This document shows, piece by piece, positions 1-64,000 of a stretch of 64,000 nucleotides of DNA. The translations under genes were made by a program, and so were the position numbers. A model generated the notes under the pieces. That model saw only the letters and a list, made by a program, of their open reading frames with translations, was not told the origin of the DNA and searched no databases. Positions within the stretch are counted from its first letter, which is position 1. The number at the start of each line of letters is the position of its first letter. The DNA is from a virus (Duplodnaviria; Heunggongvirae; Uroviricota; Caudoviricetes): the IMG/VR virus record IMGVR_UViG_3300025327_000015; one strand, 5' to 3'.

Positions 1-16
1 TCGAGATTCAAAGCTC

Positions 17-313
17 TTGGCTCAGCTTCATCTTCTTTGGCGAGAATGTGCTCTTTGTCATACAACAGGGCAACTCTCTCTTCATCATCTCTCCAAGCAC
101 CCAAGAGACGATGTGGAGGCCAATCTTGTCATGCTCTGCGGTTCAGGAACTACCGGTTGCCATGGGCTCATCGAGGCTAGAGACTCCGACAAGCTCCGAG
201 AACTCGGAACCTATGTGTTGCAAGCACGAGGAGACATCATCGTCTACCTCTATGAGCAACTAGGAGCAGTTGCTGCCCAAGAATGGATGAAACGACACTT
301 CCTCATCGAATAG
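17..313 (+). CDS. HNH endonuclease (TTG start; may extend upstream of window)
   Basis: Cys/His pattern CALCH...LHHL...N...LCGSGTTGCHG typical of HNH nucleases; no in-frame stop back to window edge. Confidence 0.45.
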   Translation: MAQLHLLWRECALCHTTGQLSLHHLSKHPRDDVEANLVMLCGSGTTGCHGLIEARDSDKLRELGTYVLQARGDIIVYLYEQLGAVAAQEWMKRHFLIE

Positions 314-331
314 ACGGAGCACGAGCGACCT

Positions 332-366
332 CCTAAAATAAGATGGCCCGAGGGGGCGGGCCATCT
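332..366 (-). terminator. Rho-independent terminator for minus-strand genes
   Basis: 10-bp GC-rich inverted repeat agatggcccg/cgggccatct (341-366) followed on minus strand by TATTTT. Confidence 0.4.
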
Positions 367-495
367 TAGGGGAGAGGGGGAAGTGCGTCTCGCCAAACAA
401 GTCTACGCTACAAACTCGTCGATTTCAAGACCTCCAAGAACTTGAATAAGCCCCAGACCCGAGTGTACGCCTCGGGTAGAGAGATTTCTACCTGC

Positions 496-684
496 CTAGC
501 CAGTCTTTCCCCACGGAATCGCTGGCTCGAACCAAGAGGCTATGAACGCGAGCACGGCGTTCACGGCCAACATGATGCCCGCGAGTTGATCGTCGGTCAG
601 GTTAATGACTCCACCCAGCACAAGAGCGCCGAGCACGGCCTGTACCGCCGCTGCGAGAAGAGCGAGTTTGGTCATCTCAATCAC
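496..684 (-). CDS. small hydrophobic membrane protein
   Basis: 62 aa, two hydrophobic stretches (LALLAAAVQAVLGALVLGGV...LAVNAVLAFIASWF). Confidence 0.35.
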   Translation of the reverse strand: MIEMTKLALLAAAVQAVLGALVLGGVINLTDDQLAGIMLAVNAVLAFIASWFEPAIPWGKTG

Positions 685-705
685 CTCCTCTCATTGGATC
701 GGAGA

Positions 706-1083
706 TCAAGTATCATCATGGGCTCCGCTCAAGCCCTTTCCATTCACACGCTTCCGGATCCACACGATTTGAACGAGAATAACGACGAAGGGGATGGCAA
801 GCATCCCATTCACGATCCGTCCTTGCTCCTGATCGAGCAAACTGAGGAAGACAACCATCCGCACGACCGCTGCTAGTAAGAGATAGATAGCGACACAGAC
901 AAGCGCTTCCCGCCCGAAGCTCGTGAGGCGTTGTACGCTCCGGGCTACGTCCAAAAGACCGAGCGCGAGAACCACGATTCCGAAGGTGCCCACGAGCTGA
1001 AACGCCTGACTCGTAGTCATCGTGTCCCAATCCAAATCATCGCCACAATCCCAATGAGAGTGAGGGTGATGGGGACACCCCAA
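706..1083 (-). CDS. membrane protein
   Basis: 125 aa ORF with multiple hydrophobic segments; true start may be internal. Confidence 0.3.
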   Translation of the reverse strand: MGCPHHPHSHWDCGDDLDWDTMTTSQAFQLVGTFGIVVLALGLLDVARSVQRLTSFGREALVCVAIYLLLAAVVRMVVFLSLLDQEQGRIVNGMLAIPFVVILVQIVWIRKRVNGKGLSGAHDDT

Positions 1084-1247
1084 CGCAGAGCGGCGATGGC
1101 AAAGTCCTGAACAGTCTTTCCGCGTTCGAGAGCGGGAATGCGCCCTACATGCGTACCTGGCCCAACTTGAAATTCACGCTCGATCGCACCAACACGACGC
1201 TCAAACTCCTCGCGGCTGACAATCCCCTTCCCACTGACATCGGTCAC
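1017..1247 (-). CDS. small protein with C-terminal TM anchor
   Basis: 76 aa; C-terminal GVPITLTLIGIVAMIWIG hydrophobic helix. Confidence 0.3.
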   Translation of the reverse strand: MTDVSGKGIVSREEFERRVGAIEREFQVGPGTHVGRIPALERGKTVQDFAIAALRWGVPITLTLIGIVAMIWIGTR

Positions 1248-1322
1248 ATGATCCCCTCATAGACGAGTTCGGACATCTTATCGATAGGCAAAAAAATCTT
1301 GGATAGGAGGCTGTGGATAATG

Positions 1323-1970
1323 TCATCCATCTATTGAATCGTAGAGAACGTTCCGGTCTCCTCTTCTAAAAGCGAGACCACTCCAATTCCAATAACCATG
1401 CGGTTGAAGTTCTTTACCTTTGGCGGTAAGAATAGGATCGTATTTATAGCCAATAGACTTCAGCACCTCAATCCAGTATTCATCTGGCTGACAGTGAACA
1501 TGATGATGTCCACCTTGTCCTGGCTGTGCATGGGTCATCAAAATCATCTCTGCGCAAGAGAACGTTGAGAGATAATTAGACATGAATCTCTCTTCAACGT
1601 GTTCTACGAATTCACAGCACCAACAGAGATCAAACTTTCGGTTTGGTATGAATGATCCAACCGTATAATCATGTTCCACAATCCAAGAATCTCTCTGTGG
1701 TATTCCTTCTACACCAAGTACATCACAGCCGAGATCATGAAAGAAACGAAGTGCTTTCCCACTTCCGCAACCTACGTCGATTACCGAATGGATCTTATAC
1801 TTCTCGATTACCCATCTCCAGAAATCAGGAAAATAACTTCCAGGATCTCCATCTGGGAAATAACCACCCAGCCATGGCCGTTCAGAGTCTACAACCATTC
1901 CATATTCATTCAACTCAAACATGAGTCTGAAAGACACCGTAGTAGCAGCGACCATGCGCACCATTTTCAT
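1323..1970 (-). CDS. class I SAM-dependent methyltransferase
   Basis: Motif I VIDVGCGSGKALRFF (GxGxG Rossmann) in 215 aa ORF. Confidence 0.6.
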   Translation of the reverse strand: MKMVRMVAATTVSFRLMFELNEYGMVVDSERPWLGGYFPDGDPGSYFPDFWRWVIEKYKIHSVIDVGCGSGKALRFFHDLGCDVLGVEGIPQRDSWIVEHDYTVGSFIPNRKFDLCWCCEFVEHVEERFMSNYLSTFSCAEMILMTHAQPGQGGHHHVHCQPDEYWIEVLKSIGYKYDPILTAKGKELQPHGYWNWSGLAFRRGDRNVLYDSIDG

Positions 1971-2526
1971 CTACATGAGCCACGAATCCAAAACTGTCAA
2001 GCCATTTATCGAGTTTCACTTTGTCCAGGCGATGAGGATGTCCTGGATAGGGATCTATCTCAATCCATTCAAAGATGCGAATGATTTTGGCGTCCCTTCT
2101 CGCATTAGTGATTATCTTCTCGGGATCGCGAACATGCTGGAGAACGTTGTAAATCCATGCCTCATCGTAATGCCCATGTGGTTCTCCTGGCTCTCCCATA
2201 TCTTCGTAAGAATAAGGCCAATACTGAATGCCACATTCCTTATAGCGAGCCATTACCCAATCTGGATACGGAGCAGGATCAACAACACATGATTTGCTAT
2301 TTAGATTCACACATTTTAGAAGCAGCGAGACAGGGCCGCCACCAACATCGATTACTGAGCGCCCGTTCAGATCGAAAAAAGGCGGATGCCCACCAGACCA
2401 ATCTGCACGTAGACCCATGCGAGCTGCATAGACAAGTTGCTTCTGCTCTTCGCGGAATGTGTTTCGGCAGTCCTGCCAAAACTCTAACTCATATGCGATA
2501 GTGTCAGAAACTGTAATATCCATCAT
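1915..2526 (-). CDS. SAM-dependent methyltransferase-like protein
   Basis: VIDVGGGPVSLL glycine-rich motif I-like; 203 aa. Confidence 0.45.
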   Translation of the reverse strand: MMDITVSDTIAYELEFWQDCRNTFREEQKQLVYAARMGLRADWSGGHPPFFDLNGRSVIDVGGGPVSLLLKCVNLNSKSCVVDPAPYPDWVMARYKECGIQYWPYSYEDMGEPGEPHGHYDEAWIYNVLQHVRDPEKIITNARRDAKIIRIFEWIEIDPYPGHPHRLDKVKLDKWLDSFGFVAHVDENGAHGRCYYGVFQTHV

Positions 2527-3634
2527 CCCAAAGCGAATCCAGACTATCGAACCAGCAGGTAAACATTGGCCCTACTGCTTCTAGTGAATAATGTTTCAGT
2601 GCATATTCACGGATTTGCTTACGATTAAACGAAGATAAATTATGGACTGCTTCAACACCCTGTTTAAGCGTGTGAAAGCGTGCTCCCACTTCTGATGTGA
2701 CGATTTCGGTAAACGAACCCCAGTCACTCGCAATAACGGGGCAACCACTGAGCATTGCTTCAACGGCCACTCCTCCGAAAGGCTCGACGTAGATTGTGGG
2801 CACGATGATCGCTGCTGCATTCGCCATGAGATCTGCACGCTCTGCGAAACCAACCGTACCCATATACTCCACGTCTCCCTCAAGTGTTATTTCTGGCGCC
2901 ACGATCTTGCCCTTTGACCACTCAGTTGCTCCTGGACCTGCAACCTTAAGCGGCATACCCGCCCGTTCAGCGATGAGAGCAGCGATGTGCGGCCCCTTGC
3001 GTTGCACAATGCGTCCTATATAGAGGAGATAATCCGCCCTTGGCCTACGCGCCATCTTGAACTGCCGCACATCGAAGAAATTGGGAATGACTGCATCAAA
3101 GGCACGCCCATTCACGATCTTACGATCGCCGTAGACATGATGCATCCAGGCGTAACTCTCGAAAGCACAGAATGGCGAGAAGATTCCGAAGTATCCGACA
3201 CCCCATTCCACCGTAATCGGATTGTTGTATTTTGATCCGGCGACTGCTTGCGCAATCGGTTCTTGCGCCCAACCTCCGATTAGGCATAAAAAATGATTAC
3301 GCCTGTCTTTCGGCAGGCGCTGTCGAATGGCATCGGTGGCACGAGTATTAGCTTCGAACCAATAAGGCTGCGAAGCATCCCATAGAAATGGGGTAAGTAC
3401 TGTATCGAAGCCACCACCGAAGCCCCAACGCTCACGATCAGCTTCAGTCGTGATAACGACATGTTCATCAGGCTTGCAGCTGATTTCATCTGGACCATAT
3501 AGGATTACTTTGCAGCCCTGGGCTTGCATCATAGGTACGAACTTGCTGCACTTCTGACTATAAGCGCAAGTCGCATCACGTTCAGTAAGCGTTGTATGGG
3601 GTAAGGCAACGACGTGGAGAACTCTTTCAGTCAT
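2504..3634 (-). CDS. glycosyltransferase family 1 (GT4-like)
   Basis: C-terminal EPFGGVAVEAMLSGCPVIASDWGSFTEIV matches the GT1 E-x7-E donor-binding signature. Confidence 0.7.
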   Translation of the reverse strand: MTERVLHVVALPHTTLTERDATCAYSQKCSKFVPMMQAQGCKVILYGPDEISCKPDEHVVITTEADRERWGFGGGFDTVLTPFLWDASQPYWFEANTRATDAIRQRLPKDRRNHFLCLIGGWAQEPIAQAVAGSKYNNPITVEWGVGYFGIFSPFCAFESYAWMHHVYGDRKIVNGRAFDAVIPNFFDVRQFKMARRPRADYLLYIGRIVQRKGPHIAALIAERAGMPLKVAGPGATEWSKGKIVAPEITLEGDVEYMGTVGFAERADLMANAAAIIVPTIYVEPFGGVAVEAMLSGCPVIASDWGSFTEIVTSEVGARFHTLKQGVEAVHNLSSFNRKQIREYALKHYSLEAVGPMFTCWFDSLDSLWDDGYYSF

Positions 3635-4932
3635 TGCTCACCAAGTAGTGCTCTGGACGCTACTCCATGACGCTGCGCATAACGCCAGTTCATACTTACG
3701 ATGGGCGAGATACCGAACAGCGATACCACATCACAGAGATTTCTCATACCATTGGAGGTCCCTGCGCCCGGATATTTGAAAGCACCAAAGGAGCCCCCTA
3801 CATGCAGATCGCGCCGATTTTTGGTAATTGAAAGCGTCTGCGGATAGCCTTCATGGAAGGCAGCTGTATATTCGATGCTGCCATCGCTGTTACAGAAGGA
3901 GACTCCTATCCCAGCTCCGCTGTTATTGGGATCCCAACCTTCTTCGATCTGATCGTTCCCATAGCCAAGCAGACCAACTGGTTGAGCTTCTGTAGCCACT
4001 TCTTTATCGTTAGCCGTCGGATCAAAGAGAAACCGGCCTATGTCTGCTTCTCCGATCGCAAGCCAATGGAAATAACGCGTCTGGCTATCCGCGCTACTCC
4101 AGTTGAGAAGAAAGCCGTCATTTTCCATTGAAAGAAGCGATGCCTGTGCATCAATACCGCGTCCTACACCAAAGCTCGAAGTAGAGCTATGTGCGAAAGT
4201 CACGATTTTGCCAGTGTCATTGCGGGCACTCAGAAACGGCGCACCCTTTCGAGCCCCACTCCAGATTGAATATTGCTCGCTTGCATCTCCTGCACCTACA
4301 CCGATCCACTGATGATCTTGAAGAAGTAGTCCACCAGGGCCATTAGCGATGAGCACAGCCTTGGGTCGGAAACCGACACCTGTTATCGCCTGATTTCCGG
4401 TTACAGTCGGCGCCTGTGTAGTTCCTACCTTGTAGCCGCCGCCATTACGAGCTGCTAAATAGATACAGCGGATCGTCGAGCTAGGCGCTTGATCAATATT
4501 CAGAGTAAAACCGTCAGCATCAAAGGAATTGAGGGAGGCACGAAAGCTCTCCTGCGGGTAATAGCGATAGCTACCGCCTACGTAGGCGATGACACGATCG
4601 TCTCGCCAGTAGGAATGGCGATCCGCATTCCAGGTGAAGTTGTTGTATTCACCAGTACAACTCCCGGCCCATTGATCACTACCTGCCGCGAAGCCGAGAT
4701 GAAAGGCTGCGCCGTACTGATTGGGTATCGAAGAAGGCAGGACGACGCCGATGATTCCGACGAGACTCGGAAGAAAACCGACACCTGTGATTGCTTGTAG
4801 TCCGGTCGTCGTGTTCAGATTGAAGGTCCCGACCGCGACCTCTTGATCGGGATCAGTCAGCGCCAAAAAATGGCGCCGCGAAGTATCTCTTGCGCCGCTG
4901 ATCTTATCGTAGAGAAATCCGAATTGGGCCAT
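3631..4932 (-). CDS. tail fibre-like structural protein (paralog of 16861..18162)
   Basis: 433 aa, Gly/Ser/Thr/Asn-rich beta-like composition, shares WLAIGEA motif and identical length with the 16861..18162 protein. Confidence 0.4.
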   Translation of the reverse strand: MAQFGFLYDKISGARDTSRRHFLALTDPDQEVAVGTFNLNTTTGLQAITGVGFLPSLVGIIGVVLPSSIPNQYGAAFHLGFAAGSDQWAGSCTGEYNNFTWNADRHSYWRDDRVIAYVGGSYRYYPQESFRASLNSFDADGFTLNIDQAPSSTIRCIYLAARNGGGYKVGTTQAPTVTGNQAITGVGFRPKAVLIANGPGGLLLQDHQWIGVGAGDASEQYSIWSGARKGAPFLSARNDTGKIVTFAHSSTSSFGVGRGIDAQASLLSMENDGFLLNWSSADSQTRYFHWLAIGEADIGRFLFDPTANDKEVATEAQPVGLLGYGNDQIEEGWDPNNSGAGIGVSFCNSDGSIEYTAAFHEGYPQTLSITKNRRDLHVGGSFGAFKYPGAGTSNGMRNLCDVVSLFGISPIVSMNWRYAQRHGVASRALLGEQ

Positions 4933-5186
4933 CAGTTACGGAAATGTGCTACCTGTGGAATAAAGACAACAACCTCTAACACGATTGCCTCGACTACAAG
5001 CTGGCTCAATCGTCCTTTGGCACTTGTCGGAGCAACGACAGTCTCGACTGGCTCCTGACTAAGACGGCCCTTGGCACTCGTTGGGGCAACAATGCTCTCA
5101 ACTGGTTCTTGACTGATACGTCCTTTGGCATCGGTGGGAGCAAGGACGCCCTCGACAGGCAGTTGTGAGATGCGATCATTCGCCAT
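4932..5186 (-). CDS. small protein with three 17-aa tandem repeats
   Basis: PTSAKGRLSQEPVEtvVA repeated 3x; coincides with 51-bp DNA tandem repeats. Confidence 0.35.
   Translation of the reverse strand: MANDRISQLPVEGVLAPTDAKGRISQEPVESIVAPTSAKGRLSQEPVETVVAPTSAKGRLSQLVVEAIVLEVVVFIPQVAHFRN
4990..5165. repeat. about 3.5 imperfect 51-bp tandem repeats
   Basis: ctcgact...cctttggcac...ggagcaacgac units repeated head to tail. Confidence 0.6.
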
Positions 5187-5189
5187 AGT

Positions 5190-6215
5190 TTAAGCTGTAA
5201 TCTTTACGCCGAATTCAGCACTATTTACATCACTGATTGCCCAGGCGCCCCCGCCAGGCTTTGTCTCCCGGATATCCGGATAATATGTATATGAGGTCGA
5301 GAGCGTCTTATCGGCGCTGTCCACCTCGGTAGCCGAGACTCGTGCGACGCTGACAATGGAGCGCACGCCCGCATCCGTCTTGCGCGCATAGGGAAGAATC
5401 TGCACTCCGTATACCGTGCCCGTAGTTGGGGTCAGGTTGCCGAAGGCATAGGTATCTTTGTCACCGATGTCCGAAGACTCGACGTAGTCGGTATCTCCGT
5501 TCGGAGCCGATTCGTCCACAAGCAGGTAGTTGTCTACCTGGTTACCGTCTGAGCCATCGAGCTGGCTGGAGTTCCCGTTCCCGCTCGGAAGAATCGCCTC
5601 GACGCGAACGTCGCCGAGGAAGTCGTTAGTCGGCGCGCCGCCCGTGCCGTCGCAGACGTAGAGATCGTCAAAGTCCCACGAGACTCCTAGAGCCGGGCCG
5701 GTTGGGCCGATCCTAACCTGGTCTGCGGTGGCGTTGGCCGTATTCTTGGTATCGATGCTGGACAGGTTGAGGTCGGTAACGCCGTTAACCTTGGTGACGA
5801 TGACGCCGGAGGCGTCGCTGATCGTCGCCTTGATCTCGATGTAGTAGAAGGCGCTGAGCGAGAGCACAATCGTCCCGAGACCGAGGCTCGTGCCGTTCCT
5901 GGTGGCGCGGAGCTTTCCGTCCGAGGTCACTCTCAGATCGACCTGTGTCGTACCGGCGTCAAGAAGATTGATGATGGCGGTGTCGTTACCAGTAGTAGGG
6001 TACGCCGACATCCGAAACGCCACGCCCACGAACCAGGTCGCCTGGCTGTCCAGGAACTTCGTGAGTATCTGGGTCGCCAGGTTGGTCGCCCGGAAGCTGG
6101 CGGTACCGTTTCTCCCGTTCCCGGCGGAGATCGTAGCGGAGGTCTGTGCGTTCCACTTCGAGAGAACGTCGGCGGTGACGTAGTGGTCAAACGAGTCGAT
6201 GAATCTCAGAGCCAT
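5190..6215 (-). CDS. tail/fibre-associated structural protein
   Basis: 341 aa, Thr/Ser/Asn/Gly-rich, sits between collagen-like fibre and fibre paralog. Confidence 0.35.
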   Translation of the reverse strand: MALRFIDSFDHYVTADVLSKWNAQTSATISAGNGRNGTASFRATNLATQILTKFLDSQATWFVGVAFRMSAYPTTGNDTAIINLLDAGTTQVDLRVTSDGKLRATRNGTSLGLGTIVLSLSAFYYIEIKATISDASGVIVTKVNGVTDLNLSSIDTKNTANATADQVRIGPTGPALGVSWDFDDLYVCDGTGGAPTNDFLGDVRVEAILPSGNGNSSQLDGSDGNQVDNYLLVDESAPNGDTDYVESSDIGDKDTYAFGNLTPTTGTVYGVQILPYARKTDAGVRSIVSVARVSATEVDSADKTLSTSYTYYPDIRETKPGGGAWAISDVNSAEFGVKITA

Positions 6216-6225
6216 CTAATCTCCT

Positions 6226-7358
<1,133 letters not shown>

Positions 7359-7359
<1 letters not shown>

Positions 7360-8582
7360 CAGATTGCATCCTGATCAGGAGAAGCCTCAAACTCGCCCAA
7401 TGCCTCTACGGCATCATCGTCGATCTCGATGACATAACTATAGATACGCTGTGCCCCGGAAGAGATAACTCTTGCTTTGTCTCCGACATTAATCGTAATG
7501 AGATCCCCGATATCAAAATCTCCGGGACCAAAATCACCACCACGAACAGGAGTGATATACACCATTTTTCTCGGTGTAGCTCGCAATAAACTCTCAGTAT
7601 TCCAAAGAGATACATAGAGAGGCCGTACTGAAGCCTCACTTCCGAAGTTGTCGTAGATGGAGATACTCATGAAGACACCCAATTCTTCACGAGATGTAAC
7701 AATAAGCTCTCCGAGCGGACCTACTGGGGTAGGAAAGGTGATGCTGGACCCCGTAATGCTCGTTCGCCAGTGCTGTTGATCAAGTCGTGGACCGAGGTAG
7801 TACCAGATCTTATTTCCAATTGTCGTCATGTCTTCAGAACGACGTAGCAAACGAGCATTGAAATCACCTGTTGCATAATCAAAATTGACAGTTGCTGTGC
7901 GATCAGTTCCATAATCACCGTTGAAACAATGAACACGGCCCATATTTATTCCAGAAACGATGGGTTCAATAACGATGTCGAGTTCTCCTGTGTTCGTAAG
8001 AAGAGATGCAATCTCGGCGATTGTCATTGGCCAGTTTGTAGGAGCACCCGAAAGATCTGAACCTCCAGTGGCATAAGTGCTTGAGGCAAGATCAAGAAAA
8101 AGTGGTCCCTCCGCGTCAGGAGGAGGACCCGCACCAGCGCTCTCAGAGGCATTTAGAATTTCCTCCATAATCTGCGGTCCAGAGAGATTACGGGCAAGAA
8201 AAGAAGGATCCGAGAAATTCCCTGCATCACCTGAATAAGAATTAACAAGATCACGGGCTGGACGGTAACGCCATACGACCATAGGGTCGTAGCAAGTAAC
8301 TCTGGTATAGACCATGTCCTCATCCCCCTCTTCTTCCAGCGTCCAAACAAACCCGTGAAAGAAAAGGCCGGTGCTATCGAGTGTCACCGAGAGCATCCGA
8401 TAGCCGGTACAGAGAAGGGGACGGCCGTCGGACTGAATCTCATTGACCAGATAAGAAGGAACAGTAAACGAACACTCAGAAGGACGATTTAGCCGCCGTT
8501 TGAGACGTTTGCTCATGGCGATATCGGCGATATCAGCCAATGCTGTCCCGTCGCGCATTCGTAGAATAAAGGAAGCTGCCAT
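7359..8582 (-). CDS. tail (baseplate/tip) protein
   Basis: 407 aa downstream of TMP-Dit block; position-based call. Confidence 0.35.
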
Positions 8583-9038
8583 TTATTTTCTGGCCCTACG
8601 CTTTTCTTTTTGTCGTGCATCCTGAATACGACGACATGCTCTACATCGTAGAATTCCCTGTGGAGTACGATATCCATATTCATTACGGAGATGCCCATAG
8701 GCGCATTGAATATTGACTGAATAAACTGATAGCCCACCAGTATTTCCAGAACATCTACCAGCGGCCCAGGCTCTCTTTGTATTTTCAGATGGAGAGACTG
8801 CCTCTAAATGCTCAGGATTAACACATGCCTTATTAAAACAAAGATGATCTACTTCAAAACCTTTGGGTATTTCACCCACCCAAAGTTGATATGCGATGCG
8901 GTGAGCGCAAACCATATGACCATCCAAATAAAATGATGCATACCCCGTACTATTTTTGGTTGCTGTCCATTCCCAGCAATCATCGCCTATTAGAAACTTC
9001 TTGAGAAATCGTTTCTGAGCCTTTTTTGTCATCACCAA
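8583..9038 (-). CDS. HNH homing endonuclease
   Basis: CAHRIAYQLW...EVDHLCFNKACVNPEHLEAVSPSEN (HNH_3-like) ; wedged between tail genes with 7-nt overlap. Confidence 0.65.
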   Translation of the reverse strand: MVMTKKAQKRFLKKFLIGDDCWEWTATKNSTGYASFYLDGHMVCAHRIAYQLWVGEIPKGFEVDHLCFNKACVNPEHLEAVSPSENTKRAWAAGRCSGNTGGLSVYSVNIQCAYGHLRNEYGYRTPQGILRCRACRRIQDARQKEKRRARK

Positions 9039-9511
9039 TCCGGATTCGCAGCGATGAGTCCAAAGACGAAGGTTTTTAGCTCAATTCCTCTAAACTCAAC
9101 TGGTATCTCGTTGCGAACTGTCAGGGAGCGAGCATCCGGGCCTCCAGAGAGCTGCACAGTCCAAGCAAGAGTTCCATCAGCCGCTTCGATGGATTCAAGC
9201 GCGACTCGAAGATCCTCCTCCATCTCATTACGAAGTACCCTGATCGAGTTCATGATGCGAGTAGAACGAATCATCAGCGCACCTTCGATGGTGACTCGCC
9301 GAGGACCTTTAAAGAAAGGATGAACGAGACCACCGTCGGTTTGCGGACGGTTATCTACAGGAGCACGAATGGGAGCCCCATCAAGTCCCTGGATATCGGA
9401 AATGTAATACTCATCTGCTCCGTAAGCATTGAAACTATCGATCCCCGAGTTATTGAAGAGAATTGTTCCTCCGGGAGTCGTAAGGGTATATTGGACGCTT
9501 AGATCAGCCAT
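9032..9511 (-). CDS. distal tail protein candidate
   Basis: 159 aa immediately downstream of TMP. Confidence 0.3.
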   Translation of the reverse strand: MADLSVQYTLTTPGGTILFNNSGIDSFNAYGADEYYISDIQGLDGAPIRAPVDNRPQTDGGLVHPFFKGPRRVTIEGALMIRSTRIMNSIRVLRNEMEEDLRVALESIEAADGTLAWTVQLSGGPDARSLTVRNEIPVEFRGIELKTFVFGLIAANPDW

Positions 9512-12500
9512 TTAGACACCGTGAGGTAGATCCATCGCGGCACTATTAACTACTGCCCGCCGTCGCGCTTCTGGATGTTTAGAGCGCCCCTCTATATGAG
9601 CGAGCAGCCGCACCATTTGACTGAGAAGATGGATAATGGTCGAGAACTGAGCGGGTGTTCCTCCACGCTCGCCAGCAGCTATTGCAGCAGCACGATCTGC
9701 AAGCCTTCCTGTTGGAGTCTTACCGAGATCCCCTCGCGTCACACCTGCAGGCAGACGGCCTATAGATGGAGGCGTTACAGCAGTAGCTCCGATCTTGGTA
9801 GGAGCGGTGACGCCACCGACTAGACCGCTGGACGCCAGCCCGCCCGGCAGCAGATTGCCGAGCAGATTGGCCGCAAATCCCTGTTGTGTAGTCAAGAATT
9901 CAAAAGCCATCTCCTGGAAGAGACGTTGTGCTTCTCCCCGGAGTTCCTTGATCGCCTGTCGTTGTTCAGCAATGGCATTACGCAATCGTTTCCACTCAAG
10001 CGTCCCTTTCTTGACCGTTCTCTGTTCGGCTTGCAACTGTCGAATGAGGCGCTCTCGTGCTCGAATCTCTGCCTGTCGGTTCTCTGTTGTCGCCGCAAAT
10101 TCAATATCAAGTTCAATGCTTTCGTGAATAAGATCACGAAGTTCCTGCTGGGTACGGATGATTTCAAGTCGTAGCTGAAGAGCTAGATTTGAACCTGTTC
10201 GAGCATCCCCGAGTGCTGCTCGTAGTTGCTTAACGCGCTCGCTCATAAGACGACGAATAAGAGCCAGGCTTCCAACCTCCCGAGCAATATCGAGACGAAG
10301 CTCAAAACGTGTTTGTAATTGCTCTTGCAATTCTTGCTGTAGATGATCAAGTTCTTGCTGTGCCTGAATTAATTCACGAGTGAGAGAAGTTATTGCTTCT
10401 GCTTTTGTTTGTGCATCCTTAACTGTTTTGCGCACTTCTTCGATAGATTTTTTGAAAAGGTCACGCAATGCTTCCTGAGCTTTAATATCATCACGCAGCC
10501 CAGCTGTCCCTTCAGCTATCAGAATGGCGTTTTCTAGTCTTCGTTGTCTAATTCCGATCGCATCAAGAATTTTCTGATCTGCTTCTTTCCGTTTTCGTTC
10601 GATTTCCCGAGCACGACGTTCTCGTTCAGAAGATGTTTCATCCAGAATGGACTGAATCTCATTCTGAACACCAAGCAGAGTTGATTCCAATGTTCGCTTC
10701 AGTCCGGGCCGTCTTTGTACGATCCCACGTCGAAGCTGTTGTTCCAAGAATTCCTGCTCTTTGCGTAGAGATTCAAGAAGTGCTTCGGTGTCTTCTCTAA
10801 TACGAGCACGTGTTTGTTGTGCTTCTAGGGCTGTAACACGACGTTCAATACCTTCTGGCAAAAGACCTCGGGCTGGTCCTGGAGCAGCTGCTGCATTCTC
10901 TATAGCTACTCGGGCGCGAGTAGCAGCATCTGCAAACTCTCCTAGATCGAAAACAACTCCTTGAATAGGTTGCTGCGCTCTTGTAGCTGCATCTGCAAGA
11001 CTTGTAAGTCCACTCGCTGTAAGACGAAGATCACCAGCTACCGCGCCAAGATCCAATTTCCCAAGAGCTGCAAGCTCTGTACGTAGATCAGCGATGCGTT
11101 GAAGAAGTTCAGGAGGCGGCGGTCTTCCAAAAGCAATTCTAAACCGGCGGGCTTCATCCTCAGCGGCTTTTAGATCATCTTTAAGTGCGCTAACTTTCTT
11201 CGCAGTATCTGTAGATCTTTCTCCTACTATTCCTATGTTACGTGCAAGATCTACTATGTCACTTACTTCAATTTCTGGTGTGTCTACTCCCAGAAGACTA
11301 ATGATAAGTCTATCCGTAGCATCACTAGCTTCTTTAACACCACTAGCGAGATCACTAAAAAAGCCCGCAGTGGCAGTAGCCGTTTCTTTACCTGATTGGA
11401 CTACAAAATTAATTCCTTGAACAAGAAGATTAAGATCATCGATCAAACCTTCAAGCAATGGAAGCACGACACTTCCAAGACTTTCACCAAGAGTTGTAAG
11501 GCTATTTTTCAAACCTTCGACTTTCCCAGAAAAACCTTCAGTGCGAGCACCGGCTAATTCAGCAGCAGTTCCAAATCTGTCTATCTCTTCCCGAGCTTCA
11601 GCAAAACCTTGCGTTCCCTCTCGAACAAAGATGCTGGCAGATCGAAAAGCATCCTGACCGAAGATAATCGCCAATGCAGCATCCCTAGCTGCAGGAGAAA
11701 GATCACGCATAGCTTCCTGCAACTGAATAAATACATCGGTACGAATAGCCCCATTAACATCTCTTAGATTAATTCCCAACTGCTTCAGCTTCTCTTGGGC
11801 TTCATCACTCGGATTAATAAGACGAATCAGAGCGGTTCTTAGAGAAGTACCTGCATCGGAGCCTCGTAGACCATTCTGTGCAAGAAGTGTAATAAATGTA
11901 ACAGTGTCCTCAAGTGTGAATCCAACTTGACGCGCAGCTGCAGCAGACTGCTGCAATGCAGCACCCATATCCGAGATTGAACCCTGGGCAGCAATGCTTG
12001 CATTTGCAAGAAGATCAGCAACATGAGTTGCTTCTTCACCGCGCAAATTGAAAACATTGAGAGCGGTTCCTACAAGCTCAGTTGCTTGCGCATTGTCAAT
12101 CTCAGCTGCAGTAGCAAGCTGCAGCACACCCCGCGCTCCTTCAATTGAATCCTGAACATCAAGTCCTGCCTTAGCGAGTTCACCCATTGCGCTCGCAGCA
12201 TCTCCGGCTGAAACAGCAGGAAGCGTAATATCTGCACCTAGTGATCTAGCCTCAGCACCTACTCGCTTCATTTCATCTGCTGTTGCTCCCGCAGTAACAC
12301 GAAATACATTCAATTCACGCTCTAGATTGGCTGCCGCACCGACTGCTTTGACAAAAATTGCTACTGCAGCAGCACCAGCCAGGAAGGCAGCACTAGCCGC
12401 CAGCGTTGCTCCTCGCACACCAAGAAGTGAGAGTCCCGTCGCACCAGCACCACGCGCTATAGTGCGCTCTTGGGTAACGCGTTTGGCACGTTCAGCCGAT

Positions 12501-13474
12501 AGTTTTCTCTCACTTGCTGCTTGTGCTTGATTGGCCGCTATTTGCAACTCTTGAGTAGCTAGAGTTTTTACAGCCTGACGTGCTGCAGCAGCTTGCAATG
12601 TAAGACTTGCTTCCAATGCCTGTAGTTCAGTTGCTATAGCGGTAGCATTTGCCGTTGTCGCTGTAGCCAGAGCTTCTTTAACAACTACAGCGACACGTTC
12701 AATTCGTATTGCCGCAGCTCTCGCTTCAACAGAAGTCGCAACTCCACGAACTTCCTGTTGAAGCGCCGCAGTTACTGTTTTCTGAACATCAACTAGAGCA
12801 ATTCTTGCACTAATCTGAGTCTTCAAAGCCTGAATATCCTCAGACTTCGCAGTAGCACCTGCCAGCAGCTGCTGATTTTCTCTACTACGCTCAACAGCAA
12901 GAAGAGCAGTAGCTTCTCTTACTGAATTTCTAGCCGCTACGCTTGCTTGATCTAGAAAAAGTTCTTGCTGCTCAACCGAAAGTCCTTCACGTCGAGCTTG
13001 AAGTAGAGATTCTTCTGCAAGTTTAAGTCGGTTATTGATCTGTACTCGTGCTTGCTCTTGAGTAAGCGCTGCTTTATCAGCACCACTCTTTTCTTTTGTG
13101 GATCGACTGGCTGCCTGGGTAGCATCTACGATATTTCCTAGCTCATTGACGACAAGACCGACTTGGCGCTGTGCAATAGCGGCTCCTGCCACATCGACCG
13201 GGACCGCAACTTTGATACCTCTCTTTGCAGTTTCAATTTTGGCAAGAAGGAGTTCTCGAAATCCCTTTGTGTCAGGGATGACAGGAACTTCAATAGGTTG
13301 AATACTTGTCTCTGCTTTAACTATTTGGCGGAAACGATCGAGACCAGCAGGACGAATAGGAATTGGAATCGGATCAATACCAATTGCAGCCTTAACTTGT
13401 TTCTGTAGTTCAGTCTTAAAACCCCGAACTTGTGGTTTAATCTGAACAAAAGCAGTAGCAAGAAATTCAGGCAT
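9512..13474 (-). CDS. tail tape measure protein
   Basis: 1320 aa, Ala/Leu/Gln-rich coiled-coil, follows G/GT chaperone pair. Confidence 0.8.
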   Translation of the reverse strand: MPEFLATAFVQIKPQVRGFKTELQKQVKAAIGIDPIPIPIRPAGLDRFRQIVKAETSIQPIEVPVIPDTKGFRELLLAKIETAKRGIKVAVPVDVAGAAIAQRQVGLVVNELGNIVDATQAASRSTKEKSGADKAALTQEQARVQINNRLKLAEESLLQARREGLSVEQQELFLDQASVAARNSVREATALLAVERSRENQQLLAGATAKSEDIQALKTQISARIALVDVQKTVTAALQQEVRGVATSVEARAAAIRIERVAVVVKEALATATTANATAIATELQALEASLTLQAAAARQAVKTLATQELQIAANQAQAASERKLSAERAKRVTQERTIARGAGATGLSLLGVRGATLAASAAFLAGAAAVAIFVKAVGAAANLERELNVFRVTAGATADEMKRVGAEARSLGADITLPAVSAGDAASAMGELAKAGLDVQDSIEGARGVLQLATAAEIDNAQATELVGTALNVFNLRGEEATHVADLLANASIAAQGSISDMGAALQQSAAAARQVGFTLEDTVTFITLLAQNGLRGSDAGTSLRTALIRLINPSDEAQEKLKQLGINLRDVNGAIRTDVFIQLQEAMRDLSPAARDAALAIIFGQDAFRSASIFVREGTQGFAEAREEIDRFGTAAELAGARTEGFSGKVEGLKNSLTTLGESLGSVVLPLLEGLIDDLNLLVQGINFVVQSGKETATATAGFFSDLASGVKEASDATDRLIISLLGVDTPEIEVSDIVDLARNIGIVGERSTDTAKKVSALKDDLKAAEDEARRFRIAFGRPPPPELLQRIADLRTELAALGKLDLGAVAGDLRLTASGLTSLADAATRAQQPIQGVVFDLGEFADAATRARVAIENAAAAPGPARGLLPEGIERRVTALEAQQTRARIREDTEALLESLRKEQEFLEQQLRRGIVQRRPGLKRTLESTLLGVQNEIQSILDETSSERERRAREIERKRKEADQKILDAIGIRQRRLENAILIAEGTAGLRDDIKAQEALRDLFKKSIEEVRKTVKDAQTKAEAITSLTRELIQAQQELDHLQQELQEQLQTRFELRLDIAREVGSLALIRRLMSERVKQLRAALGDARTGSNLALQLRLEIIRTQQELRDLIHESIELDIEFAATTENRQAEIRARERLIRQLQAEQRTVKKGTLEWKRLRNAIAEQRQAIKELRGEAQRLFQEMAFEFLTTQQGFAANLLGNLLPGGLASSGLVGGVTAPTKIGATAVTPPSIGRLPAGVTRGDLGKTPTGRLADRAAAIAAGERGGTPAQFSTIIHLLSQMVRLLAHIEGRSKHPEARRRAVVNSAAMDLPHGV

Positions 13475-14088
13475 TTAACGGATACCTGCTAATTGCTTTT
13501 CAAGCTGTGCGAGTGCTAGATCATTCTGAGAAATAACTCCTCGCTGCGAGCGTGCCGTGTCTGGTTCCTCACTACCGCCAGCGGTAAAACCCGCTTGCCA
13601 CGACTTCGTCTGTTCGATTGTGTCTTCTAGGCTCATACCCAGACGCTGGAACTCTTGAAAGATCAACACATAAGCAGCATCCAGAAAATGGCCGAGTTTC
13701 ATAGCATCCGGATTCCCTCCGGCCAGAATCACGCGGCCTTCAATGAGACTGCGGTTTTCCCACGCCCACCGCCCGAGGGCGAGGGCGGATTCGTAGGGCG
13801 GGCAGTCTGGATCTCCACCATCCAACGAAGCAATTCATTGAACTTCACAAGTGGGATTGCATTGTCTTCACGTTCACGTAGCTTCGCCCATCGCTCACGT
13901 TCCTCATCGGAAGCAAGAAATGACTTAATGCGCTCATCTTGACGTTTGAGTACCTCCTGCGATTTCTCTTCCAGAGGTTCTTCATCCCAGGCTGCAAGAA
14001 CCTCCGGACGCACCCAGCGCATCTGGAAAGATTCACCTCCAATAGTGAAACCTAGATCTTGATCTAGGTCTGAATCGAAATTCTTCAT
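13475..14088 (-). CDS. tail assembly chaperone GT (via -1 frameshift)
   Basis: ORF 13475..13825 is in -1 frame relative to G, open only after a TGA just upstream of the overlap, ends exactly at TMP start; GGGAAAAC stretch (plus 13753..13761) in overlap. Confidence 0.45.
13729..14088 (-). CDS. tail assembly chaperone G
   Basis: 119 aa, RBS aaggagg upstream, overlaps -1 frame ORF that ends at TMP start. Confidence 0.55.
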   Translation of the reverse strand: MKNFDSDLDQDLGFTIGGESFQMRWVRPEVLAAWDEEPLEEKSQEVLKRQDERIKSFLASDEERERWAKLREREDNAIPLVKFNELLRWMVEIQTARPTNPPSPSGGGRGKTAVSLKAA

Positions 14089-14106
14089 TACTCCTCCTTA
14101 CCGAAT

Positions 14107-14823
14107 ATGAGAATTGTTTCTCCCAGAAGGAGGTTCGTCTGCACTAGCTCTCTGCCGAGTGTTACAGTATTGTGGAAGGTGTATCTTCCAGTCGTCTACG
14201 GAGTCATACTCGGTGGGGAGGAACGCTATGGCGGGCTGGACGAGAACGGAAACTTCTTTGAAATGGAAGATCCACAAAGCGCCCTCGAACGCGAACTTCA
14301 GCCATTAAGAGAGGATCTTGCGCTTGAGATGCCTTGTTCGGCTGAGATTCTCGACATTCATGGAAGCCATATCGCGACTGCCGAGATTAATGTCGTGCAA
14401 AATCATGCCGCCTGCGTTGCTATACGAGCCTGTGAGGGCCTGGAACTGAATGGACAAGTACTTCGCCAGGTTCCTATCTCTCGTCTCGTGAGAGAGGCAG
14501 CCAGAGGCAAGATCGTGCATCTCCGCGATGGTTTTGGAGTGCGCTTTGTATACGGTCTCTCGGAGACCGAAAAAATCGACGTTCCTACCAAATCACGTCG
14601 ATGGATGCTGGATGAGAAATTCCTATCTCAGGTAGCTCAGGTCTACAGAACAGCTATAGCTTCTGATTTACCGCCAGCGGTAGCCGTCCAAGAGCGGTTT
14701 GGACCTACAACACCTGAGAATGCGCGACGTTGGATCATGATCGCACGACGAGAAGGGTTTCTCGGAAAGAGTCTCGGAATTGGGAAGAAGGGGGAGGCTC
14801 AGGAGCCTGGCAATTCCTCATAG
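14107..14823 (+). CDS. hypothetical protein encoded opposite to the tail module
   Basis: 238 aa ATG ORF on plus strand between two minus-strand structural genes; no recognisable motif. Confidence 0.3.
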   Translation: MRIVSPRRRFVCTSSLPSVTVLWKVYLPVVYGVILGGEERYGGLDENGNFFEMEDPQSALERELQPLREDLALEMPCSAEILDIHGSHIATAEINVVQNHAACVAIRACEGLELNGQVLRQVPISRLVREAARGKIVHLRDGFGVRFVYGLSETEKIDVPTKSRRWMLDEKFLSQVAQVYRTAIASDLPPAVAVQERFGPTTPENARRWIMIARREGFLGKSLGIGKKGEAQEPGNSS

Positions 14824-15347
14824 CCCTCAAGTGCCACTCGCAGAGTAAGGGTCCATCCACCGCAGCCACCAGAAGGAACAACAGCTACAAGGCCATCCCA
14901 GAATACTTCATCACAGAGTGCAAAGAGTTCTTGGTTGCGAATCATGTTGAAGATGTGATTCCAGAGCGCCCAGCCATCGGCATGGATCTGTGCGGCTGCC
15001 GTCTCCATATCCACAATCTCAGGGAGATCATCAATAGAAGTAACTCCGGCAACAGGGATACAGCGCTTAATAGTCGCAATAAGCGTTACAAGATTGATTC
15101 GACCAAAAGTTGCACGCCGCCCGATAGCTAATCCTCCTGGAGAGGTATCACTTTCAGTGACGGGGGTGGCATGAACTGTAAGTTGATCGCAACAATCATC
15201 AACTGGAAATCCTGGCGATACGAAGGATCGCTCCGGAGCACCCCCGAGCCCCGGAGCGAAGGTAGGAATCGTGTCGAGTGATTCCACACAAGCTGAGAGG
15301 AACTCGTGCGCCAGATTGTCGAGATCTTCGGGACCGACACCGGCCAT
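14799..15347 (-). CDS. structural protein (head-tail/tail)
   Basis: 182 aa in structural gene string. Confidence 0.3.
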   Translation of the reverse strand: MAGVGPEDLDNLAHEFLSACVESLDTIPTFAPGLGGAPERSFVSPGFPVDDCCDQLTVHATPVTESDTSPGGLAIGRRATFGRINLVTLIATIKRCIPVAGVTSIDDLPEIVDMETAAAQIHADGWALWNHIFNMIRNQELFALCDEVFWDGLVAVVPSGGCGGWTLTLRVALEGYEELPGS

Positions 15348-15745
15348 TACTGAAGACCCTGAAAGACTTCTCGCAGCGCAGAGGTGAGCCAGGGACGCTG
15401 TCCACCGCCACGAGACATTCCAGCTCCTGCGATGTCATGGAAGGCTGGATAGGCGAAACGTTCATTTGTGGCGGTCGTTCCGACTTCGACATACGGCTCA
15501 TCTCCTCGGAAAACAGGTGAAGTACGGAGGTGATCAAGAAGTCTGTGCGTCTTGATTCCGATGATCTGCCCAGAAGCATTTACACGCGCTTGTGTTTCAA
15601 CTCGTTCTCCAAGTCGCAGGACATACTTCATGACAGGCCCACCTGCGCCTCGCAGGAAGCGGTTTACCTCAGCTTCATGGATTACGAGCTGACTGGCCAC
15701 AATCCCACAGGACGCGCATAACGCATACGAGAAAGTGGGGACCAA
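15347..15745 (-). CDS. structural protein
   Basis: 132 aa, start overlaps stop of upstream gene. Confidence 0.3.
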   Translation of the reverse strand: MVPTFSYALCASCGIVASQLVIHEAEVNRFLRGAGGPVMKYVLRLGERVETQARVNASGQIIGIKTHRLLDHLRTSPVFRGDEPYVEVGTTATNERFAYPAFHDIAGAGMSRGGGQRPWLTSALREVFQGLQ

Positions 15746-16827
15746 ACAGCTGGTCTACGACTTACCCCATTTCGAGCGTAAGTTCCCAAAAAGGCATCGA
15801 CAAGCGGCAGTCCTGTGCGCCAGGTGCGATCTCGAAACGCCCATGAGGCGAAGGCATTTCTCTCAATCGTGATTCCCTGGCGAACAATACGAGTAACCCC
15901 GGAAGGCAGAATGCAGTCTGCACCAGTTGTGGCACAGGCTTTATAGATCTCACAGGCAAGCTGCTTAGCTGCTTCCTGGCCAATAAGTGGTGGATTTTGT
16001 CCATAGGTATACGTAACAGAGAACGTTCCTATTTCGTTCTCATCAAGATCAAGTGCTTGACAGTTAGGCCAGAGAAGAACGGTGTCAGAATCAAGTGGAT
16101 CACGGACCCTCGTCAACCATCTTCGTTCATCCAACCGATAAGTACTAGGATCAATGACCAGACCGTCGATCTTAACCTCGGTTATGTCTCGTACTGGATA
16201 TCCAGAAAGAAGAACACGAGAGAGAGGTTGACAGCCGCAGGCACGAATATCTCCGTTATCCCACCATGAACCATTCCAATTAAAACCATCAATGATGTGA
16301 CCACGTGAAAGTGTCTGGAAACCGCACCAACTTATTCCACAAGGACGAACAGTCTTGGAGCAAAGACCAGAAAAGAGACGACCAGAAAGCTCGTAAAGAA
16401 GTTGACTAGCAGTATCTACTGAGGAATCAAGAAGAGAAAATTCTGACCCTACATCTACTGAGCAGCAAAACGCAACATCCTCTGCAGTTGTCCAGGTAGT
16501 ACATGGACCAAGAGCAAGGCCACTTCCAACAGAAATCGGCGGGAATCCTCCCGATACCACAATGAGTTCATCAATCCCGATTCCTCCTGCCGGAGTGAAA
16601 GATCCATCAAGTGACCATTCAATCGAATACTGCCCTAGTGTTGCTGGTGCTGCTGGAGCGTTCCAGATATAGACACCGCTTGCCCCATCCTCGGCGATAT
16701 TCGTACCAGTGGGACCAATGACGGTCGCCCCGTCATTGTCGATGACCTTTACTTGAACAGTTCCGATTTGCCCTGAGACGCCAGAGTCAAAAACAGCCTC
16801 AAACGGTTCGGAAGGACCAACGTACAT
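15682..16827 (-). CDS. structural protein (possible major tail protein)
   Basis: 381 aa Gly/Ser/Thr-rich, position upstream of chaperones. Confidence 0.35.
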   Translation of the reverse strand: MYVGPSEPFEAVFDSGVSGQIGTVQVKVIDNDGATVIGPTGTNIAEDGASGVYIWNAPAAPATLGQYSIEWSLDGSFTPAGGIGIDELIVVSGGFPPISVGSGLALGPCTTWTTAEDVAFCCSVDVGSEFSLLDSSVDTASQLLYELSGRLFSGLCSKTVRPCGISWCGFQTLSRGHIIDGFNWNGSWWDNGDIRACGCQPLSRVLLSGYPVRDITEVKIDGLVIDPSTYRLDERRWLTRVRDPLDSDTVLLWPNCQALDLDENEIGTFSVTYTYGQNPPLIGQEAAKQLACEIYKACATTGADCILPSGVTRIVRQGITIERNAFASWAFRDRTWRTGLPLVDAFLGTYARNGVSRRPAVWSPLSRMRYARPVGLWPVSS

Positions 16828-16860
16828 ACTAAAGATTGTGCCAACAGTGTTGGACGCTTC

Positions 16861-18162
16861 TCATGTGACGTGCTGGAGGATCTGCTGTTGGAAAGCCGCC
16901 GCCGCCGCCTCGCCGATTGCGAGCCAGTTGTACTCTCGCGCGATCGCGTCCGTGTCGTTCCAGGTGAGGCGGAAGTTCGACCCGGAGAAGGAGCCGTCCG
17001 CCTCCGAGGCGAGCGAAGGTGGTCCGCCCGGCGTGTAAAACGCGATCGTCTTCGTCTGCTTGAAGAAACGCCCGGTGACAGCGTTCGTGTTGCCGTCGTC
17101 CTGCGAGCGCCCGGCCATCCCCTCGTTCGTGCCGTCCGTACCGCCGATCATGAAGGCACCCAGGTCTGCGTGGTCGATATTTACGAGCGTCGTGGTCGTA
17201 AGGTTGTTGCCCCATACGAGCGCGCCCTTCGGCGTCCCGCCCGTGGCGTTGTCCTGTGTCTGCGGGGGCGAGGCGGTCGGTGCCGTGTTCGAGCCAATGT
17301 CGAGCGTCGCGCCGGAGCCGAGCCGGATGACGAGGTATTTCACCAGGATCGCCGACGGCGCCTGGTCGGAGTAGGAGAGGCGGAAGTTGTCGGTGGGAGC
17401 GCCGCTCGTGACGTCCGCCTCGGCATTGACTGACGTCACTGCCACCGCGACTAGGCCGTGGGCTATTTGGTAGCTAGAGCAGGACATCAAGGGCGCGTTG
17501 TCTGCGTCCACGAACACGGTCGAGCGCGGCGAGGAGCCGTCGCCCTTGCACGCGCCCAGGGAGATGTTCGCGTCGTTGCGGAGATAGGCGCTGGAGAAGC
17601 CGTGATTCAGGAACAGGATCAGGTCGTTCGCGTCCGGCGTGCCGAATCCGGAGGGGAGCGGCACGTCCTGGGTCGCGACCGCTATCCCCATCGCGAAGCT
17701 CCCCACCACGGCGTCATCCACGTCCGAGCCGCCGATGATCCAGTAGTGAACGAGGATCTGCGAGGCGGGGGCGTCCGTCCAGTCGAGGACGAAGGTGGAG
17801 GGCGTGCCGGAGTTCAGGGAGACGAGATCGACGGAGTAGTCGCGCGCCGTCGCCTCCGTGCCCTCGACCGTCAGCCCCTCCAGGACGGCGTCGGTGTCGA
17901 GCGAGACGTCGGTGGAGGCCGCCGTGCCCCCGTCCACGGAGACGCAAGCGTGAAACGCCTGCTGCACGACCGAGCCCCGATAAGTGCCGAAGCCGAGCGA
18001 GAAGATCGCGTTCCCGTCCGTGTCGGCGTCGGCCGTCTCGTAGGTCGCCCACAGGAGGAGCGCCCGGGGAAGGATGCCGTTGAAGGCGGAGCCGAGGTTA
18101 TAGGTCTGCTGGCCGGTCGCGGCGGGAGCGGTGATCGTCCCCTTCTCGACGACGATGCCCAC
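16861..18162 (-). CDS. fibre-like structural protein (paralog of 3631..4932)
   Basis: 433 aa; shares NWLAIGEA C-terminal motif with 3631..4932. Confidence 0.4.
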   Translation of the reverse strand: MGIVVEKGTITAPAATGQQTYNLGSAFNGILPRALLLWATYETADADTDGNAIFSLGFGTYRGSVVQQAFHACVSVDGGTAASTDVSLDTDAVLEGLTVEGTEATARDYSVDLVSLNSGTPSTFVLDWTDAPASQILVHYWIIGGSDVDDAVVGSFAMGIAVATQDVPLPSGFGTPDANDLILFLNHGFSSAYLRNDANISLGACKGDGSSPRSTVFVDADNAPLMSCSSYQIAHGLVAVAVTSVNAEADVTSGAPTDNFRLSYSDQAPSAILVKYLVIRLGSGATLDIGSNTAPTASPPQTQDNATGGTPKGALVWGNNLTTTTLVNIDHADLGAFMIGGTDGTNEGMAGRSQDDGNTNAVTGRFFKQTKTIAFYTPGGPPSLASEADGSFSGSNFRLTWNDTDAIAREYNWLAIGEAAAAAFQQQILQHVT

Positions 18163-18167
18163 GGGCG

Positions 18168-19280
18168 TTACCTCGGCGCTACGTCACGCCAGGATTGGGT
18201 GGCCGAGTTCCAGCGCTGCCCGATCACATTTACGAAGGTCGCTGGGCCGATGATGGGATCGCTTCCGTTGTAGCCTGCACAGCGAGGGTCGGAACCATCT
18301 ACTCGGCCAGTACGGAAGCCCGTGTCCTCGACGCGGTTGGAGATCATCGAGTTGCCGAAGAAGCCGTGATTGCAGGTCACGTAACGGCCGCCATACACGT
18401 CCACATCGTAATTGTTCGAGTAGAAGATCGCGCCACCCGCGCCAATGCAGGTCGCAGTACCAGCATCCCAGTTGCCCGAAGTGCCGTTGACGATGTCCAG
18501 GCGGGCGATGAGCCAGGTAGGATGGAACTGCCACACATCCTGATGCGCGCCCGAGGCTCCGAGCGGCCCACAGTCGAAATTGCCGGTGATCTGGATGTCA
18601 GTCGGACCCGCAGTACGGAACTTGCCCGCGCCACCTGCCGCTCCGATCGTAAGTCCATCGGCGTTCGAGGCCACGATTACATCGATCGTATCTGAGTCTC
18701 CGTCGCCTTTGCAGCCAGAGAGGAAGTCGAGATGTCCCTGATCTCCGAAGTCTGGATTGCCAGTGAAGGTCCATATGAGCTTGAGCGGAAGCGGGCCGTA
18801 GTTGGAGAGCGGCTGCGAGCAGCGGAACTGCTGATTCTCGAACGTGAGCAGCGTCCTATAGCCACAATCCGTTCCGGCGAGTGACCATTCAGAACGGTTA
18901 GAGACTCGACAGTCGAAACCGCCTGGCGGAGGCGGTGGCGGGTCAGTCTCGTCGTCGTCAAGCGCATCCGTACAACCAAGATCAGCAGGCCAGTCGATGA
19001 GAGTGTCACCGTCGTTATCGATCAGATCGGAACACTGGGGAAGCGGGGGTGGAGGTGGCGGTGGGGGCTGCGTCTCCGTGACGGTAATCGTCTCGGTGAC
19101 GGTGATGGTCTCGTGTGGTAGCTGATCCGTGTCTGTGATCGTGGCCGCGCCCGTGACGTCGCCCACGGTGAAGGGAATGACGTGCTCCTCGGTAGTGATG
19201 GTGTGCGTGGCGAGCGCGGCTCCACCGAGACCAAGAACGAAGATTGCAGCAAATACTGCTACGAAGGCGAGTTTTTTCAT
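18168..19280 (-). CDS. secreted protein with signal peptide, Pro-rich linkers and DxDxDG calcium-binding-like motif
   Basis: MKKLAFVAVFAAIFVLGLGGAALA signal peptide; TETITVTETITVTET repeats; PPPPPPPP; LIDNDGDTLID. Confidence 0.45.
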   Translation of the reverse strand: MKKLAFVAVFAAIFVLGLGGAALATHTITTEEHVIPFTVGDVTGAATITDTDQLPHETITVTETITVTETQPPPPPPPPLPQCSDLIDNDGDTLIDWPADLGCTDALDDDETDPPPPPPGGFDCRVSNRSEWSLAGTDCGYRTLLTFENQQFRCSQPLSNYGPLPLKLIWTFTGNPDFGDQGHLDFLSGCKGDGDSDTIDVIVASNADGLTIGAAGGAGKFRTAGPTDIQITGNFDCGPLGASGAHQDVWQFHPTWLIARLDIVNGTSGNWDAGTATCIGAGGAIFYSNNYDVDVYGGRYVTCNHGFFGNSMISNRVEDTGFRTGRVDGSDPRCAGYNGSDPIIGPATFVNVIGQRWNSATQSWRDVAPR

Positions 19281-19291
19281 CTGACGACTCC

Positions 19292-21118
<1,827 letters not shown>

Positions 21119-21176
21119 TCACGAGGGGAGTGCCCGAGCTAGCTAAAGCACCCCCAGAGAAGGCGCTTACTATTCA

Positions 21177-21500
21177 TTAGACAAGTTGCTCTTCTGCGTC
21201 GATTGTCAGGACGAGGATGTTGTTCGTACCTGCAAGAGCCTGAACAATTTCCGCTGCCGCCAGCGTATATGGTCCCCAAAAATCCACATAGCTGTTGGCG
21301 GCAATCGAATAGGCATCGAAGATCCTCGTTGCCGCCGCATCCGCACCGATGGACATGGTGAATGTCACCGGAGACCCAGAAGGATTCTGGAGATGAATAT
21401 GACGAAGGATTCCTCGAATTCCAGTCCCGACGGTGTATTTGGTTGCCGCCGCATTCGAGACCTGGGCTGGCCCGTGAACTCGTCTTAGTGTTCCTGCCAT
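21177..21500 (-). CDS. hypothetical structural protein
   Basis: 107 aa ORF in structural string. Confidence 0.3.
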   Translation of the reverse strand: MAGTLRRVHGPAQVSNAAATKYTVGTGIRGILRHIHLQNPSGSPVTFTMSIGADAAATRIFDAYSIAANSYVDFWGPYTLAAAEIVQALAGTNNILVLTIDAEEQLV

Positions 21501-21518
21501 TTATCAATTCACCTCCTC

Positions 21519-22178
21519 TTAGCTCGACGGGGTCACGTCGGCGTAATCACAAGCAGCCGTAGGCGGTTCCACATCCGTCTTCCACCAGCCACCTTCGGAA
21601 ATATCCTGATCATCAGGCGGACCATCTCCATAAGGTCCCGATCCCCACATAGCATTGGTACGAGAAAATCCAGTCAGAGACGGCTGAGCGATGTCCTCTT
21701 CAAACGTATTGTCTGCAAGCTGCCAGACCGTCTTCGGAAACACCCAATGAATCCAGGGGAGTGGCCCATCCTGACCTGAACCAACGATATGCTTCGTCCA
21801 AAATTCAAGCGCGACAGAAGGCTCATCTTCATCACAAGCCAAAGCACTCAGAAACGCTTGACCGACAATATCCACTCCATCTTCAATCGTCGGTGCTCCG
21901 AGCATCAGAGCCCACATTGCTGGTTCGAGAGCACCAGAGTTGAATGTAAACTCAAACCAGTTGAAAATATCGTTCGCCTTGAAACGAGCAATTGAACAGC
22001 CACAGCCGTTTCGAAGCGAAAATGTATTCCCAGTCTCAATGTTTGGAGTAAGCGTGATCGAAATCGGCTTATCCGAGACATATGAGTTGTCTGGGGGATC
22101 AACCACAACTCCCGTAGCATCGACCTTGGTAACGCGCACGACACAAAGGCCGAAGCTGACTCCGCAGTTAACCGCCAT
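21519..22178 (-). CDS. hypothetical structural protein
   Basis: 219 aa. Confidence 0.3.
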   Translation of the reverse strand: MAVNCGVSFGLCVVRVTKVDATGVVVDPPDNSYVSDKPISITLTPNIETGNTFSLRNGCGCSIARFKANDIFNWFEFTFNSGALEPAMWALMLGAPTIEDGVDIVGQAFLSALACDEDEPSVALEFWTKHIVGSGQDGPLPWIHWVFPKTVWQLADNTFEEDIAQPSLTGFSRTNAMWGSGPYGDGPPDDQDISEGGWWKTDVEPPTAACDYADVTPSS

Positions 22179-22213
22179 CTAGAGCACCTCCTTAAGTGTC
22201 ATGGCGTCACTCA

Positions 22214-23050
22214 TTACGGCGTCCAATCGATCAGAACACCTACTTGCAAGGCGGTATCCCAAATTGCAAGTGCGTATTTCTCAGCCCGTACAACAACATC
22301 GTTAATGGACTGATCGAGATTTGACATAAGGTCGTCCCCGCCGAAATCAATCTCTGAAAGACGAACTTCGACAGGGCCGGTCGCAAAGACCCAAGACTGT
22401 CCAGCCGCTGGGCTAGCTTCAGAGACAGGATCAGCCCCGATGTAACCTCCCCCAGAAACAACGGGAGTTCCATTTGGAGTGCGAAGAACCTCTCCTGTTT
22501 CAAGTGCCTCAAACTCCCAGGCAGCTACGACAGAGGGCGTCGCATGAATCATCCCCATCCGCCCAGTCGCCCCAATAGCATCTTCGAGATAGCGAAGACC
22601 GATTTCCGGCGTTACTGCCGCACCACCAGCAAGAGCTACGAGATTCCCATCTCCAAAGAAGGGATTAGTAGAACCAATGACACCCTGGGAAAGAGCTTCT
22701 TCGATACCAAACGATTGCGTTGCATCAAGAACAACAGCCGCCCGATTACGAAATTCTTCCCATTCTCCGATTCCCATCGCCGTGCAGTTGATCGCTACGT
22801 AGACGGCGATTGGATCAAAACGAGGAGTCGGGAATCCCTCACCCTCACCTTTGACTCGAAACGTTCCAGTCGAGCAAGGCTCCCAGGTTGAAGGAACGTC
22901 TTCGGGATAGCCGTAAACATTCACTCCGTTCATCCACCGGTTCCCATCCTCAACAAGCACATCAGGAACGGAAAGCAGCGAATAAGGCGGAGCGACCGGG
23001 AGGGGACCGTTGATGTCAAGGGCAGGTCCTACTGCCGTTATTTCTGACAT
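22214..23050 (-). CDS. capsid-associated protein
   Basis: 278 aa directly downstream of capsid gene. Confidence 0.3.
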   Translation of the reverse strand: MSEITAVGPALDINGPLPVAPPYSLLSVPDVLVEDGNRWMNGVNVYGYPEDVPSTWEPCSTGTFRVKGEGEGFPTPRFDPIAVYVAINCTAMGIGEWEEFRNRAAVVLDATQSFGIEEALSQGVIGSTNPFFGDGNLVALAGGAAVTPEIGLRYLEDAIGATGRMGMIHATPSVVAAWEFEALETGEVLRTPNGTPVVSGGGYIGADPVSEASPAAGQSWVFATGPVEVRLSEIDFGGDDLMSNLDQSINDVVVRAEKYALAIWDTALQVGVLIDWTP

Positions 23051-23087
23051 CTCTGGTCTCCTCCTCGGTCTCTACTCCAGTCCGTTA

Positions 23088-24905
23088 TCAGCAGCTAAGG
23101 GCCGTTCCGAGGGCCGGGAATTCACCACTCGGGCAGATACCCTGAACCACCCAGAGAGCACCCTGTGCAGGGCCGAGACGAGCCACGTTCTCGAACGTCT
23201 CCCCGAAGAGCTGGTAGTCGTTCGTCGAGTTAAGCGTGGAGTCACGGACAATCCCGAGTTCGAGCGATCCACCATCAACATGGATAAACTCGCCCTCCGG
23301 GAACATCGCCCACTGAATGTCATCCGGGAAGTCGTCTAGAGCAGTGCCCCCTACTTCGTTGGCAAAGCCCTGAGACGTATCACTCCCGATGTCATCGAGA
23401 TACCACGTAACCGAGATGCCATAACGATCCAGAAGCGCCGCTGCCTGTGCCTGCGCCTGAACGCGATCGAACTGCGTCATCGCAAAGTCTGCAGCCAGCA
23501 GATCCGGAAGGTACTGAGGCAAAAGCACCCGGAAACGAGCATCCTGAGTCATGCGCAGACGGAAACGAATTGCCGCCTGTGCTTTCGTCAGTGCATGCAC
23601 AAGATCAGCGAATGCACCGAGAATTTCTGCCTGTGTAACACTGATCGAAAGTGCTTTGATCCGATCAAGCAAGTAACCCTCTGCGGAACGGGCATGTGCA
23701 GCCATCGTCAGATCGTTCTCATGCGCGATCTTCTCTGGCCACGCCCGCGCGTTGAGGTTTCCATATTCGCGGCAGTGAGAGATAATCGTGACTGCCGTTT
23801 CCGTATACGCCGGGCAAGTAAGGTCCTGACAGGACTTGGTAGCAAAGGTGCCACCAAGAGCATCATCGGACTCCTCGATCACCGTAATTGCCGAAGTAAT
23901 GTCACCGATGATCGTCGCCGTCGGGACGTTCACCCCACCACGATCCGCCTGAAAAGACGGGAGCGAATCACGCACAGGACGCGCCTGAGAAGCGAAATTC
24001 GGCATCGTGTAGAGCGGAGTCAGCGGAGCGCAGAGACCACCGGATGCGACCAGTGCATCACTGCCATAGACCCCAGGAATGTTATTCGGAACAACCTGGG
24101 CAATTCTCTCGGCATTAGCACCCCAATCGCTGGCGTCAAGCACACGCTCCTCCGGGAACGTGAAGTTCGCCATTGCGATCCGGATCTTTTCCTCGACACC
24201 ACCCTGTTGCTTGACAGGCGGACCGCGCCGCACTGCCGTTGTCTTCATTACCCGCGCCAAGGAAAGACGATCGAGAGGCTTTCCGGCACGGACGTCTTGC
24301 AGTCCTCCAGCAGCAACAAGAACACCGCTGGTGTTATCCGGAAGCTGTCGTTCTTTAGAAGGACGGGGCGGCTGCCGACGAAGAGCAGTCTTCTTAACCT
24401 TATTAGGCTTCTTCGTTTCGGGTTCCTTTTCAGCAGAAGCAGTCACTGAGACAGGAACTTCAACTTCAGCCTCCTCCTCCTCTTCAACCTCTTCCTCTGC
24501 TGTCTCTTCAGCAGTTAGTTCGGCAGACTCTTCACCGTCGCCTTCTTCACTGCCGTCACCCTCGTCACCATCATCACCGTCGCCGTCACCTTCATCGCCG
24601 TCGCCTTCAGACTCTTCAGCAACAGCAAGCTGAACTTTGCGACGTTCAGACAAGACCGACTTTCTTTCCTGATATGCGGTATGAGCATCAACCCGAGCCT
24701 TCTGCTCGGCAAGAATGCGTTCGATTTGCTCAACACCTTTTTCATATTGCGCAAGGACTTCTTCGGCCTCCATATCCTTGATGAAGTCCTCATCTTCTTG
24801 ATCAATCAACTCTGCAGCAATCTCATGTTCCTGAAGAAGATTCGCTAGTTCTTCATCAGAAAGCGAACTGAGATCTTCTGGAAGTTCTGGGAAAAGCGGG
24901 TCCAC
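23088..24905 (-). CDS. major capsid protein with fused acidic scaffold-like N-terminal domain
   Basis: N-terminal about 230 aa coiled-coil plus extreme acidic tract (EGDGDEGDGDGDDGDEGDGSEEGDGEE, EEEVEEEEEAEVE), C-terminal about 350 aa globular domain of major-capsid size. Confidence 0.4.
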   Translation of the reverse strand: MDPLFPELPEDLSSLSDEELANLLQEHEIAAELIDQEDEDFIKDMEAEEVLAQYEKGVEQIERILAEQKARVDAHTAYQERKSVLSERRKVQLAVAEESEGDGDEGDGDGDDGDEGDGSEEGDGEESAELTAEETAEEEVEEEEEAEVEVPVSVTASAEKEPETKKPNKVKKTALRRQPPRPSKERQLPDNTSGVLVAAGGLQDVRAGKPLDRLSLARVMKTTAVRRGPPVKQQGGVEEKIRIAMANFTFPEERVLDASDWGANAERIAQVVPNNIPGVYGSDALVASGGLCAPLTPLYTMPNFASQARPVRDSLPSFQADRGGVNVPTATIIGDITSAITVIEESDDALGGTFATKSCQDLTCPAYTETAVTIISHCREYGNLNARAWPEKIAHENDLTMAAHARSAEGYLLDRIKALSISVTQAEILGAFADLVHALTKAQAAIRFRLRMTQDARFRVLLPQYLPDLLAADFAMTQFDRVQAQAQAAALLDRYGISVTWYLDDIGSDTSQGFANEVGGTALDDFPDDIQWAMFPEGEFIHVDGGSLELGIVRDSTLNSTNDYQLFGETFENVARLGPAQGALWVVQGICPSGEFPALGTALSC

Positions 24906-25023
24906 TTCGTACTCCTTTCGACACGGTAAAAACTTCGCGTCGAAGTCCTGTGGACTCCGCGTAACGGATTAGCGCTATGCGCGTTCCTCGTCGAAGAAAT
25001 TAGAACAGACGCTGCGGTCGTTA

Positions 25024-25052
25024 CTTGCACTCAATCTAAAGCTGTGGTATAA
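25024..25052 (+). promoter_or_regulatory. sigma70-like promoter
   Basis: TTGCAC-17 nt-TATAAG. Confidence 0.3.
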
Positions 25053-25227
25053 GTGCCGAACTGCAAAGGCGACGGCCTGCGCAGGGGGTGGCACGAAGAG
25101 CCCTTCTCCGATGGGGCAAAGGCACTCCGGGGGAGACATCCCTACCCGATGGGGTAAACGGAGGTCCGGCGTTATCGATTACATAGCTAATCGGAGCGAC
25201 CGGTGGAGGGAGCTAGTCCCTCTCCCC

Positions 25228-25256
25228 ACTGAAAAGACCCGCTACGGCGGGTCTTT
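25228..25256 (+). terminator. Rho-independent terminator
   Basis: agacccgc-tacg-gcgggtct hairpin followed by TTTTCTTT. Confidence 0.55.
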
Positions 25257-25321
25257 TCTTTGATATCATTACTATCGGCTGGGCCGAAGAGCGTGGTTCA
25301 TCTCCTTATAAGAGAGAGGTC

Positions 25322-25372
25322 ATTGGTTCGAATCCAATCATTGCCTTGGGTGATGTAGCTCAGTGGTAGAGC
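25322..25372 (+). ncRNA. permuted tRNA-like module: T-arm + acceptor-3' strand, 2-3 nt loop, acceptor-5' strand + D-arm (candidate Y RNA tRNA-mimic domain)
   Basis: attgg-ttcgaat-ccaat then cattgcc / tt(g) / ggtgatg ta gctc agtggta gagc; the two acceptor strands pair 7/7 with two G-U. Confidence 0.45.
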
Positions 25373-25605
25373 GCTAAAGCTCCACACTCATTTCATGCCC
25401 GCCCTATACACTTTGATTCGCCTCCGGCAAGAGGCGATGAGAGATGGGCCGAAGAGGAATTGTTCTCACTGGTCAAAGCGGCAAGGCCCCGAAGTACGCC
25501 GCACGGAGCACTAGTGGCTCCGTAAGATCGATTCTTCACACCACGCCCTCTCTCTGTTAGATTTACTCCTGCGAATGGGTCGAAGTGAATGGTTCATCCG
25601 GTACT

Positions 25606-25690
25606 ACCGGGGTAGCTCAAGGGTAGAGCACTGGCTTAGAGCCAGAGGTTAGTGGTTCGAATCCACTCCTAGAACAACCATTGACATAAC
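25606..25690 (+). ncRNA. tRNA-like element (D-arm, anticodon-like hairpin with loop cttagag, T-arm) lacking a pairable acceptor stem
   Basis: gctc-aagggta-gagc; ctgg-cttagag-ccag; agtgg-ttcgaat-ccact; flanking 7-mers accgggg and cctagaa are not complementary. Confidence 0.3.
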
Positions 25691-25705
25691 ACATCCTTCG
25701 CTTTT

Positions 25706-26209
25706 ATGGGTTATCATCGGCCCATGCGGTCAGTTGAAGAGCGTTTCTGGGAGAAAGTAGATCGCTCAGGAGACTGCTGGCTTTGGATCGGCACAAAAGA
25801 CAAGCACTACGACTATGGTCGCTTTCGCATTGGAACAAAATCAACTGACAAGAAAGAGCGTGCTCACCGTGTAGCATGGATGTTGATTTTTGGCCCAATC
25901 CCAGATGGCATGTGGGTACTTCATCACTGTGATAGACCTGCCTGTGTTCGTCCAGAGCATCTCTTCCTCGGCACAAACTCAATGAATCAAAAAGATGCAT
26001 ATCGTAAAGGTAAACATGACTATCTTCACAAACAAGGTCGCAATAGCGGAGAAAAAAATGGAAGCTCGCGACTTACTAAAGAACAAGTTCTGGAAATACG
26101 TACAAGTCATAAGTCACAGTATGCGCTCGCAAAACGATTTGGAATCTCACAGCCAGCTATCTCATACATCCGATCAGGGAAGACCTGGCGACACTTGCTA
26201 GAGTGCTAA
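25706..26209 (+). CDS. HNH endonuclease with C-terminal HTH
   Basis: HRVAWMLIFGPIPDGMWVLHHCDRPACVRPEHLFLGTNSMN HNH_3 motif; similar to 8583..9038 product. Confidence 0.65.
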   Translation: MGYHRPMRSVEERFWEKVDRSGDCWLWIGTKDKHYDYGRFRIGTKSTDKKERAHRVAWMLIFGPIPDGMWVLHHCDRPACVRPEHLFLGTNSMNQKDAYRKGKHDYLHKQGRNSGEKNGSSRLTKEQVLEIRTSHKSQYALAKRFGISQPAISYIRSGKTWRHLLEC

Positions 26210-26334
26210 TTGCGAGTGGGCCGGAGGATCTACGGGTTATCTTCTGTCAAAAGACAACCCCGTATCCGTAATCACGCCCCTCGTCTGCTAATCTCCTGAG
26301 CGCGAGTGGGTCGAACGAGATTCGGTTCTCCCGT

Positions 26335-26390
26335 CATTGGTTCGATTCCAATCGCGCCCATATCACGGGCGCGTAGCTCAGTTGGTAGAC
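26335..26390 (+). ncRNA. permuted tRNA-like module upstream of rsr (candidate Y RNA tRNA-mimic domain)
   Basis: attgg-ttcgatt-ccaat cgcgccc a / tatcac / gggcgcg ta gctc agttggta ...; acceptor strands perfectly complementary; followed by tcctc-GGAA-gagga tetraloop hairpin. Confidence 0.45.
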
Positions 26391-26601
26391 GCAGAGTCCT
26401 CGGAAGAGGAACCCCCGAACTCACAACATATCCCTCGCGATTTGCATCGCTTTCTGTAGATGTGGTACAGTTACAACTGCTACTGAGCCGAAGGGTCAGT
26501 CGGTTATCTTGGCAATAAGAGCAGCCCGTGACGCTCGGGACACCCGACTCCCACACCATGCTCGTAGCTTCAAATCAACTCTTGCCGGGAGGTACAACAC
26601 G

Positions 26602-28182
26602 ATGTCTGATTATCTGACTCGCTACGGAACACGCGTCACGCCGCAGTCTGAGCGGATGCGTGAAGATCAGGTTCTCAACGAAGCTGGCGGCTTTGTTTGG
26701 GAGATCGACGCCTGGGCGCGGATGCGTCGTTTCCTAATTCTCGGAAGCGAAGGGGGATCGTATTACGCTTCCGAATTCCAGGCAACGAAGGATTCGGCTG
26801 CTGCTGTACGCCAGTGCATCAAGGAAGATGGTCTGCGTGCAGTAAAGGAGATCGTAGAAATCTCGCAGAAGGGCCGGGCTCCAAAGAATGATCCGGCACT
26901 CTTTGCGCTTGCCTGCGCGATTTCACTGGGTGATAAGGAAACGCGCTCGGCAGCTGCTGAGGCGCTACCTCTTGTCGCCCGTATTGGAACACATCTCTAT
27001 CATTTCGCCGCCTACGCGGAGACGATGCGCGGTTGGGGCCGGACGATGCGCTGGGCTGTTCAGAACTGGTATGACCGCAATCCCGAGCAGCTTGCACTTC
27101 AAGCGATCAAGTATCGTCAGCGAGATGGCTGGTCGCACCGTGATCTCTTGCGCCTAGCACATCCTTCTCGAAATGAAGAGACAGCTTCGCTCTTTAACTG
27201 GATCACGAAGGGTGTTCCAGAGGAAGGCAAATCTCTATCTGAAATCGTGGGAGGTTTTGAGCAGGCACAAAGCGCTACCACGCCACAGATAACGGCAAAT
27301 CTTGTCCGCGAGTATGGTCTACCACGCGAAGCACTCCAGACTGAGCATCTGAACTCGAAGGAAGTCTGGGCTGCGCTTCTAGAGATGCAGATGCCGATGA
27401 CGGCCATGCTACGTAATCTGGCCACCATGACACGAGTCGGAATTCTCGACTCGAATGATCATCGCAAGCTGGTTCTGAATGCCTTCGATAACCAGGAGGC
27501 GATCACAAACTCGCGTCTGCATCCGCTCGCCATTCTGATCGGAATGGAGACGTATGCACAGGGACACGGTATGCGTGGTCAGCATACTTGGAGCCCAATC
27601 GCTTCCATCGTGGACGCTCTCGACGGTGCTTTCTATAAGGCGTTCGGGAACGTGCAGCCTACTGGCAAGCGCCTACTCGTAGGTGTGGATGCTTCTGGAT
27701 CGATGCGAAGCGGAGTGATCGCAGGTGCTCCAGGAATGATGCCGGTTAAGGCAGCAATGGCAATGGCGCTCGTTTTCACTGCCACCGAGCAGGATGTCGA
27801 AACGGTGCTCTTCGATACCTCACTCTCGACATTCCCACTCTCTGCTCGACAGCGACTGGACGACGTTGTTCGTCGCCATCCAGGCCATGGACGAGGAACA
27901 GATGTCGCGCTTCCGATGCAATACGCAACAGCGAAGAACCGGCAGGTTGATGGCTTCGTTCTTCTAACGGATATGCAGACTTGGGCTGGTTATCAGCATC
28001 CAGCACAGGCGCTTCAGCAGTATCGCGAGCGTAGCGGTATTCCAGCACGCCTTGCCAGCGTCGCACTGATTGCTAATCGCTGGCAGGTGGCAGATCCACA
28101 AGATCCGCTAGCCTTCGAAGCAATCGGATTCGACACCGCTACACCAGAACTCGTTTCCGGCTTCGTTGCTGGTGAGTTCTAA
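26602..28182 (+). CDS. rsr: Ro60/Rsr ortholog (TROVE domain + vWA domain)
   Basis: Collinear similarity to human Ro60 throughout ([26 protein letters not shown] vs [75 protein letters not shown] MIDAS); GGGAGG RBS 7 nt upstream of ATG. Confidence 0.9.
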   Translation: [526 protein letters not shown]

Positions 28183-28355
28183 AGAAATCGGAGGATGCAT
28201 CTCCTGCCGAGACACAAGATGCATCCTCCGAGATATACGCGGGTAGCTCAGCCATGAAGACAATGCATCCTGCATATTTAGCAGGAATCATTGATGGTGA
28301 GGGCTCAATCTTTAATGGCCTCTTTGGGATGGGGCCATCATCCCTGTGATCAGCC

Positions 28356-28916
28356 ATGAAAAAAATCCCAACCATTTTTGAGCGCGACTGGGAGGGAGAT
28401 CGCTCGCGGGTTCTCAATCGAATTGTTCCCGGTTGCGAATGGGTATTCACTGGTGAGGGCATCGCTACGCGCAAATACGACGGCAGCGCTTGCATGGTCG
28501 AAGACGGTGTGCTCTGGAAGCGGCATGAGGTTCGTAAAGGAAAGCAAACTCCCGAGGACTTTCGTCTTGTTGAGGATGACTTGGAAACCGGCAAGACAGT
28601 CGGATGGATTCCCGTGAGCGACGGTCCGGAGGATAAATGGCATCGGGACGCTTTCGCCCGCGATATGACTCTGGCAGACGGAACCTATGAACTAGTTGGA
28701 CCAAAAGTTCAGGGCAATCCTGAGGGCTTCGAGCAGCACACTCTCATTCGTCATTCAGATGCTGAAACGTTTATCGTCTTGCGGCGTACTTTTGAAAGAA
28801 TCCGCGATTTGATCTCTGAACTCGATGTGGAAGGCTTCGTCTTCCAGCATCCTGACGGACGCATGGCGAAAATCAAAGGACGAGATTTCGGAATCAAACG
28901 TTCGAGTAAAGAATGA
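28356..28916 (+). CDS. small ATP-dependent nucleotidyltransferase, ligase family (KxDG ligase, RNA-ligase-like)
   Basis: Motif I KYDGSAC, motif IV EGFVFQ, motif V MAKIKGRD; 186 aa; stop overlaps next start (ATGA). Confidence 0.55.
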   Translation: MKKIPTIFERDWEGDRSRVLNRIVPGCEWVFTGEGIATRKYDGSACMVEDGVLWKRHEVRKGKQTPEDFRLVEDDLETGKTVGWIPVSDGPEDKWHRDAFARDMTLADGTYELVGPKVQGNPEGFEQHTLIRHSDAETFIVLRRTFERIRDLISELDVEGFVFQHPDGRMAKIKGRDFGIKRSSKE

Positions 28917-29284
28917 AACATTATACTCCTATAGGATGGATTTCTGAGCCAGAAGATGCGATTAAAGGCTGGGGTAACGAAGACGACTACAAAGATGTTC
29001 TTGAACAACTTAATACGACACCAGAAGATTTCCTATCAGCTGTCGTATATTCACTTACTTGGAATCTTAAAGACGCTGCTGCCTCGATTACAGGTATCTA
29101 CTGTGATCAATGGTGTGGAGTAGCTGGCAGCGGCGCCCCTCTTGAGACGCACGGTCTTCTCGCGATGACGGGAGAAGAGGGGAAGATAAATACTTGGTTT
29201 CAATGTGATAAACCTGAATGGGGAGTCGCAGCGACTTGGAAAGCCTTTGTAGAAAAGTTTGGGCTGCGAACGCAGGATGATTAA
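28913..29284 (+). CDS. hypothetical protein translationally coupled to ligase
   Basis: 123 aa; ATGA overlap with upstream gene. Confidence 0.35.
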   Translation: MKHYTPIGWISEPEDAIKGWGNEDDYKDVLEQLNTTPEDFLSAVVYSLTWNLKDAAASITGIYCDQWCGVAGSGAPLETHGLLAMTGEEGKINTWFQCDKPEWGVAATWKAFVEKFGLRTQDD

Positions 29285-29724
29285 CTCATGATTCTTGCGC
29301 GTTACATCCTACTTCTATACGGACCTGAGAAATCTAATAAAGAAACTGAAATACGTCTACCGCGTGTACTAGCAGACATGCCCGCATACCTAGAGGAGGC
29401 TGAGGAAAATCTGAATGATCTGCTTCCAGCAGACTTCAGAGTAGAGATTATTGAGAAATCTTAATGGTTAAATGGCGAAGCAAAAACACGATCCAGGAGT
29501 TATAAAAAGTAAGAAGAATCAGAAGAAACTGCCAAAAGACCTTCTCTGGAAAGAACGGAGGAAGCGGGCGTTGCCTCGGCTCTATCCCGGATGGGATGAG
29601 GATAAGTATCCACTTAGCGTTGTAAAAGCAGAACTCAAGCGCCGAATGATGTCCGAAGCCGAACGTCATACTTCTTCTTAGCCCGTGATGGGTTGCCCGT
29701 GAAGGGCCGAGCAAGGAGGGCAAG

Positions 29725-30003
29725 ATGCCCAAAGAAAGTGTGTACGGTTCTGTTCTTCCGCTCGATGAGTCTATTCCGGCTCATGAGTATGAGATGCAAC
29801 AGCCGATCATTGAAGTGCGCTGGGGCCGGTATCCAGAAAGCGATGTCCAGATCGTGACTCGGCGGAAAGGCTATGAGGTCGCGGTGCAAGAACCGATCAC
29901 ATGCGATTATGGCCTTTATGTCGATCTTGATCGTCCAGCGATCAATGATCTAATCCGTAAACTACGACGGGCTCGCGATCAGGCATTCGGTCGAGACGAA
30001 TAG
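29725..30003 (+). CDS. hypothetical protein
   Basis: 92 aa ORF, AAGGAGGG RBS upstream. Confidence 0.3.
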   Translation: MPKESVYGSVLPLDESIPAHEYEMQQPIIEVRWGRYPESDVQIVTRRKGYEVAVQEPITCDYGLYVDLDRPAINDLIRKLRRARDQAFGRDE

Positions 30004-30013
30004 AATCTGATTT

Positions 30014-30098
30014 GGAGGCTCGCAAGGCTGGCGTGCTCATCCGCCTTGAAAGCGGTGATGGTCGAAAGGCCGTACAGGTTCGATCCCTGTAGCCTCCG
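30014..30098 (+). tRNA. tRNA-Ser-like (anticodon UGA), class II with long variable arm
   Basis: Acceptor ggaggct/agcctcc, anticodon loop cttgaaa, variable hairpin ggtc-gaaa-ggcc, T-arm acagg-ttcgatc-cctgt. Confidence 0.5.
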
Positions 30099-30101
30099 CT
30101 T

Positions 30102-30184
30102 GGAGGGTCAAGTCTCAAGGAGAGACGGCGGGCTGCTAACCCGTTCGCGGTGCAAGCCGTGGGGTTCAAATCCTCGGCCCTCCG
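30102..30184 (+). tRNA. tRNA-Ser-like (anticodon GCU), class II
   Basis: Acceptor ggagggt/gccctcc (one G-U), anticodon stem cggg/cccg with loop ctgctaa, long variable arm, T-loop ttcaaat. Confidence 0.45.
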
Positions 30185-30310
30185 TGATAGAATTTCATTT
30201 CCGTGATAGGGGTGCATAGGGCTTTGGCGATCGTGCCCGCAGTCCGCGATTCGGGATGGTGACCTGAGCAGTTCGCGGTAAACGAGCGTCCTCTGGTGGA
30301 CCGGACAACC

Positions 30311-30336
30311 GGCCAACAAGAGCGGCTCTTGGAGCC
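30311..30336. terminator. bidirectional terminator hairpin between convergent genes
   Basis: aagagcggctc-ttgg-gagccgctctt perfect 11-bp stem, T-rich flank on minus strand. Confidence 0.45.
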
Positions 30337-30343
30337 GCTCTTG

Positions 30344-30730
30344 TTATTCAGGATATGTCTGATTCAGCCATTTGATACCACGTACTTGAATAATGAAAGC
30401 AATCTCTGACTGAGAAAGTCGTTTGCGCAGCATCTTTCGCTCACGATATCTGACATCACTTTCTCGTGAATCAATCAGATCATGGCAAGCTCTACAAAGA
30501 GGCACAATATTTGCATGTGCATTACGTACCATACGCAGATGCACAGGCTGCTTAAGAAACCATGATTCAGCGACAAGATGATGCCTGGTAAGTGGGCGCA
30601 CAAATGCGGGCCGAAGACACATTCGACAATGACCTTCAGCCCGCATTTTGTGTTCCGTCGTCTTCGGCGATTGCAGCGATACCGAAGGACGAGGAGCCCA
30701 GCGGTGCTCGATAACGAGCTTTCTGCTCAT
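30344..30730 (-). CDS. HNH endonuclease
   Basis: CRMC...TRHHLVAESWFLK...NIVPLCRACH. Confidence 0.55.
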   Translation of the reverse strand: MSRKLVIEHRWAPRPSVSLQSPKTTEHKMRAEGHCRMCLRPAFVRPLTRHHLVAESWFLKQPVHLRMVRNAHANIVPLCRACHDLIDSRESDVRYRERKMLRKRLSQSEIAFIIQVRGIKWLNQTYPE

Positions 30731-31179
30731 CCAAGAACCTTTCGCACCGCCGCCTCCGGCAACCAGTAAATCTTGTCAGACGGATTTTCGACGGCAGCCG
30801 TCAGCGCGACGGCAGCCAGAATATCACCGTCGAGCTTCGCCTTCTCAATCAGATACCAGCCGTAGCGCCGACGAATCTTGATTGGGATATCGGTGAGACG
30901 GACTCCTGCAACCGCCCCACCATTCCGGTCGGGCGTCACAGTGTCCTCCTTTGCGTTTAGCCCGAAAAGTCCTTGATGGGATTTTCGCTTTGGCGCTCGC
31001 AGTTATCCTGGAGCGTTTTTGCGATTGATCCTGCAAACTCGATACCGACCAACTCGTCTAGTAACGAGAAATCGAGTGTTATTCCCTCATGCGGGAATGT
31101 CGAGTAGGCCCAAGCTCTGGATGGCTTGAGCCTCAGATACAGGACTTCTCCGGTGTCATAACGCATGACGCTCATTGAC

Positions 31180-31249
31180 ACGGCTGGTAGGAATCGAACC
31201 CACTTCGTACCGGGTTGGAGCCGGACGAGACACCATGTCTCAGCCGTAT
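31180..31249 (-). tRNA. tRNA-Trp-like (anticodon CCA) with compact D-arm
   Basis: Acceptor acggctg/cagccgt perfect; anticodon stem ccgg/ccgg loop ctccaac; T-arm gtggg-ttcgatt-cctac. Confidence 0.45.
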
Positions 31250-31326
31250 AGTGGGCGGATTTTTCGAAGACCAGCACCGTCCAGCTGGCTTACGAACAGA
31301 TGCCTCGTGAGACATCTACCTTCTAG

Positions 31327-31402
31327 TAGCGCGCCTGGGAGTCGAACCCAGAGACTTCGGCTTATGAGGCCGACGCAGGAAGTCCGGTCCTGCTCGCGCG
31401 CA
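31327..31402 (-). tRNA. tRNA-Met (anticodon CAU)
   Basis: D-stem gcag/ctgc, anticodon stem tcggc/gccga loop ctcataa, T-arm ctggg-ttcgact-cccag, acceptor 6/7 bp with terminal mismatch. Confidence 0.55.
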
Positions 31403-31550
31403 TAACAACCGTACCAAAAACGGAGCCCTGACTCAACCGTGGAAGCACATCGCTGTCTAGTCCAGAGTTCGAGCCAGGGCTCCTTGACCAGTTTAGCGAC
31501 GGTAGATATACTTCACTCCCGTCTAGTCCATTTAACCGTGGAGGTATCTA

Positions 31551-32468
31551 ATGTGGTATGTGCTAACAGTTCTCGCTGGACTAATCATCGTAATAAGTTT
31601 GACGCTTGGATTGGTACTGGGCGGCTCTCGTGCATTTGAAGATAGAGCCGGTCGTCAACAGACGACACCCGATTGGCGCAAGATGGGATTCGCTATCGCA
31701 AGCGGAACCGCAGTTACATACGTTCTGTTGTCGATGCTATTCATCTGGCATTCTGTGGAAGCAGGACATGTCGGGCTAGTACGTGCGTTTGGTGCATATA
31801 CCGGCGTCAAAGAAGCAGGACTAGTTACAACTTGGCCATGGGAATCTATCGAAGAGGCCCGCATCCGCAATGCGTCTCATGAGTTGCTCATGGATGGCGG
31901 AGTCAATGGATCAGCCGCGAGTCAAGAATCACAAGAAGTATTTGTGGTTGCCACGATCAACTATTCACTAGAGAAATCGTGCGTGCAGGAGTTGTATACC
32001 AACTATGGAGCGGCGTATTACGAGACGATCATTGAACCAAGAGCGAAACAGCTATTCAAGGCGGAATCGGTGAAGTTCTCGGCAGTTGATATTCTGCCCA
32101 ATCGTGAGAAGATCCGGCGTGAAACACAGAGTGAATTAGCAAAGCAGTTGGATCAGTTCTGCGTTCGAGGACTGGATTTTCTTTTGACGAATGTCGGTTT
32201 TAGTCCAGAGTTCACTGCAGCTATCGAAGAGAAGCAGGTGGCGACACAGCAGGCCGCTGCTGAAAAGAACCGCGTAGAGATTGCCAGGCAGCAGGCTAAG
32301 CAAGTTGTCATCGCAGCGGAAGCGGACCGTAAAGCGTTCTTCAAGCGTCAGCGCAATCTGACTCCACTGCTCGTAGAATGGGAACGCATCCAGAAGTGGC
32401 AGCCTCAGATCATCTATCTCCCCAGTGACACGATCATCGGACTTCCTGGTCTAGAGAGTAATAGATGA
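31551..32468 (+). CDS. SPFH/band-7 (prohibitin/HflK-like) membrane protein
   Basis: N-terminal TM helix then VGLVRAFGAYTGV...VFVVATINYSL... SPFH core and C-terminal coiled-coil. Confidence 0.65.
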   Translation: MWYVLTVLAGLIIVISLTLGLVLGGSRAFEDRAGRQQTTPDWRKMGFAIASGTAVTYVLLSMLFIWHSVEAGHVGLVRAFGAYTGVKEAGLVTTWPWESIEEARIRNASHELLMDGGVNGSAASQESQEVFVVATINYSLEKSCVQELYTNYGAAYYETIIEPRAKQLFKAESVKFSAVDILPNREKIRRETQSELAKQLDQFCVRGLDFLLTNVGFSPEFTAAIEEKQVATQQAAAEKNRVEIARQQAKQVVIAAEADRKAFFKRQRNLTPLLVEWERIQKWQPQIIYLPSDTIIGLPGLESNR

Positions 32469-32822
32469 AGAATATTACAACTAAAGTAAGTCTCTCATGT
32501 GAGTTAGTTCTTCCATCTAAGGTTGTTACTCTCTATTTCGCACCTCCAATATATAGTCAAGATGGTACAACGTGTTGGACTCTAAGTATGACTGCGATTT
32601 CAGATACTGAACGTGATGCTCTACAAGCATTGAAACAAGCCATGGAAATAATCGCATCTGAATTAATCGGTTGAGAATCAGTGATTAGAATCGTTGAAAT
32701 TCTCGTAGCTGTCAATGCGATTGCTGGGATTGCAACGTTTCTGGGAGCACGCTATGTTATGAGAAAACTCTTTTGGCGCAAGGTAGGCCGAGAAGATCTT
32801 ATCGAGCCAGAGAGTCTACAAC

Positions 32823-33476
32823 TTAAATCCTTGCCCAATCCAAATCAAGAGGATCATTCTCGCAAAACATAAGAGCAGTTCTACCCCTATCCCTTCCAGC
32901 CTTAGCTCGTCTCGGATTGACAATACTCGTCTCATCTGGATGCTGAACAAGCGAAGGAACTGTTGCAAAGATTCTCTGCTTAGTCATTCGCATCCAGAAA
33001 CCTACAATCGCATCATCTGAACTGGGGGGGCGACCTGGAAGTCTGGCAGCTTTTGACCATTCAAGAAATTCTTGAGCTTTCATTCTCGGCCAGAGAACTC
33101 CGACAACTGGAACGAAATCACGGAAATAGATTGGTACATAATGTTCTCCCCGTTGTATGGCTTTCAGAGCATCTGAAGCAGTTTTTTTAGGAAGACCGCC
33201 AAGATAGAGACAGATAGGAGTTTCAGGATTTGCGAGAGCGACTTGCTCTACCGCCAGCGGGAAATTAATGCAAACTCGCACATCATCTTGAAGCACAACT
33301 CCAAAGTCTGCACCACCCTGAAGAAACTGACGAAGACATGCCTGATAACCCCGCCAAGGACTCAGAGGATGTTTGTCGTCAACAACAACTTCCACTGAAA
33401 GTGGGGTAAGTGATTTCTTTAACGCAGGAAGAAGCGAAGCTCGCGACGGATGATGTTGAACCAAAACACAAATCAC
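32823..33476 (-). CDS. hypothetical protein (possible nucleotide-sugar transferase-like)
   Basis: 217 aa; VVLQDDV acidic motif; weak. Confidence 0.25.
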   Translation of the reverse strand: MICVLVQHHPSRASLLPALKKSLTPLSVEVVVDDKHPLSPWRGYQACLRQFLQGGADFGVVLQDDVRVCINFPLAVEQVALANPETPICLYLGGLPKKTASDALKAIQRGEHYVPIYFRDFVPVVGVLWPRMKAQEFLEWSKAARLPGRPPSSDDAIVGFWMRMTKQRIFATVPSLVQHPDETSIVNPRRAKAGRDRGRTALMFCENDPLDLDWARI

Positions 33477-33952
33477 GTCGCAACAAGAAAACCATCGGCG
33501 AAGGAGAAAATAATGTCATTCCCATTGGGGACAACAGGAACACCATCTTTTATGATGTCCATATGAACCATCGGCACAATATCGGTATCGGTACCAGAGG
33601 TTGTATCTGAGTCGTAGCAGATAAGGAGTTTGCTCCAATTATCCCCGGCCGCTGGAGTTGTGTAGGTTTGATTCGCCAATGGTAGAACGATGCGATGGTT
33701 TGTAGTATCAACTGTGTAGGCAGCGAGATCTGCATCAGTCAATGTCTTACGAACAGAGTTCGTAGCCTCATTATTAGAGGCTGCCAATAGAGCAGAAAGA
33801 TTCGCATATGTACGGAGAACAGAATCTGCCTCCAATCCGGTATGAGTCAGAACAACCAGAATAAGCGCAGAGTTGGCGGGATCATTCGAATCGACACGAC
33901 CATAAAGCTCGACTTCACGTCGTAGCACTGCATCGAAACTGCCATTGGCCAC
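33473..33952 (-). CDS. hypothetical structural protein
   Basis: 159 aa Thr/Asn/Asp-rich. Confidence 0.3.
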   Translation of the reverse strand: MANGSFDAVLRREVELYGRVDSNDPANSALILVVLTHTGLEADSVLRTYANLSALLAASNNEATNSVRKTLTDADLAAYTVDTTNHRIVLPLANQTYTTPAAGDNWSKLLICYDSDTTSGTDTDIVPMVHMDIIKDGVPVVPNGNDIIFSFADGFLVAT

Positions 33953-34382
33953 TTAGCGCGCCGGTTCCATCGTAATCGTCTGATTTTCTCCCTTACGCAC
34001 TGCTCCAAGCGTCGGCACTAATCCTTTATTCGTAGGAACAGGTGTCATCTCCACACGGATTTTCGTGTCCTCTGCCTGAGTGACAGTAAGTTTGGAGACC
34101 GGACTCATTTACTTATATTTCTCAAATATTGGCCCGCTACATCCCAGCGCCCGCACTCGCTTGCGGATATGACGAACCACTCGTGCTTGACTCTGCGGAG
34201 TCTGCCCCCGACCTTGGGCTCGAATCGCTCGTTCGGCATAGTCGCAATTAGGGATCGGATAACTTCCATCAGGAAGTGCTACGCCCGATTTTGCCCAACG
34301 ACGACGTTGTTCAGCCGTAATCTCCTGGAAGCTATCAAGCCATCCACCTTCTTCTAGAATACGAAGAGTCTGCTGACGAATT

Positions 34383-36128
34383 TCAGCTCGTGTTGCCATA
34401 TCTCTCTCCTAGTGCCTGTCGGAGACGCTGAGTCAACATGACTTTGCGCCGCTTACGCTTCCGATAGTTCGCAAGCTCATCGACATTGGCTGTCGCGACG
34501 AGCGCTTCGACTTCTTCTTTCCCACCAGAAGCGACAAGACGCATCTCCGTGCGAGGAACAGGATATCCCGGAATTGGCACCGCGAGAACGCCCTGCAACT
34601 CCAGTGCCCCGTTCTCCCTTCTCCAATCCCCCGACGGCGGATTGGCTCGAAGGTCACGGATCTTTTCTGCCGGGACATCGCTTCGGATCGCGCCCGAGAG
34701 CCAGATTCCTCGGCGACCATCGTGAGCACGAACGAAAGCAGCAACACAGCCAGTGTTGTCGTAGTGCTCTTGGGTCTTTACTGATCCATAGGTCAGTGGA
34801 GCATGAGGCGTTCCCACGGTGATCTTTCCAACTGCAAGACATTCATCTTCAGCAGTTTCAATCTCTCCTAGATGAAAGAACTTGTAGTCCGAATACGAGC
34901 GAGGAGGCTGCTGACAGATTCCTTCAAAGCCGGTATGACATTGACCCCAAACGGCAAGATGCCCAAAAACACGTCCATCCTCAGTAATTGTCAATGGACA
35001 AGGAAGATTTGGCTCTGGCATCTCAAACCAGGCTTTAGGGGGTTTAAGCGGGGCTTTGCCTGCGGCTGAAGCGGTAAGAACTTCTTGTTCAACGTGAATA
35101 AATCCAATCCAATGCATGACTCCGCTGGCGGTAATAATCGAAGCCTCTGGGAAGGCTGCAAATGGAACAACTGTCGCTCCCATAATTGAGCCTTCAATAC
35201 CAGTTAGATAGCCTCCTCCGCCAAGAAGAAGCGTCATCAAATCCAATTCTTCAGGATCAACAGGTTCAAGCGTATCCGGATCCAAGAGAGAGACATTCGT
35301 CACCGAGAGATCGAGTGAGACTCCTCCACCATTTTCAAGCAATCGCACACCATTTTCTCCGGTTTCAGAACCATCAAAACTCCCCTTTGCCCAGATCACA
35401 ACAGCATCATCAGGCAAATCTCCGAGATCAAAACCATCTTCGTTAAATTCAGAAGAAGGAATACGATTAATTTTCTCAATTCTTCCTCCAACTTCTGATC
35501 CCTTATGTCCTTCTTCGCTAACTATCTGAACCATTAGAGGAAGCGGAAGTTCTCGATCATCAATCTTTCCCGGCATGAGATAACGCTTATCAGCAGTAGG
35601 ATGACCCTCGACAGCGAGCACACCTTTCCACGGTGTACGAGTTTCTACATCTTCATCAGATGATGTATCTTCAGATGTAACAGTAACAGTGACACTTGGA
35701 TTAAATGTCTCCAAATTACTGGATGTCATAAAAATCTGTGGCGCAGTAGATACAGATGAAGAAATAGGACCAATGTAATACCAAAACTGATCAGTCATAT
35801 TCTCATCCATCATCTTGCGCATATGGCGCTCAGCCTCTTCATGTGTGTCATAGCAAGCGCCTTCTACCGGAGTAGAAGTACCTGATTCATGGACGCAGTG
35901 CTTTCCATCTTTCATTCTGATCTCATAGGAATGCTCGGCCATCGTCTCCATGCTCTCTTTTGCTGTCTCCATCACCGTATCTCCGACTACGGACGTATTT
36001 AGTCTCTCTGCTCGATAGAGAGCACGTTGTTGCCGTCTTGCTTTCTCACGAGAGTCATGGCAGCCATGATTTCCGCTCGGGCCATATACACAATACTTCT
36101 CACCTTGCTTGCGAATCGTGTACGGCAT
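34383..36128 (-). CDS. head morphogenesis protein (candidate prohead protease/minor head protein)
   Basis: Start revised to ATG at 36128 (MPYTIRKQGEKY...) so that it abuts portal end; 581 aa; position downstream of portal. Confidence 0.3.
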   Translation of the reverse strand: MPYTIRKQGEKYCVYGPSGNHGCHDSREKARRQQRALYRAERLNTSVVGDTVMETAKESMETMAEHSYEIRMKDGKHCVHESGTSTPVEGACYDTHEEAERHMRKMMDENMTDQFWYYIGPISSSVSTAPQIFMTSSNLETFNPSVTVTVTSEDTSSDEDVETRTPWKGVLAVEGHPTADKRYLMPGKIDDRELPLPLMVQIVSEEGHKGSEVGGRIEKINRIPSSEFNEDGFDLGDLPDDAVVIWAKGSFDGSETGENGVRLLENGGGVSLDLSVTNVSLLDPDTLEPVDPEELDLMTLLLGGGGYLTGIEGSIMGATVVPFAAFPEASIITASGVMHWIGFIHVEQEVLTASAAGKAPLKPPKAWFEMPEPNLPCPLTITEDGRVFGHLAVWGQCHTGFEGICQQPPRSYSDYKFFHLGEIETAEDECLAVGKITVGTPHAPLTYGSVKTQEHYDNTGCVAAFVRAHDGRRGIWLSGAIRSDVPAEKIRDLRANPPSGDWRRENGALELQGVLAVPIPGYPVPRTEMRLVASGGKEEVEALVATANVDELANYRKRKRRKVMLTQRLRQALGERYGNTS

Positions 36129-37896
36129 CCGACACCTCCTGAACACGCTCAACATGGGCCGCAAACCCAGAGGGCAACGGGCCTGGATTCTTTTCGTAAA
36201 GAGTTCTGGCCGCATACACCTCAACCATCTCAGAAAGTGCAACCGCCTGTGTTTCCGCAAATCCCCAATTGATGAGCAAGTTACGGAATCCATCACTTCC
36301 ACTAGCTACTAGCTTGAGAGGTGATGGAGCATTCAGTTCTTTCAATACATCAGGGCCAATGAGAGAAGCGACAAGCGCATTAGGCTTACCATTCGCAGGC
36401 TCCAAGCACTCCGGACACGATTTTTGATAGGAACGAATTCGTGCCCCAGCAACCTCTCGACAACGAACGAGTGCTAGCTCCGCAGCGCCAAGAACTCTGG
36501 CAGAAGCTGTTCTCGATTCTGGCCGTGACCCTTCGCGCCCAGCTACAGGCTCCGGGGGACCTTCCTCTGGAGTACGAGCATCTTCAGGACTAGGCTGAGG
36601 ACCTCGTTCAGGAGTCATCTGAGGAGCATCGGGGAGAAGAAGCGGATTACGCATCTTCCAGGCGAGCCATTCATCATGCTCATCTTTAGAAGGCTCCATC
36701 GCTTCAGGAATACCTTTCATCTCACGATAACCTTTGTAACTAATTGCTCCGCGATCAAATGCTCGATCAGCATCTTCAGAACGATCAGGTGCAATAACAA
36801 CATCAGCATCGTCATAGGCAACTACTACCTGCGCCCATTCTGAATATTCAGCATCTTTCAATGCTGGACGCAAATATGCTTCCGAAATATCATCACAAAA
36901 CATCTCAGCAACTGGTGCCCCATGTGAACGCCACATATCATGAACAACTTGACGAGCCGTCCAGTGGTTGGCATCTGTCATTCCAAGCAGCACTTCAGGC
37001 GGAAAATCTAGACCCATCGCAAGCCTCTTAATAGCCTCAGTGCGCAGATCTCTTTCCAAATAATCAGTCTGAGGATCATGCATCTGCATCCAGCGCAGAC
37101 GATCGAGATATTCGTAGGAACCTTCAATGATCGGCGGTACACGCGCTTCTGCTGATCCCGGATTCTCGATCTGACCAATGAAGTGCTCAATTAGATCGAC
37201 CATGAAGGGATCGTTCTCTGGATCTTCATCTCCGATAGGTTCAGCAGGGCCTGGAGAAATTTCCTGCGGCACAAGCAGAAGTCCTTTAGTAAGACGCGTA
37301 AGGGCTGTTGATTGCACAGCTTTCGTCAAAAGAATTAGCTCTTCACAAACCTCTTGTACTGAACAAAGCGGAGCATCCGCAAGATCAGAATGTCGAGGAG
37401 AAGGGCGCCAAAGACGATATGCCACTCCTTCTTCTATGGGCTGTTTGTCCTTATCGATTCGGTAAGTTCGACCGTTCTCTTCCTTTACCTCATCTATCCA
37501 TAGAAAGCTCCATCGTTCTTCATCTGTATCGATTCGAGCACCAAAGAGAACACCTTCTCCAGTAATGAACATCAAACGCCCATAATTCAATTGAAGTTGG
37601 GAACGGCCACCACCTGGATCTTGAATGCGATTAAGCAAATCAACGGGTGGCCCTTCTTCAATAGGTTCGACTTCACCTTGTTCATCAAGAAGCGCAGGAA
37701 AAATTCGAACACGAGAAATCATGCGCGCATAAAACTGCGAAGCGTAACGAATTTCTCCTATTTGTTCGTAATAATCTAGGGCTCTTTGCTGCCAGCCTTC
37801 ACTCTGACGTTTAGAATAGGAAGTTTTCGGACCAGAATACTTCTCAGCAGAAGCAGTTAGAACACGAGGACCTCTGCGTCTCGCAGGAAGTGCCAT
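36100..37896 (-). CDS. portal protein
   Basis: 598 aa, size and N-terminal pattern (QQRALDYYEQIGEIRYA) typical of portal proteins; upstream of head morphogenesis gene. Confidence 0.55.
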   Translation of the reverse strand: MALPARRRGPRVLTASAEKYSGPKTSYSKRQSEGWQQRALDYYEQIGEIRYASQFYARMISRVRIFPALLDEQGEVEPIEEGPPVDLLNRIQDPGGGRSQLQLNYGRLMFITGEGVLFGARIDTDEERWSFLWIDEVKEENGRTYRIDKDKQPIEEGVAYRLWRPSPRHSDLADAPLCSVQEVCEELILLTKAVQSTALTRLTKGLLLVPQEISPGPAEPIGDEDPENDPFMVDLIEHFIGQIENPGSAEARVPPIIEGSYEYLDRLRWMQMHDPQTDYLERDLRTEAIKRLAMGLDFPPEVLLGMTDANHWTARQVVHDMWRSHGAPVAEMFCDDISEAYLRPALKDAEYSEWAQVVVAYDDADVVIAPDRSEDADRAFDRGAISYKGYREMKGIPEAMEPSKDEHDEWLAWKMRNPLLLPDAPQMTPERGPQPSPEDARTPEEGPPEPVAGREGSRPESRTASARVLGAAELALVRCREVAGARIRSYQKSCPECLEPANGKPNALVASLIGPDVLKELNAPSPLKLVASGSDGFRNLLINWGFAETQAVALSEMVEVYAARTLYEKNPGPLPSGFAAHVERVQEVSDAVHDSQAR

Positions 37897-38048
37897 CTAC
37901 TTCGCAGCAGAATCTTGAGGAGACGGAGAAGAAGATGGTTTCTTAACTGGCACTTTCTTGCCACCCTTACATCCGCACGGGATAGCAATCACCTCCAGAG
38001 ATAGCTAGACAGGCCATCGGCCTGATGGTGCCACATGTCTCCGGACGT

Positions 38049-38381
38049 TTACTCCGAGGAAAGCAGCTTATGACCAGCTATGACGGCTGCTGAAAGCATA
38101 AAAGGCGTTGCCACTATTAGCGCCGCCTGTGGCCATATTTGCCAAAAAAGCCACCAGCTAAGAGCTATCCATGCGCCTACACAATATGAACATGTAAGAA
38201 ACATCGCCCATTTCTCACGATAATCTCTCGGTATATCATCGCCTTCTCTATTCCATTCTTTACCGAGTTTCGTAAGATAACGACGAGGCTGATCGAAAAT
38301 ATCATCATATGCGATTAGCTGAAAAACACGCCAAGAGGCAATCGCTAGAATAATTGCCTCCCACCAATCAGGAACGTCCAC
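38049..38381 (-). CDS. membrane protein, holin candidate
   Basis: 110 aa, 3 hydrophobic helices, immediately downstream of amidase. Confidence 0.4.
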   Translation of the reverse strand: MDVPDWWEAIILAIASWRVFQLIAYDDIFDQPRRYLTKLGKEWNREGDDIPRDYREKWAMFLTCSYCVGAWIALSWWLFWQIWPQAALIVATPFMLSAAVIAGHKLLSSE

Positions 38382-38549
38382 GAGGCCATCCCTCTATCTT
38401 TCTTCTTCTTCTTCCCCAGGTTGGACCAAGATGTTTACGTGTCAACTCAACAACCATACGTTGGCTTACCGCTGGCGGTACATTGCGCTGAATCCCAGCA
38501 ATACTTTCTAGCTCCGTATCTTGGCGCCAGGGAAGTTTCATCTAAATAC

Positions 38550-39203
38550 TCACGTCTGTTCACGCTCTAGACGGATCTGCTCATACCAGTAGCGCACTTT
38601 GCGGATGAAGTAATCACGAGGAAAGTTTGGCCCAGGATCCCAATGCGTTCCGCCCTTGAAAGCCGCATTCACATCAACATGCGTTGTCAGACCACGCTTA
38701 TCTGCAAGAAGATCGGCAACAGTGAGCCAGCGACGAGGAATCTTGTATTGCCAGCACCATTTAGCGGCTTTGGCTGCAGCAAGATTGAGCATAGGTTTCA
38801 CAACTTCTTCCGCCCATCGTTCTTTCGTCCAGCCCGCACGACCGCAGATTTCCATATGCAGTCCGTCCGAGTTAGCACCTTTCGCTCCCCAAGGGATTAT
38901 AAGATCAGGCAACATCCGAACACATGAATCTCTGTCTACTGCAAGTTGAGTGGAAGCCTTCACATCTTGGCGAGCAAAATAGTTGGCAACACCCTCAGCA
39001 GTGTTATCGGATCCCGAAAGATCAGCCGCCTCTGCTGTATGGATAACCACGAGATCAATCGAAGATACCTGTCGCGGTCCTGAATCATGAGCCGCTCTCG
39101 GCCCTACTTTGCATGGCACGGCCCACAGACGAAGGGGATCATAAGATTTAGGTGGCATTGGCTTGATACAGGATACAGATGCTTTGAATCGTGGGGAGTT
39201 CAA
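38550..39203 (-). CDS. N-acetylmuramoyl-L-alanine amidase (PGRP/amidase_2) endolysin
   Basis: LVVIHTAEA...GANSDGLHMEICG amidase_2-like zinc site residues. Confidence 0.65.
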   Translation of the reverse strand: MNSPRFKASVSCIKPMPPKSYDPLRLWAVPCKVGPRAAHDSGPRQVSSIDLVVIHTAEAADLSGSDNTAEGVANYFARQDVKASTQLAVDRDSCVRMLPDLIIPWGAKGANSDGLHMEICGRAGWTKERWAEEVVKPMLNLAAAKAAKWCWQYKIPRRWLTVADLLADKRGLTTHVDVNAAFKGGTHWDPGPNFPRDYFIRKVRYWYEQIRLEREQT

Positions 39204-39262
39204 GATTTCCCCCCGCAGTTTTTACACAGACTCCTGGACGAAATAGATTAATCAATGGCAAA

Positions 39263-39586
39263 TTAGTACCTGATTTCAAGGCCAGGATATACACGCTGAG
39301 CAGCCTGAACCGCGTGCCGTACTTTAGGATAGCCAAATTCTCCACCTGTGTAATACCAGAGATCATCATCACCTTGATAGACAGATATTGATCCAGCTTC
39401 CTCAGCTTCCTCAGCTTCTTCAATTTCTTCAATAACTTCCTCTACTTCTACAGGAAGTGCATCTTTAACTCCTTCTTCGACCTTCGCTTCCTCAATCGCA
39501 TCCTGTAGTTCAGCCTTGTTCATCTGATAGCGATCCTCGATATTGAGTTCAATTGCTCGCTCCAACAATTCCGCCTTAGTAGGCAT
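39263..39586 (-). CDS. Rho_N-like domain protein with acidic linker
   Basis: MPTKAELLERAIELNIEDRYQMNKAELQDAIEE resembles Rho termination factor N-terminal motif. Confidence 0.3.
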   Translation of the reverse strand: MPTKAELLERAIELNIEDRYQMNKAELQDAIEEAKVEEGVKDALPVEVEEVIEEIEEAEEAEEAGSISVYQGDDDLWYYTGGEFGYPKVRHAVQAAQRVYPGLEIRY

Positions 39587-39708
39587 ATCTCCTCCTTATC
39601 TGACTTCCCAGGTCTTATCACGTCTCCAAATTTGTTTACCACAGTGCTGGCAAACCCACCAATAACCATTCTGCTTCATTGTCGTTTTTTGCCCATGACA
39701 ATAGATTG

Positions 39709-40287
39709 TCATACCATCTGCTTTCGCAGGTTATTTAATCTCCAATTTGCCGCGTCTAAGCGTTCAGGAGTATCCACACGTCCGATCTGCGACCAATGAT
39801 GGACAAATGCGTAGGAATATAGGATGCGCGTTTGAATACCCAACATGCGTGCTTTCTCCGATAACCAGATATCCGCGTAGTAATCAATCTCGGGCCAGAA
39901 ACCGATTCGTTCGTACTGATCGCGGCGGAGGATGGGAACACGAGTGAAATGAACAAAAGCTCCATCCTCACCATCTTCCCAGTTATCGAATGTGCCATCG
40001 GCAGAGAAGTTCAGAATCTTGGCGGCAGGAAGTTCATCATAGAGTCCAAGCCAGTGCAAAGGCTTTTCCCACCAGCCGGGCAAAGGCTCCAGATCATCTG
40101 CACCGAAATGCACGGTCTCTCCACTCGATTGCTTATAGCCCTTGTTGCAAGCTCCGGGCCAGGTTGGTTCGTCCTTCACCACGATCAGCTCGTGCTCCAC
40201 TTCCGTCGTCGCGCAGTAGGCGGCCACGATCTTCTCTAGAGATTCCTCTCGGCCAGAAATGGTAGGCATTATGATCGAGAGTTTCAT
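39709..40287 (-). CDS. GT-A fold glycosyltransferase (GT2-like)
   Basis: MKLSIIMPTISGREESLEKIVAAY start and HFGADDLEP DXD-like motif. Confidence 0.5.
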   Translation of the reverse strand: MKLSIIMPTISGREESLEKIVAAYCATTEVEHELIVVKDEPTWPGACNKGYKQSSGETVHFGADDLEPLPGWWEKPLHWLGLYDELPAAKILNFSADGTFDNWEDGEDGAFVHFTRVPILRRDQYERIGFWPEIDYYADIWLSEKARMLGIQTRILYSYAFVHHWSQIGRVDTPERLDAANWRLNNLRKQMV

Positions 40288-40615
40288 CCACCAAGATCCT
40301 TGATATTAATTCTTCGCACTTGCTCACTAAGAACAGCACTGGAAAGTTCCCAGGATGACAACTTCTCAGCGTCCTGGATTCCTAACCTCTTTGCATCCTC
40401 AAGATCACGAATACGTCGATGACGTGCAACTGAACGATTTAGAAGTTCTATCCACGATAGAGTATTCCAGTTAGAAGTTCCTAACTTCTTTTCTTCCATT
40501 CGCAACTTAGGTTCTTCTTTCTGACGATACTGTTTAGCTTGAAGCCGCGAAAGCTCTTGATTAGAGAGTTTCTCTAACTCTTCGCGGAGCTGTCTTTTTC
40601 CCCGCCTGAGCAGAT

Positions 40616-41221
40616 TCATCGCAGCACGTAGCAGGCCGCGAAGCAATCGGGCCGCCAAGGACTAGAGCAGGGATAGGAGCCGACGTGCTCGGCCTTGAAG
40701 CCCGCCTCTCCCGCCAGCGTGATGAACTCTCGTTTCGTCCACCATTCGGTAATGGGAACCTCGGACTGAGAGTGTGTCGAGAGGTTGCCGTCGTAGACCA
40801 TTACCCGCGCGTTTCCCTCTTTGAGCACTCGCCGCAGCCGAAGAAGAATACCAATGGGATCGTGGACGTGCTGGAGAACACCCGCGCAGTGAACATGATC
40901 TACCTGCGGCAGCTCGTCGTCGGCAAAGAGAGCGGTAGCCCTCCCGCGCAAGCCGTACATCTCTAGGCGTTCGCTCGTCGTTTGCAGAGCAAGCCAAGAA
41001 ATATCCGCGAAGTAGACGTGCGCCGCGCCATAGCGAAGAAAAAGCAAAGTGTCATGGCCGGGGCCGCAGCCGTAGTCGAGAATCGTCTGGCCGGGGTACT
41101 CGACAGGCATCAGCCCGAGCAAGTCCGGATAGCGAGAATTTCTCTCCTGGAGCGCCGCCTCAGATTCTTCGGCGTCCAAATAGGGGCCGCCGACTTGATG
41201 AGTGGCCCAGAAAGTTGTCAT
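40616..41221 (-). CDS. class I SAM-dependent methyltransferase
   Basis: ILDYGCGPGHDTLLF motif I. Confidence 0.6.
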   Translation of the reverse strand: MTTFWATHQVGGPYLDAEESEAALQERNSRYPDLLGLMPVEYPGQTILDYGCGPGHDTLLFLRYGAAHVYFADISWLALQTTSERLEMYGLRGRATALFADDELPQVDHVHCAGVLQHVHDPIGILLRLRRVLKEGNARVMVYDGNLSTHSQSEVPITEWWTKREFITLAGEAGFKAEHVGSYPCSSPWRPDCFAACYVLR

Positions 41222-41949
41222 ACGTAGCTTCTTTTAGAAATCGGAATATGTCTACGTTTCAATTCTGAACTGATTTGCTGGCTAACACGATTTCTATCTG
41301 TTGCACACCATTCATGATAGTTAACAAGATCAGTGTCAATGTAGGTTATTCCATGCTTTATCCATCCGTCTGTTTCATCCTTATTACGTTTACTGAGTTT
41401 CCAAGTTCGATGTTCAATGATGACATCGGGAAGATAACGGGTGAGATGAAGCATTCCAGCCAAGTTGTTCCAAGCCTCATCAATCCCGCCTTGACGTACT
41501 CCCGGCAATGCCCACCATCCAACCGTTCGAATCAACTCGCCTCCCCAACAAAGACCAGCCGTAAAGCAAGGACCTCCAGTCGAATGCAACCATCCCAGTT
41601 CTGACATCCAATAATCACGAGCGCATGAGATGTACCAATCGCCCGCTGCTTGCTCAAGCTCCACGTCCCACCCTGGCGTCTGTGGGATGTTGTCATCAGC
41701 CAGCCAGCCGTATTGGCTCGCATCCGGATATTGCTCTAGGCAGTAGCGCATGGAGGCCGCGATGGAACCCCATTCGGGCTCAAGATGCATCGTCCAGTTA
41801 GGCGGCAAGCGCAAGTCGGCATACTCCTCAACCGTTTCATCGACGTAGACAAGGCCGGGCGAAGTCATCTCCGTCGCCTCGCAGGCATCCAGAACTTCCT
41901 GACAGGCTTTCGGCCGTCCGCGCGTAGAGAGCAGCCAGATCGCGCTCAT
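41218..41949 (-). CDS. hypothetical protein in glycan cluster
   Basis: 243 aa Trp-rich; no clear motif. Confidence 0.3.
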   Translation of the reverse strand: MSAIWLLSTRGRPKACQEVLDACEATEMTSPGLVYVDETVEEYADLRLPPNWTMHLEPEWGSIAASMRYCLEQYPDASQYGWLADDNIPQTPGWDVELEQAAGDWYISCARDYWMSELGWLHSTGGPCFTAGLCWGGELIRTVGWWALPGVRQGGIDEAWNNLAGMLHLTRYLPDVIIEHRTWKLSKRNKDETDGWIKHGITYIDTDLVNYHEWCATDRNRVSQQISSELKRRHIPISKRSYV

Positions 41950-42863
41950 ACGAGCGCCTTTTGCCCCTGACAGAGATCAAGCCACCATTTGCGATCCCAG
42001 GGCTTCACGGGATCGGGAACATAGCCGATGCGCTCGAAGATGAAAGAACGTACGGGCTCACGCTGCGCCCACTCGACGTAGGGCACAGTGAATCCCATCT
42101 TGTCCTGGCGGGCGAGAATCTCCTCGGGGATGACACCGCGCATGGCCTCCTTTAGCAGCGGCTTCCCAACCCGCCGCTCGGGCGGTTGTTTCAGAACCCA
42201 CTCCACCACTTCCGGTTCCAACATGGGAGCGACGGCTGTGATTCCATAGAAGCTCGTCACCTGCTCATCCACCCGCAGCAGATCGGGCAAATGCTCCCAG
42301 TCATAGGCGAGCGCCGCTTCCAGCTCGCGAGGATAGTCGGCGGGAAGCTCGTATTCCTCATAGCCTGTGGGAGGCTCGATTCCGGCGACGATGTGCTGGC
42401 GAGCGTAACCTCCGAAAAGCTCGTCCCCTCCCTCACCCGAAAGCACCCGCTGGATTCCCTGCTTAGAGACATAGCGAGCGACCATAAACTGTCCGAAGGT
42501 GCCAGGCCCGGCGAAAGGCGGCTCCACGGCCTCCAGCATCTCGTCGAAGAACTCTACGAAATCCTCGGGTGTGATCTCGATCTCGTGATGCTCCCGTTGG
42601 CCCGCCGCTAGGCGTGCATAGGGCCGTTCATCGTAAGCCTCTCCCTCATACCAGCCCGTGAAGGCCGGTAGTCTCGGCGCAAAAGCCGCGATGGTAGAAG
42701 AATCGATTCCGCCTGAGAGCAAGACGCCTGTGACCGGGATTCGCGTTGCGTACTTGACAACCGCCGCACGAATAAGCGCCCGCAGATATGTCGCCTGAGC
42801 CATGTTCATCCTTTGAGAGAGAGATGTGTATACGCTTGTTCGACACCATTCTTGGAATACCAA
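41946..42863 (-). CDS. PP-loop ATP pyrophosphatase, asparagine synthase B C-domain-like (amidotransferase)
   Basis: VLLSGGIDSSTIAAFA SGGxDS PP-loop. Confidence 0.6.
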   Translation of the reverse strand: MVFQEWCRTSVYTSLSQRMNMAQATYLRALIRAAVVKYATRIPVTGVLLSGGIDSSTIAAFAPRLPAFTGWYEGEAYDERPYARLAAGQREHHEIEITPEDFVEFFDEMLEAVEPPFAGPGTFGQFMVARYVSKQGIQRVLSGEGGDELFGGYARQHIVAGIEPPTGYEEYELPADYPRELEAALAYDWEHLPDLLRVDEQVTSFYGITAVAPMLEPEVVEWVLKQPPERRVGKPLLKEAMRGVIPEEILARQDKMGFTVPYVEWAQREPVRSFIFERIGYVPDPVKPWDRKWWLDLCQGQKALV

Positions 42864-43642
42864 GAAATCGCGCGTCTAAGCCCTTCTTCAAGGGGAACTT
42901 TCGGTTGCCAATCTGGCGGATTCGGATAGACCGGATGCAAAGAACCCACATCCTCCGGAGCACGGATAAGCGACTCAAAATCTCCCTTGGTTCCCATCAA
43001 TTCGCTTATCCACCCAAACAATTCCAAGATCGAAGTGTCCTTAGCCGAGCTGATCCCGAAGGAACCTTCTCGTTCCAAGTTGTCTATTACTTCGGCCACC
43101 AGATCGTCCACGAAGACGAAGTTGCGGACGGTGTCGCTGACGGTGCATGGCTCTCCCGCCGCCAGCCGCTTGTAAAAGGCCGGAATCGCGCCCGAGAGGT
43201 TACGGGGGCCGTAAATATTGGCTAGTTGATATACCGCCAGCGGGATGCCCGAAAGTCTCAAATAGTGCTCGCCCGCGATTTTAGAGATGGCATAACTAGA
43301 GATCGGCGGCAAAGACGTCTGAAAATAAATGACTCCTGCACCGTGATGCTTAGCGACAGCGGCTACATTGATCGCTCCAGCCACATTGATATCGGTATCA
43401 CGATGCCACTTCTGCGCATCGTCATAGGAAGCCGCACAATGGATGACTAATTCAGGCTTGACCTTGTTGGCGAACTCATAGAAAGCAGAACGATTCGTGA
43501 TGTCAATGTCTTCGGCATCAGGCCAGTTGGACTCTCGACCAGTAAGAAGATTGTCACATCCACAGAAATAGTGATCTTCGGCTAGGGTATCTCCTAAATG
43601 TGAACCGATGAAACCCGCCACACCCGTACAGAGAATCTTCAT
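42806..43642 (-). CDS. NAD-dependent sugar epimerase/dehydratase
   Basis: MKILCTGVAGFIGSHL Rossmann GxxGxxG and YAISK YxxxK catalytic motif. Confidence 0.75.
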   Translation of the reverse strand: MKILCTGVAGFIGSHLGDTLAEDHYFCGCDNLLTGRESNWPDAEDIDITNRSAFYEFANKVKPELVIHCAASYDDAQKWHRDTDINVAGAINVAAVAKHHGAGVIYFQTSLPPISSYAISKIAGEHYLRLSGIPLAVYQLANIYGPRNLSGAIPAFYKRLAAGEPCTVSDTVRNFVFVDDLVAEVIDNLEREGSFGISSAKDTSILELFGWISELMGTKGDFESLIRAPEDVGSLHPVYPNPPDWQPKVPLEEGLRRAISWYSKNGVEQAYTHLSLKG

Positions 43643-43693
43643 TCATGAGAGGATAATTCCCCTAGCGGTCGGATCATCGAGTCTGTGGACTTT

Positions 43694-44173
43694 TCAATCA
43701 TCAGCAGATGCGGACAACATCTGCTTCATCAGCGTAGTCAGATTCTCAAGCGGATCCGTCCGAAGCACGGGCAAAACCGTCTCTTTCCACCAGGCCAGAA
43801 CCATTTCATCTGCGAGAGTGTGGCTGATTCCTTCGTGACGAAGCGCCTGCCGCAGTTCATCGGCCATCTCCGCCAATGTGCTACAGGAATGCTTGAATTG
43901 CTGTGCGTCATCCAAATCAAGGCTCATTCGATTCACCTCCTTCAGACTATTAGTTTCTCTTGCGTCCAGCGCCGCTCTAGCGCGAGCAGTTCGTCCAACC
44001 GCGCCATCGTCTCTTCGCGCGTTAGATCCTCGCCAAGGTATTTCCAGCCATAAAACGCCGCCGCATAAGGCTTGAAATAGTCTTTGTGCTCGAAGTTCCA
44101 GGGGCGATCCATTACCACTCGGCGTTGCAAAGACAGATGACATCGTTGGCAAGCGGCAAGTAAATTCCACCAT
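43694..44173 (-). CDS. hypothetical protein
   Basis: 159 aa. Confidence 0.25.
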   Translation of the reverse strand: MVEFTCRLPTMSSVFATPSGNGSPLELRAQRLFQALCGGVLWLEIPWRGSNARRDDGAVGRTARARAALDARETNSLKEVNRMSLDLDDAQQFKHSCSTLAEMADELRQALRHEGISHTLADEMVLAWWKETVLPVLRTDPLENLTTLMKQMLSASADD

Positions 44174-44583
44174 CGGCAGTTGGCCTTGTCCTCGTCAAGG
44201 TGATGACAGGTGAGGATGCGCCACTGAGCCTCCATGCGGAACGTTTCCCGCCCTTGGTAGCCCATCCATGCTCTCGGGTCGAGATCCGGCACCAGTTCCC
44301 AATCGCCTTCATCATCCGGGCCGTGCGTCTCCGCACGACCGAACGACCACACTCGCACCGGCCCTCCATGCGTGCAACGCTCATCGCAAGGGGACCACTC
44401 ACCGTTCCCGTGCTCCCCCACGCGGTAGGGATGCCCGCAGCGCTGGCAGCGGTGGCCCGCCTGCTCGCGGATCAGATCCTTGATCGCTGGTTCCCACTCT
44501 GTCTCCTGATGCCAAAAATACGGATAGCCATCCGGTCCGCATTCATAAGGCTCATATTGACGTAGAAATTTATTCACGGGCAA
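43942..44583 (-). CDS. HNH endonuclease-like protein
   Basis: HRCQRCGHPY ... LTCHHLDEDKANCRWWNLLAACQRCH. Confidence 0.5.
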   Translation of the reverse strand: MPVNKFLRQYEPYECGPDGYPYFWHQETEWEPAIKDLIREQAGHRCQRCGHPYRVGEHGNGEWSPCDERCTHGGPVRVWSFGRAETHGPDDEGDWELVPDLDPRAWMGYQGRETFRMEAQWRILTCHHLDEDKANCRWWNLLAACQRCHLSLQRRVVMDRPWNFEHKDYFKPYAAAFYGWKYLGEDLTREETMARLDELLALERRWTQEKLIV

Positions 44584-44585
44584 GA

Positions 44586-45233
44586 TTACCGAGGCACCGT
44601 AGGATCATTGGGATGCGGCTTAATGCGCCGAGCGCCATAGGACTCTTGATAGTAAGGATCTCTCCAATCTCCAGAGGCCAGACTTTCGATACATGGCCGT
44701 TCTACTCGGTCCCACTCATAGCCCATATTGAGAACAGCAGGCGAGAAAAAACTGTCTTCAGACCAACCTGGAGGGTATTTAGGCCAGGGAGTCTCGTCCC
44801 AACGTAATCCCTGATCCCATAATTCACGGCGGATAACGCAGTTACCTCCGGTGTTTTGCGCGACAAACAGTTCTTCTTCATCTGTTCGTAGTCCGAGTTG
44901 CCCTAGTTTAGAATTTGCCTCGAACATACGCTGAGTCTCCTCGCACCAGCCGGGGAGGAAACGGAAATCATTATCGGAACGATGAAGAAAGATAGCATCT
45001 TTCGGTGCTCGTTCCCAGCCTCGATTACAAGCAAAACCTGGATAATGATTCTCATTCAAAAGATAGATTCCATAATCAAACTGATTGAGCAACCACTGAC
45101 GCAGATCTTCATCTGATCTGTTATCAACCACCACCAAAGTAAAAGGAACAGTTACAGTCTCTAAATAGCTTCCAATCGTCTGTTTAGTTAGTTCTAGACG
45201 ATTGTAAGTGACAACAACTGTATGAAGTTTCAT
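44586..45233 (-). CDS. glycosyltransferase family 2
   Basis: MKLHTVVVTYNRLELTKQTIGS...LVVVDNRSDED. Confidence 0.65.
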   Translation of the reverse strand: MKLHTVVVTYNRLELTKQTIGSYLETVTVPFTLVVVDNRSDEDLRQWLLNQFDYGIYLLNENHYPGFACNRGWERAPKDAIFLHRSDNDFRFLPGWCEETQRMFEANSKLGQLGLRTDEEELFVAQNTGGNCVIRRELWDQGLRWDETPWPKYPPGWSEDSFFSPAVLNMGYEWDRVERPCIESLASGDWRDPYYQESYGARRIKPHPNDPTVPR

Positions 45234-45960
45234 CTTCTTCTCTTTACCAATCTATGCCGGAAACGTTTTCCAGAATTAACTTCCATCCAATTAGAAGGAT
45301 AATGATCGGGGAAAAGTTGACTCCCAATCTCATAGTGCCAACCAAGTCTTGTTAAATGATCCGCACCTCGATGTCGAGAACGCTGATCCCAATACGCGAC
45401 ATAGACAGCTTCTGGAACCTTTATTACTTGCGCACCTGCTTTATAGCAACGCGCCCAAAGTGACCAATCTTCATAAGCATTTGAACCTGGAGGATCTCCA
45501 TAATCGATGAATCCACCAACCCGAAAGAAAAGATCGCGTGGAATTAGCGTACCGATGACAAGCCAATTACCAGACTCAAAAGGAACAGCAGGCCAGATTT
45601 TGGGCGGTCGTGCTCGTCCACCCTGCACATAAGAGACAGCAGGCGTGAGCAGGAGAGGAGTGCCGTCATCTCTACTCTCCCGCTCAAAAGCCCGCTGCAT
45701 AGCCTCGACATAGCCAAGGCTAAGAGTGTCGTCACCGTCACAGAAAATCAGCGCATCACCTTTTGCCCTCTCAGCTAGTCCATTTCTCACTGAAGAAACA
45801 GTGCCCCCTGGAGCATGGTCTATTAAGACTTCAGCGTCTTGAGCACGAGCAGAAGGTAGCGCCCGTTCCTCTGCTAAACGGCGCCATTCATCTGACCCAT
45901 AGGTCCCAATACAAATAGAAACTCTTATAAGACGATCTGCTCTTCCATAACAGCAAGCTG
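45230..45960 (-). CDS. glycosyltransferase family 2 (5' end extended beyond ORF-track call; exact start unresolved)
   Basis: Track ORF begins at GTG 45790 with DXD motif (ALIFCDGDD) at residue 17; same frame stays open upstream and encodes the expected GT2 N-terminus (RVSICIGTYGSDEWRRLAEERALPSARAQDAEVLIDHAPGG), overlapping the 3' end of ORF 45925..46311. Confidence 0.5.
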
Positions 45961-46229
45961 ATCTTCAAGATCTCGAATCAATTGATCAAGATCTTCTCTA
46001 ATGTCAACTTCGGGAGTTTCTACCGCCAAGCGGTAAGCAACAGCCTGATCTCGCAAAGCACGAGTGCCTCCAAGAACGATTTGATTCATCGTCCTGACTA
46101 CCTCAATCTGCTCTGCTTGAAGATCTTCGATCATCTTCTGCTGGATACGTATGAACTCACTCTGACGTCTAGCAAGCTCAATTGCCTTCTCCAGCTCGAT
46201 CAAACCCATGAGACGGCGTAGTAAATTTC

Positions 46230-46961
46230 TCATCTTCGGGGGTGAGTATATCGCCTTCTGCGTCTCCTGATGATCGAGAGTTCTTGAGGCAGGAGACCGA
46301 CATAGCCCCACTGCTCCGCTCGATCCCAGAAGAGTTCCTGATCAACGCCGAAGTTAAGACGACCCTTCTCATATGTCGCATCTTGTGGCGCTGTTCCCCA
46401 GGCAGGATGGCGATGCACAATCTCTGCATTCTGAGCAAATGCCCATTGTTTACGAGCCTGTGCCAAATGACACAACTCACGATCAACAAAGTTATGATCA
46501 TAACTCTCTGAAACAAGAATCCCAGGACCATCCAACGATCCTCCTTGCTCTTCCACATACGAACGTCGCACAAGAGGATGAGTCGAAAATTGTCCTTTCA
46601 CCACGAGTCTATTGGCCTTATCATTTGTACCAATTACCCCAGCTCCAGTAGCTTCTGCCATTTGAAGGGTAAGTTCATCCCAGCCCTGCTTGAAATCAAG
46701 ATCATCAGAAGCAAGAAGAAGAAAGGGCTGTTCGGTGCGCTCAAAGCCTTTGTTCATCTTCTTCGGATACTGATGTTGTTCTCCAAAGTCAGCTACAAGT
46801 ACATCTTCTCCTGTTGCAAGACAAGCCTCAATCTGGGCTTCATCTCCCTCAGAACAAAGGAAAAGTGTCCGACAAGACACCGAAGATGACTGCATAAGAG
46901 ACACGATAAGTGGCTCAGCATTTTGAGGACGAGCTAGTACAGGAATCAGAACATCAATCAC
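46230..46961 (-). CDS. GT-A fold glycosyltransferase
   Basis: LLLASDDLDF DXD motif, MIDVLIPVLARP N-terminus. Confidence 0.5.
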   Translation of the reverse strand: MIDVLIPVLARPQNAEPLIVSLMQSSSVSCRTLFLCSEGDEAQIEACLATGEDVLVADFGEQHQYPKKMNKGFERTEQPFLLLASDDLDFKQGWDELTLQMAEATGAGVIGTNDKANRLVVKGQFSTHPLVRRSYVEEQGGSLDGPGILVSESYDHNFVDRELCHLAQARKQWAFAQNAEIVHRHPAWGTAPQDATYEKGRLNFGVDQELFWDRAEQWGYVGLLPQELSIIRRRRRRYTHPRR

Positions 46962-47195
46962 GAGATGAACGCATTCGGATAAAATAATTAGGGTTAATAA
47001 CTTCAGATAATCCCCAGATAGCTTTCGCCATCTGCTGAATCTCTTCCCGCGAGAATCGCTCTAACCAGAACGAGTAATAAGCAGAAATCGGTTCTTGCGA
47101 ACGGCCATGACTACACGGCTTACAAACGGTATGTCTACGTGCATGACGAGCCGATAGAACGTGTGGATTCCCGCAAGAAGGACAGTAGACGAGTA

Positions 47196-48734
47196 CTACG
47201 CCCTCGCTGCGTCTTGCCTTCTGCGACTGAAAGGACTCGAAATCCGCATTTTCTGTATCGGCCTCGATCTCAACCAATTCATACATTGCGACCACGCATC
47301 CACATCGTCGTCATGTGTGGCATTGGGAAAGAGCGCACATGAATTGATGAAGTCAACAATATCTGCCGGACAGTTCTTCTCATCTGGCATCGAAAGCTCA
47401 TCTGCGCCCAGCCTCCGTCCGGGAAGATAGCAGTTACCAGATTCAAGATCAGATGAGGCAGCTTCGGCACGAAGGATTTTGTCTCCCTCACCTTGATGGG
47501 AGAGCTTTTGCACACCTGTTAGCTCGCGTTTCAATTCGATAATGAGTTCTACTCCGTAACCGGCATTTTCAATCAGACAGTAGTGCGCCGCATGCGGGAA
47601 CATCTTCCGGACATAGCGCGCTTGCTCCAGAACGGCACGTTTGGCCTGGGTAAAATTCATATGTCCTTTTTTCAGGTCCAATAGATAGCGATCCGCTCCG
47701 ATGACTCCCCATGCCTGAATTGCGACCAGATCATTCGCTTCTTTGTCTTTCTGAGGCGTATCAATTGTTTGCACAACAGCACGAAAACGCGGCAAACGAG
47801 CCGGGTCTTGTAGAAGTTTCGGATCGTAGAAACGCCACCAGCTACGAAGAAGAATCTCTCCTTCTCGCGCAGCTGGCCGCTGTTGTAACTGCGCAGCAGC
47901 GCGGTGAGAAGTCATCCCCGCTGCCAAAGCATTAGAGGTCGTTTCATTCCGAAACTCAGGCCAAAGAAGATCCCCTTCGTTGCGAGGATCACGAGGCCAC
48001 AGTTGAGGATGATTGTGCTCAAAGCGTTCAGGAAGACAGAGAACTTCCCAACGCTCCTTTTCGAGTACGTGGCCAGCTAGATCATTTTGATGCAATCTCT
48101 GCATCACAATGATGCGCGCATGATCATTGCCGATCCCACGGGACTCGACGGTGCCGTCATACCAGTTATTCGTACTCCCGAGTACCGAACCTGACGTCGC
48201 ATCTGCTTCTCGGGCATTGACAGGATCATCGATAAGAATACGATGACCGTGCTCTCCCTGCCCCGTTGATTCAGGTGAAGTGGCTAGGCGCGTGCCACCG
48301 CGCGAATTGGTGAAGTAATACTCAGCATCTCTGATGAATTGAAGATCCCAACGCTCCTGATACCAATCAGACATCATGAGATCACGAGACATCGCAGCAA
48401 TACGACCAGAAAAACGAGTCTCATAGGAAGCACCCCAATACCGAATACTGGGACTGTGAGTCCATTCCCAAGCAGGCCAAAGAATAGAGACGATGAGTGT
48501 TTTCATAGAAACAGGTGGGACCCAAACCTGTAGACGTTTAATCTCCCCCCTGCTTACTGCCTCAAGGTATTCACACATGGCATCGATATGCCAGTTGTGA
48601 AGATAGATCTCATCGGGCTTTAGATTCGGCCAGGCGGCCAATACAAACTTACGAAACGACCTAGAAAGAATCTCGGCTTCTTCTTCTAGTTCTTTTCGTA
48701 CAAGCTCTTGCTCAAGAAAATCAAGAACTCCCAC
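47196..48734 (-). CDS. terminase large subunit
   Basis: ATPase core (KTLIVSIL Walker A-like, ILIDDPVN Walker B) and C-terminal nuclease (NATHDDDVDAW). Confidence 0.8.
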   Translation of the reverse strand: MGVLDFLEQELVRKELEEEAEILSRSFRKFVLAAWPNLKPDEIYLHNWHIDAMCEYLEAVSRGEIKRLQVWVPPVSMKTLIVSILWPAWEWTHSPSIRYWGASYETRFSGRIAAMSRDLMMSDWYQERWDLQFIRDAEYYFTNSRGGTRLATSPESTGQGEHGHRILIDDPVNAREADATSGSVLGSTNNWYDGTVESRGIGNDHARIIVMQRLHQNDLAGHVLEKERWEVLCLPERFEHNHPQLWPRDPRNEGDLLWPEFRNETTSNALAAGMTSHRAAAQLQQRPAAREGEILLRSWWRFYDPKLLQDPARLPRFRAVVQTIDTPQKDKEANDLVAIQAWGVIGADRYLLDLKKGHMNFTQAKRAVLEQARYVRKMFPHAAHYCLIENAGYGVELIIELKRELTGVQKLSHQGEGDKILRAEAASSDLESGNCYLPGRRLGADELSMPDEKNCPADIVDFINSCALFPNATHDDDVDAWSQCMNWLRSRPIQKMRISSPFSRRRQDAARA

Positions 48735-49282
48735 TACGCTGCCGCTTCCTGCGCATCACTCTGTTCACCAGCTTCAAGCTCAGGATATGAGACTTCATCA
48801 ATGATGTTCTCTTCATTATCAATTTCATTTAAAAGTTCATTTGCTCGTTCATTCTCTTTCGCTAGAGAGATAATTTGTCGAAGCTGTTCTGCACCCAGAT
48901 GCCCGAAGTGTTGATGGACAAGAGCTTCCAGATTCGTGTTGACATCGATACGCTGTGAGCGAAGAAACGCCCAATTCGGATCATGAATCATCATTTCTTT
49001 CTCAAGGAGTCGATCTGAGATCGTAAGCGCACGACCAAGCGCCGATTCACGAAGACGATCGAGAAGATTGTCTTCATGCTCACTCCCAACCTCAACAGCC
49101 TGGTCATAACAACGAGCAAAGCGCTCGTCATAATGGACACTATTCGGATTACAGAGTTTGCGAAAATCAGAGCCGGTCAAGTCCTCTCTAGTCATCCGCG
49201 CTGCCTCTGGGCGAATGTAACCCTGCCGGATATATTCGAGAAAGTCGAGTTTCTGCTCTTGGGTAATCGCTGATCCACGCAC
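48734..49282 (-). CDS. terminase small subunit candidate
   Basis: 182 aa gene abutting terL start; acidic C-terminus. Confidence 0.4.
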   Translation of the reverse strand: MRGSAITQEQKLDFLEYIRQGYIRPEAARMTREDLTGSDFRKLCNPNSVHYDERFARCYDQAVEVGSEHEDNLLDRLRESALGRALTISDRLLEKEMMIHDPNWAFLRSQRIDVNTNLEALVHQHFGHLGAEQLRQIISLAKENERANELLNEIDNEENIIDEVSYPELEAGEQSDAQEAAA

Positions 49283-49574
49283 GCTGCGAGTGTAGCGCGG
49301 GTTCAGGACTTCACTCTTGCGCTTTATTACAATTTCTGGTAGAAATACTTAAATGGATACCGCGATTCTCGAACGTCACTTCAAGGAGATGGGGGCACGA
49401 GTCAAGACTCGCATGTCTGAAATGGCTCTGGCGTCATCGCCACTCGCCCGACGGTGAGCATGCCCACTGCCCGCATTGCGACAAGAAGCGAAACTTCCGT
49501 CGCTACCAGACGAAGCGGCCTCGACAGTTGAGGGATGCGGCTCCTTCCGAGTCGCCCTCTAGGCTGTCACCACC

Positions 49575-50471
49575 ATGAGCTTCATGCTTGATGGTAATCC
49601 CAAGATGCCCGCGGGAGGTTCGGTCCTTGAGGGCGACGCCGCCGCGCTCCTGCAAACTCTTCCGGCATCGGCGATCCAGACCATTATTACAAGCCCTCCG
49701 TACTATGGTCAGCGCGATTACGGTGCGCCCGGCCAGCTTGGAGCCGAACCCACTCCTGAGGAGTATGTGGCGCGTCTCACTCTGATACTCGATGAGTGTA
49801 AGCGAGTTTTGAGTGACTCTGGAACGCTCTGGCTAAATCTAGGTGATAAGTATCGCGGCGGCGAGCTACTTGGCATGCCGTGGCAAGTAGCGCTCGCTTT
49901 GAAGAAAGCTGGTTGGAGACTTCGTTCTGACATAATTTGGCACAAGCCGAACGCTATGCCGCACTCGGTTCGCAATCGACCTACAGTTGACCACGAGTAT
50001 ATCTTCCTGTTTTCAAAGTCTGAGAGCTATTACTTCGACCAAGACGCTATTCGCGAACCGCATCGAACGTTCACTGACGCCAGCCGCATGCGAGGTGGCA
50101 GAAACCACTTCGGTGTGCGGGGAGGAACACCCGAGAGCGGGAAGAACGGTGGCTCATCGAACTTGCACGACGGACGGTGGGATCAGGCATTTCATCCTAA
50201 GGGGCGAAACCGAAGGACAGTCTGGGAGATACCCCTGTCCAAGTTCCGCGACACGCACTTTGCGGTGTTTCCAGAAGAGCTGGTGCGACGGTGCATACTG
50301 GCTGGCTCGGCGCCTAATGATTATGTGCTTGACCCGTTTGCCGGTAGCGGGACGACTCTTGTCGTCGCTGACCGCCTCGGTCGACGGGGTCTAGGTATCG
50401 ACATAAGCGCGAAGTACTGCGAGATGGCTCGTGGCCGAATTGCCGGACAGCAACTGGAGCTGTCGTCCTAA
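49575..50471 (+). CDS. DNA methyltransferase (N6-adenine/N4-cytosine, beta class)
   Basis: IITSPPYYGQRDYG (motif IV SPPY) precedes LDPFAGSGTT (motif I). Confidence 0.8.
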   Translation: MSFMLDGNPKMPAGGSVLEGDAAALLQTLPASAIQTIITSPPYYGQRDYGAPGQLGAEPTPEEYVARLTLILDECKRVLSDSGTLWLNLGDKYRGGELLGMPWQVALALKKAGWRLRSDIIWHKPNAMPHSVRNRPTVDHEYIFLFSKSESYYFDQDAIREPHRTFTDASRMRGGRNHFGVRGGTPESGKNGGSSNLHDGRWDQAFHPKGRNRRTVWEIPLSKFRDTHFAVFPEELVRRCILAGSAPNDYVLDPFAGSGTTLVVADRLGRRGLGIDISAKYCEMARGRIAGQQLELSS

Positions 50472-50775
50472 CGGCGCTAGGTTAGCTGTGCGAAATGAGG
50501 GAGCGCGTAAAGGTTTACGTTCAGCCCATTTGCGGAGACGCACCCTGTCCAGATGATGACGATCCGTCATCCGGTGCGCTCATCGTGCGTCGGATCACAG
50601 TAGACGGCGGCGAGATTCCATTCACGAAAGCACGCATCGAAACGAACGCCCAAGAATTCGTCTCCGTTGTTTTGGAACTCATTCCTGGCGGGATCGAGAT
50701 TCTCAGCAAAAGTAATCCCTGGGAAGAAGTAACATGAGCTTCATGTACCCAACCCGCACAACCTAGCCCTCGCGC

Positions 50776-51075
50776 TTGCGAGGGCGTTATCGGGAGGTAC
50801 ATATGAAGCGCTGGCACGAAGAACGTGTCCTTATGCTCCGTCGTTGGAAGATGGAGATGGAAAAGCACGACTATGACTGGCGCAATCCACCGGATCCGAA
50901 GTGCGATAAGCGAGCTTGCCATTGTGCGGCAGGAATCGGTTCAATGAGGAAACGGCGTCCTTATGACTGTGGGAATCCTCGCTGTGGCCTCTGTCACTTC
51001 GAGAAGTTCTGGATTCGCAAGAATCGCTATAACAAATTACGCAAGATCATCGAATTCGAGTTGGAGGTGTCCTAA
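50776..51075 (+). CDS. Cys-rich small protein
   Basis: CDKRACHCAAG...CGNPRCGLCHFEKF; TAATG overlap with next gene. Confidence 0.3.
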   Translation: MRGRYREVHMKRWHEERVLMLRRWKMEMEKHDYDWRNPPDPKCDKRACHCAAGIGSMRKRRPYDCGNPRCGLCHFEKFWIRKNRYNKLRKIIEFELEVS

Positions 51076-51756
51076 TGGAAGGCGTCATTATTGAAATCCG
51101 CGCAGCTGAAGGCGGTGACGATGCAAAAGATCTTGTCAAAGAACAGTTTTCTGTTTACATCACCTACTGCAAAAGAAGGCGTCTTTGACTATTCAATACT
51201 TGATGAGCGATCTGGAATGATCGTTGCTGAGATCCTTGGCGACGAGGCAGAAGTAGCATTTAGCAATGAATCCGGTGGTCATCGTTGGCAACGCATTCCA
51301 CCGAATGAGAAACGAGGTCGGCGTCATACCTCAACTGTCACCGTCGCTGTCTTCCCGATTATTCCTCCCCAAGATTGGGAATTTTCTGAAGGTGAGATCG
51401 AATGGGAGGCCATCTTAGGCACGGGTCCAGGAGGTCAGGCCCGCAATAAAACAGCAAATGTCATTCGAGCCACACATCTTCCAACGGGCATCTCAGTACG
51501 GATCTCAGATTCACGCTCACAGTGGCAAAATCGTCAGACTGCGTTTCGTTCTCTCGCAGCTCGTATCTCCGCTTACCATAAAGATGAACATTTGAAACGA
51601 GAAGCAAAAGAACGCCGAGAGCAGATCGGAAGTGGAATGCGAGGAGACAAGATTCGTACTGTCCGTCTACAAGATGGACGAGTTGTAGATCATCGAAGCA
51701 AGAAGAAGATGTCAATCGAACGCTATCTAGCCGGGCATCTCGAAGATCTGCACTAG
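51075..51756 (+). CDS. class I release factor homolog (PrfH/RF2-like, GGQ motif) requiring +1 frameshift at 51183..51189
   Basis: Frame 0 (ATG 51075) encodes MEGVIIEIRAAEGGDDAKDLVKEQFSVYITYCKRRRL then TGA; +1 frame continues DYSILDE...GTGPGGQARNKTANVIRATHLPTGISVRISDSRSQ; slip site CGU CUU UGA C with AGAAGG 3 nt upstream. Confidence 0.7.
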
Positions 51757-51792
51757 CCAACTTGACAAGCATAGCTTTCTTGCTATCATAGC

Positions 51793-52077
51793 TTGAGAGA
51801 TATGACAAGAGGGATGCCCCAACACGCGAAGCGACTCACGGAGTTGCTCGATGACCATGAGGAGTGGAGAGAGAACGTCAGCGCCCTCTTCTTCACCGTC
51901 AGGGCACATAGCAACATGAGTCAGACCAGCTTCGCCCAAGATGTACTCGGCATCACCCAGCCCTATCTCTCTCAAATCGAGCACGGCCAGCGTACTCCTT
52001 CCTCGGGAACGCTCTCCAAGCTGCGCTCTTATGTGGAAGGAGAACCACATGCCAACCAAGACCAAGACCAAGACTAA
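51793..52077 (+). CDS. XRE-family HTH transcriptional regulator
   Basis: MSQTSFAQDVLGITQPYLSQIEHGQRTPSSGTLSKL. Confidence 0.55.
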   Translation: MRDMTRGMPQHAKRLTELLDDHEEWRENVSALFFTVRAHSNMSQTSFAQDVLGITQPYLSQIEHGQRTPSSGTLSKLRSYVEGEPHANQDQDQD

Positions 52078-52876
52078 GAAGCTCGCTCCACCGGGCGTGC
52101 TGAATATCGCCTTCGTATGGGATATGTCCGGATCAATGGCAAACGTTCATGAAGCGACACGAGCAGGAACGCATAGTTATCTCTCAGATCTCCAGAAAGA
52201 AGAGAAAAAACTTGCCAGCAAGCACGGAGAAGGCATCTTCACCCGTTTCTCGCTGACGGCATTCGATACCGTCTTCGAGAAATGGCTTGTCGATGAGCCG
52301 ATCGCGAACGTCAACGTCGATCAGGTCGTGGGCCGCTACTACCCACGAGGCTGGACTGCTCTTTACGATGCTGTCGCGAATACCATCACCGAACTTGAAT
52401 CAAAGCTACACGGTGAGCGCGAAGGTGAAAAGTGTCTCGTCGTCGTCATGACAGATGGACAGGAAAACTCCTCTGTTGAATATGGAGGCCCTGACGGTAA
52501 AAGGCGAATCTTTGATCTCATCAAGGCATATGAAGCCAAAGGCAACTGGACCTTTGTTTATCTCGGAGCGAACGTCGATGCCTACGCTGAGGCTGCTTCA
52601 CTTGGAATCCCGAAAGGAAACGTGGCTTCTTATTCTTCTACTCCAGATTCTGTTGGAGCGGCTTCAATGAGCTACGCAGCAGTTACTTCTTCGCTACGTA
52701 GTTCTCCGAAAGCTCAGACAAATGCTGCTTTCACAGATTCTGGAATGAGCCAGGACTATCGTGATCCGAGTGATATCCAGGATCCAAGCAGAACCTCACA
52801 GCCTCTTTGGACTTCCCAGCAAAAGAGCTATGCCGATTCAGAAGATGCAACCGAGAATACGAGGAAAGCACGATGA
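52049..52876 (+). CDS. von Willebrand factor A domain protein
   Basis: Start ATG 52049 with AAGGAG RBS; MIDAS DMSGSM ... VVVMTDGQEN. Confidence 0.6.
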   Translation: MPTKTKTKTKKLAPPGVLNIAFVWDMSGSMANVHEATRAGTHSYLSDLQKEEKKLASKHGEGIFTRFSLTAFDTVFEKWLVDEPIANVNVDQVVGRYYPRGWTALYDAVANTITELESKLHGEREGEKCLVVVMTDGQENSSVEYGGPDGKRRIFDLIKAYEAKGNWTFVYLGANVDAYAEAASLGIPKGNVASYSSTPDSVGAASMSYAAVTSSLRSSPKAQTNAAFTDSGMSQDYRDPSDIQDPSRTSQPLWTSQQKSYADSEDATENTRKAR

Positions 52877-53076
52877 TGTATCAATGGTGCTCATGTTGCG
52901 GCTGTTGTCCTTGCCGCTGCTATCGAACTTGCCCTACTTGTAGGGGAAGTGGAGTCGTGACAGTTCCTTATTGGCCACGACCTATCCCGAGACCTTGGCC
53001 ATATCCTTGGCCTTGGCTATCAACTCCTAGTTATTCAGGAACAGCAGCGAACGATTTTGCCCGAGCGAGGATATGA
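52873..53076 (+). CDS. Cys-rich / Pro-Trp-rich small peptide
   Basis: MMYQWCSCCGCCPCRCYRTCPTCRGSG then PYWPRPIPRPWPYPWPW; ATGATG overlap with vWA stop. Confidence 0.35.
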   Translation: MMYQWCSCCGCCPCRCYRTCPTCRGSGVVTVPYWPRPIPRPWPYPWPWLSTPSYSGTAANDFARARI

Positions 53077-53257
53077 AATCCATTGAAGATAGAATTGCAG
53101 AAGCTCGTATACGGAGAGATCGACTCAATTCAGCATACGAACATATAGAGAATGGATTTGAAATAGAACTAACTGAAATCGAAGATATACGACTTGTATT
53201 GGAAGATATTCTTAAGCGTCTTTACAAACTAGAATATCCAGAGTTTTCAGAGTAGTA

Positions 53258-53833
53258 TCAAGTTTTTTTCTTTTCCAACAGAGTCTCAATAAGAAACACA
53301 GAAGCCTTGATCTGAGCAAGGGCTTTACGAATCTGATCATCGGGATCAGAATGACGTCCAGTGAGATACTCAAGAATCTTCTGACGGCCTGTTTCAAGGC
53401 CAAGTCCCTTCTCTCTCAAAATAATTGCAGCCACACCCTCATCTTCTCGGAGCAGGCCAAGAAGAATATGCTCGGTCCCAATGTAGTTATGACCTATCGA
53501 AAGAGCTTCCCGCAACGCCATTTCAAGAACTTTCTTGGCGCGAGGAGTAAAAGGAATCTGGCCCGTAACATATTCAGCTCCTTCGCCAATAATATTTCGA
53601 ACCTGCTCTCTCGTTTCATCTAAAGAAATACCAAACTCGACAAGCGTTCGCGCCCCAAGTCCTTCTTCCTCTCGGATAAGCCCAAGCAGAATATGTTCAA
53701 CTCCGATATAGTTATGTTTGGACTTTCTTGCTTCATCTTGAGCGCAGACAATCACCTGACGTGCTCGCTCGGTAAATCTCTCAAAAATAACTCTCACCTC
53801 CATTTCTGTCTCGGCTTGTTCTCTCAATAACAA
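53258..53833 (-). CDS. stand-alone double Clp N-terminal (Clp_N) repeat protein
   Basis: FTERARQVIVCAQDEARKSKHNYIGVEHILLGLIRE and FTPRAKKVLEMALREALSIGHNYIGTEHILLGLLRE repeats. Confidence 0.6.
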   Translation of the reverse strand: MLLREQAETEMEVRVIFERFTERARQVIVCAQDEARKSKHNYIGVEHILLGLIREEEGLGARTLVEFGISLDETREQVRNIIGEGAEYVTGQIPFTPRAKKVLEMALREALSIGHNYIGTEHILLGLLREDEGVAAIILREKGLGLETGRQKILEYLTGRHSDPDDQIRKALAQIKASVFLIETLLEKKKT

Positions 53834-55747
53834 TTAGAGGACAGACTCTTCTTTTCTTCGCAATCATAAACGAGCGGACCAGACCTGGCTGCTTTTTCTG
53901 CTTCGACTTTTTCCTTTTCTGTTCTTCATCCCAGGGCATCGGCTTGTGCCTTACAAAAGCAATCAACGTTGGAATAGCATAGACAACAGCTATTACTATA
54001 ATAAACAGAATAGCTACCAAACCTACTATTCCTACCATAAATGTCTTGCCAACAAGTATCCAGAAATAAGAACACAGATTAGTTGGCTCTTGAGAATGAC
54101 CCCCAAACTCATGTTGAAGCCACCACCAATAACGATAATGCCAAGAATCATCTCTAACGACGAATTTATCCATTCAGTGCTCCTCGATCAACACGCCATC
54201 CCTTTTCATCCAAGATCATCGGCGCTTGTCTAAAGACGATCGGCATCTCAAAAACAGATTTCGATTCTGGAAAAACATGTAGCTCCCAAAACCCCCAATG
54301 TCCCACATTACAGACTTCATTACATTCAAAGATACACTCATAAACTTCTCCCTCTTCAAACGCAGCGAAGAGATTAGGCGTACCATCACTGAAACGAGGC
54401 GCCATACGCTCTTCGCGTATAAGGTTAATCTGCCGTCGAAGGACCAACGCCTCACAGTCCTCTTTACGACAGACACCAAGATCCTGTTTTTTTAGAAACT
54501 GCATCAAGAAATTTCGGGCGCGTCTTCCGAGGGGATAGTTGACGCGCCCGAACCTGAAATCTCAAGAATGAACTCTTCTGGTAAAAGACGGAACATCACC
54601 CTCTGAAGCACATCTAGTTCTACATCGAGAGCAGCGAGAGCATTCTGTTCTTTCTTCTCCCAGACGGTATAAGAACCCTCATCCGCAGGATATTCATCTG
54701 GCCCTACAAGCGTAATCTCAACTTTTCTGAGAATCATTTCTTACTCTCTACAGTCTTCACTGCTTCTGTAAAACCTTTTTCGATATCTGCCCAGCGACGA
54801 CTAGGGGAATCGTTCCAACTCGTAATTCTTCCTTCAATTGTTCCATAACGATAGTTAGAGGATAAAGAACCAGCAAGCGCCTTAAGAACAGCCCGGCGCA
54901 ACCTTCGTTTTCCAACTGTCAATTCTCGGACAGCTCCAACTGAACAAAAAGACACTTCTTTCTCCCATTCGCCTTCTTTGTTTTTGTGGCGGATGGTTTG
55001 GCGATAGTGACCCCTAACCCAATGTTGGCCTTTTTCGTTCATGAGAGCCAATGCCTGCAAAAGAACGTTCCGGACTTCCTGTGAAGTAGGTTCCGAGTTC
55101 ATGCTTTCTCTTTTCCTTTCTTTAGAAGGCGTCCAAACACTGCTCGATCAAACGATCCTGTCACCTCTTGGTCAATCCCAAACTCCCGCAAATGCGCCGT
55201 TCCCTCTGGCTTACCATCCCATTCCCAGGCGGCGTTGGCCATTGCTCGCTTCACTCTCGATTCTCGAACGGCTCCTGTTTCCCGCCTACGCTCAGCTTCG
55301 TTTTCACCCAGAGCACTCCCATAAGCAATCGCTTGCTCACGAGTCAAATACTTGAACAAGCCAGTTCGGAGTGCTTCCCGCCGGGCGGGAGTTCCTCCCG
55401 CTTCGATTGCTCCTTCTACCAACTCAACTTTCTCATGAAATTCCTTAGAGTGAACGTATTCCTCCGAGGACACGGAGCGGGGACGATGCGGTTCTGTTTT
55501 AGACCCCTCAGCGTCCTGAGAGATATGCCCCACGCCTTCCGGCTGGCTGGTAGTTATACCCGTACCGTCTTTATCCCGCTCCGTCTCCTCGGCATGACGA
55601 AGAAGCTCATCGAATTCGCTCATTTTTTCTCCTTGCGCTTCTCCAATGCATAACGCACTAGATCTCGTACCCAGATTGCTACGTCCTTTCCTTCTTCTTC
55701 CAGACTACGCGCATCTTCAGCCTTCACATATACGATTACTTTTGGCA

Positions 55748-56488
55748 TCACAGTTTTTCCCAACGAGTAGTTATAAATTGCCCTGCCCCCTGAGAACGAC
55801 GAGCCCCAAGTCCATTCTTTTCAGCAACAGACATGATTCTAGTCCACTGTTCCTCTGTAAGACAATCGTCTAGAACAGAAAGCTGAACTGTAATAGTCGG
55901 ATTGATGACATACTCAAAATAGCCAAGTGTAGAACGTGTTCCAGTCCAATCTCGAATATGACCCACAGTAAGATCAAAACCATCACTGTCATCAGCGATG
56001 ATGATAGGTCTCTCTGGCACCCAGACAACTTCTGCAACGAAAGCTCGCGGACTTTTCCCTCCGACTTTCTGCCCCTGTCTTTTAATTGAGCGCGAAGAAT
56101 ACTGCCCGAATTTATGTTGTCCATCTGGAAAAGCAATACTTGTTGCTTCTTTGAACATCGCTTTTACATGTCGTCCTTCGAGATACGGTTTTCCATCTGA
56201 TGTTCTTTTGAAAACATTAGCCTTTTTCTCAATTGCATTCTCTTTAATTGCTTTTTCAATATCTTCGTCTGTAGCATCTTTTGGATCAAGCCCATAGGTT
56301 TCAGCAAGATGCTTAAGAGTCCATTTCTTGAGCATTTCTTCATCGGTAATACCAAGATTTTTTTTAAGCCAACCCTCAACCAATTCTGGATCGGAAGGAG
56401 AACCTCCAACCAGACGTCCGGTGAAATAAAAATCTGCTTCATACAAGATCCAGGCACTACTGTCAAAGACACTAACTGGTTCAATCAT
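55748..56488 (-). CDS. hypothetical protein
   Basis: 246 aa. Confidence 0.3.
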   Translation of the reverse strand: MIEPVSVFDSSAWILYEADFYFTGRLVGGSPSDPELVEGWLKKNLGITDEEMLKKWTLKHLAETYGLDPKDATDEDIEKAIKENAIEKKANVFKRTSDGKPYLEGRHVKAMFKEATSIAFPDGQHKFGQYSSRSIKRQGQKVGGKSPRAFVAEVVWVPERPIIIADDSDGFDLTVGHIRDWTGTRSTLGYFEYVINPTITVQLSVLDDCLTEEQWTRIMSVAEKNGLGARRSQGAGQFITTRWEKL

Positions 56489-56547
56489 AAATTAGCTCCT
56501 AAAAGATGAAGATTGTCGATGCGTATCGATGAGGGGAGAAGAAGCGC

Positions 56548-56900
56548 GTCAATTGGAGAAGATGGAGGTGAGCAAGGGGAGAAGTAGTGCGTACCGGGCC
56601 GGTCTAGTCTATTAGGAAGGGCAGGGGCGATGTGAAAGCGCTGAGAGCTGGGCAAGAACGACGAGGCGAGTCAAATGGTGAGGGGAAGGCGGAACTGATC
56701 GCGCGCAAAGCAGACGAGAGCGGGCTGGTCAATTAGGAAGGACAGAGGCGTAGAGAGCCCAGCGCGTGCGAGTAAGGAGCGAGCAGGACTGTCAATTGGA
56801 AAGAGCAGCAGCGTGAACGATGTGACGTGACCTGGGGAGTCAAATTAGAAGTGAGCGGAAGAGAAATGACGAAAGCGGGTGCGGGTTGTTAATTAGGATC
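56548..56900 (+). repeat. iteron-like array: 7 direct copies of GTCAATTRGRARG about every 48-63 bp
   Basis: Copies start at 56548, 56607, 56670, 56728, 56791, 56839, 56887, each preceded by GCG-rich context. Confidence 0.55.
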
Positions 56901-57392
56901 TTCCTCAGTATGGAAGTATTTATTCCATACAGAGTTAATCTGTTCATCAGAAAGACATTCAATTGTCATACAGGTATCATCTGGATGAAGAGATGCAATA
57001 GTACGATGAAATCCGGCCCAACGAAGTTCAGTTGCAGCCCTAACTTCCCGTTCTGCGGCAACAAAAAGATGCTCTGGTCGAGTCATCGTCAATAATGATT
57101 TATGAAAGGTCCCTCCAACATGGGCAAAAACATGCGCTAGCCGTTCTTTTACAGGCCCAGTTTGATAGGGAGCTTGGGCACGTATTTTCGCTCGTACTGA
57201 ATTTGCAACATCCGGAACGATAAACTCCATTGAAAAGTTGTAAAGAGCTTCGATGAATTCTTCATCATCGCGGAAATGTCTTTTAGTACGTTTCAGAAGT
57301 TGCCTAGTATCTACCTCCTCTTCTTCCGCATATACATTCTCAACGAAATCAGCAATGACTTCGCGTACATTGAGCATCGTAGTGCTGGCCAT
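56889..57392 (-). CDS. hypothetical protein
   Basis: 167 aa. Confidence 0.3.
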   Translation of the reverse strand: MASTTMLNVREVIADFVENVYAEEEEVDTRQLLKRTKRHFRDDEEFIEALYNFSMEFIVPDVANSVRAKIRAQAPYQTGPVKERLAHVFAHVGGTFHKSLLTMTRPEHLFVAAEREVRAATELRWAGFHRTIASLHPDDTCMTIECLSDEQINSVWNKYFHTEEDPN

Positions 57393-57440
57393 GTGACCTA
57401 GTGTACTAGATGACTAGGTACCGTACAAGAGGGCTCTCTC

Positions 57441-57572
57441 AACTTTTTTTCGCTTCTTGCGCCAAAATTCGTCGAACCCACTCTGAGAGAGTCAACTGCT
57501 CCTTATGGGCAGCTTCCTTCCAGAGCACGAGCAGAGCTTCCTCCACTTGTACGGTAAGTTTCTTCTTCATCG
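57441..57572 (-). CDS. ribbon-helix-helix (CopG/Arc-like) small DNA-binding protein
   Basis: MKKKLTVQVEEALLVLWKEAAHKEQLTLSEWVRRILAQEAKKS; not in ORF track (43 aa). Confidence 0.4.
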
Positions 57573-57977
57573 CAGGAAGGGAGAGGCTTCCTTCCACCAG
57601 ACGGGGAAGCGATTCTCGATCAGTGCGGGCGGGTACTTTCGGCGAAGGGCCTTCTGAAAGGAGTAAGCGATAGCTTGAAGGGCGCGTGTATAGAGACGCT
57701 CGTAGCCTTTGAGCCCATACTCATCGAGAGCATTGAGCGCAAACTCCCATGCCTCTACCTCCTCTACGAAGCGAGGATTCTGGCGAGAGCCATGTAAGAC
57801 GACATGACCCACTTCATGCGCCAGGATCCCGAAGCTAATAGATCCTATTGGCTCAGGAGCTTCGATCGTTCTGTCTTCATGAGCACAGCCAGCGTAGGAT
57901 GGCCGATAACGGCGAACACTGACGCCATACTTAGCTAGAAGATCTTCTGCCGCCTGGCGGTAAAGGTTATTCGTCAT
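57567..57977 (-). CDS. ImmA/IrrE-family zinc metallopeptidase
   Basis: ILAHEVGHVVLH HEXXH motif. Confidence 0.55.
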   Translation of the reverse strand: MTNNLYRQAAEDLLAKYGVSVRRYRPSYAGCAHEDRTIEAPEPIGSISFGILAHEVGHVVLHGSRQNPRFVEEVEAWEFALNALDEYGLKGYERLYTRALQAIAYSFQKALRRKYPPALIENRFPVWWKEASPFLR

Positions 57978-58011
57978 AGCGTAACTCTACCACCTTACGG
58001 TACTTACGGCA

Positions 58012-58085
58012 AGCCTCCAGCCGGATTCGAACCGAGCGCTTCGGGTTTGAAGGACCCGTGAGCTAGACCGCTACTCAATGGAGGC
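58012..58085 (-). tRNA. tRNA-Glu-like (anticodon UUC)
   Basis: Acceptor gcctcca/tggaggc, D-stem gagt/gctc, anticodon stem cgggt/acccg loop ccttcaa, T-loop ttcgaat. Confidence 0.45.
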
Positions 58086-58121
58086 GAGTCCGGAGGGTGG
58101 GTATCGCTCGTTCGATGTGTA

Positions 58122-58194
58122 CGCCCTCAATCGGATTCGAACCGATGTGTTCACCTCGACAGGGTGACAGACTAGGCCGCTGTCTGATGAGGGC
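58122..58194 (-). tRNA. tRNA-Asp (anticodon GUC)
   Basis: Acceptor gccctca/tgagggc, D-stem agac/gtct, anticodon stem tcacc/ggtga loop ctgtcga, T-arm atcgg-ttcgaat-ccgat. Confidence 0.6.
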
Positions 58195-58199
58195 AGGTA

Positions 58200-59340
58200 A
58201 GGCGTTTCAAGCATGGAAAACGTTCGAAGAATGGCTTGTGAATAGGCGTTTCATGTCTGGGAAGCGTTCGGCGCGGGCCTGCGAGCGTGCATGTCATGGA
58301 AAGCGTCAAGCTCAATGGCTCAAAGGCTTGTTTTAAGCGCGTTGCAGCTCTGGTTATCACAGCTTCAATGGCGCAGCACGTGGTGTGGTGGTGAAATGTC
58401 TTTGATATGGCGCGTTTCAGTCTTGGGAAACGTCGCCGTTGTGGCGCGTGCTTGACGTGGCTAAACGTGTCCAAGATGGCGCGTTCATAATGGGTATACG
58501 TGGCCGAAGTGGCATAAATAGGTGTTTTCGAGCGTGAACACCTTGATTATCGTCGTTAAGCTGGCTTTAGGACGTTTTCCTAGTGGGAATCGTGGTAATC
58601 CTAGCGCGTGTTCCGTGTGGGGAACGCATGCGGGTTGGCGCGTATTCAAGTTGATGAATGTGTGAGTTCTGGTGCGCTGAGGCTGTGGAAAACGTTCGTA
58701 TAGCGCGTGTGGTCGTATAGATATCAAAATATTTGAACTCGGCGTCCGTGGTATGGAGATCTCGTGGTACGCATGGCCGTATAGGAAATGAAGAATGCTC
58801 GTTTAATTGGTGCTTCGGCTGAGGGATATCGTGGATGCTATGGCGCTTGAGTTCTGGTTGTCGCTCCGGACTTGGCCGTATAAAATGGCGTTTGGAATAT
58901 GGAAATCGCTGGGACTGTGGCTGATGTAAAGATCCGCGCATCGTCTTTGATGAAAGGAGTTTCGCTCATGGCGGGTAACAGACATGCTTCGTATGGGTTC
59001 CGCAAGCTCCGTGATCTGTCGTATAGATACTATCAGAAACTAGAGAAAATGTTGTGTATATAGCGCTGAGCCTTGGAAACCCGTATAGGCGCCTGGGCGT
59101 AGCGGTAGCAGCTGGGTTTCCCGTCCGCCGTCGTCGTCGGCGCCTACCGCCGGACGGTACGGGGTGGATTCTGAAACGTTCGAGAATCGGCGCCGCTTTG
59201 AGAAGGCTTTGAGAACCGACTTGACAGATTGCAGGGACCGGCCCCATACTGGGGGTGCCCCGCAGGACGGCGGCGAGACCGCGTACCGGGGGCGAAAGGC
59301 GAGACGTTTGACAACCTAAGCCGGTAGTCGCCCAGATAGG
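58200..59340. repeat. about 1.1-kb noncoding region with dispersed ATGGCGCGT-like and AACGTTCG motifs
   Basis: At least 8 copies of (A)TGGCGCG(T) (58407, 58442, 58476, 58625, 58701, 58839, 58885...) plus aaacgttcg repeats; only short overlapping ORFs. Confidence 0.45.
59166..59188. promoter_or_regulatory. operator-like inverted repeat GGATTCT-N10-AGAATC (first of 5 copies)
   Basis: Copies at 59166..59188, 60596..60621, 61549..61572, 61852..61873, 62799..62820, each 20-60 nt upstream of an RBS and start codon. Confidence 0.5.
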
Positions 59341-59352
59341 GAGGCACTATCC

Positions 59353-60183
59353 ATGTCTAAGACGACTACCAAGCCGCGAAAGCGGCTATCCGCCGCGGAC
59401 CGTGAAACCCTCACGGCGGCCGAATCGCAGCTCGGATACTTCTCCGAGGAGATTCGGGCCATCGCAGTGTCCATCGGCCGGGAATGGGTCAGAGTTGGCA
59501 TCCTGCTAGCGCAGGGAGCCGCACTACTCGAATCCGTCCCCGCGTTGATGGCCCAGTTCGGATCGCCCGAAGGCTGGGCCCGGACCGTTCTCCCGGAATA
59601 CTCTGGGGGAGAGGGAACCGGCGGTATCTGGGGCTCATCCCCCGCGTACCGTGCGTTGCAAGCCGGTCGCGTTGCGCTGGTTCTAGGTGACGACGTCGGC
59701 GATGCGAGTGTCGCAGCCCTCGTTCCGCTTCACCGGGTTATCTCCGGCGTCAAGCCGGAGGACCAGGAGAAAGCGGAGACGAAGGTCCGCACCCTCTGGA
59801 CCCGTGCAGGAAAGCGGGGGACCCCTACCCTGGCGTCCATTACGAAAGTTCTGGACGGAATGGCAGGGACCCGCGGGAAGCCGAAGGGGTCCGAGAAGAC
59901 TCCGGGGTCCGGGCGGAAAGGAAAGGGGAAAGCATCGGCTAAGCCTGCCACCACGCAGGCCGAGCCGGAGTTGACTCAGAAGGACCTTTCCGCTATCGGA
60001 CAGAAGGTGGCGGGCATCCTGAAGAACTATCCCGACGAATCTCGTCGTGCGGTTCTTCTCGCCATGCACGCTACCGCCGCATTGTGCATAGACTTTGGTG
60101 CGGCGAACGTTTCCGGAGTCATTCTTGCCCGCCTGAAGGAAAGCGGGAACGGGAAGACCCGGAAGGCTAAGGATTCCAAGTGA
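59353..60183 (+). CDS. Lys/Arg-rich hypothetical protein
   Basis: 276 aa; GGGAGG RBS; basic K/G-rich central segment. Confidence 0.4.
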   Translation: MSKTTTKPRKRLSAADRETLTAAESQLGYFSEEIRAIAVSIGREWVRVGILLAQGAALLESVPALMAQFGSPEGWARTVLPEYSGGEGTGGIWGSSPAYRALQAGRVALVLGDDVGDASVAALVPLHRVISGVKPEDQEKAETKVRTLWTRAGKRGTPTLASITKVLDGMAGTRGKPKGSEKTPGSGRKGKGKASAKPATTQAEPELTQKDLSAIGQKVAGILKNYPDESRRAVLLAMHATAALCIDFGAANVSGVILARLKESGNGKTRKAKDSK

Positions 60184-60643
60184 ATCCGCCTAGCCTGCGA
60201 GTCTGGTCAACGATCCTCGCGAATCGCATCGGTACGCTCGATGCAATAGCGGGGCACAAGATCCGCTAGACAATCCACTACTTGACTACCGGCTTAGGTT
60301 GACTGGGGGACCCGAAAGGGTCCCCCTCTTTTTGGTCCCGGACGGGTCCTCCCCCTAATCCCGGACGGACCCGCGGGATAGGAAGGTCCTTCATTCCCGC
60401 GCGGCGGGAATAATCCCTGCCTCCCCGGATCCTTCCCGTGCGGGGGAGGGAACCCCCTGCCTCATCGGTTCGCCACCTTGTGTCCTGCCTTGACAACGTA
60501 CGAGGGAGGCGTGAGACAATGTAAGTGCGGGCTCGGCGCGTTTCGGGCGCTGATAGACCTGACTCCCCACGCTACCGCGTCGGCCCGCATCCTTCGGGAT
60601 TCTGAAACGTTTGAGAATCCCCCGTCCGGGAAGGAGACCCGCG

Positions 60644-60871
60644 ATGGCGAATCGCGAGTTCCACCTGGCAACGGAGCAGGGTCGGCCGCTTGCGGTCGTT
60701 CTGGCCCCTTCCGAACTTGCGGCGAAGGATGCCGCAGAAGGACTCTCCGAAATCATCGGTGGTAAGCCGGTGGTTGTGCGCGAGTACCTTGGGTTCCTAT
60801 GGGGTAAGGATCGGCTTTCCGAGCCGCTCTATTCCACCGCCCAGGGCTGGGTGGCGGCTGCGTTCCTGTAG
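60644..60871 (+). CDS. small early protein
   Basis: ATG 60644 preceded by GGAAGGAG and operator palindrome. Confidence 0.35.
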   Translation: MANREFHLATEQGRPLAVVLAPSELAAKDAAEGLSEIIGGKPVVVREYLGFLWGKDRLSEPLYSTAQGWVAAAFL

Positions 60872-61610
60872 TCGCTGCGGTTCCTGCCGACTTGTGCGGC
60901 AGGTTCCGGAGCTACTGAAAGGAGAACCTCATGCTCCAGGTCCGAATGGACCCGGCGGCTATGGCGCGCCTAGAGCGCGAGCTGCTGAGCCTCGTTGAGG
61001 TCGAGGTCGAGGTTCCTCCTCTAGTATCCCTCGACTCCATGCTCGTTCACATCGCTCGTTACCTGAGCGCTGCGGGGTATGGAGACGAAGTTCATAAGCG
61101 GGACGATATGCGGCGTGCTCATTCAGGAGTTCTGCCGCATACACAGCGGCTTCGGCTTCTTGCCGATTATCGTCTGCTCATGCTTCAAAGAGGATTCCCG
61201 CTAGAGGAGGTTGCTCACTTCGATCGCTGATTGCGGTTTCCGCCGACATAGTGCGGCGGATTCCGGAGCCACACGGCTCTAGATAGGGGGTATTTCTGTG
61301 CCTCGGAATCCTGGACATCGTGAGGGTATCCGGCGTTATCGGCGGTCTGGGCAAACTGCCCTGCTGACGGTGGCGACTCTCGTTACGCAGCCGAGCGTTA
61401 CGCATCGTTGCGTAGTCTGCTTAGACGTGGGCTGTGAGTTCTGCCCTGCTGTCGATATCGGTACTTGCCAGTCCTGCGGCGCGTACTGGGATCGCACACA
61501 GAGGCAGGTCTGTCCGTGCGGCGGGTACATCGGTTAGCTCTGCGGGTCGGATTCTCAAACCTTCGAGAATCCGCGCCCGGAGCGCTAGACACTCCAGAAA
61601 GGAGGAAATC

Positions 61611-61799
61611 ATGCCCGACGAACTTTCTTTGGTTTTGGTCGAGTGCATGGATTACAACGCCCGCTGTACGGAGTGGGCGCTTTCGGCTGCGCTTGAAAGC
61701 GAGCGAATAACAGTCGCGCGGCTCGAAGCTGAGAACGCGGAGCTGCGTAAGCGACTCTTTCGGATTCAAGAACGAGTCGCGTGGCTGCTCAGAGCTTAG
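61611..61799 (+). CDS. small early protein
   Basis: ATG 61611 with AAAGGAGG RBS after operator palindrome. Confidence 0.35.
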   Translation: MPDELSLVLVECMDYNARCTEWALSAALESERITVARLEAENAELRKRLFRIQERVAWLLRA

Positions 61800-61841
61800 C
61801 GCTGCGGGTTCCTACCGCCAATGGTAGGTTCCCGGAGCGCT
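61798..61841 (+). other. conserved post-stop hairpin element CTGCGGG(T)-[variable stem-loop]-(T)CCCGGAGCGCT (one of 8 copies)
   Basis: Copies: 60872..60915, 61231..61270, 61533..61585 (operator as inner hairpin), 61798..61841, 62236..62283, 62609..62652, 63057..63097, 63367..63410; inner stems differ in sequence but all pair. Confidence 0.55.
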
Positions 61842-61898
61842 AGGCGTTCCCGGTTCTCAAACCTTTGAGAACCGTCCTGCGAATAGGAGAATCCTAAA

Positions 61899-62234
61899 GT
61901 GGCTACCAGAACTCCTGGGCCACTTATCGGAGCGCGTATTGCAGCGGACGTGCTCTCGAATGGATACCTCGTCTCTACCATCCTTCGCTCGCCCGAGATG
62001 CGAGATGTGGATGGATTGGTCGGTGCATTGGTCGGTGCATTTTCGTCTCTCTTAGGAGAAGAAGATGAAGAGCGTGCTGATCTTCTGACTCCGGGTGACT
62101 ACGAAACGATGGTCTTTCGATGCTCGGAGGAAGGTGAAGTCGAAAGCTGGACCGAACTCGATTTCCGGCGTTATGTCACAAAGGACGAGGCTCTCGCCGG
62201 ACACGAGGAAATCGTCGGTAAGTGGCTCGACTAA
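61899..62234 (+). CDS. small early protein (GTG start)
   Basis: RBS TAGGAGAA; follows operator palindrome. Confidence 0.3.
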   Translation: MATRTPGPLIGARIAADVLSNGYLVSTILRSPEMRDVDGLVGALVGAFSSLLGEEDEERADLLTPGDYETMVFRCSEEGEVESWTELDFRRYVTKDEALAGHEEIVGKWLD

Positions 62235-62332
62235 GAACGCTGCGACTCCTTCCGCAATAGGCGGTCGGGGTCGGAGCGTTTCAGCTCCTCGGAACTCACT
62301 GTGAGTTCTGTCCTGCGAGTAGGAGGTCTTTC

Positions 62333-62608
62333 ATGGCTTCCCTATCTCGGCGTGTGTTCTCGGATGAAGATTGGCAAGAGATGGCGGAAACGTGTGTTGT
62401 CATCGGAGACGTAGCCACTCTCGCACTCGGAGAATCCACACTCGCCGATGAAGCGCAGCGCTACCTCGCGGCAATCGAGACTTTCCGCGCAGAATGTAGC
62501 GATCTTCGCTGGCTCCCAGAGTGGGAGCTGCCGAAAGTGCCGCATTGTGAGAACTGCGGAGAACCGACCGAATGGCCGCAGCGGTATTGCGACCGTTGCC
62601 AGACATAG
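62333..62608 (+). CDS. small protein with C-terminal Cys4 zinc ribbon
   Basis: HCENCGEPTEWPQRYCDRCQT. Confidence 0.35.
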   Translation: MASLSRRVFSDEDWQEMAETCVVIGDVATLALGESTLADEAQRYLAAIETFRAECSDLRWLPEWELPKVPHCENCGEPTEWPQRYCDRCQT

Positions 62609-62843
62609 CCCTGCGGGTTCCGTCGCTACCGCGCGGCGGTTCCCGGAGCGCTTGACAGAATCCGTAGCGAGTCTGTCATGCTGGTCCAAGAGTCGAGATT
62701 GCGTGAGCTGCGCTTTTTAACCGAAAGCATTAGTAGTGCCTCGGGTGGACAAGCCCGGCGAAGTAGGAGAAGCGCAGCTCACGGAGTCTCTGACTCCCGA
62801 TTCTCAATCATTTGAGAATCGCCTTTCTAGAAAGGAGTCCGTT

Positions 62844-63056
62844 ATGGCCGCTCGCAAGAGCGCATCCAAGAACGGCGCCGTATCCGTCTCGATGGAGATG
62901 GATCGGGACACGAAGAACACGATCCGCTTCGCCGAGGTCGTGAACGGACCGCTCGACGTTCCGCAGATCGGTGTTCTCTACGTCCCGAAGGCAACGCTTG
63001 CGGCGATGGGGTTCGAGGACGGTCACAGCCTCCTCGTCTCGATCGCACTCGCCTAG
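62844..63056 (+). CDS. small early protein
   Basis: ATG 62844, AAAGGAG RBS after operator palindrome. Confidence 0.35.
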   Translation: MAARKSASKNGAVSVSMEMDRDTKNTIRFAEVVNGPLDVPQIGVLYVPKATLAAMGFEDGHSLLVSIALA

Positions 63057-63123
63057 CGGTGCGGGTAGGGCCGGTTCTCCGGCCCCTCCCGGAGCGCTAA
63101 AGCGTTCCAGAAAGGAGGTCAAA

Positions 63124-63366
63124 ATGGCTGAGGCCATTACGATCCTCGATCTTGTTGTGCATCGGCTTGGTCGTCCTGCCATTACAGGACAGGACTTCGA
63201 AGATGCGGGACTTGCGATTCTCGGAGGGTGTGAAGGCTGTGGAGCGTCACTCGCTGCCTATAACGCTTATCCATCTAAGTCGGGGTTCTGGCGCTGTGGT
63301 GACTGTCTCTGCGATTCGGGCTGGGAGTCTGTCGAAGAAGCCGATCACGCAATCTTCGGCATGTAG
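63124..63366 (+). CDS. small Cys-rich protein
   Basis: AAAGGAGG RBS; GGCEGCGASL...WRCGDCLC. Confidence 0.35.
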   Translation: MAEAITILDLVVHRLGRPAITGQDFEDAGLAILGGCEGCGASLAAYNAYPSKSGFWRCGDCLCDSGWESVEEADHAIFGM

Positions 63367-63436
63367 CTCTGCGGGTCATCTACCGCCAGCGGTAGTTGGC
63401 CCGGAGCGCTACCCAGTCGCTCCAGAAGGGAGAATC

Positions 63437-63691
63437 ATGTACCTGCTGATTGCTCTCGGCATCCTTGCGTGCGGGCTCGTTACGCTCGTGCTCATGGGCA
63501 TCGTGCTCTGGCAGGAATCCCATCACAAGGATTCCGAGGAGACGGTTCTTTACTCCGAAGATTACGGAGTCGTCAGAGGCGTCGATCCGTCTTGGATCAA
63601 TCCCAAACATCTAAATGATTTCTTCGAGACGCGAACGGTTCCTCGTAAGCATCCAGCTCGCCGAACTCGGCGTTCTCGGGCACTTCATTAG
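63437..63691 (+). CDS. small membrane protein
   Basis: MYLLIALGILACGLVTLVLMGIVLW TM helix. Confidence 0.35.
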   Translation: MYLLIALGILACGLVTLVLMGIVLWQESHHKDSEETVLYSEDYGVVRGVDPSWINPKHLNDFFETRTVPRKHPARRTRRSRALH

Positions 63692-64000
63692 CTTTGAGGG
63701 TTTCACCGTGAAAATACGGTGATTCCCTGAGAGCTACCCGGCTCTCTGGAAAGGAGGTCCATCCAAATGGACGAACCAGCCTTTTCTGAGATTTCCGTCC
63801 AACGCGGAAATCTGGAAGCGATCTGGGAATACATCGGCGAGGGCTGGTCAGGGGAGTTTGATCCTGACGATCCTGACGATGTGCCGCTTCTTCGGTTCAC
63901 TGTCTATCAGGACGGTGAACAGATGGAGGACATGAGCTACTGCACCCAGATGCCAGTCAGTACGGACGAGGGCATCCTTCGGCGTGCGCTCGAACTCATC

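What the first reader, a model, noticed from the sequence alone, without database searches (positions are those of the whole stretch)
26602..28182. Phage-encoded full-length Ro60/Rsr (TROVE + vWA) ortholog
The 527-aa product aligns end to end with human Ro60. Matching segments include [92 protein letters not shown] and [16 protein letters not shown]. Ro60/Rsr binds misfolded or damaged noncoding RNAs and Y RNAs. As I recall (not verified here), Rsr with Y-like RNAs has been reported in a few mycobacteriophages, so it is rare in phages. Here it sits among tRNAs, a KxDG ligase with RNA-ligase-type motifs and tRNA-like noncoding modules, which suggests a phage RNA-maintenance or anti-ribotoxin cassette.
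Basis: partly seen in the sequence, partly recalled or inferred. Interest (0 to 1): 0.85.

Follow-up and report, generated by a model that had tools for sequence, protein, structure and literature searches.

The report
Phage Ro60 gene with Y-RNA array
A ~109-kb uncultivated tailed phage carries a genuine, intact Ro60/Rsr RNA-binding ring protein preceded by six Y-RNA-like genes (three of them tRNA mimics); phage Ro60 with Y RNAs is an already described kind of system, so this is a well-equipped new example, not a discovery.

Summary
ORF 26602-28182 (+) encodes a 526-aa full-length Ro60/Rsr ortholog: TROVE 1.5e-45, vWA_Ro60 2.3e-44, and end-to-end matches to D. radiodurans Rsr (1.4e-110) and Xenopus/human Ro60 (~1e-107). 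The predicted fold has TM 0.82-0.85 to 1YVP/2I91. The MIDAS residues and K170/R174/H187 are conserved. The window is clearly a tailed phage.

The "rare in phages" framing is overstated. Ro-like proteins are annotated in 356 GenBank phage records, have their own PHROG, and occur in at least 77 IMG/VR contigs. Phage Y RNAs were reported in 2014, and a phage Ro60-Y RNA-PNPase complex was characterised in 2025.

Each has a stem/CGAA-bulge/stem Ro-binding core. Two are YrlA-type tRNA mimics, one is a normal-order tRNA mimic that ARAGORN miscalls tRNA-Leu, and three are plain hairpins. A covariance model built without window sequences recovers all six, and covariation is strong.

The neighbouring KxDG enzyme is an RLIG1-family RNA ligase, but the linkage is sporadic (1 of 80 related loci) and no end-healing enzyme was found.

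Verdict: new member of a known kind; moderate-low interest.

The parts
26602..28182 (+). rsr: Ro60/Rsr ortholog, 526 aa (TROVE HEAT-repeat ring + vWA with MIDAS D363/S365/S367/T433/D457; K170, R174, H187 conserved)
26587..26592 (+). GGGAGG ribosome-binding site, 9 nt before the ATG
   Evidence: sequence
25275..25405 (+). Y module M1: YrlA-type (Ro-binding stem with CGAA bulge; T-arm, closed acceptor-like hairpin, D-arm)
   Evidence: R1 92.5 bits, E 9e-23, with a model built without window sequences; Rfam YrlA partial hit 33.7 bits; covariation
25439..25553 (+). Y module M2: Ro-binding stem/CGAA bulge/stem with a non-tRNA-like apical domain
   Evidence: R1 23.5 bits; fold; motif scan
25571..25701 (+). 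Y module M3: Ro-binding stem enclosing a tRNA-like domain in normal D-arm, anticodon-like arm, T-arm order; ARAGORN calls 25605-25675 'tRNA-Leu(tag)'
   Evidence: R1 20.6 bits; orthologous modules in L004/L007/L008, called Ser(aga) in L007/L008 and not called in L004; Rfam tRNA match covers only positions 6-65
25706..26209 (+). HNH_3 homing-endonuclease gene inserted exactly in the spacer between M3 and M4 (starts 5 nt after M3, stops 3 nt before M4); absent from relatives
26212..26284 (+). Y module M4: minimal 73-nt hairpin with a CGGA bulge
   Evidence: R1 29.4 bits with filters off; fold z = -2.8
26302..26438 (+). Y module M5: YrlA-type tRNA mimic
   Evidence: R1 66.3 bits, E 9e-16; Rfam YrlA partial hit 29.3 bits
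26479..26568 (+). Y module M6: plain Y-like hairpin ending 33 nt before the rsr start codon (probable 5' leader of rsr)
   Evidence: R1 32.7 bits; a module at the same position just upstream of rsr in L004, L006, L007, L008 and L070
25231..25258 (+). 12-bp GC-rich hairpin followed by a T run, immediately upstream of the array (terminator-like; separates the array from the divergent capsid gene region)
28356..28916 (+). RLIG1-family 5'->3' RNA ligase, 186 aa, KxDG with K40 (28473-28475); accessory neighbour, not conserved with rsr
   Evidence: phrog_14301 5.7e-61; PDB 9c6l Yasminevirus RLIG1 2.4e-14 with the catalytic Lys aligned; Pfam RLIG1 below cut-off; co-occurrence
30014..30184 (+). two type-II tRNA-Ser genes (tga, gct)
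31177..31402 (-). tRNA-Trp(cca) and tRNA-Met(cat)

Best explanation
The ORF is a functional phage-encoded Ro60/Rsr. It is a ring of HEAT-like repeats closed by a vWA domain, and it is expressed together with an upstream, co-oriented array of six Y-RNA-like genes.

Each Y module presents the same Ro-binding core: a variable 5-bp closing stem, a bulged U, a GRGY/RYYC 4-bp stem, an asymmetric internal loop (5' CGAA, 3' ~ACAYCAY), and an inner stem followed by GGUUAUC. By analogy with solved Ro-Y RNA complexes, this core docks on the outer face of the ring at the K170/R174 helix, while the central cavity (H187) threads 3' ends of misfolded or damaged RNAs.

The variable apical domains act as adaptors. 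They comprise two permuted YrlA-type tRNA mimics, one normal-order tRNA mimic and three simple hairpins. They would tether or gate Ro toward host factors, most likely PNPase (as in the RYPER complex and Thermus phage phiLo) and tRNA-recognising enzymes. In this way the phage would reprogramme host structured-RNA decay and quality control during infection.

Shown here: protein identity, fold and residues; the existence, structure, conservation and rsr linkage of the six RNAs. Inferred: Ro-Y binding, co-transcription and processing, and the host partners. The adjacent RLIG1-type ligase is an accessory RNA-repair gene acquired by this phage and is not part of the conserved unit.
For: Protein: (TROVE, vWA_Ro60, phrog_850; E 1e-110 to Rsr). 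One search gives Foldseek TM 0.82-0.85 to 1yvp, 2i91, 1yvr and 9nep. Searches show K170, R174, H187 and MIDAS D363/S365/S367/T433/D457 aligned and invariant in 21 relatives.

Phage context: capsid, portal, terminase and tape-measure genes, and the same locus on independent ~109-kb JGI and ENA contigs plus a shorter 21-kb Logan contig.

RNAs: the motif TGRGYCGRA occurs 6 times on the + strand in 1.2 kb against 4 elsewhere in 64 kb, and the modules share a common fold. Modules are 11-fold enriched on the rsr strand within 1.5 kb upstream across 80 loci, and the unselected 3' CAY signature occurs in 58% against 3.9% of background hits. Covariation: 24 of 28 pairs carry compensatory changes; 93.9% of cells are paired against 72.9% in shuffles and <=48.6% in slid controls; 0/500 shuffles reach the observed values. 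Across 78 modules the inner stem is 95% paired. Model R1, built without window sequences, scores the six modules at 92.5, 66.3, 32.8, 29.4, 23.5 and 20.6 bits, with the next best hit at 6 bits.

The same RNAs lie upstream of Ro in cultured phages BearBQ, Bxz1 and SparkleGoddess and next to rsr in 67 cellular loci.

Literature: the CGAA stem-bulge-stem is the recognised Ro-binding signature, and phage Ro60 binds such RNAs and host PNPase (PMC12135203). YrlA tRNA mimicry and the presence of at least 2 Y RNAs per species are reported in PMC4201824.
Against: No expression, binding or processing data exist for this phage. The Rfam YrlA model reaches only 33.7 and 29.3 bits (gathering score 69) and matches only the tRNA-like part. 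The NCBIfam Rsr equivalog score of 494 is below its cut-off of 900. The AF2 model is of moderate confidence (pLDDT 76), and residues 164-209, which include the K170/R174/H187 helix, fall below 50. The functional assignment of K170/R174/H187 comes from memory of the Xenopus mutagenesis literature and was not re-verified here. The host is unknown (terminase <=36% identical to any cultured phage), so the presence of a PNPase partner cannot be checked. No promoter was identified for the array.
Confidence: 0.8

Rival explanations
1. Dedicated anti-ribotoxin tRNA-repair cassette. Ro60, the tRNA-mimic Y RNAs, the RLIG1-type ligase and the nearby tRNAs would act together to capture, repair or replace tRNAs cut by host anticodon nucleases.
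For: An RLIG1-family ligase lies 174 nt downstream on the same strand, with its catalytic Lys aligned. RLIG1 homologs from viruses and bacteria seal tRNA halves in the anticodon loop in vitro (PMC11494293). Three unrelated ligase families (RtcB, Rnl2-type, RLIG1) each appear once next to phage rsr among 109 flanking ORFs. Bacteria have rsr-yrlBA-rtcBA operons induced by tRNA fragments (PMC7790460). tRNA genes flank rsr here and in many related loci. The idea is already proposed for jumbo phages (PMC7824862).
Against: The ligase is absent from the closest relatives, which keep the Ro-plus-array unit (L004, L006, L007, L008, L070). It is present within 3.5 kb of rsr in only 1 of 80 other loci (L030). 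The 25 GenBank phages with this ligase are a different set from the Ro-carrying phages by genus and genome size, as far as the listed records show. An ATP-dependent 5'-P/3'-OH ligase needs end-healing after metal-independent anticodon nucleases, and no kinase, phosphatase or 2H phosphoesterase was found among the ~25 ORFs scanned. Only 64 of ~109 kb was visible.
Confidence: 0.2
2. Host-factor sequestration or decoy. The multi-copy Y RNAs, with or without Ro, mainly act as sponges. In one version, Ro-Y RNPs soak up host PNPase and attenuate it, as proposed for Thermus phage phiLo. In another, the tRNA-like domains act as competitive inhibitors of tRNA-targeting nucleases. This overlaps with the best explanation and differs in placing inhibition, not RNA quality control, as the selected function.
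For: phiRo60 with Yrl RNAs binds T. thermophilus PNPase and attenuates its activity (PMC12135203). Hughes et al. suggest that the YrlA tRNA-like domain could competitively inhibit an anticodon nuclease (PMC7790460). High module copy number (6 here, up to 8 in relatives) and three distinct tRNA-mimic or hairpin architectures fit a stoichiometric decoy role.
Against: There is no direct evidence here. Arrays of 4-6 modules also occur in cellular rsr loci (L098, L093, L108), so multiplicity is not phage-specific. The central-cavity residue H187 and the MIDAS motif are conserved, which argues that the substrate-threading function is retained and the protein is not a pure scaffold.
Confidence: 0.3
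3. The upstream repeats are not Y RNAs. They would instead be degenerate tRNA genes or pseudogenes, terminators or repeat elements that happen to lie near rsr.
For: ARAGORN calls one of them a tRNA. The Rfam tRNA model hits M3 at 42.9 bits. The Rfam YrlA gathering score is not reached. Single-sequence folding z-scores are modest, from -1.3 to -2.8.
Against: The tRNA match lacks the acceptor stem (model positions 6-65), and the orthologous modules receive different anticodon identities or no call at all. All six share a non-tRNA closing stem, CGAA bulge and CAY core. The strand-specific association with rsr is 11-fold enriched over 80 viral loci and holds in 67 cellular loci. Every helix shows strong compensatory covariation.
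Confidence: 0.03
4. The locus is bacterial (a host rsr operon or an assembly chimera), not phage-encoded.
For: The closest cellular Rsr proteins (Chloroflexota, Armatimonadota and Acidobacteriota MAGs) are about as similar (<=53%) as the closest cultured-phage proteins (47%).
Against: The gene lies between the major capsid gene (23088-24905) and the portal and terminase genes, inside a 64-kb stretch of phage genes. The identical arrangement was assembled independently in JGI, ENA and Logan data, on two ~109-kb contigs and one 21-kb contig. Relatives with 56-78% identity sit in equivalent phage contexts.
Confidence: 0.02

Closest known systems
Thermus phage phiLo phiRo60 with Yrl1/Yrl2 (Hu et al. 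2025, NAR, PMC12135203)
   Same: A phage-encoded Ro60 ring protein, with Y-like RNAs encoded immediately upstream on the same strand. These RNAs were recognised by a stem-bulge-stem carrying a CGAA motif. The proposed engagement of host PNPase is also shared.
   Different: phiLo has two Yrl RNAs; this phage has six modules, three of them with tRNA-like domains. The protein did not surface among the sequence hits here, so it is a distant relative. Nothing has been tested biochemically for the window phage.
Bacterial Rsr with YrlA/YrlB (Salmonella, M. smegmatis) and actinophage 'Ro-like RNA binding protein' (Bxz1 gp220, BearBQ gp43)
   Same: The protein has the same architecture (42-47% identity to the phage proteins). 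M1 and M5 have the YrlA layout: T-arm, closed acceptor-like hairpin and D-arm inside a Ro-binding stem. The same model R1 finds 2 modules upstream of Bxz1 gp220 and BearBQ gp43.
   Different: There are more modules (6 against 2). The Rfam YrlA gathering score is not reached, as is also the case for Bxz1 and BearBQ. There is no RtcB/RtcA/RtcR; an unrelated RLIG1-type ligase is present instead.
Deinococcus radiodurans Rsr with Yrn1/Yrn2 and the RYPER (Ro-Y RNA-PNPase) machine
   Same: This is the best PDB sequence match (2nvo, 1.4e-110). Several Y RNAs are encoded upstream of rsr as a cluster. According to PMC4201824, Yrn1 has its D and T arms in the opposite orientation to YrlA, with an anticodon-arm-like stem-loop between them; M3 here has that layout.
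   Different: The window combines both tRNA-mimic orientations in one array. No PNPase interaction is known. The phage context is different.
Metazoan Ro60 with Y RNAs (1YVP, 9NEN)
   Same: End-to-end homology (E ~1e-107) and the same fold (TM 0.82-0.85). K170/R174/H187 fall at identical positions. The 5' strand GGGYCGAA resembles the metazoan GGUCCGA, and the GGUUAUC that follows resembles the GGGUUAUC of human Y4 (recalled from memory, not tested).
   Different: The Rfam metazoan Y_RNA model gives no hit at E<=5. The 3' strand and bulge geometry differ. The apical domains are tRNA-like.
RLIG1 / C12orf29 5'->3' RNA ligase family (Yasminevirus RLIG1, 9C6L)
   Same: The neighbouring 186-aa protein shares the KxDG motif, with its Lys aligned to the catalytic K73 (E 2.4e-14). 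It matches phrog_14301 'RNA ligase' over its full length.
   Different: It is much shorter (186 aa against 277-325 aa). The Pfam RLIG1 score is below the gathering threshold (18.4 against 25). The downstream catalytic Glu residues were not checked.

Membership tests
Ro60 / Rsr (TROVE + vWA ring protein) | TROVE domain above Pfam gathering score | tested here: met
   PF05731, 156.6 bits against cut-off 23, E 1.5e-45
Ro60 / Rsr (TROVE + vWA ring protein) | C-terminal Ro60-type vWA domain | tested here: met
   PF25045, 151.7 bits against cut-off 27.7; residues 357-522 cover profile positions 1-165 of 165
Ro60 / Rsr (TROVE + vWA ring protein) | Full-length collinear homology to experimentally solved Ro60/Rsr | tested here: met
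   2nvo 1.4e-110 (13-525), 1yvp 2.1e-107 (14-521), 9nen 2.1e-106 (15-522)
Ro60 / Rsr (TROVE + vWA ring protein) | Ring-shaped HEAT-repeat + vWA fold | tested here: met
   The AF2 model (pLDDT 76, pTM 0.71; residues 164-209 low confidence) superposes on 1yvp, 2i91, 1yvr and 9nep with TM 0.82-0.85 over ~530 columns
Ro60 / Rsr (TROVE + vWA ring protein) | MIDAS motif DxSxS...T...D in the vWA domain | tested here: met
   D363-A-S365-G-S367, T433 and D457 are all invariant in 21 relatives
Ro60 / Rsr (TROVE + vWA ring protein) | Y-RNA-binding (K170, R174) and central-cavity (H187) residues of Xenopus Ro60 | tested here: met
   [18 protein letters not shown] aligns with Xenopus KYKQRNGWSHKDLLRLSH at the same numbering and is invariant in A1. 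The functional roles of these residues are recalled from the mutagenesis literature and were not verified here.
Ro60 / Rsr (TROVE + vWA ring protein) | Partner Y RNA(s) encoded next to the gene | tested here: met
   Six modules at 25275-26568 on the same strand
Ro60 / Rsr (TROVE + vWA ring protein) | Binds Y RNA and misfolded RNA | not testable with these tools
   Needs EMSA or RIP
NCBIfam NF041674 RNA-bind_Rsr (equivalog) | Score above the curated equivalog cut-off (900 bits) | tested here: not met
   494.2 bits, E 3.8e-148, full-length match 3-525. The cut-off defines a narrow bacterial equivalog, so this protein is a diverged family member and not an NCBI-defined equivalog.
YrlA (Rfam RF02553) | Rfam gathering score (69 bits) | tested here: not met
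   M1 33.7 bits and M5 29.3 bits, matching only model positions 23-86 of 114. The Ro-linked RNAs of Bxz1 and BearBQ also fail, so the Rfam model is narrow.
YrlA (Rfam RF02553) | Architecture: Ro-binding stem enclosing T-arm, closed acceptor-like hairpin and D-arm | tested here: met
   M1 and M5 align at full length to R1 (92.5 and 66.3 bits). All five helices are supported by covariation.
YrlA (Rfam RF02553) | Encoded adjacent to rsr | tested here: met
Y RNA-like (Yrl) in the sense of Hu et al. 2025 | 5'-3' stem flanking a bulge with a conserved CGAA motif, upstream of the Ro60 gene | tested here: met
   CGAA in M1, M2, M3, M5 and M6; CGGA in M4
Metazoan Y RNA (Rfam RF00019) | Match to the covariance model | tested here: not met
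   No RF00019 hit at E<=5 in 24900-31600
RLIG1 5'->3' RNA ligase (neighbour gene) | Pfam PF17720 gathering score | tested here: not met
   18.4 bits against cut-off 25
RLIG1 5'->3' RNA ligase (neighbour gene) | KxDG motif with the catalytic Lys aligned to a solved RLIG1 | tested here: met
   K40 of KYDG aligns with the Lys that is Met in the K73M mutant 9c6m; E 2.4e-14 to 9c6l (PMC11494293)
RLIG1 5'->3' RNA ligase (neighbour gene) | ATP- and Mg-binding glutamates (human E195, E250) | not tested
   The alignment to 9c6l covers only query residues 20-137
T4-type tRNA repair system (Pnkp + RNA ligase) | End-healing polynucleotide kinase/phosphatase accompanying the ATP-dependent ligase | tested here: not met
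   None found among the neighbours or 20 larger ORFs of the window. About 45 kb of the genome lies outside the window.

The most novel reading that the evidence does not exclude
The six-module array would be a polyvalent RNA device. A single precursor would yield several Ro-docking RNAs whose different heads (permuted tRNA mimic, normal-order tRNA mimic with an anticodon-like loop, plain hairpins) each capture a different host factor, such as PNPase, tRNA-modifying or tRNA-processing enzymes, or tRNA-targeting defence nucleases. In this phage it would work together with an acquired RLIG1-type ligase as an anti-defence system that protects the translation apparatus. M6, lying in the rsr leader, would additionally allow Ro to autoregulate its own mRNA.
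Probability: 0.15. Interest if true: 0.7.

Novelty: new member of a known kind. Interest (0 to 1): 0.35.

Why it matters
Ro60-Y RNA particles are conserved from bacteria to humans, where Ro60 is a major lupus and Sjögren autoantigen, yet their role in viruses is barely understood. This locus adds no new principle. It does offer an unusually rich natural example: six Y modules of three architectures next to an intact Ro60, with a homing endonuclease inserted neatly between modules and an RLIG1-type RNA ligase alongside.

The survey done here has practical use. A simple signature (N5-U-GRGY-CGRA ... CAY-RYYC-N5') and a covariance model find unannotated Y RNAs upstream of Ro genes in cultured, genetically tractable phages (BearBQ, Bxz1, SparkleGoddess) and in about 150 viral and cellular loci, where Rfam's YrlA model fails. 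It also shows that arrays of 4-8 modules are common in one phage clade.

The analysis corrects a likely annotation error, since tRNA finders call the tRNA-like domain of a Y RNA as a tRNA gene.

Tried and rejected
1. Megablast of 24000-32000 against GenBank phages gave no match, and the terminase is <=36% identical to any cultured phage. The host therefore remains unknown. Chloroflexota and Armatimonadota MAGs hold the closest cellular Rsr (<=53%), which is only a weak hint.

2. A single-protein scan of IMG/VR found nothing; a scan with an alignment was needed.

3. My first generic stem-CGRA-stem scan was far too permissive, giving dozens of hits window-wide, and was replaced by a stricter signature. 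That stricter scan mispaired M1, which has only a 3-bp outer stem; the model R1 placed it correctly.

4. A possible seventh module 'M0' at ~25086 (TGGCACGAAGAG) was rejected because R1 with filters off scores nothing there. No module lies downstream of rsr either.

5. The crude inner-stem pairing test discriminated only weakly between modules and background. It was replaced by alignment-based covariation.

6. The supplementary tables of Chen et al. 2014, which list phage YrlA RNAs, are not held. I therefore could not check how many Y RNAs per phage they reported.

7. A literature search found no description of 6-8-module phage Y-RNA arrays, but the library is incomplete.

8. The ligase as a conserved partner of phage Ro60 was rejected.

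9. The longer TTG start (26509) for rsr was rejected because it overlaps M6 and is not supported by homologs.
Full report
OBSERVATION. The ORF exists as described. It has an ATG at 26602 and a TAA stop at 28180-28182 on the + strand, giving a 526-aa product (527 codons with the stop). A GGGAGG ribosome-binding site lies 9 nt upstream. Pfam gives TROVE (156.6 bits, E 1.5e-45) and the Ro60-specific vWA domain (151.7 bits, E 2.3e-44), both far above their cut-offs. phmmer against all PDB chains returns only Ro60 proteins, aligned end to end: D. radiodurans Rsr 2nvo at 1.4e-110, Xenopus Ro60 1yvp at 2.1e-107 and human RO60 9nen at 2.1e-106. An AlphaFold2 model built on 21 relatives (pLDDT 76) superposes on 1yvp, 2i91, 1yvr and 9nep with TM 0.82-0.85 over ~530 columns.

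CONSERVED RESIDUES. The MIDAS residues D363-x-S365-x-S367, T433 and D457 are present and invariant in the 21 relatives. The most conserved helix, [18 protein letters not shown], aligns with Xenopus KYKQRNGWSHKDLLRLSH at identical numbering. As a result K170 and R174 (Y-RNA binding) and H187 (central cavity) are retained; those functional roles are recalled from the Xenopus mutagenesis literature. One caveat: the NCBIfam Rsr equivalog model matches at full length (E 3.8e-148) but scores 494 bits against a cut-off of 900. This is a diverged family member, not an NCBI-defined bacterial equivalog.

PHAGE CONTEXT. The window is a tailed phage. A major head protein gene (23088-24905, -) lies immediately upstream, and a tape-measure gene, tail-fibre gene, portal gene (34383-36302) and large terminase gene (47196-48734) are all present. 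The identical protein sits in the same arrangement on independently assembled ~109-kb contigs from JGI and ENA, and on a shorter 21-kb contig from Logan. The phage is remote from all cultured phages: there is no megablast match, and the terminase is <=36% identical. The closest cellular Rsr proteins (<=53%) come from Chloroflexota, Armatimonadota and Acidobacteriota MAGs, which is only a weak host hint.

HOW RARE IS IT? Not very. tblastn finds a full-length relative in 356 of 50,697 GenBank phage records: 212 Mycobacterium, 115 Streptomyces, then Gordonia, Microbacterium, Rhodococcus, Agrobacterium, Sinorhizobium, Vibrio and Myxococcus. Most are annotated 'Ro-like RNA binding protein'. The family has its own PHROG (phrog_850, E 2.2e-79). 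Two peptide patterns alone retrieved 77 IMG/VR viral loci. In the literature, Chen et al. 2014 reported YrlA-type Y RNAs next to Ro60 in more than 250 bacteria and phages (PMC4201824). Iyer et al. 2021 list the TROVE protein with its tRNA-like partner among phage RNA-repair systems (PMC7824862). Hu et al. 2025 solved the Ro60 of Thermus phage phiLo, identified two upstream Y-like RNAs by their CGAA stem-bulge-stem, and showed binding to and attenuation of host PNPase (PMC12135203).

THE NONCODING ARRAY: ANATOMY. The more informative part of the locus is the 1.7 kb between the capsid gene and rsr. The motif TGRGYCGRA occurs six times on the + strand between 25280 and 26492, against four times in the other 62 kb. 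Folding each candidate gives one shared anatomy:
- a variable 5-bp closing stem (AGAGA/UCUCU, GCGAA/UUCGC, GCGAG/CUCGU, GCGAG/CUCGC, GCUAC/GUAGC, and only GGC/GCC in M1);
- a bulged U;
- a 4-bp GRGY/RYYC stem;
- an asymmetric internal loop with CGAA (CGGA in M4) on the 5' side and ~ACAYCAY on the 3' side;
- a variable inner stem followed by GGUUAUC-like sequence.

This is the signature used in the literature for Ro-binding Y-like RNAs.

THE SIX MODULES. Their R1 coordinates are M1 25275-25405, M2 25439-25553, M3 25571-25701, M4 26212-26284, M5 26302-26438 and M6 26479-26568. M1 and M5 carry a YrlA-type permuted tRNA mimic (T-arm, closed acceptor-like hairpin, D-arm). Rfam's YrlA model hits exactly that part but stays below threshold (33.7 and 29.3 bits against a gathering score of 69). 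M3 carries a tRNA-like domain in normal order (D-arm, anticodon-like arm, T-arm), the orientation described for D. radiodurans Yrn1 in PMC4201824. ARAGORN calls it 'tRNA-Leu(tag)'. However, the Rfam tRNA match lacks the acceptor stem (positions 6-65), and the orthologous modules in L007 and L008 are called Ser(aga). It is therefore a mimic and not a tRNA gene. M2, M4 and M6 are plain hairpins. M6 ends 33 nt before the rsr start codon, so it probably lies in the rsr leader.

ARE THE MODULES REAL? Four lines of evidence say yes.

(i) Association. In 80 related viral loci, a strict signature scan finds 1.64 modules per kb on the rsr strand within 1.5 kb upstream, against 0.15 per kb elsewhere or on the other strand.

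(ii) An unselected feature. The trinucleotide CAY directly precedes the 3' closing stem in 58% of the upstream modules, against 3.9% of background hits.

(iii) Covariation. An alignment of 19 YrlA-type modules from diverse loci gives an RNAalifold structure of 28 pairs, 24 of which carry compensatory changes. In that alignment 93.9% of cells are paired, against 72.9% in column shuffles and <=48.6% when partners are slid, and 0 of 500 shuffles reach any measure. All five helices carry double changes, including the four that played no part in selecting the sequences. On a model-guided alignment of 78 modules of all types, the inner stem is 95% paired and the 4-bp stem is 100% paired and covaries (GGGC/GCCC, GGGU/AUCC, GAGC/GCUC). 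That alignment leans toward the model.

(iv) An independent model. The covariance model R1 was built from 16 modules, none from the window. It scores the six window modules at 92.5, 66.3, 32.8, 29.4, 23.5 and 20.6 bits. The next best hit in the region is 6 bits, and nothing else in 64 kb is found apart from tRNA T-loops.

HOW UNUSUAL IS THE ARRAY? R1 finds two unannotated modules upstream of Ro in Gordonia phage BearBQ and in mycobacteriophage Bxz1. It finds about five, interleaved with tRNAs, in Streptomyces phage SparkleGoddess. Across the viral loci the per-locus count is mostly 1-3. The window's own clade (L004-L008, L070, at 56-78% protein identity) has 6-8 in a collinear order. Cellular rsr loci average about 2 but reach 5-6 (L098, L093, L108). 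Six modules is therefore at the high end of a continuum and is not a new category. I found no paper describing arrays of this size, but the searchable library is incomplete and the relevant 2014 supplement is not held.

THE HNH INSERTION. An HNH_3 homing-endonuclease gene (25706-26209) sits exactly in the M3-M4 spacer. It starts 5 nt after M3 and stops 3 nt before M4, and it is absent from all relatives. It is a mobile insertion that leaves the RNAs intact.

THE LIGASE AND THE 'CASSETTE' IDEA. The 186-aa protein at 28356-28916 matches phrog_14301 'RNA ligase' over its full length (5.7e-61). Its only solved relative is Yasminevirus RLIG1 (9c6l, E 2.4e-14), and K40 of its KYDG aligns with the catalytic lysine, which is Met in the mutant entry 9c6m. 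Pfam RLIG1 is below threshold (18.4 against 25). RLIG1-family enzymes, including viral and bacterial ones, seal tRNA halves with 5'-P/3'-OH ends in the anticodon loop in vitro (PMC11494293).

The pairing of Ro and Y RNAs with an RNA ligase echoes the bacterial rsr-yrlBA-rtcBA operon, which is induced by tRNA fragments (PMC7790460). Among 109 ORFs flanking rsr in ~72 viral loci, RtcB, an Rnl2-type ligase and RLIG1 each appear once. The association is thus recurrent and convergent, but sporadic.

Against a conserved cassette:
- the closest relatives keep Ro plus the array without the ligase;
- only 1 of 80 other loci has this ligase nearby (L030);
- the 25 GenBank phages with the ligase are a different set from the Ro phages;
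- no kinase, phosphatase or phosphoesterase healing enzyme was found among the ~25 ORFs scanned, although ~45 kb of the genome lies outside the window.

The real tRNA genes nearby (Ser x2, Trp, Met) are typical, since Ro loci often sit beside phage tRNA clusters.

MECHANISM. Shown: an intact Ro60 with conserved RNA-binding and MIDAS residues, and six structured, conserved, rsr-linked RNAs that carry the recognised Ro-binding core. Inferred from solved Ro-RNA complexes and from the D. radiodurans, Salmonella and phiLo work:
- the closing-stem/CGAA-bulge region of each Y module docks on the outer surface of the ring at the K170/R174 helix;
- the central cavity threads 3' ends of misfolded or damaged RNAs;
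- the apical domains act as adaptors or gates toward host PNPase and tRNA-recognising enzymes, so that the phage retunes host structured-RNA decay and quality control.

Whether the selected benefit is quality control, PNPase sequestration or decoying of tRNA-targeting nucleases cannot be decided from sequence. I rank the generic Ro-Y RNP model at 0.8, the sequestration/decoy emphasis at 0.3 (it overlaps with the first), and a dedicated tRNA-repair cassette at 0.2.

VERDICT. Its rarity claim and its high interest score are not justified, because phage Ro60 with Y RNAs is annotated, catalogued and now structurally characterised. This is a new member of a known kind. It is notable for a six-module Y-RNA array that combines both known tRNA-mimic orientations, a homing endonuclease nested between modules, and an accessory RLIG1-type ligase. 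Interest: 0.35.

Noticed in passing
window 51091-51756 (+): A 221-aa ORF with RF-1 (1e-24) and PCRF (1.1e-10) domains, i.e. a phage-encoded, truncated class-I peptide-chain release factor homolog. The relative L004 carries an ARAGORN 'tRNA-Pyl(cta)' amber-suppressor-like tRNA at 5842-5913. This may hint at stop-codon manipulation in this phage group.
   Followed up: no
window 25605-25675 (+): ARAGORN's 'tRNA-Leu(tag)' is the tRNA-like domain of Y module M3. The acceptor stem is poor, the Rfam match covers only positions 6-65, and the counterparts in L007 and L008 are called tRNA-Ser(aga). Automated annotation would miscount this as a phage tRNA.
   Followed up: yes
window 25706-26209 (+): An HNH_3 homing endonuclease with a C-terminal HTH is inserted precisely in the 510-nt gap between Y modules M3 and M4. 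It is absent from every related locus. A second HNH gene lies at 30344-30730 (-).
   Followed up: partly
window modules M1-M6; alignment A2 columns ~19-29: All six modules, tRNA-like or not, have a G-UU(A/C)UC element just after the inner stem (consensus UCGGUUAUC, several columns invariant in 19 sequences). From memory, human Y1, Y4 and Y5 have GAGUUAUC or GGGUUAUC/U at the equivalent place after GGUCCGA. The Rfam metazoan Y_RNA model nevertheless gives no hit.
   Followed up: partly
window 28190-28229 (+): A 13-bp perfect hairpin (GGAGGAUGCAUCU ... AGAUGCAUCCUCC) with a 14-nt loop begins 8 nt after the rsr stop codon and has no T run. It could be a 3' stabiliser or processing site between rsr and the ligase gene.
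   Followed up: no
window 25231-25258: A 12-bp GC-rich hairpin followed by a T run lies immediately before the first Y module, in the divergent region between the capsid gene (-) and the array (+). It is terminator-like, and what it terminates is unclear.
   Followed up: no
L084 2245-2465 (Gordonia phage BearBQ), L085 2196-2445 (Bxz1), L086 291-1835 (Streptomyces phage SparkleGoddess): Cultured phages have clear Y-RNA modules upstream of their Ro genes (R1 up to 110.8 bits). None is annotated in GenBank and none reaches Rfam's YrlA gathering score.
   Followed up: partly
L098 3001-3904, L093 3731-4477, L108 3786-4584: In some Chloroflexota/Anaerolineae MAG contigs, arrays of 3-6 Y modules lie downstream of rsr instead of upstream. 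These short contigs could themselves be phage-derived.
   Followed up: no
window 39709-45790 (-): A cluster of three glycosyltransferase-like genes, a SAM methyltransferase and an asparagine-synthase-like gene, possibly for virion or DNA glycosylation or another modification. Other genes seen: a Clp_N-domain protein (53258-53833), a vWA protein (51941-52876), a DNA N6/N4 methylase (49575-50471) and an SPFH/Band_7 protein (31551-32468, also present in L006).
   Followed up: no
L030 977-1537 (+): This is the only other viral locus with the same RLIG1-type ligase (45% identity). The ligase lies ~2 kb upstream of rsr, unlike the downstream position in the window, so it looks like an independent juxtaposition.
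   Followed up: no

What the first reader, a model, noticed from the sequence alone, without database searches (positions are those of the whole stretch)
28356..28916. Minimal KxDG ligase (RNA-ligase-type motifs; RNA substrate inferred from context) downstream of rsr
The 186-aa protein carries nucleotidyltransferase motif I (KYDGSAC), motif IV (EGFVFQ) and motif V (MAKIKGRD). It is far smaller than typical DNA or RNA ligases. It sits where rtcB usually sits next to rsr, which suggests an RNA repair or sealing partner for Rsr. It is translationally coupled to a 123-aa unknown ORF.
Basis: partly seen in the sequence, partly recalled or inferred. Interest (0 to 1): 0.65.

Follow-up and report, generated by a model that had tools for sequence, protein, structure and literature searches.

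The report
Phage RLIG1-type minimal RNA ligase
The 186-residue gene is a real, intact member of the already described RLIG1 (C12orf29) family of small ATP-dependent RNA ligases that is common in phages and bacteria, so it is ordinary, and its position next to the Ro60-like rsr gene is peculiar to this phage rather than a conserved partnership.

Summary
ORF 28356..28916 (+) encodes 186 aa with KYDGSAC (K40), EGFVFQ (E159) and MAKIKGRD (K172/K174), and overlaps a 123-aa ORF by ATGA.

The RNA-ligase reading is supported.
- Full-length match to PHROG 14301 "RNA ligase", E 5.7e-61.
- Homology to the crystallised Yasminevirus RLIG1 (9c6l): E 2.4e-14 for the single sequence, 3.7e-21 for the profile.
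- All catalytic residues defined in 9c6l are present and invariant in relatives.

The family (Pfam PF17720, formerly DUF5565) has more than 5,000 sequence clusters of about 185 aa. Homologues in isolated phages are already annotated "RNA ligase", and published assays show 5'-P/3'-OH RNA and tRNA-half ligation.

The "Rsr partner replacing RtcB" idea is not supported by comparative data.
- 1 of 84 viral ligase loci has Rsr within 8 kb.
- 0 of 80 bacterial ligase loci have Rsr within 8 kb.
- 0 of 80 viral Rsr loci carry this ligase within 10 kb.

The 123-aa ORF is a real small family. It is adjacent to the ligase in only 2 of 8 distinct sequence contexts (9 loci).

Verdict: new member of a known kind, low interest.

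The parts
28356..28916 (+). RLIG1-type (C12orf29/PF17720) ATP-dependent 5'->3' RNA ligase, 186 aa, nucleotidyltransferase domain only
28473..28493 (+). Motif I KYDGSAC. K40 is the predicted AMP-accepting lysine; D42 is a predicted metal ligand.
   Evidence: Aligned to Yasminevirus K73/D75 (PMC11494293 section 8). D42 and G43 are invariant and K40 is >=90% conserved in 39 homologues.
28521..28523 (+). Motif Ia arginine R56 (contacts the ribose 3'-OH in 9c6m)
   Evidence: Aligned to Yasminevirus R89. Invariant in A1.
28689..28691 (+). Motif III glutamate E112 (in YELVGPK)
   Evidence: Aligned to Yasminevirus E174. Invariant.
28752..28754 (+). Motif IIIa histidine H133 (in LIRHSD)
   Evidence: Aligned to Yasminevirus H195. 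Invariant.
28830..28847 (+). Motif IV EGFVFQ (E159)
   Evidence: Aligned to Yasminevirus LEGVVLH, E240. E159 and G160 invariant.
28863..28886 (+). Motif V MAKIKGRD (K172, K174)
   Evidence: K172 aligned to Yasminevirus K253. K172 and K174 invariant.
28913..29284 (+). 123-aa conserved phage protein of unknown function; its start overlaps the ligase stop (ATGA)
26602..28182 (+). Rsr (Ro60 orthologue), 526 aa; upstream neighbour. Context only, not a demonstrated partner.
   Evidence: TROVE plus vWA_Ro60. NCBIfam Rsr 494 bits, below cut-off. Called start from source contigs.
26328..26397 (+). YrlA-type Y RNA tRNA-like module (T arm, closed acceptor stem, D arm) upstream of rsr; context
   Evidence: Rfam RF02553 29.3 bits, below the gathering score of 69, E 2e-4 in the local search. 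The same element lies upstream of the Rsr gene in L015, 33.5 bits. Conserved core in the alignment.

Best explanation
The gene encodes a stand-alone ATP-dependent 5'->3' RNA ligase of the RLIG1 (C12orf29) family, consisting of the nucleotidyltransferase domain only.

Inferred mechanism, by homology:
1. K40 attacks the alpha-phosphate of ATP to form ligase-(lysyl-N)-AMP. R56, E112 and H133 hold the ribose. D42, E112, E159 and K172 organise Mg2+ and phosphate.
2. AMP is transferred to an RNA 5'-phosphate, giving AppRNA.
3. An RNA 3'-OH attacks and seals the break.

The most likely substrates are breaks in structured RNAs, above all tRNA anticodon loops, whose two ends are held together by the RNA's own fold. 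That would explain how an enzyme with no separate RNA-binding domain can work. In the phage it probably repairs tRNA or other translation RNAs cut during infection (counter-defence or RNA maintenance). It sits in a plus-strand accessory island that also carries five tRNA genes, Rsr and a Y-RNA-like element.

Shown here: family membership, fold, an intact active site, and the absence of conserved partners. Inferred only: ATP use, RNA specificity, tRNA as the target, and the biological role.
For: - Sequence: PHROG 14301 'RNA ligase' covers 1-182 of 186 aa at E 5.7e-61. Pfam RLIG1 PF17720 is the only Pfam hit, and most 57-70%-identical homologues carry it.
- Structure-linked homology: phmmer to 9c6l/9c6m (Yasminevirus RLIG1) gives E 2.4e-14, and the family profile gives 3.7e-21.
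- Active site: K40/D42, R56, E112, H133, E159 and K172 align with Yasminevirus K73/D75, R89, E174, H195, E240 and K253, whose mutation reduced adenylylation and ligation (PMC11494293 section 8). All are invariant in 39 homologues except K40, which is >=90% conserved.
- Published biochemistry: human RLIG1 ligates 5'-P/3'-OH ssRNA but not nicked DNA. Several bacterial and viral homologues ligated tRNA halves (PMC11494293; PMC9931718).
- Annotation: phage homologues at 37-47% identity are annotated RNA ligase (Mycobacterium phage Collard gp74, Cellulophaga phage phi10:1 gp057, Ralstonia phage RP12).
- Local context: tRNA genes at 25605, 30014, 30102, 31177 and 31326. No promoter-like or terminator-like site lies on the + strand between rsr and the ligase.
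Against: - This protein has not been assayed, and I could not establish that any ~185-aa member has been. The paper names its tested homologues only as 'R. bacterium' and 'C. phage'.
- The Pfam PF17720 score for this sequence is below the gathering threshold (18.4 vs 25 bits).
- tRNA genes lie within 3 kb of the ligase in only 4 of 84 other viral loci, so a tRNA link is not general in the sampled phages.
- No end-healing enzyme (polynucleotide kinase/phosphatase) and no RtcB was found in the 64-kb window. Breaks with 2',3'-cyclic-P/5'-OH ends could therefore not be sealed without a host enzyme or a gene in the unseen ~45 kb of the genome.
- Human RLIG1 can also leave AppRNA (Ap2N 'caps') in vitro (PMC13598233), so sealing need not be the only output.
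Confidence: 0.85

Rival explanations
1. The ligase is a dedicated functional partner of the adjacent Rsr/Y-RNA module. On this reading the phage carries an rsr-Y RNA-ligase RNA-repair operon analogous to Salmonella rsr-yrlBA-rtcBA, with RLIG1 in place of RtcB. The ligase would act on RNAs captured by the Rsr ring or on the tRNA-like Y RNA itself.
For: - Same strand, 173-nt gap, and no terminator-like or promoter-like site between rsr and the ligase.
- A YrlA-type element lies directly upstream of rsr.
- One other phage contig (L015) carries a YrlA-like element, Rsr and a 60%-identical ligase in one same-strand block about 6 kb apart.
- rsr is operonic with an RNA ligase (RtcB) in Salmonella (PMC7790460).
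Against: - Rsr lies within 8 kb of the ligase in 1 of 84 other viral loci and 0 of 80 bacterial loci.
- The ligase lies within 10 kb of Rsr in 0 of 80 viral Rsr loci.
- In the isolated phages inspected, Rsr has no ligase neighbour, and the hit lists of Rsr phages and ligase phages show no name in common.
- Related phages L009 and L016 share other genes with the window and carry the ligase, but have no Rsr within 8 kb.
- In L015 the two genes are separated by RusA, TPR/glycosyltransferase, HNH and methyltransferase genes.
- RLIG1 and RtcB use opposite end chemistries.
Confidence: 0.1
2. It is a minimal DNA ligase that seals nicks in phage DNA during replication or packaging.
For: - In L015 and some other phages the gene lies among replication and recombination genes (DnaB, RusA).
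Against: - There is no OB domain and no room for one: 176 of 186 residues align to the NTase-only RLIG1 structure.
- All closer structural neighbours are RNA ligases.
- Human RLIG1 does not seal nicked DNA (PMC11494293).
Confidence: 0.03
3. Its main output is RNA 5'-adenylylation (AppRNA / Ap2N 'capping') rather than sealing. It would mark or protect 5'-monophosphate RNAs such as phage tRNAs.
For: - Human RLIG1 converts 5'-pRNA to Ap2N-RNA in vitro, and its knockout lowered basal Ap2N-RNA by about 20% (PMC13598233).
- Step 2 of the ligase pathway yields exactly this product, and an enzyme with no RNA-binding domain may often release it.
Against: - All residues needed for step 3 in relatives are retained.
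- Viral and bacterial homologues completed tRNA-half ligation in vitro (PMC11494293).
- Nothing in this locus points to capping.
Confidence: 0.05

Closest known systems
RLIG1 / C12orf29 family (Pfam PF17720, formerly DUF5565); crystal structures 9c6l and 9c6m of Yasminevirus RLIG1; human RLIG1
   Different: It is about 90 residues shorter than the Yasminevirus chain (186 vs 277 aa) and, from my own knowledge, about 140 shorter than human RLIG1 (about 325 aa). It lacks the N-terminal extension and internal insertions. Motif V reads KxK rather than the viral KxH. This sequence scores below the Pfam gathering threshold. It is not assayed.
PHROG 14301 phage 'RNA ligase' (Mycobacterium phages Collard, Gengar and Thyatira; Cellulophaga phage phi10:1 gp057; Ralstonia phage RP12)
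   Same: Same ~185-aa architecture end to end (profile positions 1-186 of 186), 37-47% identity, already annotated as RNA ligase. In Collard the next gene also overlaps the ligase stop by 4 nt.
   Different: Those phages have no Rsr or tRNAs beside the ligase. Their downstream ORFs are unrelated to the 123-aa ORF here.
T4 Rnl1 / Pnkp tRNA repair pathway
   Same: Same three-step lysyl-AMP chemistry on 5'-P/3'-OH ends. Phage-encoded. The RLIG1 authors predict that viral RLIG1 counters host tRNA-cleaving immunity in the way Rnl1 does (PMC11494293).
Salmonella rsr-yrlBA-rtcBA RNA repair operon
   Same: An Rsr gene, a YrlA-type RNA and an RNA ligase gene lie together on one strand.
   Different: The ligase belongs to an unrelated family with the opposite end specificity. 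There is no RtcA, RtcB or RtcR. The arrangement is not conserved among relatives.

Membership tests
RLIG1 / C12orf29 RNA ligase family (PF17720) | Significant sequence similarity to family models or members | tested here: met
   PHROG 14301 E 5.7e-61 full length. 9c6l phmmer E 2.4e-14 and profile E 3.7e-21. Homologues at 57-70% identity carry PF17720. Caveat: this sequence's own PF17720 score is 18.4 bits, below the gathering score of 25.
RLIG1 / C12orf29 RNA ligase family (PF17720) | KxDG motif I with the adenylylated lysine | tested here: met
   K40-Y-D42-G43 aligned to Yasminevirus K73-T-D75-G. D42 and G43 invariant, K40 >=90% conserved.
RLIG1 / C12orf29 RNA ligase family (PF17720) | Motifs Ia (Arg), III (Glu), IIIa (His), IV (Glu) and V (Lys) as defined in 9c6l/9c6m | tested here: met
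   R56, E112, H133, E159 and K172 align to R89, E174, H195, E240 and K253 (PMC11494293). All are invariant in A1.
RLIG1 / C12orf29 RNA ligase family (PF17720) | Minimal NTase/ATP-grasp-like fold without an appended OB or RNA-binding domain | tested here: met
RLIG1 / C12orf29 RNA ligase family (PF17720) | ATP-dependent auto-adenylylation and joining of 5'-P to 3'-OH RNA, with no nicked-DNA sealing | not testable with these tools
   Biochemistry exists only for the human enzyme, Yasminevirus and a few unnamed bacterial and phage homologues (PMC11494293; PMC9931718).
ATP-dependent DNA ligases (including minimal Lig E / Chlorella virus type) | NTase domain followed by an OB domain carrying motif VI | tested here: not met
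Rnl1, Rnl2 and Rnl5 RNA ligases | NTase domain plus a family-specific accessory domain (Rnl1/Rnl2 C-terminal domain, Rnl5 N-terminal OB) | tested here: not met
rsr-Y RNA-RNA ligase repair operon (Salmonella rsr-yrlBA-rtcBA type) | Rsr gene with an adjacent Y RNA | tested here: inconclusive
   Rsr domains are clear. The YrlA hit scores 29.3 bits against a gathering score of 69, but it covers the T arm, closed acceptor stem and D arm, and recurs upstream of Rsr in L015.
rsr-Y RNA-RNA ligase repair operon (Salmonella rsr-yrlBA-rtcBA type) | RtcB ligase and RtcA cyclase in the operon | tested here: not met
   No RtcB-like sequence in the 64-kb window by tblastn. No RtcA or RtcB family appears among the Pfam hits of window ORFs.
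rsr-Y RNA-RNA ligase repair operon (Salmonella rsr-yrlBA-rtcBA type) | Conserved genomic linkage of the ligase with rsr | tested here: not met
   1 of 84 viral and 0 of 80 bacterial ligase loci have Rsr within 8 kb. 0 of 80 viral Rsr loci have the ligase within 10 kb.

The most novel reading that the evidence does not exclude
This phage lineage has assembled its own RNA-repair module: a YrlA-type Y RNA, Rsr, an RLIG1-type ligase, and the 123-aa protein. The 123-aa protein has a weakly dsRBD/HPF-like fold and would supply in trans the RNA-binding surface that the NTase-only ligase lacks. The module would be a 5'-P/3'-OH counterpart of the bacterial rsr-yrlA-rtcB operon. The recurrence of the 123-aa family directly beside an RLIG1-type ligase in L177, in the opposite order and with RtcB 0.6 kb upstream of the 123-aa ORF homologue (1.0 kb upstream of the ligase), would then reflect a real ligase-accessory pairing.
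Probability: 0.08. Interest if true: 0.55.

Novelty: new member of a known kind. Interest (0 to 1): 0.22.

Why it matters
It adds one more metagenomic phage copy to a family that is already named, crystallised and partly assayed, so by itself it changes little. Two modest points may be useful.

1. The ~185-aa prokaryotic and phage form is essentially the bare catalytic core of a polynucleotide ligase: 176 of 186 residues superpose on the "minimal" viral RLIG1. That makes it a convenient subject for asking how an NTase domain alone selects RNA ends.

2. This phage places the ligase beside Rsr, a Y-RNA-like element and tRNA genes. It is a natural system in which a link between Ro60/Y RNA quality control and 5'-P/3'-OH RNA sealing could be tested, even though comparative genomics gives no sign that such a link is general.

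Tried and rejected
- **Nucleotide search.** Megablast of 26000-30500 against 50,697 phage records found nothing. The phage has no close cultured relative.
- **Conserved ligase neighbours.** I clustered 1,134 ORFs within ±4 kb of 81 viral ligase loci and 747 ORFs around 80 bacterial loci. No partner recurred. The largest viral cluster (8 loci) is a C-5 DNA methylase; the rest are capsid, portal, terminase, DnaB, integrase and similar genes.
- **tRNA linkage.** The ProFaNA paper (PMC10364804) reports tRNA genes in >20% of bacterial DUF5565 neighbourhoods. In my viral sample only 4 of 84 loci had a tRNA within 3 kb.
- **Rsr linkage.** Tested from both sides and rejected. A first single-sequence Rsr scan of viral contigs found nothing and had to be repeated with an alignment.
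- **RtcB co-occurrence.** tblastn with the L177 RtcB as query matched one more ligase locus in each of the two ligase sets (viral L082, bacterial L117) and nothing in the window.
- **ORFs downstream of the ligase in Collard and phi10:1.** Not homologous to the 123-aa ORF.
- **LAGLIDADG remnant.** The short ORF between rsr and the ligase resembles one by eye, but Pfam gave no hit. An apparent conservation of that stretch in L009 was a tblastx extension artefact.
- **MFE folding of the pre-rsr region.** z -2.5. It recovered the closed acceptor-like hairpin but not a clean tRNA-like fold.
- **Identity of the tested phage homologue.** I could not establish which phage ('C. phage') Hu et al. assayed.

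Full report
**1. Observation**

ORF 28356..28916 (+) is intact, starts with ATG and encodes 186 aa. The three quoted motifs are present:
- KYDGSAC at residues 40-46
- EGFVFQ at residues 159-164
- MAKIKGRD at residues 170-177

The stop codon overlaps the start of a 123-aa ORF (28913..29284) in the sequence ATGA.

The gene upstream is an Rsr/Ro60 orthologue. It matches TROVE at E 2e-45 and vWA_Ro60 at E 2.5e-44. Its NCBIfam Rsr score is 494 bits, below the equivalog cut-off of 900. Its likely start is 26602, giving 526 aa, as called on the source contigs.

The window is part of a ~109-kb metagenomic tailed-phage contig that has been recovered several times (JGI, ENA, Logan). Structural genes lie on the minus strand. 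The ligase sits in a plus-strand island at about 25.6-32.5 kb.

**2. What the protein is**

*Sequence evidence.*
- PHROG 14301, annotated "RNA ligase", matches residues 1-182 against profile positions 1-186 of 186 at E 5.7e-61.
- The only Pfam hit is RLIG1 (PF17720, formerly DUF5565) at 18.4 bits, under the gathering score of 25.
- The large protein database returns 5,016 clusters at E<=1e-3. Nearly all of the 120 listed are 176-213 aa long, and most of the 57-70%-identical ones carry PF17720.
- Against the PDB, the only significant matches are 9c6l and 9c6m, "RNA ligase 1" of Yasminevirus. E is 2.4e-14 with the single sequence and 3.7e-21 with a 39-sequence profile.

*Fold evidence.*
- An AlphaFold2 model built on that alignment has mean pLDDT 94.3 and pTM 0.85.
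- Foldseek gives the same ranking.

*Active site.* The HMMER alignments pair window residues with the Yasminevirus residues that Hu et al. showed by mutagenesis to be needed for adenylylation and ligation (PMC11494293, section 8).

| Motif | Window residue | Yasminevirus residue |
|---|---|---|
| I | K40, D42 | K73, D75 |
| Ia | R56 | R89 |
| III | E112 | E174 |
| IIIa | H133 | H195 |
| IV | E159 | E240 |
| V | K172 | K253 |

All are invariant in the 39-sequence alignment except K40, which is conserved in at least 90% of sequences.

**3. What is already known about the family**

- Human C12orf29/RLIG1 was shown to be a 5'-P/3'-OH RNA ligase that works through lysyl-AMP and AppRNA intermediates (PMC9931718; PMC11494293).
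- It ligates single-stranded RNA but not nicked DNA, and it joins tRNA halves broken in the anticodon loop.
- "Several bacterial and viral" homologues did the same, and the Yasminevirus structure was described as a minimal RNA ligase fold lacking the Rnl1 RNA-binding domain (PMC11494293).
- Those authors predicted that viral copies counter host tRNA-cleaving immunity in the way T4 Rnl1 does.
- A neighbourhood study had already linked bacterial DUF5565 genes to RNA-related domains and tRNA genes (PMC10364804).
- In GenBank, homologues at 37-47% identity in Mycobacterium phages (Collard, Gengar, Thyatira and others), Cellulophaga phage phi10:1 and Ralstonia phage RP12 are annotated "RNA ligase".

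The gene is thus a new sequence of an already known kind. At 186 aa it is about 90 residues shorter than the crystallised viral chain, and it corresponds almost exactly to that enzyme's core.

**4. Context and the Rsr hypothesis**

The island contains, in order:

| Feature | Coordinates | Strand | Evidence |
|---|---|---|---|
| tRNA-Leu | 25605-25675 | + | |
| HNH endonuclease | 25706-26209 | + | |
| YrlA-type tRNA-like element, 29.3 bits (below gathering score) | 26328-26397 | + | |
| rsr | 26602-28182 | + | |
| ligase | 28356-28916 | + | |
| ORFs of 123, 58, (69) and 92 aa | 28913-30003 | + | |
| two type-II tRNA-Ser genes | 30014-30184 | + | |
| HNH gene | 30344-30730 | - | |
| tRNA-Trp and tRNA-Met | 31177-31402 | - | |
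| Band_7/SPFH protein | 31551-32468 | + | |

No promoter-like or terminator-like site lies on the plus strand between rsr and the ligase. Co-transcription is therefore possible but not shown.

I tested whether the rsr-ligase linkage is conserved, from both sides.
- *From the ligase side, viral loci.* Of 84 other viral loci carrying the ligase, with up to ±8 kb of flank, only L015 has an Rsr. It lies 6 kb away and is separated from the ligase by RusA, TPR/glycosyltransferase, HNH and methyltransferase genes.
- *From the ligase side, bacterial loci.* Of 80 bacterial loci from many phyla, none has an Rsr.
- *From the Rsr side.* Of the 80 best Rsr-encoding viral loci, with up to ±10 kb of flank, none has an RLIG1-type ligase, one has RtcB, and 25 have at least one tRNA.
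- *Isolated phages.* Rsr phages often place rsr beside tRNA arrays (Sixama, Phox), with no ligase nearby.
- *Related phages.* L009 and L016 share structural and other genes with the window and carry the ligase, but have no Rsr within 8 kb. L009 has an HNH gene immediately upstream of its ligase.
- *Any other partner.* Clustering all neighbouring ORFs revealed no conserved partner of any kind.

The ligase therefore behaves as a free-standing, mobile accessory gene. Its position next to rsr is a property of this phage.

RLIG1 needs 5'-P/3'-OH ends, whereas RtcB joins 3'-P or 2',3'-cyclic-P to 5'-OH. It cannot simply stand in for RtcB. No kinase/phosphatase, RtcA or RtcB was found in the window.

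**5. The 123-aa ORF**

It is a genuine conserved protein. There are 14 clusters at 43-76% identity, with invariant VVY-L-W and GIYCD-W motifs. The AF2 model has pLDDT 90.7.

Its homologues were recovered on nine further loci (L174-L182), representing seven distinct contexts because two short contigs (L176, L180) duplicate the neighbourhoods of L175 and L179.
- It is adjacent to an RLIG1-type ligase only in L177. There it lies immediately upstream of the ligase, with RtcB 0.6 kb upstream of it (1.0 kb upstream of the ligase).
- In L174 it is 7 kb from the ligase.
- Elsewhere no ligase is nearby.

Counting this window, that is 2 adjacencies in 8 contexts. The translational coupling is real here, but an obligatory partnership is not supported.

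**6. Mechanism, and what is shown versus inferred**

*Shown here:* family membership, fold, a complete active site, the absence of accessory domains, and the absence of conserved genomic partners.

*Inferred by homology:*
- ATP-dependent K40 adenylylation, transfer of AMP to an RNA 5'-phosphate, and attack by a 3'-OH.
- Preference for broken structured RNAs such as tRNA anticodon loops.

*Inferred from context and from the literature's proposal:* a role in repairing tRNA or other translation RNAs damaged during infection.

*Rivals:*
- Dedicated Rsr partner, probability about 0.1.
- DNA ligase, about 0.03.
- RNA 5'-adenylylating "capping" enzyme, about 0.05. This follows the in-vitro Ap2N-RNA activity of human RLIG1 (PMC13598233).

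**7. Verdict**

The "Rsr partner in the RtcB slot" interpretation is not supported by comparative evidence.

The gene is a new member of a known kind (RLIG1/PF17720/PHROG 14301). Interest is low, about 0.2. The residual interest lies in the extreme minimality of the enzyme and in the unusual local combination with Rsr, a Y-RNA-like element and tRNAs.

Noticed in passing
window 26328-26397 (+); L015 14429-14493 (+): A YrlA-type Y RNA tRNA-like module (T arm, loop-closed acceptor stem, D arm) lies just upstream of rsr. It scores 29.3 bits, below the Rfam gathering score of 69. An equivalent element (33.5 bits) lies upstream of the Rsr gene of a different phage contig, and the two share the core GGTTCGAnTCCA...GGGCGCGTAGCTCAGTTGGTAG. 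This fits the published finding that YrlA-like RNAs are encoded next to Ro60 orthologues in bacteria and phages (PMC4201824).
   Followed up: partly
window 51091-51756 (+): A phage-encoded 221-aa release-factor-like protein lacks the N-terminal part of RF1. It matches RF1 at 167 bits, RF2 at 112 bits and PrfH at 86 bits, all below the family cut-offs, and aligns to RF1 positions 157-334. A related phage fragment (L181) has an RF gene next to a LAGLIDADG_2 endonuclease gene. Its role is unknown (stop-codon handling or ribosome rescue?).
   Followed up: partly
L177 4952-7835: In another phage fragment, an RtcB gene (4952-6286), a homologue of the 123-aa ORF (6919-7284) and an RLIG1-type ligase (7287-7835) are clustered. 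One phage therefore carries both RNA ligase chemistries side by side. A NADAR-domain gene lies downstream.
   Followed up: partly
window 28254-28349 (+): A 31-codon ORF between rsr and the ligase reads MKTMHPAYLAGIIDGEGSIFNG..., resembling the first LAGLIDADG motif of a homing endonuclease. It could be a decayed remnant. Pfam gives no hit, so this rests on my reading of the motif only.
   Followed up: partly
window 25706-26209 (+) and 30344-30730 (-): Two HNH endonuclease genes lie within the plus-strand island that interrupts the minus-strand structural genes. A related phage (L009) has an HNH gene immediately upstream of its ligase. This suggests the island's genes move as homing-endonuclease-associated cassettes.
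   Followed up: no
window 31551-32468 (+): A 305-aa SPFH/Band_7 protein (E 1.5e-23) with an N-terminal hydrophobic segment lies at the end of the island. One Rsr-encoding viral locus (L186) also has a Band_7 homologue about 8 kb from its Rsr gene.
   Followed up: no
window 30014-30099 and 30102-30184 (+); 31177-31248 (-): ARAGORN calls two adjacent tRNA-Ser genes (TGA and GCT). Rfam matches them only to tRNA-Sec, below threshold (34-38 bits), probably because of their long variable arms. tRNA-Trp at 31177-31248 scores 28.8 bits, just under the tRNA gathering score of 29.
   Followed up: no
window 32.8-63.7 kb (35 ORFs, not mapped individually): Pfam hits among these ORFs include asparagine synthase, a Clp_N domain protein, NAD-dependent epimerase/dehydratase, several glycosyltransferases and methyltransferases, an N6/N4 DNA methylase, DUF6197 and a VWA protein. 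This is a large auxiliary gene load for a phage. Clp_N and DUF6197 genes recur near homologues of the 123-aa ORF in L174, L175 and L178.
   Followed up: no

What the first reader, a model, noticed from the sequence alone, without database searches (positions are those of the whole stretch)
39709..46961. Seven-kilobase glycan-biosynthesis cluster inserted between terminase and lysis/portal genes, with a second set at 1323..3634
The cluster holds four GT-A/GT2 glycosyltransferases, an NAD-dependent epimerase (GxxGxxG, YxxxK), an AsnB-like PP-loop amidotransferase (SGGIDSS) and a SAM methyltransferase, interspersed with an HNH endonuclease. A GT1 glycosyltransferase and two more methyltransferases lie at 1.3-3.6 kb. 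This looks like an O-antigen-type pathway. It may glycosylate virion proteins, as some actinophage capsid and tail proteins are glycosylated, or it may remodel host surface glycans for superinfection exclusion. Terminase and portal are separated by about 9 kb as a result.
Basis: partly seen in the sequence, partly recalled or inferred. Interest (0 to 1): 0.6.

Follow-up and report, generated by a model that had tools for sequence, protein, structure and literature searches.

The report
Variable glycosylation island in a phage virion operon
An uncultured ~109 kb tailed phage carries seven sugar-transferring enzymes plus sugar-tailoring enzymes inside its virion gene operon, most likely to coat its own capsid and tail with glycans, and its relatives carry a different enzyme set at the same site.

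Summary
Window 39709-46961 (minus strand) holds 13 tightly packed ORFs between the large terminase and the lysis and portal genes. The GT1 and two methyltransferase-like ORFs at 1.3-3.6 kb are also there.

It is a homologue of Che8 gp110 and Corndog gp38, reported as the two transferases essential for mycobacteriophage capsid glycosylation, and in relatives it lies directly upstream of the capsid gene.

The cluster is not a one-off insertion. In about 14 related metagenomic phages the terminase-portal gap is 3.2-13 kb. It always opens with the same transferase, usually followed by two more, and the remaining sugar-enzyme cargo differs. No membrane segment, flippase, polymerase or initiating transferase was found, so "O-antigen-type pathway" is not supported.

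Best reading (about 0.58): cytoplasmic O-glycosylation of virion proteins with a lineage-variable, methylated glycan. This is a new variant of a known kind and is untested experimentally.

The parts
46954..47295 (-). Small Zn-ribbon-like ORF (CxxC...CxxC) between TerL and the first transferase. Function unknown. The true start is probably downstream of the 100-nt overlap with TerL.
   Evidence: Conserved at 33-38% identity at the same place in L003, L004, L011, L025 and L029. Only weak zf-DNL hit in Pfam.
46230..46961 (-). GTa243: GT-A fold glycosyltransferase, the lineage-conserved first gene of the island. D86-D87 are invariant.
   Evidence: No Pfam hit for the window protein. At least 295 metagenomic homologues, some with PF00535. 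AF2 model pLDDT 95. Foldseek PDB top hits are all GT-A transferases, and viral GT-A hits follow. It lies directly after TerL in most loci that show both.
45925..46233 (-). Small coiled-coil-like ORF (102 aa as called by JGI). Function unknown.
   Evidence: Translation, gene call. Homologues at the same place in L025 and L029.
45230..45925 (-). GT2c: GT2-type transferase. It is 186 aa from the GTG at 45790. The conserved N-terminal 45 residues are in frame upstream without a canonical start, and a possible ATA start overlaps the TAA stop of the upstream ORF.
   Evidence: PF10111 and PF00535 sub-threshold hits. The upstream in-frame peptide RVSICIGTYGSDEW aligns with the N-termini of the L003, L004 and L005 homologues. 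Conserved next to GTa243 even in distant Parafrankia and Acidimicrobiia loci.
44586..45233 (-). GT2_215: family 2 glycosyltransferase, third member of the conserved core trio.
   Evidence: PF00535, 1.2e-8, above the gathering score. 53-68% identical homologues in relatives.
43942..44583 (-). Free-standing HNH homing endonuclease (selfish element, not part of the pathway).
   Evidence: phrog_1571, 4.7e-8. Its 56%-identical homologue lies elsewhere in L003 and L004, upstream of TerS. L029 has a different HNH_3 gene one gene further upstream.
43694..43927 (-). Small ORF (77 aa as called by JGI). Function unknown.
   Evidence: Gene call. No family hit.
42806..43642 (-). Extended-SDR nucleotide-sugar epimerase or oxidoreductase with GxxGxxG and YxxxK. 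Nearest solved relatives are the Bordetella putative nucleotide-sugar epimerase/dehydratase SDRs (PDB 2q1w, 2pzk).
   Evidence: PF01370, 3.9e-26. PDB 2q1w at 8.5e-43 and 2pzk at 3.7e-39, then GalE, UDP-GlcA decarboxylase and epimerase-domain entries 6zl6. The Bordetella O-antigen SDRs WbmF, WbmG and WbmH bind uridyl nucleotides (PMC2279256); assigning the two PDB codes to them is from memory.
41946..42803 (-). AsnB-type PP-loop ATP-dependent amidotransferase. Only the synthetase domain is present, with no glutaminase domain. 285 aa from the ATG; the ORF is open to 42863.
   Evidence: PF00733, 3.3e-48, with no GATase hit. TIGR01536 matches only profile positions 232-375 of 517. PDB AsnB chains align from residue ~206-235 onward. 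SGGIDSS is in the translation.
41218..41949 (-). GT243: GT-A fold glycosyltransferase of a family with no Pfam model. D85-D86 are invariant.
   Evidence: phrog_14945 'glycosyltransferase', 1.3e-14. 23-26% identity to annotated GTs of Streptomyces phages such as Jay2Jay and Warpy. 153 homologues, none with a Pfam hit. AF2 pLDDT 94. Foldseek hits are WrtF, K4CP and hyaluronan synthase.
40616..41221 (-). Class I SAM-dependent methyltransferase.
   Evidence: PF08241, PF08242, PF13489, PF13649 and PF13847, all about 1e-11 to 1e-9 and above their cut-offs. phrog_22502.
40284..40619 (-). Small basic coiled-coil-like ORF (111 aa as called by JGI). Function unknown.
   Evidence: Gene call. No family hit.
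39709..40287 (-). GT192: short GT-A transferase related to GTa243.
   Evidence: PF00535, 2e-4, just below the cut-off. hhalign to the GTa243 family gives 92.9%, E 3.6e-7, with DxD aligned. 70% identical homologue in L029 and 36-37% in L005, L025 and L035.
32823..33476 (-). GT217: GT25-like transferase of the Che8 gp110 / Corndog gp38 family. It lies next to the capsid gene in relatives. Here a + strand block (25.6-32.5 kb) separates it from the capsid gene. Proposed to start protein glycosylation.
   Evidence: phrog_854, 8.9e-17. tblastn to 147 Mycobacterium phage records. blastp to Che8 gp110, 24% over 194 aa, E 4e-10. Profile-profile 98.4%, E 4.3e-15. Directly upstream of the MCP in L001, L005, L026, L027, L029, L031, L032 and L035.
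2504..3634 (-). GT-B fold (GT1/GT4-type) glycosyltransferase downstream of the tail-fibre genes.
   Evidence: PF00534, 5.3e-13, and PF13692, 4.4e-13. Weak NCBIfam GT4 hits.
1915..2526 (-). Methyltransferase-like ORF. All Pfam hits are below their gathering scores.
   Evidence: PF13489, 2.6e-5, and PF08242, 2.6e-4.
1323..1970 (-). SAM methyltransferase-like ORF. Its homologue lies inside the terminase-portal island in relatives.
   Evidence: PF08241 at 24.4 bits against a 21.2 cut-off. 45-48% identical copies inside the islands of L003 and L004, and next to the transferase trio in L013.
47196..48734 (-). Context: large terminase subunit, the upstream boundary of the island.
   Evidence: PF17289. 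36% identity to Roseobacter phage CRP-901 TerL.
36100..39203 (-). Context: lysis genes (amidase 38550-39203, DUF1360 membrane protein 38049-38381) and portal 36100-37896, the downstream boundary.
   Evidence: PF01510, PF07098. phrog_776 portal, 1.8e-96.
21519..24905 (-). Candidate acceptors. Major capsid protein 23088-24905 ends ...CPSGEFPALGTALSC. Major tail protein 21519-22178 ends ...VTPSS.
   Evidence: phrog_777 and phrog_792. The C-terminal Cys-bracketed Thr/Ser loop of the MCP and the Ser/Thr-rich last five residues of the tail protein are conserved across relatives. Their role as acceptors is inferred only.

Best explanation
The island is the variable part of a two-site, phage-encoded system that glycosylates virion proteins in the cytoplasm. 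I propose the following steps.

1. The genes are made late, together with terminase, portal and capsid.
2. The GT25-like enzyme at 32823-33476 (Che8 gp110 / Corndog gp38 family) puts the first sugar on Ser or Thr of a structural protein. Likely sites are the C-terminal tails of the major capsid and major tail proteins, and possibly the GxT-rich collagen-like fibres.
3. The conserved trio (46230-46961, 45230-45925, 44586-45233) extends a common glycan core.
4. The accessory cassette adds a strain-specific outer part. Its SDR and glutaminase-less AsnB enzyme tailor a UDP-sugar, possibly a uronic acid turned into its amide. Its methyltransferase and its two transferases (41218-41949, 39709-40287) complete the glycan.
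5. The GT1 and methyltransferases at 1.3-3.6 kb belong to the same pathway and may serve the adjacent tail fibres.

What is shown:
- the enzyme folds and families;
- homology to the mycobacteriophage capsid-glycosylation transferase;
- the operon position;
- the absence of membrane machinery in the window;
- the conserved-core, variable-cargo pattern.

What is inferred:
- that the target is protein;
- which residues are modified;
- the sugar chemistry;
- the order of action;
- the biological benefit (a surface shield or altered surface properties).
For: - **Folds.** There are five GT-A proteins in the island, a UDP-sugar-type SDR, an AsnB synthetase domain and a SAM methyltransferase.
- **Link to validated virion glycosylation.** The GT217 family profile matches Che8 gp110 + Corndog gp38 at 98.4%, E 4.3e-15 over 185 columns. 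PMC12363180, citing Freeman et al. 2023, names these as the two transferases essential for capsid glycosylation.
- **Synteny.** In Corndog the MT gp35 and GT gp36-38 lie between portal gp34 and MCP gp41. GT217 homologues lie directly upstream of the MCP in eight relatives.
- **Operon structure.** Island genes overlap by 1-8 nt or are 2-51 nt apart, and run in the same direction as TerL and portal. There is no excess of promoter or terminator motifs.
- **Soluble enzymes.** The highest 19-residue hydropathy among island proteins is 1.35.
- **No export machinery.** No PGT, Wzx, Wzy or ABC-transporter family was found in any scanned window ORF, nor among the 25 families listed of 33 matched for 74 island ORFs of relatives.
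- **Lineage pattern.** The TerL-portal gap is 3.2-13 kb in about 14 relatives. It always contains GTa243, usually as the first gene, and the minimal form is the trio (L031). The cargo is GT2, sugar O-methyltransferases, polysaccharide deacetylases, PIG-L, epimerases and UDP-Glc/GDP-Man dehydrogenase.
- **A shared module.** The five-gene cassette SDR-AsnB-GT-MT-GT recurs in the same order in L029 at 52-75% identity.
- **Second set linked.** The MT215 homologue sits inside the island in L003 and L004.
- **Candidate acceptor tails.** The MTP ends in VT[SPA][ST]S and the MCP ends in a conserved Cys-bracketed Thr/Ser loop.
- **Actinophage kinship.** The capsid is 34-37% identical to actinophage 'major capsid hexamer' proteins. 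The GTa243+GT2c pair lies about 4.5 kb downstream of a terminase gene in Parafrankia soli.
Against: - There is no experimental datum for this phage or any close relative. The acceptor is inferred from homology at 24% identity and from gene position.
- The window GT217 does not itself reach any Pfam GT25 score.
- The MCP and MTP C-termini are short and only mildly Ser/Thr-rich. I could not read Freeman et al. 2023 (not held) to compare acceptor motifs.
- Soluble GT-A enzymes can also act on lipid- or polymer-linked host glycans at the inner face of the membrane. The prophage enzyme TarP is an example (from my own knowledge).
- About 44 kb of the 108.7 kb genome lies outside the window and was not examined. 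DNA-modification or membrane genes there cannot be excluded.
- The uronamide chemistry is speculative.
Confidence: 0.58

Rival explanations
1. The enzymes remodel host envelope glycans during infection or lysogeny. They would act at the cytoplasmic face on lipid-linked or polymer-linked host glycans (cell-wall polysaccharide, teichoic-acid-like polymer, LPS core). The altered receptors would block superinfection or stop progeny from being trapped on cell debris.
For: - GT25 is by name an LPS-core transferase family. Che8 gp110 and Corndog gp38 hit PF01755, and JGI names two GT217 homologues 'GR25 family glycosyltransferase involved in LPS biosynthesis'.
- The SDR's best solved relatives come from an O-antigen pathway.
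- Soluble phage GT-A enzymes that modify wall polymers exist, for example TarP (from my own knowledge).
- Variable cargo would also fit an arms race over receptors.
Against: - The genes sit inside the late virion operon with 4-nt overlaps, not in a lysogeny or moron position.
- No integrase-family, flippase or membrane protein was found among the scanned window ORFs.
- The island and GT217 keep fixed positions next to TerL and MCP across relatives.
- The nearest experimentally studied homologues act on capsid proteins.
Confidence: 0.17
2. The transferases hypermodify phage DNA, attaching sugars to hydroxymethylated bases to escape restriction.
For: - Phage transferases of many families decorate DNA with diverse glycans (Pyle et al. 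2024, cited in PMC12619734).
- The phage invests in anti-restriction. A DNA N6/N4 methylase lies at 49575-50471, next to the packaging genes.
- Proximity to terminase could in principle couple modification to packaging.
Against: - No thymidylate-synthase-like hydroxymethylase or other base-modifying family was found in any scanned ORF of the 64 kb window.
- The gene next to the MCP belongs to the capsid-glycosylation family.
- Known DNA-glycosylation genes are, to my knowledge, early or replication-module genes.
- An SDR, an amidotransferase and O-methyltransferases point to a complex glycan rather than a mono- or disaccharide on a base.
Confidence: 0.08
3. The cluster is an auxiliary metabolic set. 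It would redirect host nucleotide-sugar pools, or make a free or secreted oligosaccharide or glycolipid, without modifying virions, host surface or DNA. Alternatively it is partly decayed cargo.
For: - One transferase lacks a canonical start codon.
- An HNH element and small ORFs of unknown function are interspersed.
- GC content is mosaic, 0.43-0.60 by gene.
Against: - Every reading frame is intact.
- The core trio is conserved at 40-68% identity across many phages, and the five-gene cassette at 52-75%. That indicates purifying selection on a working pathway.
- Five transferases without any export function make a secreted product unlikely.
Confidence: 0.07

Closest known systems
Mycobacteriophage virion-glycosylation cassettes: Corndog gp35-gp38 (MT + 3 GT) and Che8 gp108-gp110 (Freeman et al. 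2023, as cited in PMC12363180 and PMC11256854)
   Same: - A GT25-type transferase homologous to gp110/gp38.
- The gene is placed between portal and major capsid gene, as in Corndog.
- Additional GT-A transferases and SAM methyltransferases accompany it.
- All enzymes are soluble.
- The capsid is of actinophage type.
   Different: - The system is split over two or three sites: next to the MCP, after TerL, and after the tail fibres.
- It is much larger: seven transferases and up to three methyltransferases.
- It includes nucleotide-sugar tailoring enzymes (an SDR and a glutaminase-less AsnB). No such genes are annotated in the Corndog or Che8 stretches I read.
- The GTa243, GT2_215 and GT243 families are not found in mycobacteriophages: GTa243 and GT2_215 have no tblastn match in 50,697 GenBank phage records, and GT243 matches only Streptomyces and Arthrobacter phages.
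- Glycosylation is unproven here.
Streptomyces phages such as Jay2Jay and Warpy: glycosyltransferase genes next to a heptose-phosphate nucleotidyltransferase
   Same: GT243 is 23-26% identical over almost its full length to their annotated transferases. Those phages also pair transferases with a sugar-activating enzyme.
   Different: The genomic position and the partner enzymes differ. To my knowledge the function in those phages is also untested.
Bordetella wbm O-antigen SDRs WbmF/WbmH (PDB entries 2pzk and 2q1w; assigning these codes to WbmF/WbmH is from memory)
   Same: They are the best solved relatives of the island SDR (8.5e-43 and 3.7e-39). WbmF, WbmG and WbmH bind NAD and uridyl nucleotides and act in a UDP-uronic-acid sugar pathway.
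   Different: The phage enzyme is about 50 residues shorter. Its substrate is unknown. There is no Wzx/Wzy or ABC-transporter context.
Asparagine synthetase B family amidotransferases of glycan loci
   Same: The PP-loop SGGxDS motif and the synthetase domain are present. The gene is immediately flanked by an SDR and a transferase.
   Different: The N-terminal glutaminase domain is missing. The enzyme would need free ammonia, another amine or a partner. Its role in sugar amidation is an inference.
Temperate-phage seroconversion systems (GtrABC; prophage TarP)
   Same: These are phage-encoded GT-A transferases that change a glycan.
   Different: Those are lysogeny-expressed morons, and GtrABC has membrane components. 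Here the genes are in the late virion operon and no membrane component was found.
Phage DNA glycosylation (T4 alpha/beta-glucosyltransferases; systems in Pyle et al. 2024)
   Same: Virus-encoded transferases with diverse sugar specificities.
   Different: No hydroxymethylase was found in the window. The gene position differs, and the MCP-adjacent gene belongs to a protein-glycosylation family.

Membership tests
Che8 gp110 / Corndog gp38 capsid-glycosylation transferase family (GT25-like, phrog_854) | Sequence homology to gp110 and gp38 over the whole domain | tested here: met
   phrog_854, 8.9e-17, over residues 9-208. blastp to Che8 gp110, E 4e-10. Profile-profile 98.4%, E 4.3e-15, 185 columns.
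Che8 gp110 / Corndog gp38 capsid-glycosylation transferase family (GT25-like, phrog_854) | Conserved acidic motif (VLEDD in gp110/gp38) and the C-terminal PSLVxH motif | tested here: met
   VLQDD and PSLVQH align with VLEDD and PSLVDH. Q63, D64, D65, P174, S175, L176, V177 and H179 are invariant in 32 family members.
Che8 gp110 / Corndog gp38 capsid-glycosylation transferase family (GT25-like, phrog_854) | Pfam PF01755 (Glyco_transf_25) at or above the gathering score | tested here: not met
   gp110 (32.3 bits) and gp38 (24.5 bits) pass the 24-bit cut-off. The window protein gives no PF01755 hit at E <= 0.05.
Che8 gp110 / Corndog gp38 capsid-glycosylation transferase family (GT25-like, phrog_854) | Gene located in the virion structural operon near the major capsid gene (Corndog arrangement) | tested here: met
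   Corndog gp35-38 lie between portal and MCP. Homologues lie directly upstream of the MCP in eight relatives. In the window a 7 kb + strand block intervenes.
Che8 gp110 / Corndog gp38 capsid-glycosylation transferase family (GT25-like, phrog_854) | O-linked glycans actually present on capsid or tail-tube subunits and dependent on the gene | not testable with these tools
   Needs virions, mass spectrometry and a knockout.
GT-A fold glycosyltransferases (GT2-like) | Single Rossmann-like alpha/beta/alpha domain that superposes on solved GT-A enzymes | tested here: met
   GTa243 and GT243 models (pLDDT 95 and 94) match only GT-A transferases, E 1e-7 to 1e-8, TM about 0.5-0.66. The other three were not modelled.
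GT-A fold glycosyltransferases (GT2-like) | DxD-type metal and nucleotide-sugar binding motif | tested here: met
   D86-D87 are invariant in GTa243 and D85-D86 in GT243. GADD of GT192 aligns on it. CDGDD in GT2c and RSDND in GT2_215 can be read.
GT-A fold glycosyltransferases (GT2-like) | Pfam PF00535 above the gathering score | tested here: inconclusive
   Met only by GT2_215 (35.6 against 23.3). GT192 and GT2c score 21.8 bits, just below. GTa243 and GT243 give no hit.
O-antigen / capsule type (undecaprenyl-phosphate-linked) glycan pathway | Initiating phosphoglycosyl transferase (WbaP or WecA type) | tested here: not met
   No such family in any scanned window ORF, nor among the 25 families listed of 33 matched for 74 island ORFs of relatives. 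The 44 kb of genome outside the window was not seen.
O-antigen / capsule type (undecaprenyl-phosphate-linked) glycan pathway | Flippase or polymerase (Wzx, Wzy) or ABC transporter; multi-pass membrane proteins | tested here: not met
   No family hit. No island protein has a 19-residue hydropathy above 1.35.
Extended SDR nucleotide-sugar epimerases/dehydratases | N-terminal GxxGxxG NAD site, catalytic YxxxK, and homology to UDP-sugar SDR structures | tested here: met
   GVAGFIG and YAISK. PF01370, 3.9e-26. 2q1w at 8.5e-43.
Asparagine synthetase B (glutamine-hydrolysing, class II amidotransferase) | PP-loop SGGxDS and the synthetase domain | tested here: met
   PF00733, 3.3e-48. LSGGIDSS is present.
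Asparagine synthetase B (glutamine-hydrolysing, class II amidotransferase) | N-terminal Ntn glutaminase domain with Cys at position 1 | tested here: not met
   The protein is 285-305 aa. Matches start at profile or chain position about 190-235. There is no GATase family hit. The upstream gene is the SDR, with a 2-nt gap.
Phage DNA glycosylation systems based on hydroxymethyl-pyrimidines | dCMP/dUMP hydroxymethylase (thymidylate-synthase fold) in the same genome | tested here: inconclusive
   None among the ORFs of at least 75 aa scanned in the window. About 44 kb of the 108.7 kb contig lies outside the window.

The most novel reading that the evidence does not exclude
A widespread, uncultured lineage of ~60-110 kb siphophages with actinophage-like capsids, found in metagenomes, keeps a fixed 'glycan serotype' locus in its virion operon. 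A conserved priming and core transferase set is combined with freely exchanged sugar-tailoring cassettes. Virion surface glycans would then diversify between related phages the way O-antigen loci diversify between bacterial strains. This member would make an amidated, methylated uronic-acid-type sugar using a glutaminase-less AsnB enzyme.
Probability: 0.3. Interest if true: 0.68.

Novelty: new variant of a known kind. Interest (0 to 1): 0.5.

Why it matters
As far as the papers I could read show, virion glycosylation in bacteriophages has been demonstrated only in mycobacteriophages (Che8, Corndog, Myrna). There it shields particles from antibodies.

If this island does the same job, three things follow:
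- The trait extends to an environmental phage lineage with no vertebrate immune pressure, which raises the question of what the glycan coat is for.
- Phage surface glycans would be under diversifying cassette exchange at a fixed locus.
- The lineage supplies unannotated transferase families (GTa243 with at least 295 homologues, GT243 with 153) and a glutaminase-less AsnB enzyme as candidates for protein-glycoengineering tools.

The Parafrankia soli terminase-linked copy of the transferase pair offers a cultured entry point.

Tried and rejected
**Searches that found nothing**
- Megablast of the island against 50,697 GenBank phages gave no match.
- tblastn of GTa243 and GT2_215 against the same set gave no match, so no cultured phage carries these families at that sensitivity.
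- Sequence search of PDB with GT243, GT192 and GT217 gave nothing meaningful. Fold prediction and profile comparison were used instead.
- The promoter and terminator scan of 37.8-49.7 kb found no more sites than shuffled sequence, so no internal transcription unit can be claimed.

**Leads that were dropped**
- Roseobacter phage CRP-901 has the nearest TerL, but its portal follows TerL directly, so it is not a model for the island.
- A GT243 homologue (L028) lies among fragmented metabolic genes in one ENA contig. The context looks like an error-prone assembly and was not pursued.
- The Sphingomonadales MAG contig (L006/L011) carries TerL, the small ORF and GTa243 next to housekeeping genes. 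It is either a prophage end or a binning or assembly chimera, and is too ambiguous to assign a host.

**Things I could not obtain**
- Freeman et al. 2023 is not held, so acceptor motifs and glycan structures could not be compared at first hand.
- Walking beyond window position 1 by looking up MT215 returned only 2 kb contigs.

**Readings considered and rejected**
- A group I intron around the HNH gene was rejected. The neighbouring genes are complete, and Rfam at gathering threshold reports no intron family in the window.
- An "O-antigen-type pathway" was rejected (see the membership test).

Full report
**1. Where the window comes from**

- The window is part of a 108.7 kb contig of JGI metagenome 3300025325 (Ga0209341_10000041). 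The same phage was assembled in three other JGI samples.
- It has no nucleotide-level relative among 50,697 GenBank phage records.
- Its large terminase is 36% identical to that of Roseobacter phage CRP-901.
- Its major capsid protein is 34-37% identical to the 'major capsid hexamer protein' of large Gordonia, Arthrobacter and Mycobacterium phages.
- The minus strand carries one long virion operon, in this order:
  - TerS-like 48734-49282 and TerL 47196-48734;
  - the island 39709-46961;
  - a Rho_N-like ORF, amidase 38550-39203 and DUF1360 membrane protein 38049-38381;
  - portal 36100-37896 and a protease-containing protein 34383-36302;
  - a 159-aa protein and a transferase at 32823-33476;
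  - after a + strand block at 25.6-32.5 kb: MCP 23088-24905, a 278-aa protein and major tail protein 21519-22178;
  - collagen-like fibre 19292-21118, adaptor and tape measure 9512-13474;
  - further fibre genes, GT1 2504-3634 and two methyltransferase-like ORFs.

**2. Check of the observation**

Pfam supports these above their gathering scores:
- GT2 at 44586-45233;
- the SDR at 42806-43642;
- the Asn_synthase domain at 41946-42863;
- the methyltransferase at 40616-41221.

PHROGs supports the HNH at 43942-44583 and calls 41218-41949 a glycosyltransferase.

Two ORFs had no Pfam hit, so I tested them by structure:
- For 46230-46961 I aligned 28 of at least 295 homologues. The model has pLDDT 95. 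Its best matches in the PDB are all GT-A transferases, including AvpGT, PcManGT, GpgS, WrtF, SpsA and TarS.
- For 41218-41949 the model from 32 homologues has pLDDT 94. It matches WrtF, chondroitin polymerase and hyaluronan synthases.

The short protein at 39709-40287 aligns to the 46230 family profile at 92.9% probability with the DxD motifs superposed.

The ORF at 45230-45790 begins at position 70 of the GT2 profile. Its missing N-terminus is in fact encoded in frame just upstream (RVSICIGTYGSDEW...). That peptide aligns with the N-termini of homologues in L003, L004 and L005, but the stretch has no ATG, GTG or TTG. An ATA overlapping the TAA stop of the preceding ORF is a possible start.

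The island therefore holds five GT-A enzymes, not four. The second set at 1.3-3.6 kb is confirmed for the GT1. It is weak for the methyltransferases: one passes a single Pfam cut-off and the other passes none.

**3.

The ORF at 32823-33476 matches phrog_854 'glucosyltransferase' at 8.9e-17. By tblastn it hits 147 Mycobacterium phage records, including Tweety, PMC and DeadP.
- Direct comparison with Che8 gp110 gives 24% identity over 194 residues, E 4e-10.
- A profile of 32 homologues against Che8 gp110 plus Corndog gp38 gives 98.4% probability, E 4.3e-15 over 185 columns. The VLQDD/VLEDD and PSLVQH/PSLVDH motifs align.
- Che8 gp110 and Corndog gp38 are Pfam GT25 proteins. PMC12363180, citing Freeman et al. 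2023, describes them as the two transferases essential for capsid glycosylation.
- In Corndog the methyltransferase gp35 and transferases gp36-38 lie between portal gp34 and capsid gp41. That is the position of the 32823 gene's homologues in eight relatives of this phage.

**4. The island is a lineage feature with variable cargo**

I collected relatives through the portal, the contigs that encode GTa243 and GT243 homologues and profile-based scans of genome and viral contigs.
- In about 14 loci that show both TerL and portal, the interval is 3.2-13 kb. It always contains a GTa243 homologue, and that gene comes directly after TerL in most of them.
- The smallest islands are GTa243 + GT2c + GT2_215 only (L031) or GTa243 + GT2_215 (L032).
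- The pair GTa243 + GT2c also occurs in more distant elements. One lies about 4.5 kb downstream of a terminase gene in the cultured Parafrankia soli NRRL B-16219.
- Downstream of the core the content changes:
  - L003 and L004: UDP-Glc/GDP-Man dehydrogenase and methyltransferases;
  - L005 and L025: a GT192-like transferase plus an epimerase;
  - L026: a CmcI-type sugar methyltransferase;
  - L027: a dual-specificity phosphatase;
  - L001: PIG-L deacetylase, FkbM methyltransferase and DXD transferases.
- A pooled Pfam scan of 74 island ORFs from ten further relatives found 17 GT2, other GT2-like families, Glyco_transf_7C, seven sugar or O-methyltransferases, four polysaccharide deacetylases and three epimerases. 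No flippase, polymerase or initiating transferase appeared among the 25 families listed of 33 matched.
- The window's accessory cassette SDR-AsnB-GT243-MT-GT192 recurs in the same order in L029 at 52-75% identity.
- The cassette has a higher and more uneven GC content (0.54, individual genes 0.43-0.60) than the core trio (0.47).
- The methyltransferase at 1323-1970 has 45-48% identical homologues inside the islands of L003 and L004. This ties the second set to the same pathway.

**5. How it most likely works**

- All island proteins lack membrane-like segments. The genes overlap by a few nucleotides and face the same way as TerL and portal.
- Neither the window's scanned ORFs nor the listed island families of relatives include undecaprenyl-phosphate machinery. 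No integrase-family or hydroxymethylase hit was found in the window.
- I therefore read the system as cytoplasmic protein glycosylation. The GT25-like enzyme primes a structural protein, the conserved trio builds a common core, and the accessory cassette supplies and attaches a variable outer part.
- The SDR's nearest solved relatives are the Bordetella putative nucleotide-sugar epimerase/dehydratase entries 2q1w and 2pzk. I take these, from memory, to be WbmH and WbmF, which bind uridyl nucleotides in a UDP-uronic-acid pathway. Next come GalE, UDP-GlcA decarboxylase and the epimerase-domain entries 6zl6.
- Relatives carry a UDP-sugar 6-dehydrogenase instead.
- The AsnB-like enzyme has the PP-loop and the synthetase domain but no glutaminase domain.
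- Together these suggest, but do not show, a uronic-acid sugar converted to its amide and O-methylated.
- Candidate acceptor sites come from an alignment of C-termini across relatives:
  - the major tail protein ends in VT[SPA][ST]S;
  - the capsid protein ends in a conserved Cys-bracketed loop with Thr/Ser (CPSGEFPALGTALSC).
- This fits the report, quoted in PMC12619734, that mycobacteriophage glycans sit at the C-termini of capsid and tail-tube subunits.
- The GxT-rich collagen-like fibres are a further possibility, from analogy only.

**6. Rivals**

- Host-envelope remodelling remains possible, because soluble GT-A enzymes can act on polymer-linked glycans. The late-operon position, the fixed linkage to TerL and MCP, and the lack of lysogeny or membrane genes in the window argue against it.
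- DNA glycosylation (Pyle et al. 2024, cited) is disfavoured for three reasons: no hydroxymethylase in the window, the family assignment of the MCP-adjacent gene, and the complexity of the implied glycan. About 44 kb of the genome was not seen.
- Decay or purely metabolic roles are unlikely given conservation of intact frames across many phages.

**7. Comparison with the known, and novelty**

- The system works like the Corndog and Che8 virion-glycosylation cassettes and contains a homologue of their key enzyme.
- It differs in five ways:
  - it is split over two or three sites;
  - it has seven transferases;
  - it includes nucleotide-sugar tailoring enzymes;
  - it uses transferase families with no match in GenBank phages or no Pfam model;
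  - it shows a conserved-core, variable-cargo architecture at a fixed site.
- I rate it a new variant of a known kind.
- Nothing here is experimentally shown. Confidence in virion glycosylation is about 0.58.

**8. Verdict**

Interest is 0.5. The finding is solid and gives a testable extension of a recent discovery to an environmental phage lineage, but it is an inference from homology and gene order.

Noticed in passing
window 26509-28182 (+), with 25315-25375 and 26328-26397 (+): The phage encodes a Ro60/Rsr orthologue (TROVE 2e-45 plus Ro60 vWA 2.5e-44). Just upstream are two sub-threshold matches to the Y-RNA-like family YrlA (33.7 and 29.3 bits against a gathering score of 69). This suggests a phage Ro60 plus Y-RNA module. 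It sits in a + strand block that interrupts the virion operon.
   Followed up: partly
window 30014-30184 (+) and 31177-31248 (-): ARAGORN calls seven tRNAs. Rfam at gathering threshold accepts three in the whole-window scan, and a region scan adds the Met gene (42.4 bits). The two adjacent 'tRNA-Ser' genes match best, below threshold, to tRNA-Sec. The Trp gene scores 28.8 against a gathering score of 29.
   Followed up: partly
window 51091-51756 (+): A truncated class I peptide-chain release factor (C-terminal part of PCRF plus the RF-1 domain). JGI calls it as a 179-aa protein plus a 37-aa PCRF fragment. The ORFs in the window read normally in the standard code, so its role is unclear.
   Followed up: no
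window 45790-45930 (-): The conserved N-terminal 45 codons of the second transferase have no ATG, GTG or TTG start. A possible ATA start overlaps the TAA stop of the upstream ORF. The same 186-aa call appears in all three independent JGI assemblies that cover it.
   Followed up: partly
window 8583-9038 (-), 25706-26209 (+), 43942-44583 (-): Three free-standing HNH endonuclease genes of different families lie inside or between virion genes. The island HNH has its homologue at a different genomic place in L003 and L004, as expected for mobile homing genes.
   Followed up: partly
window 23088-24905 (-), residues ~88-170: The 605-aa capsid protein has a long N-terminal part with an extremely acidic Gly/Asp/Glu-rich stretch. 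That stretch is not alignable between relatives, while both flanks are conserved. It is probably a fused scaffold or delta domain.
   Followed up: no
window 18168-19280 (-) and 16861-18162 (-): Two proteins of unknown function lie in a 60-64% GC stretch of the tail region. One has a signal-peptide-like N-terminus and poly-proline runs. The other is Thr/Ser/Ala-rich. Neither has a PHROG or Pfam hit.
   Followed up: no
window 53258-53833 (-), 31551-32468 (+), 51941-52876 (+): Accessory genes: a stand-alone Clp_N domain protein (2e-30), an SPFH/Band 7 protein and a VWA-domain protein.
   Followed up: no
L006/L011 (GCA_031406495.1, JANOHL010000050.1) 1-2900: A Sphingomonadales MAG contig carries TerL (69% identical), the small Zn-ribbon ORF and a GTa243 homologue directly next to housekeeping genes such as FBPase and homoserine dehydrogenase. 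It may be a prophage end, a remnant or an assembly or binning chimera. It conflicts with the actinobacterial host hint from the capsid.
   Followed up: no
L012 (Parafrankia soli NRRL B-16219, NZ_MAXA01000047.1) 3810-11220: A cultured actinobacterium carries the GTa243 + GT2c pair about 4.5 kb downstream of a terminase gene that is 46% identical to Streptomyces phage Samy TerL. The neighbouring ORFs were not annotated. This could be an experimental entry point.
   Followed up: partly
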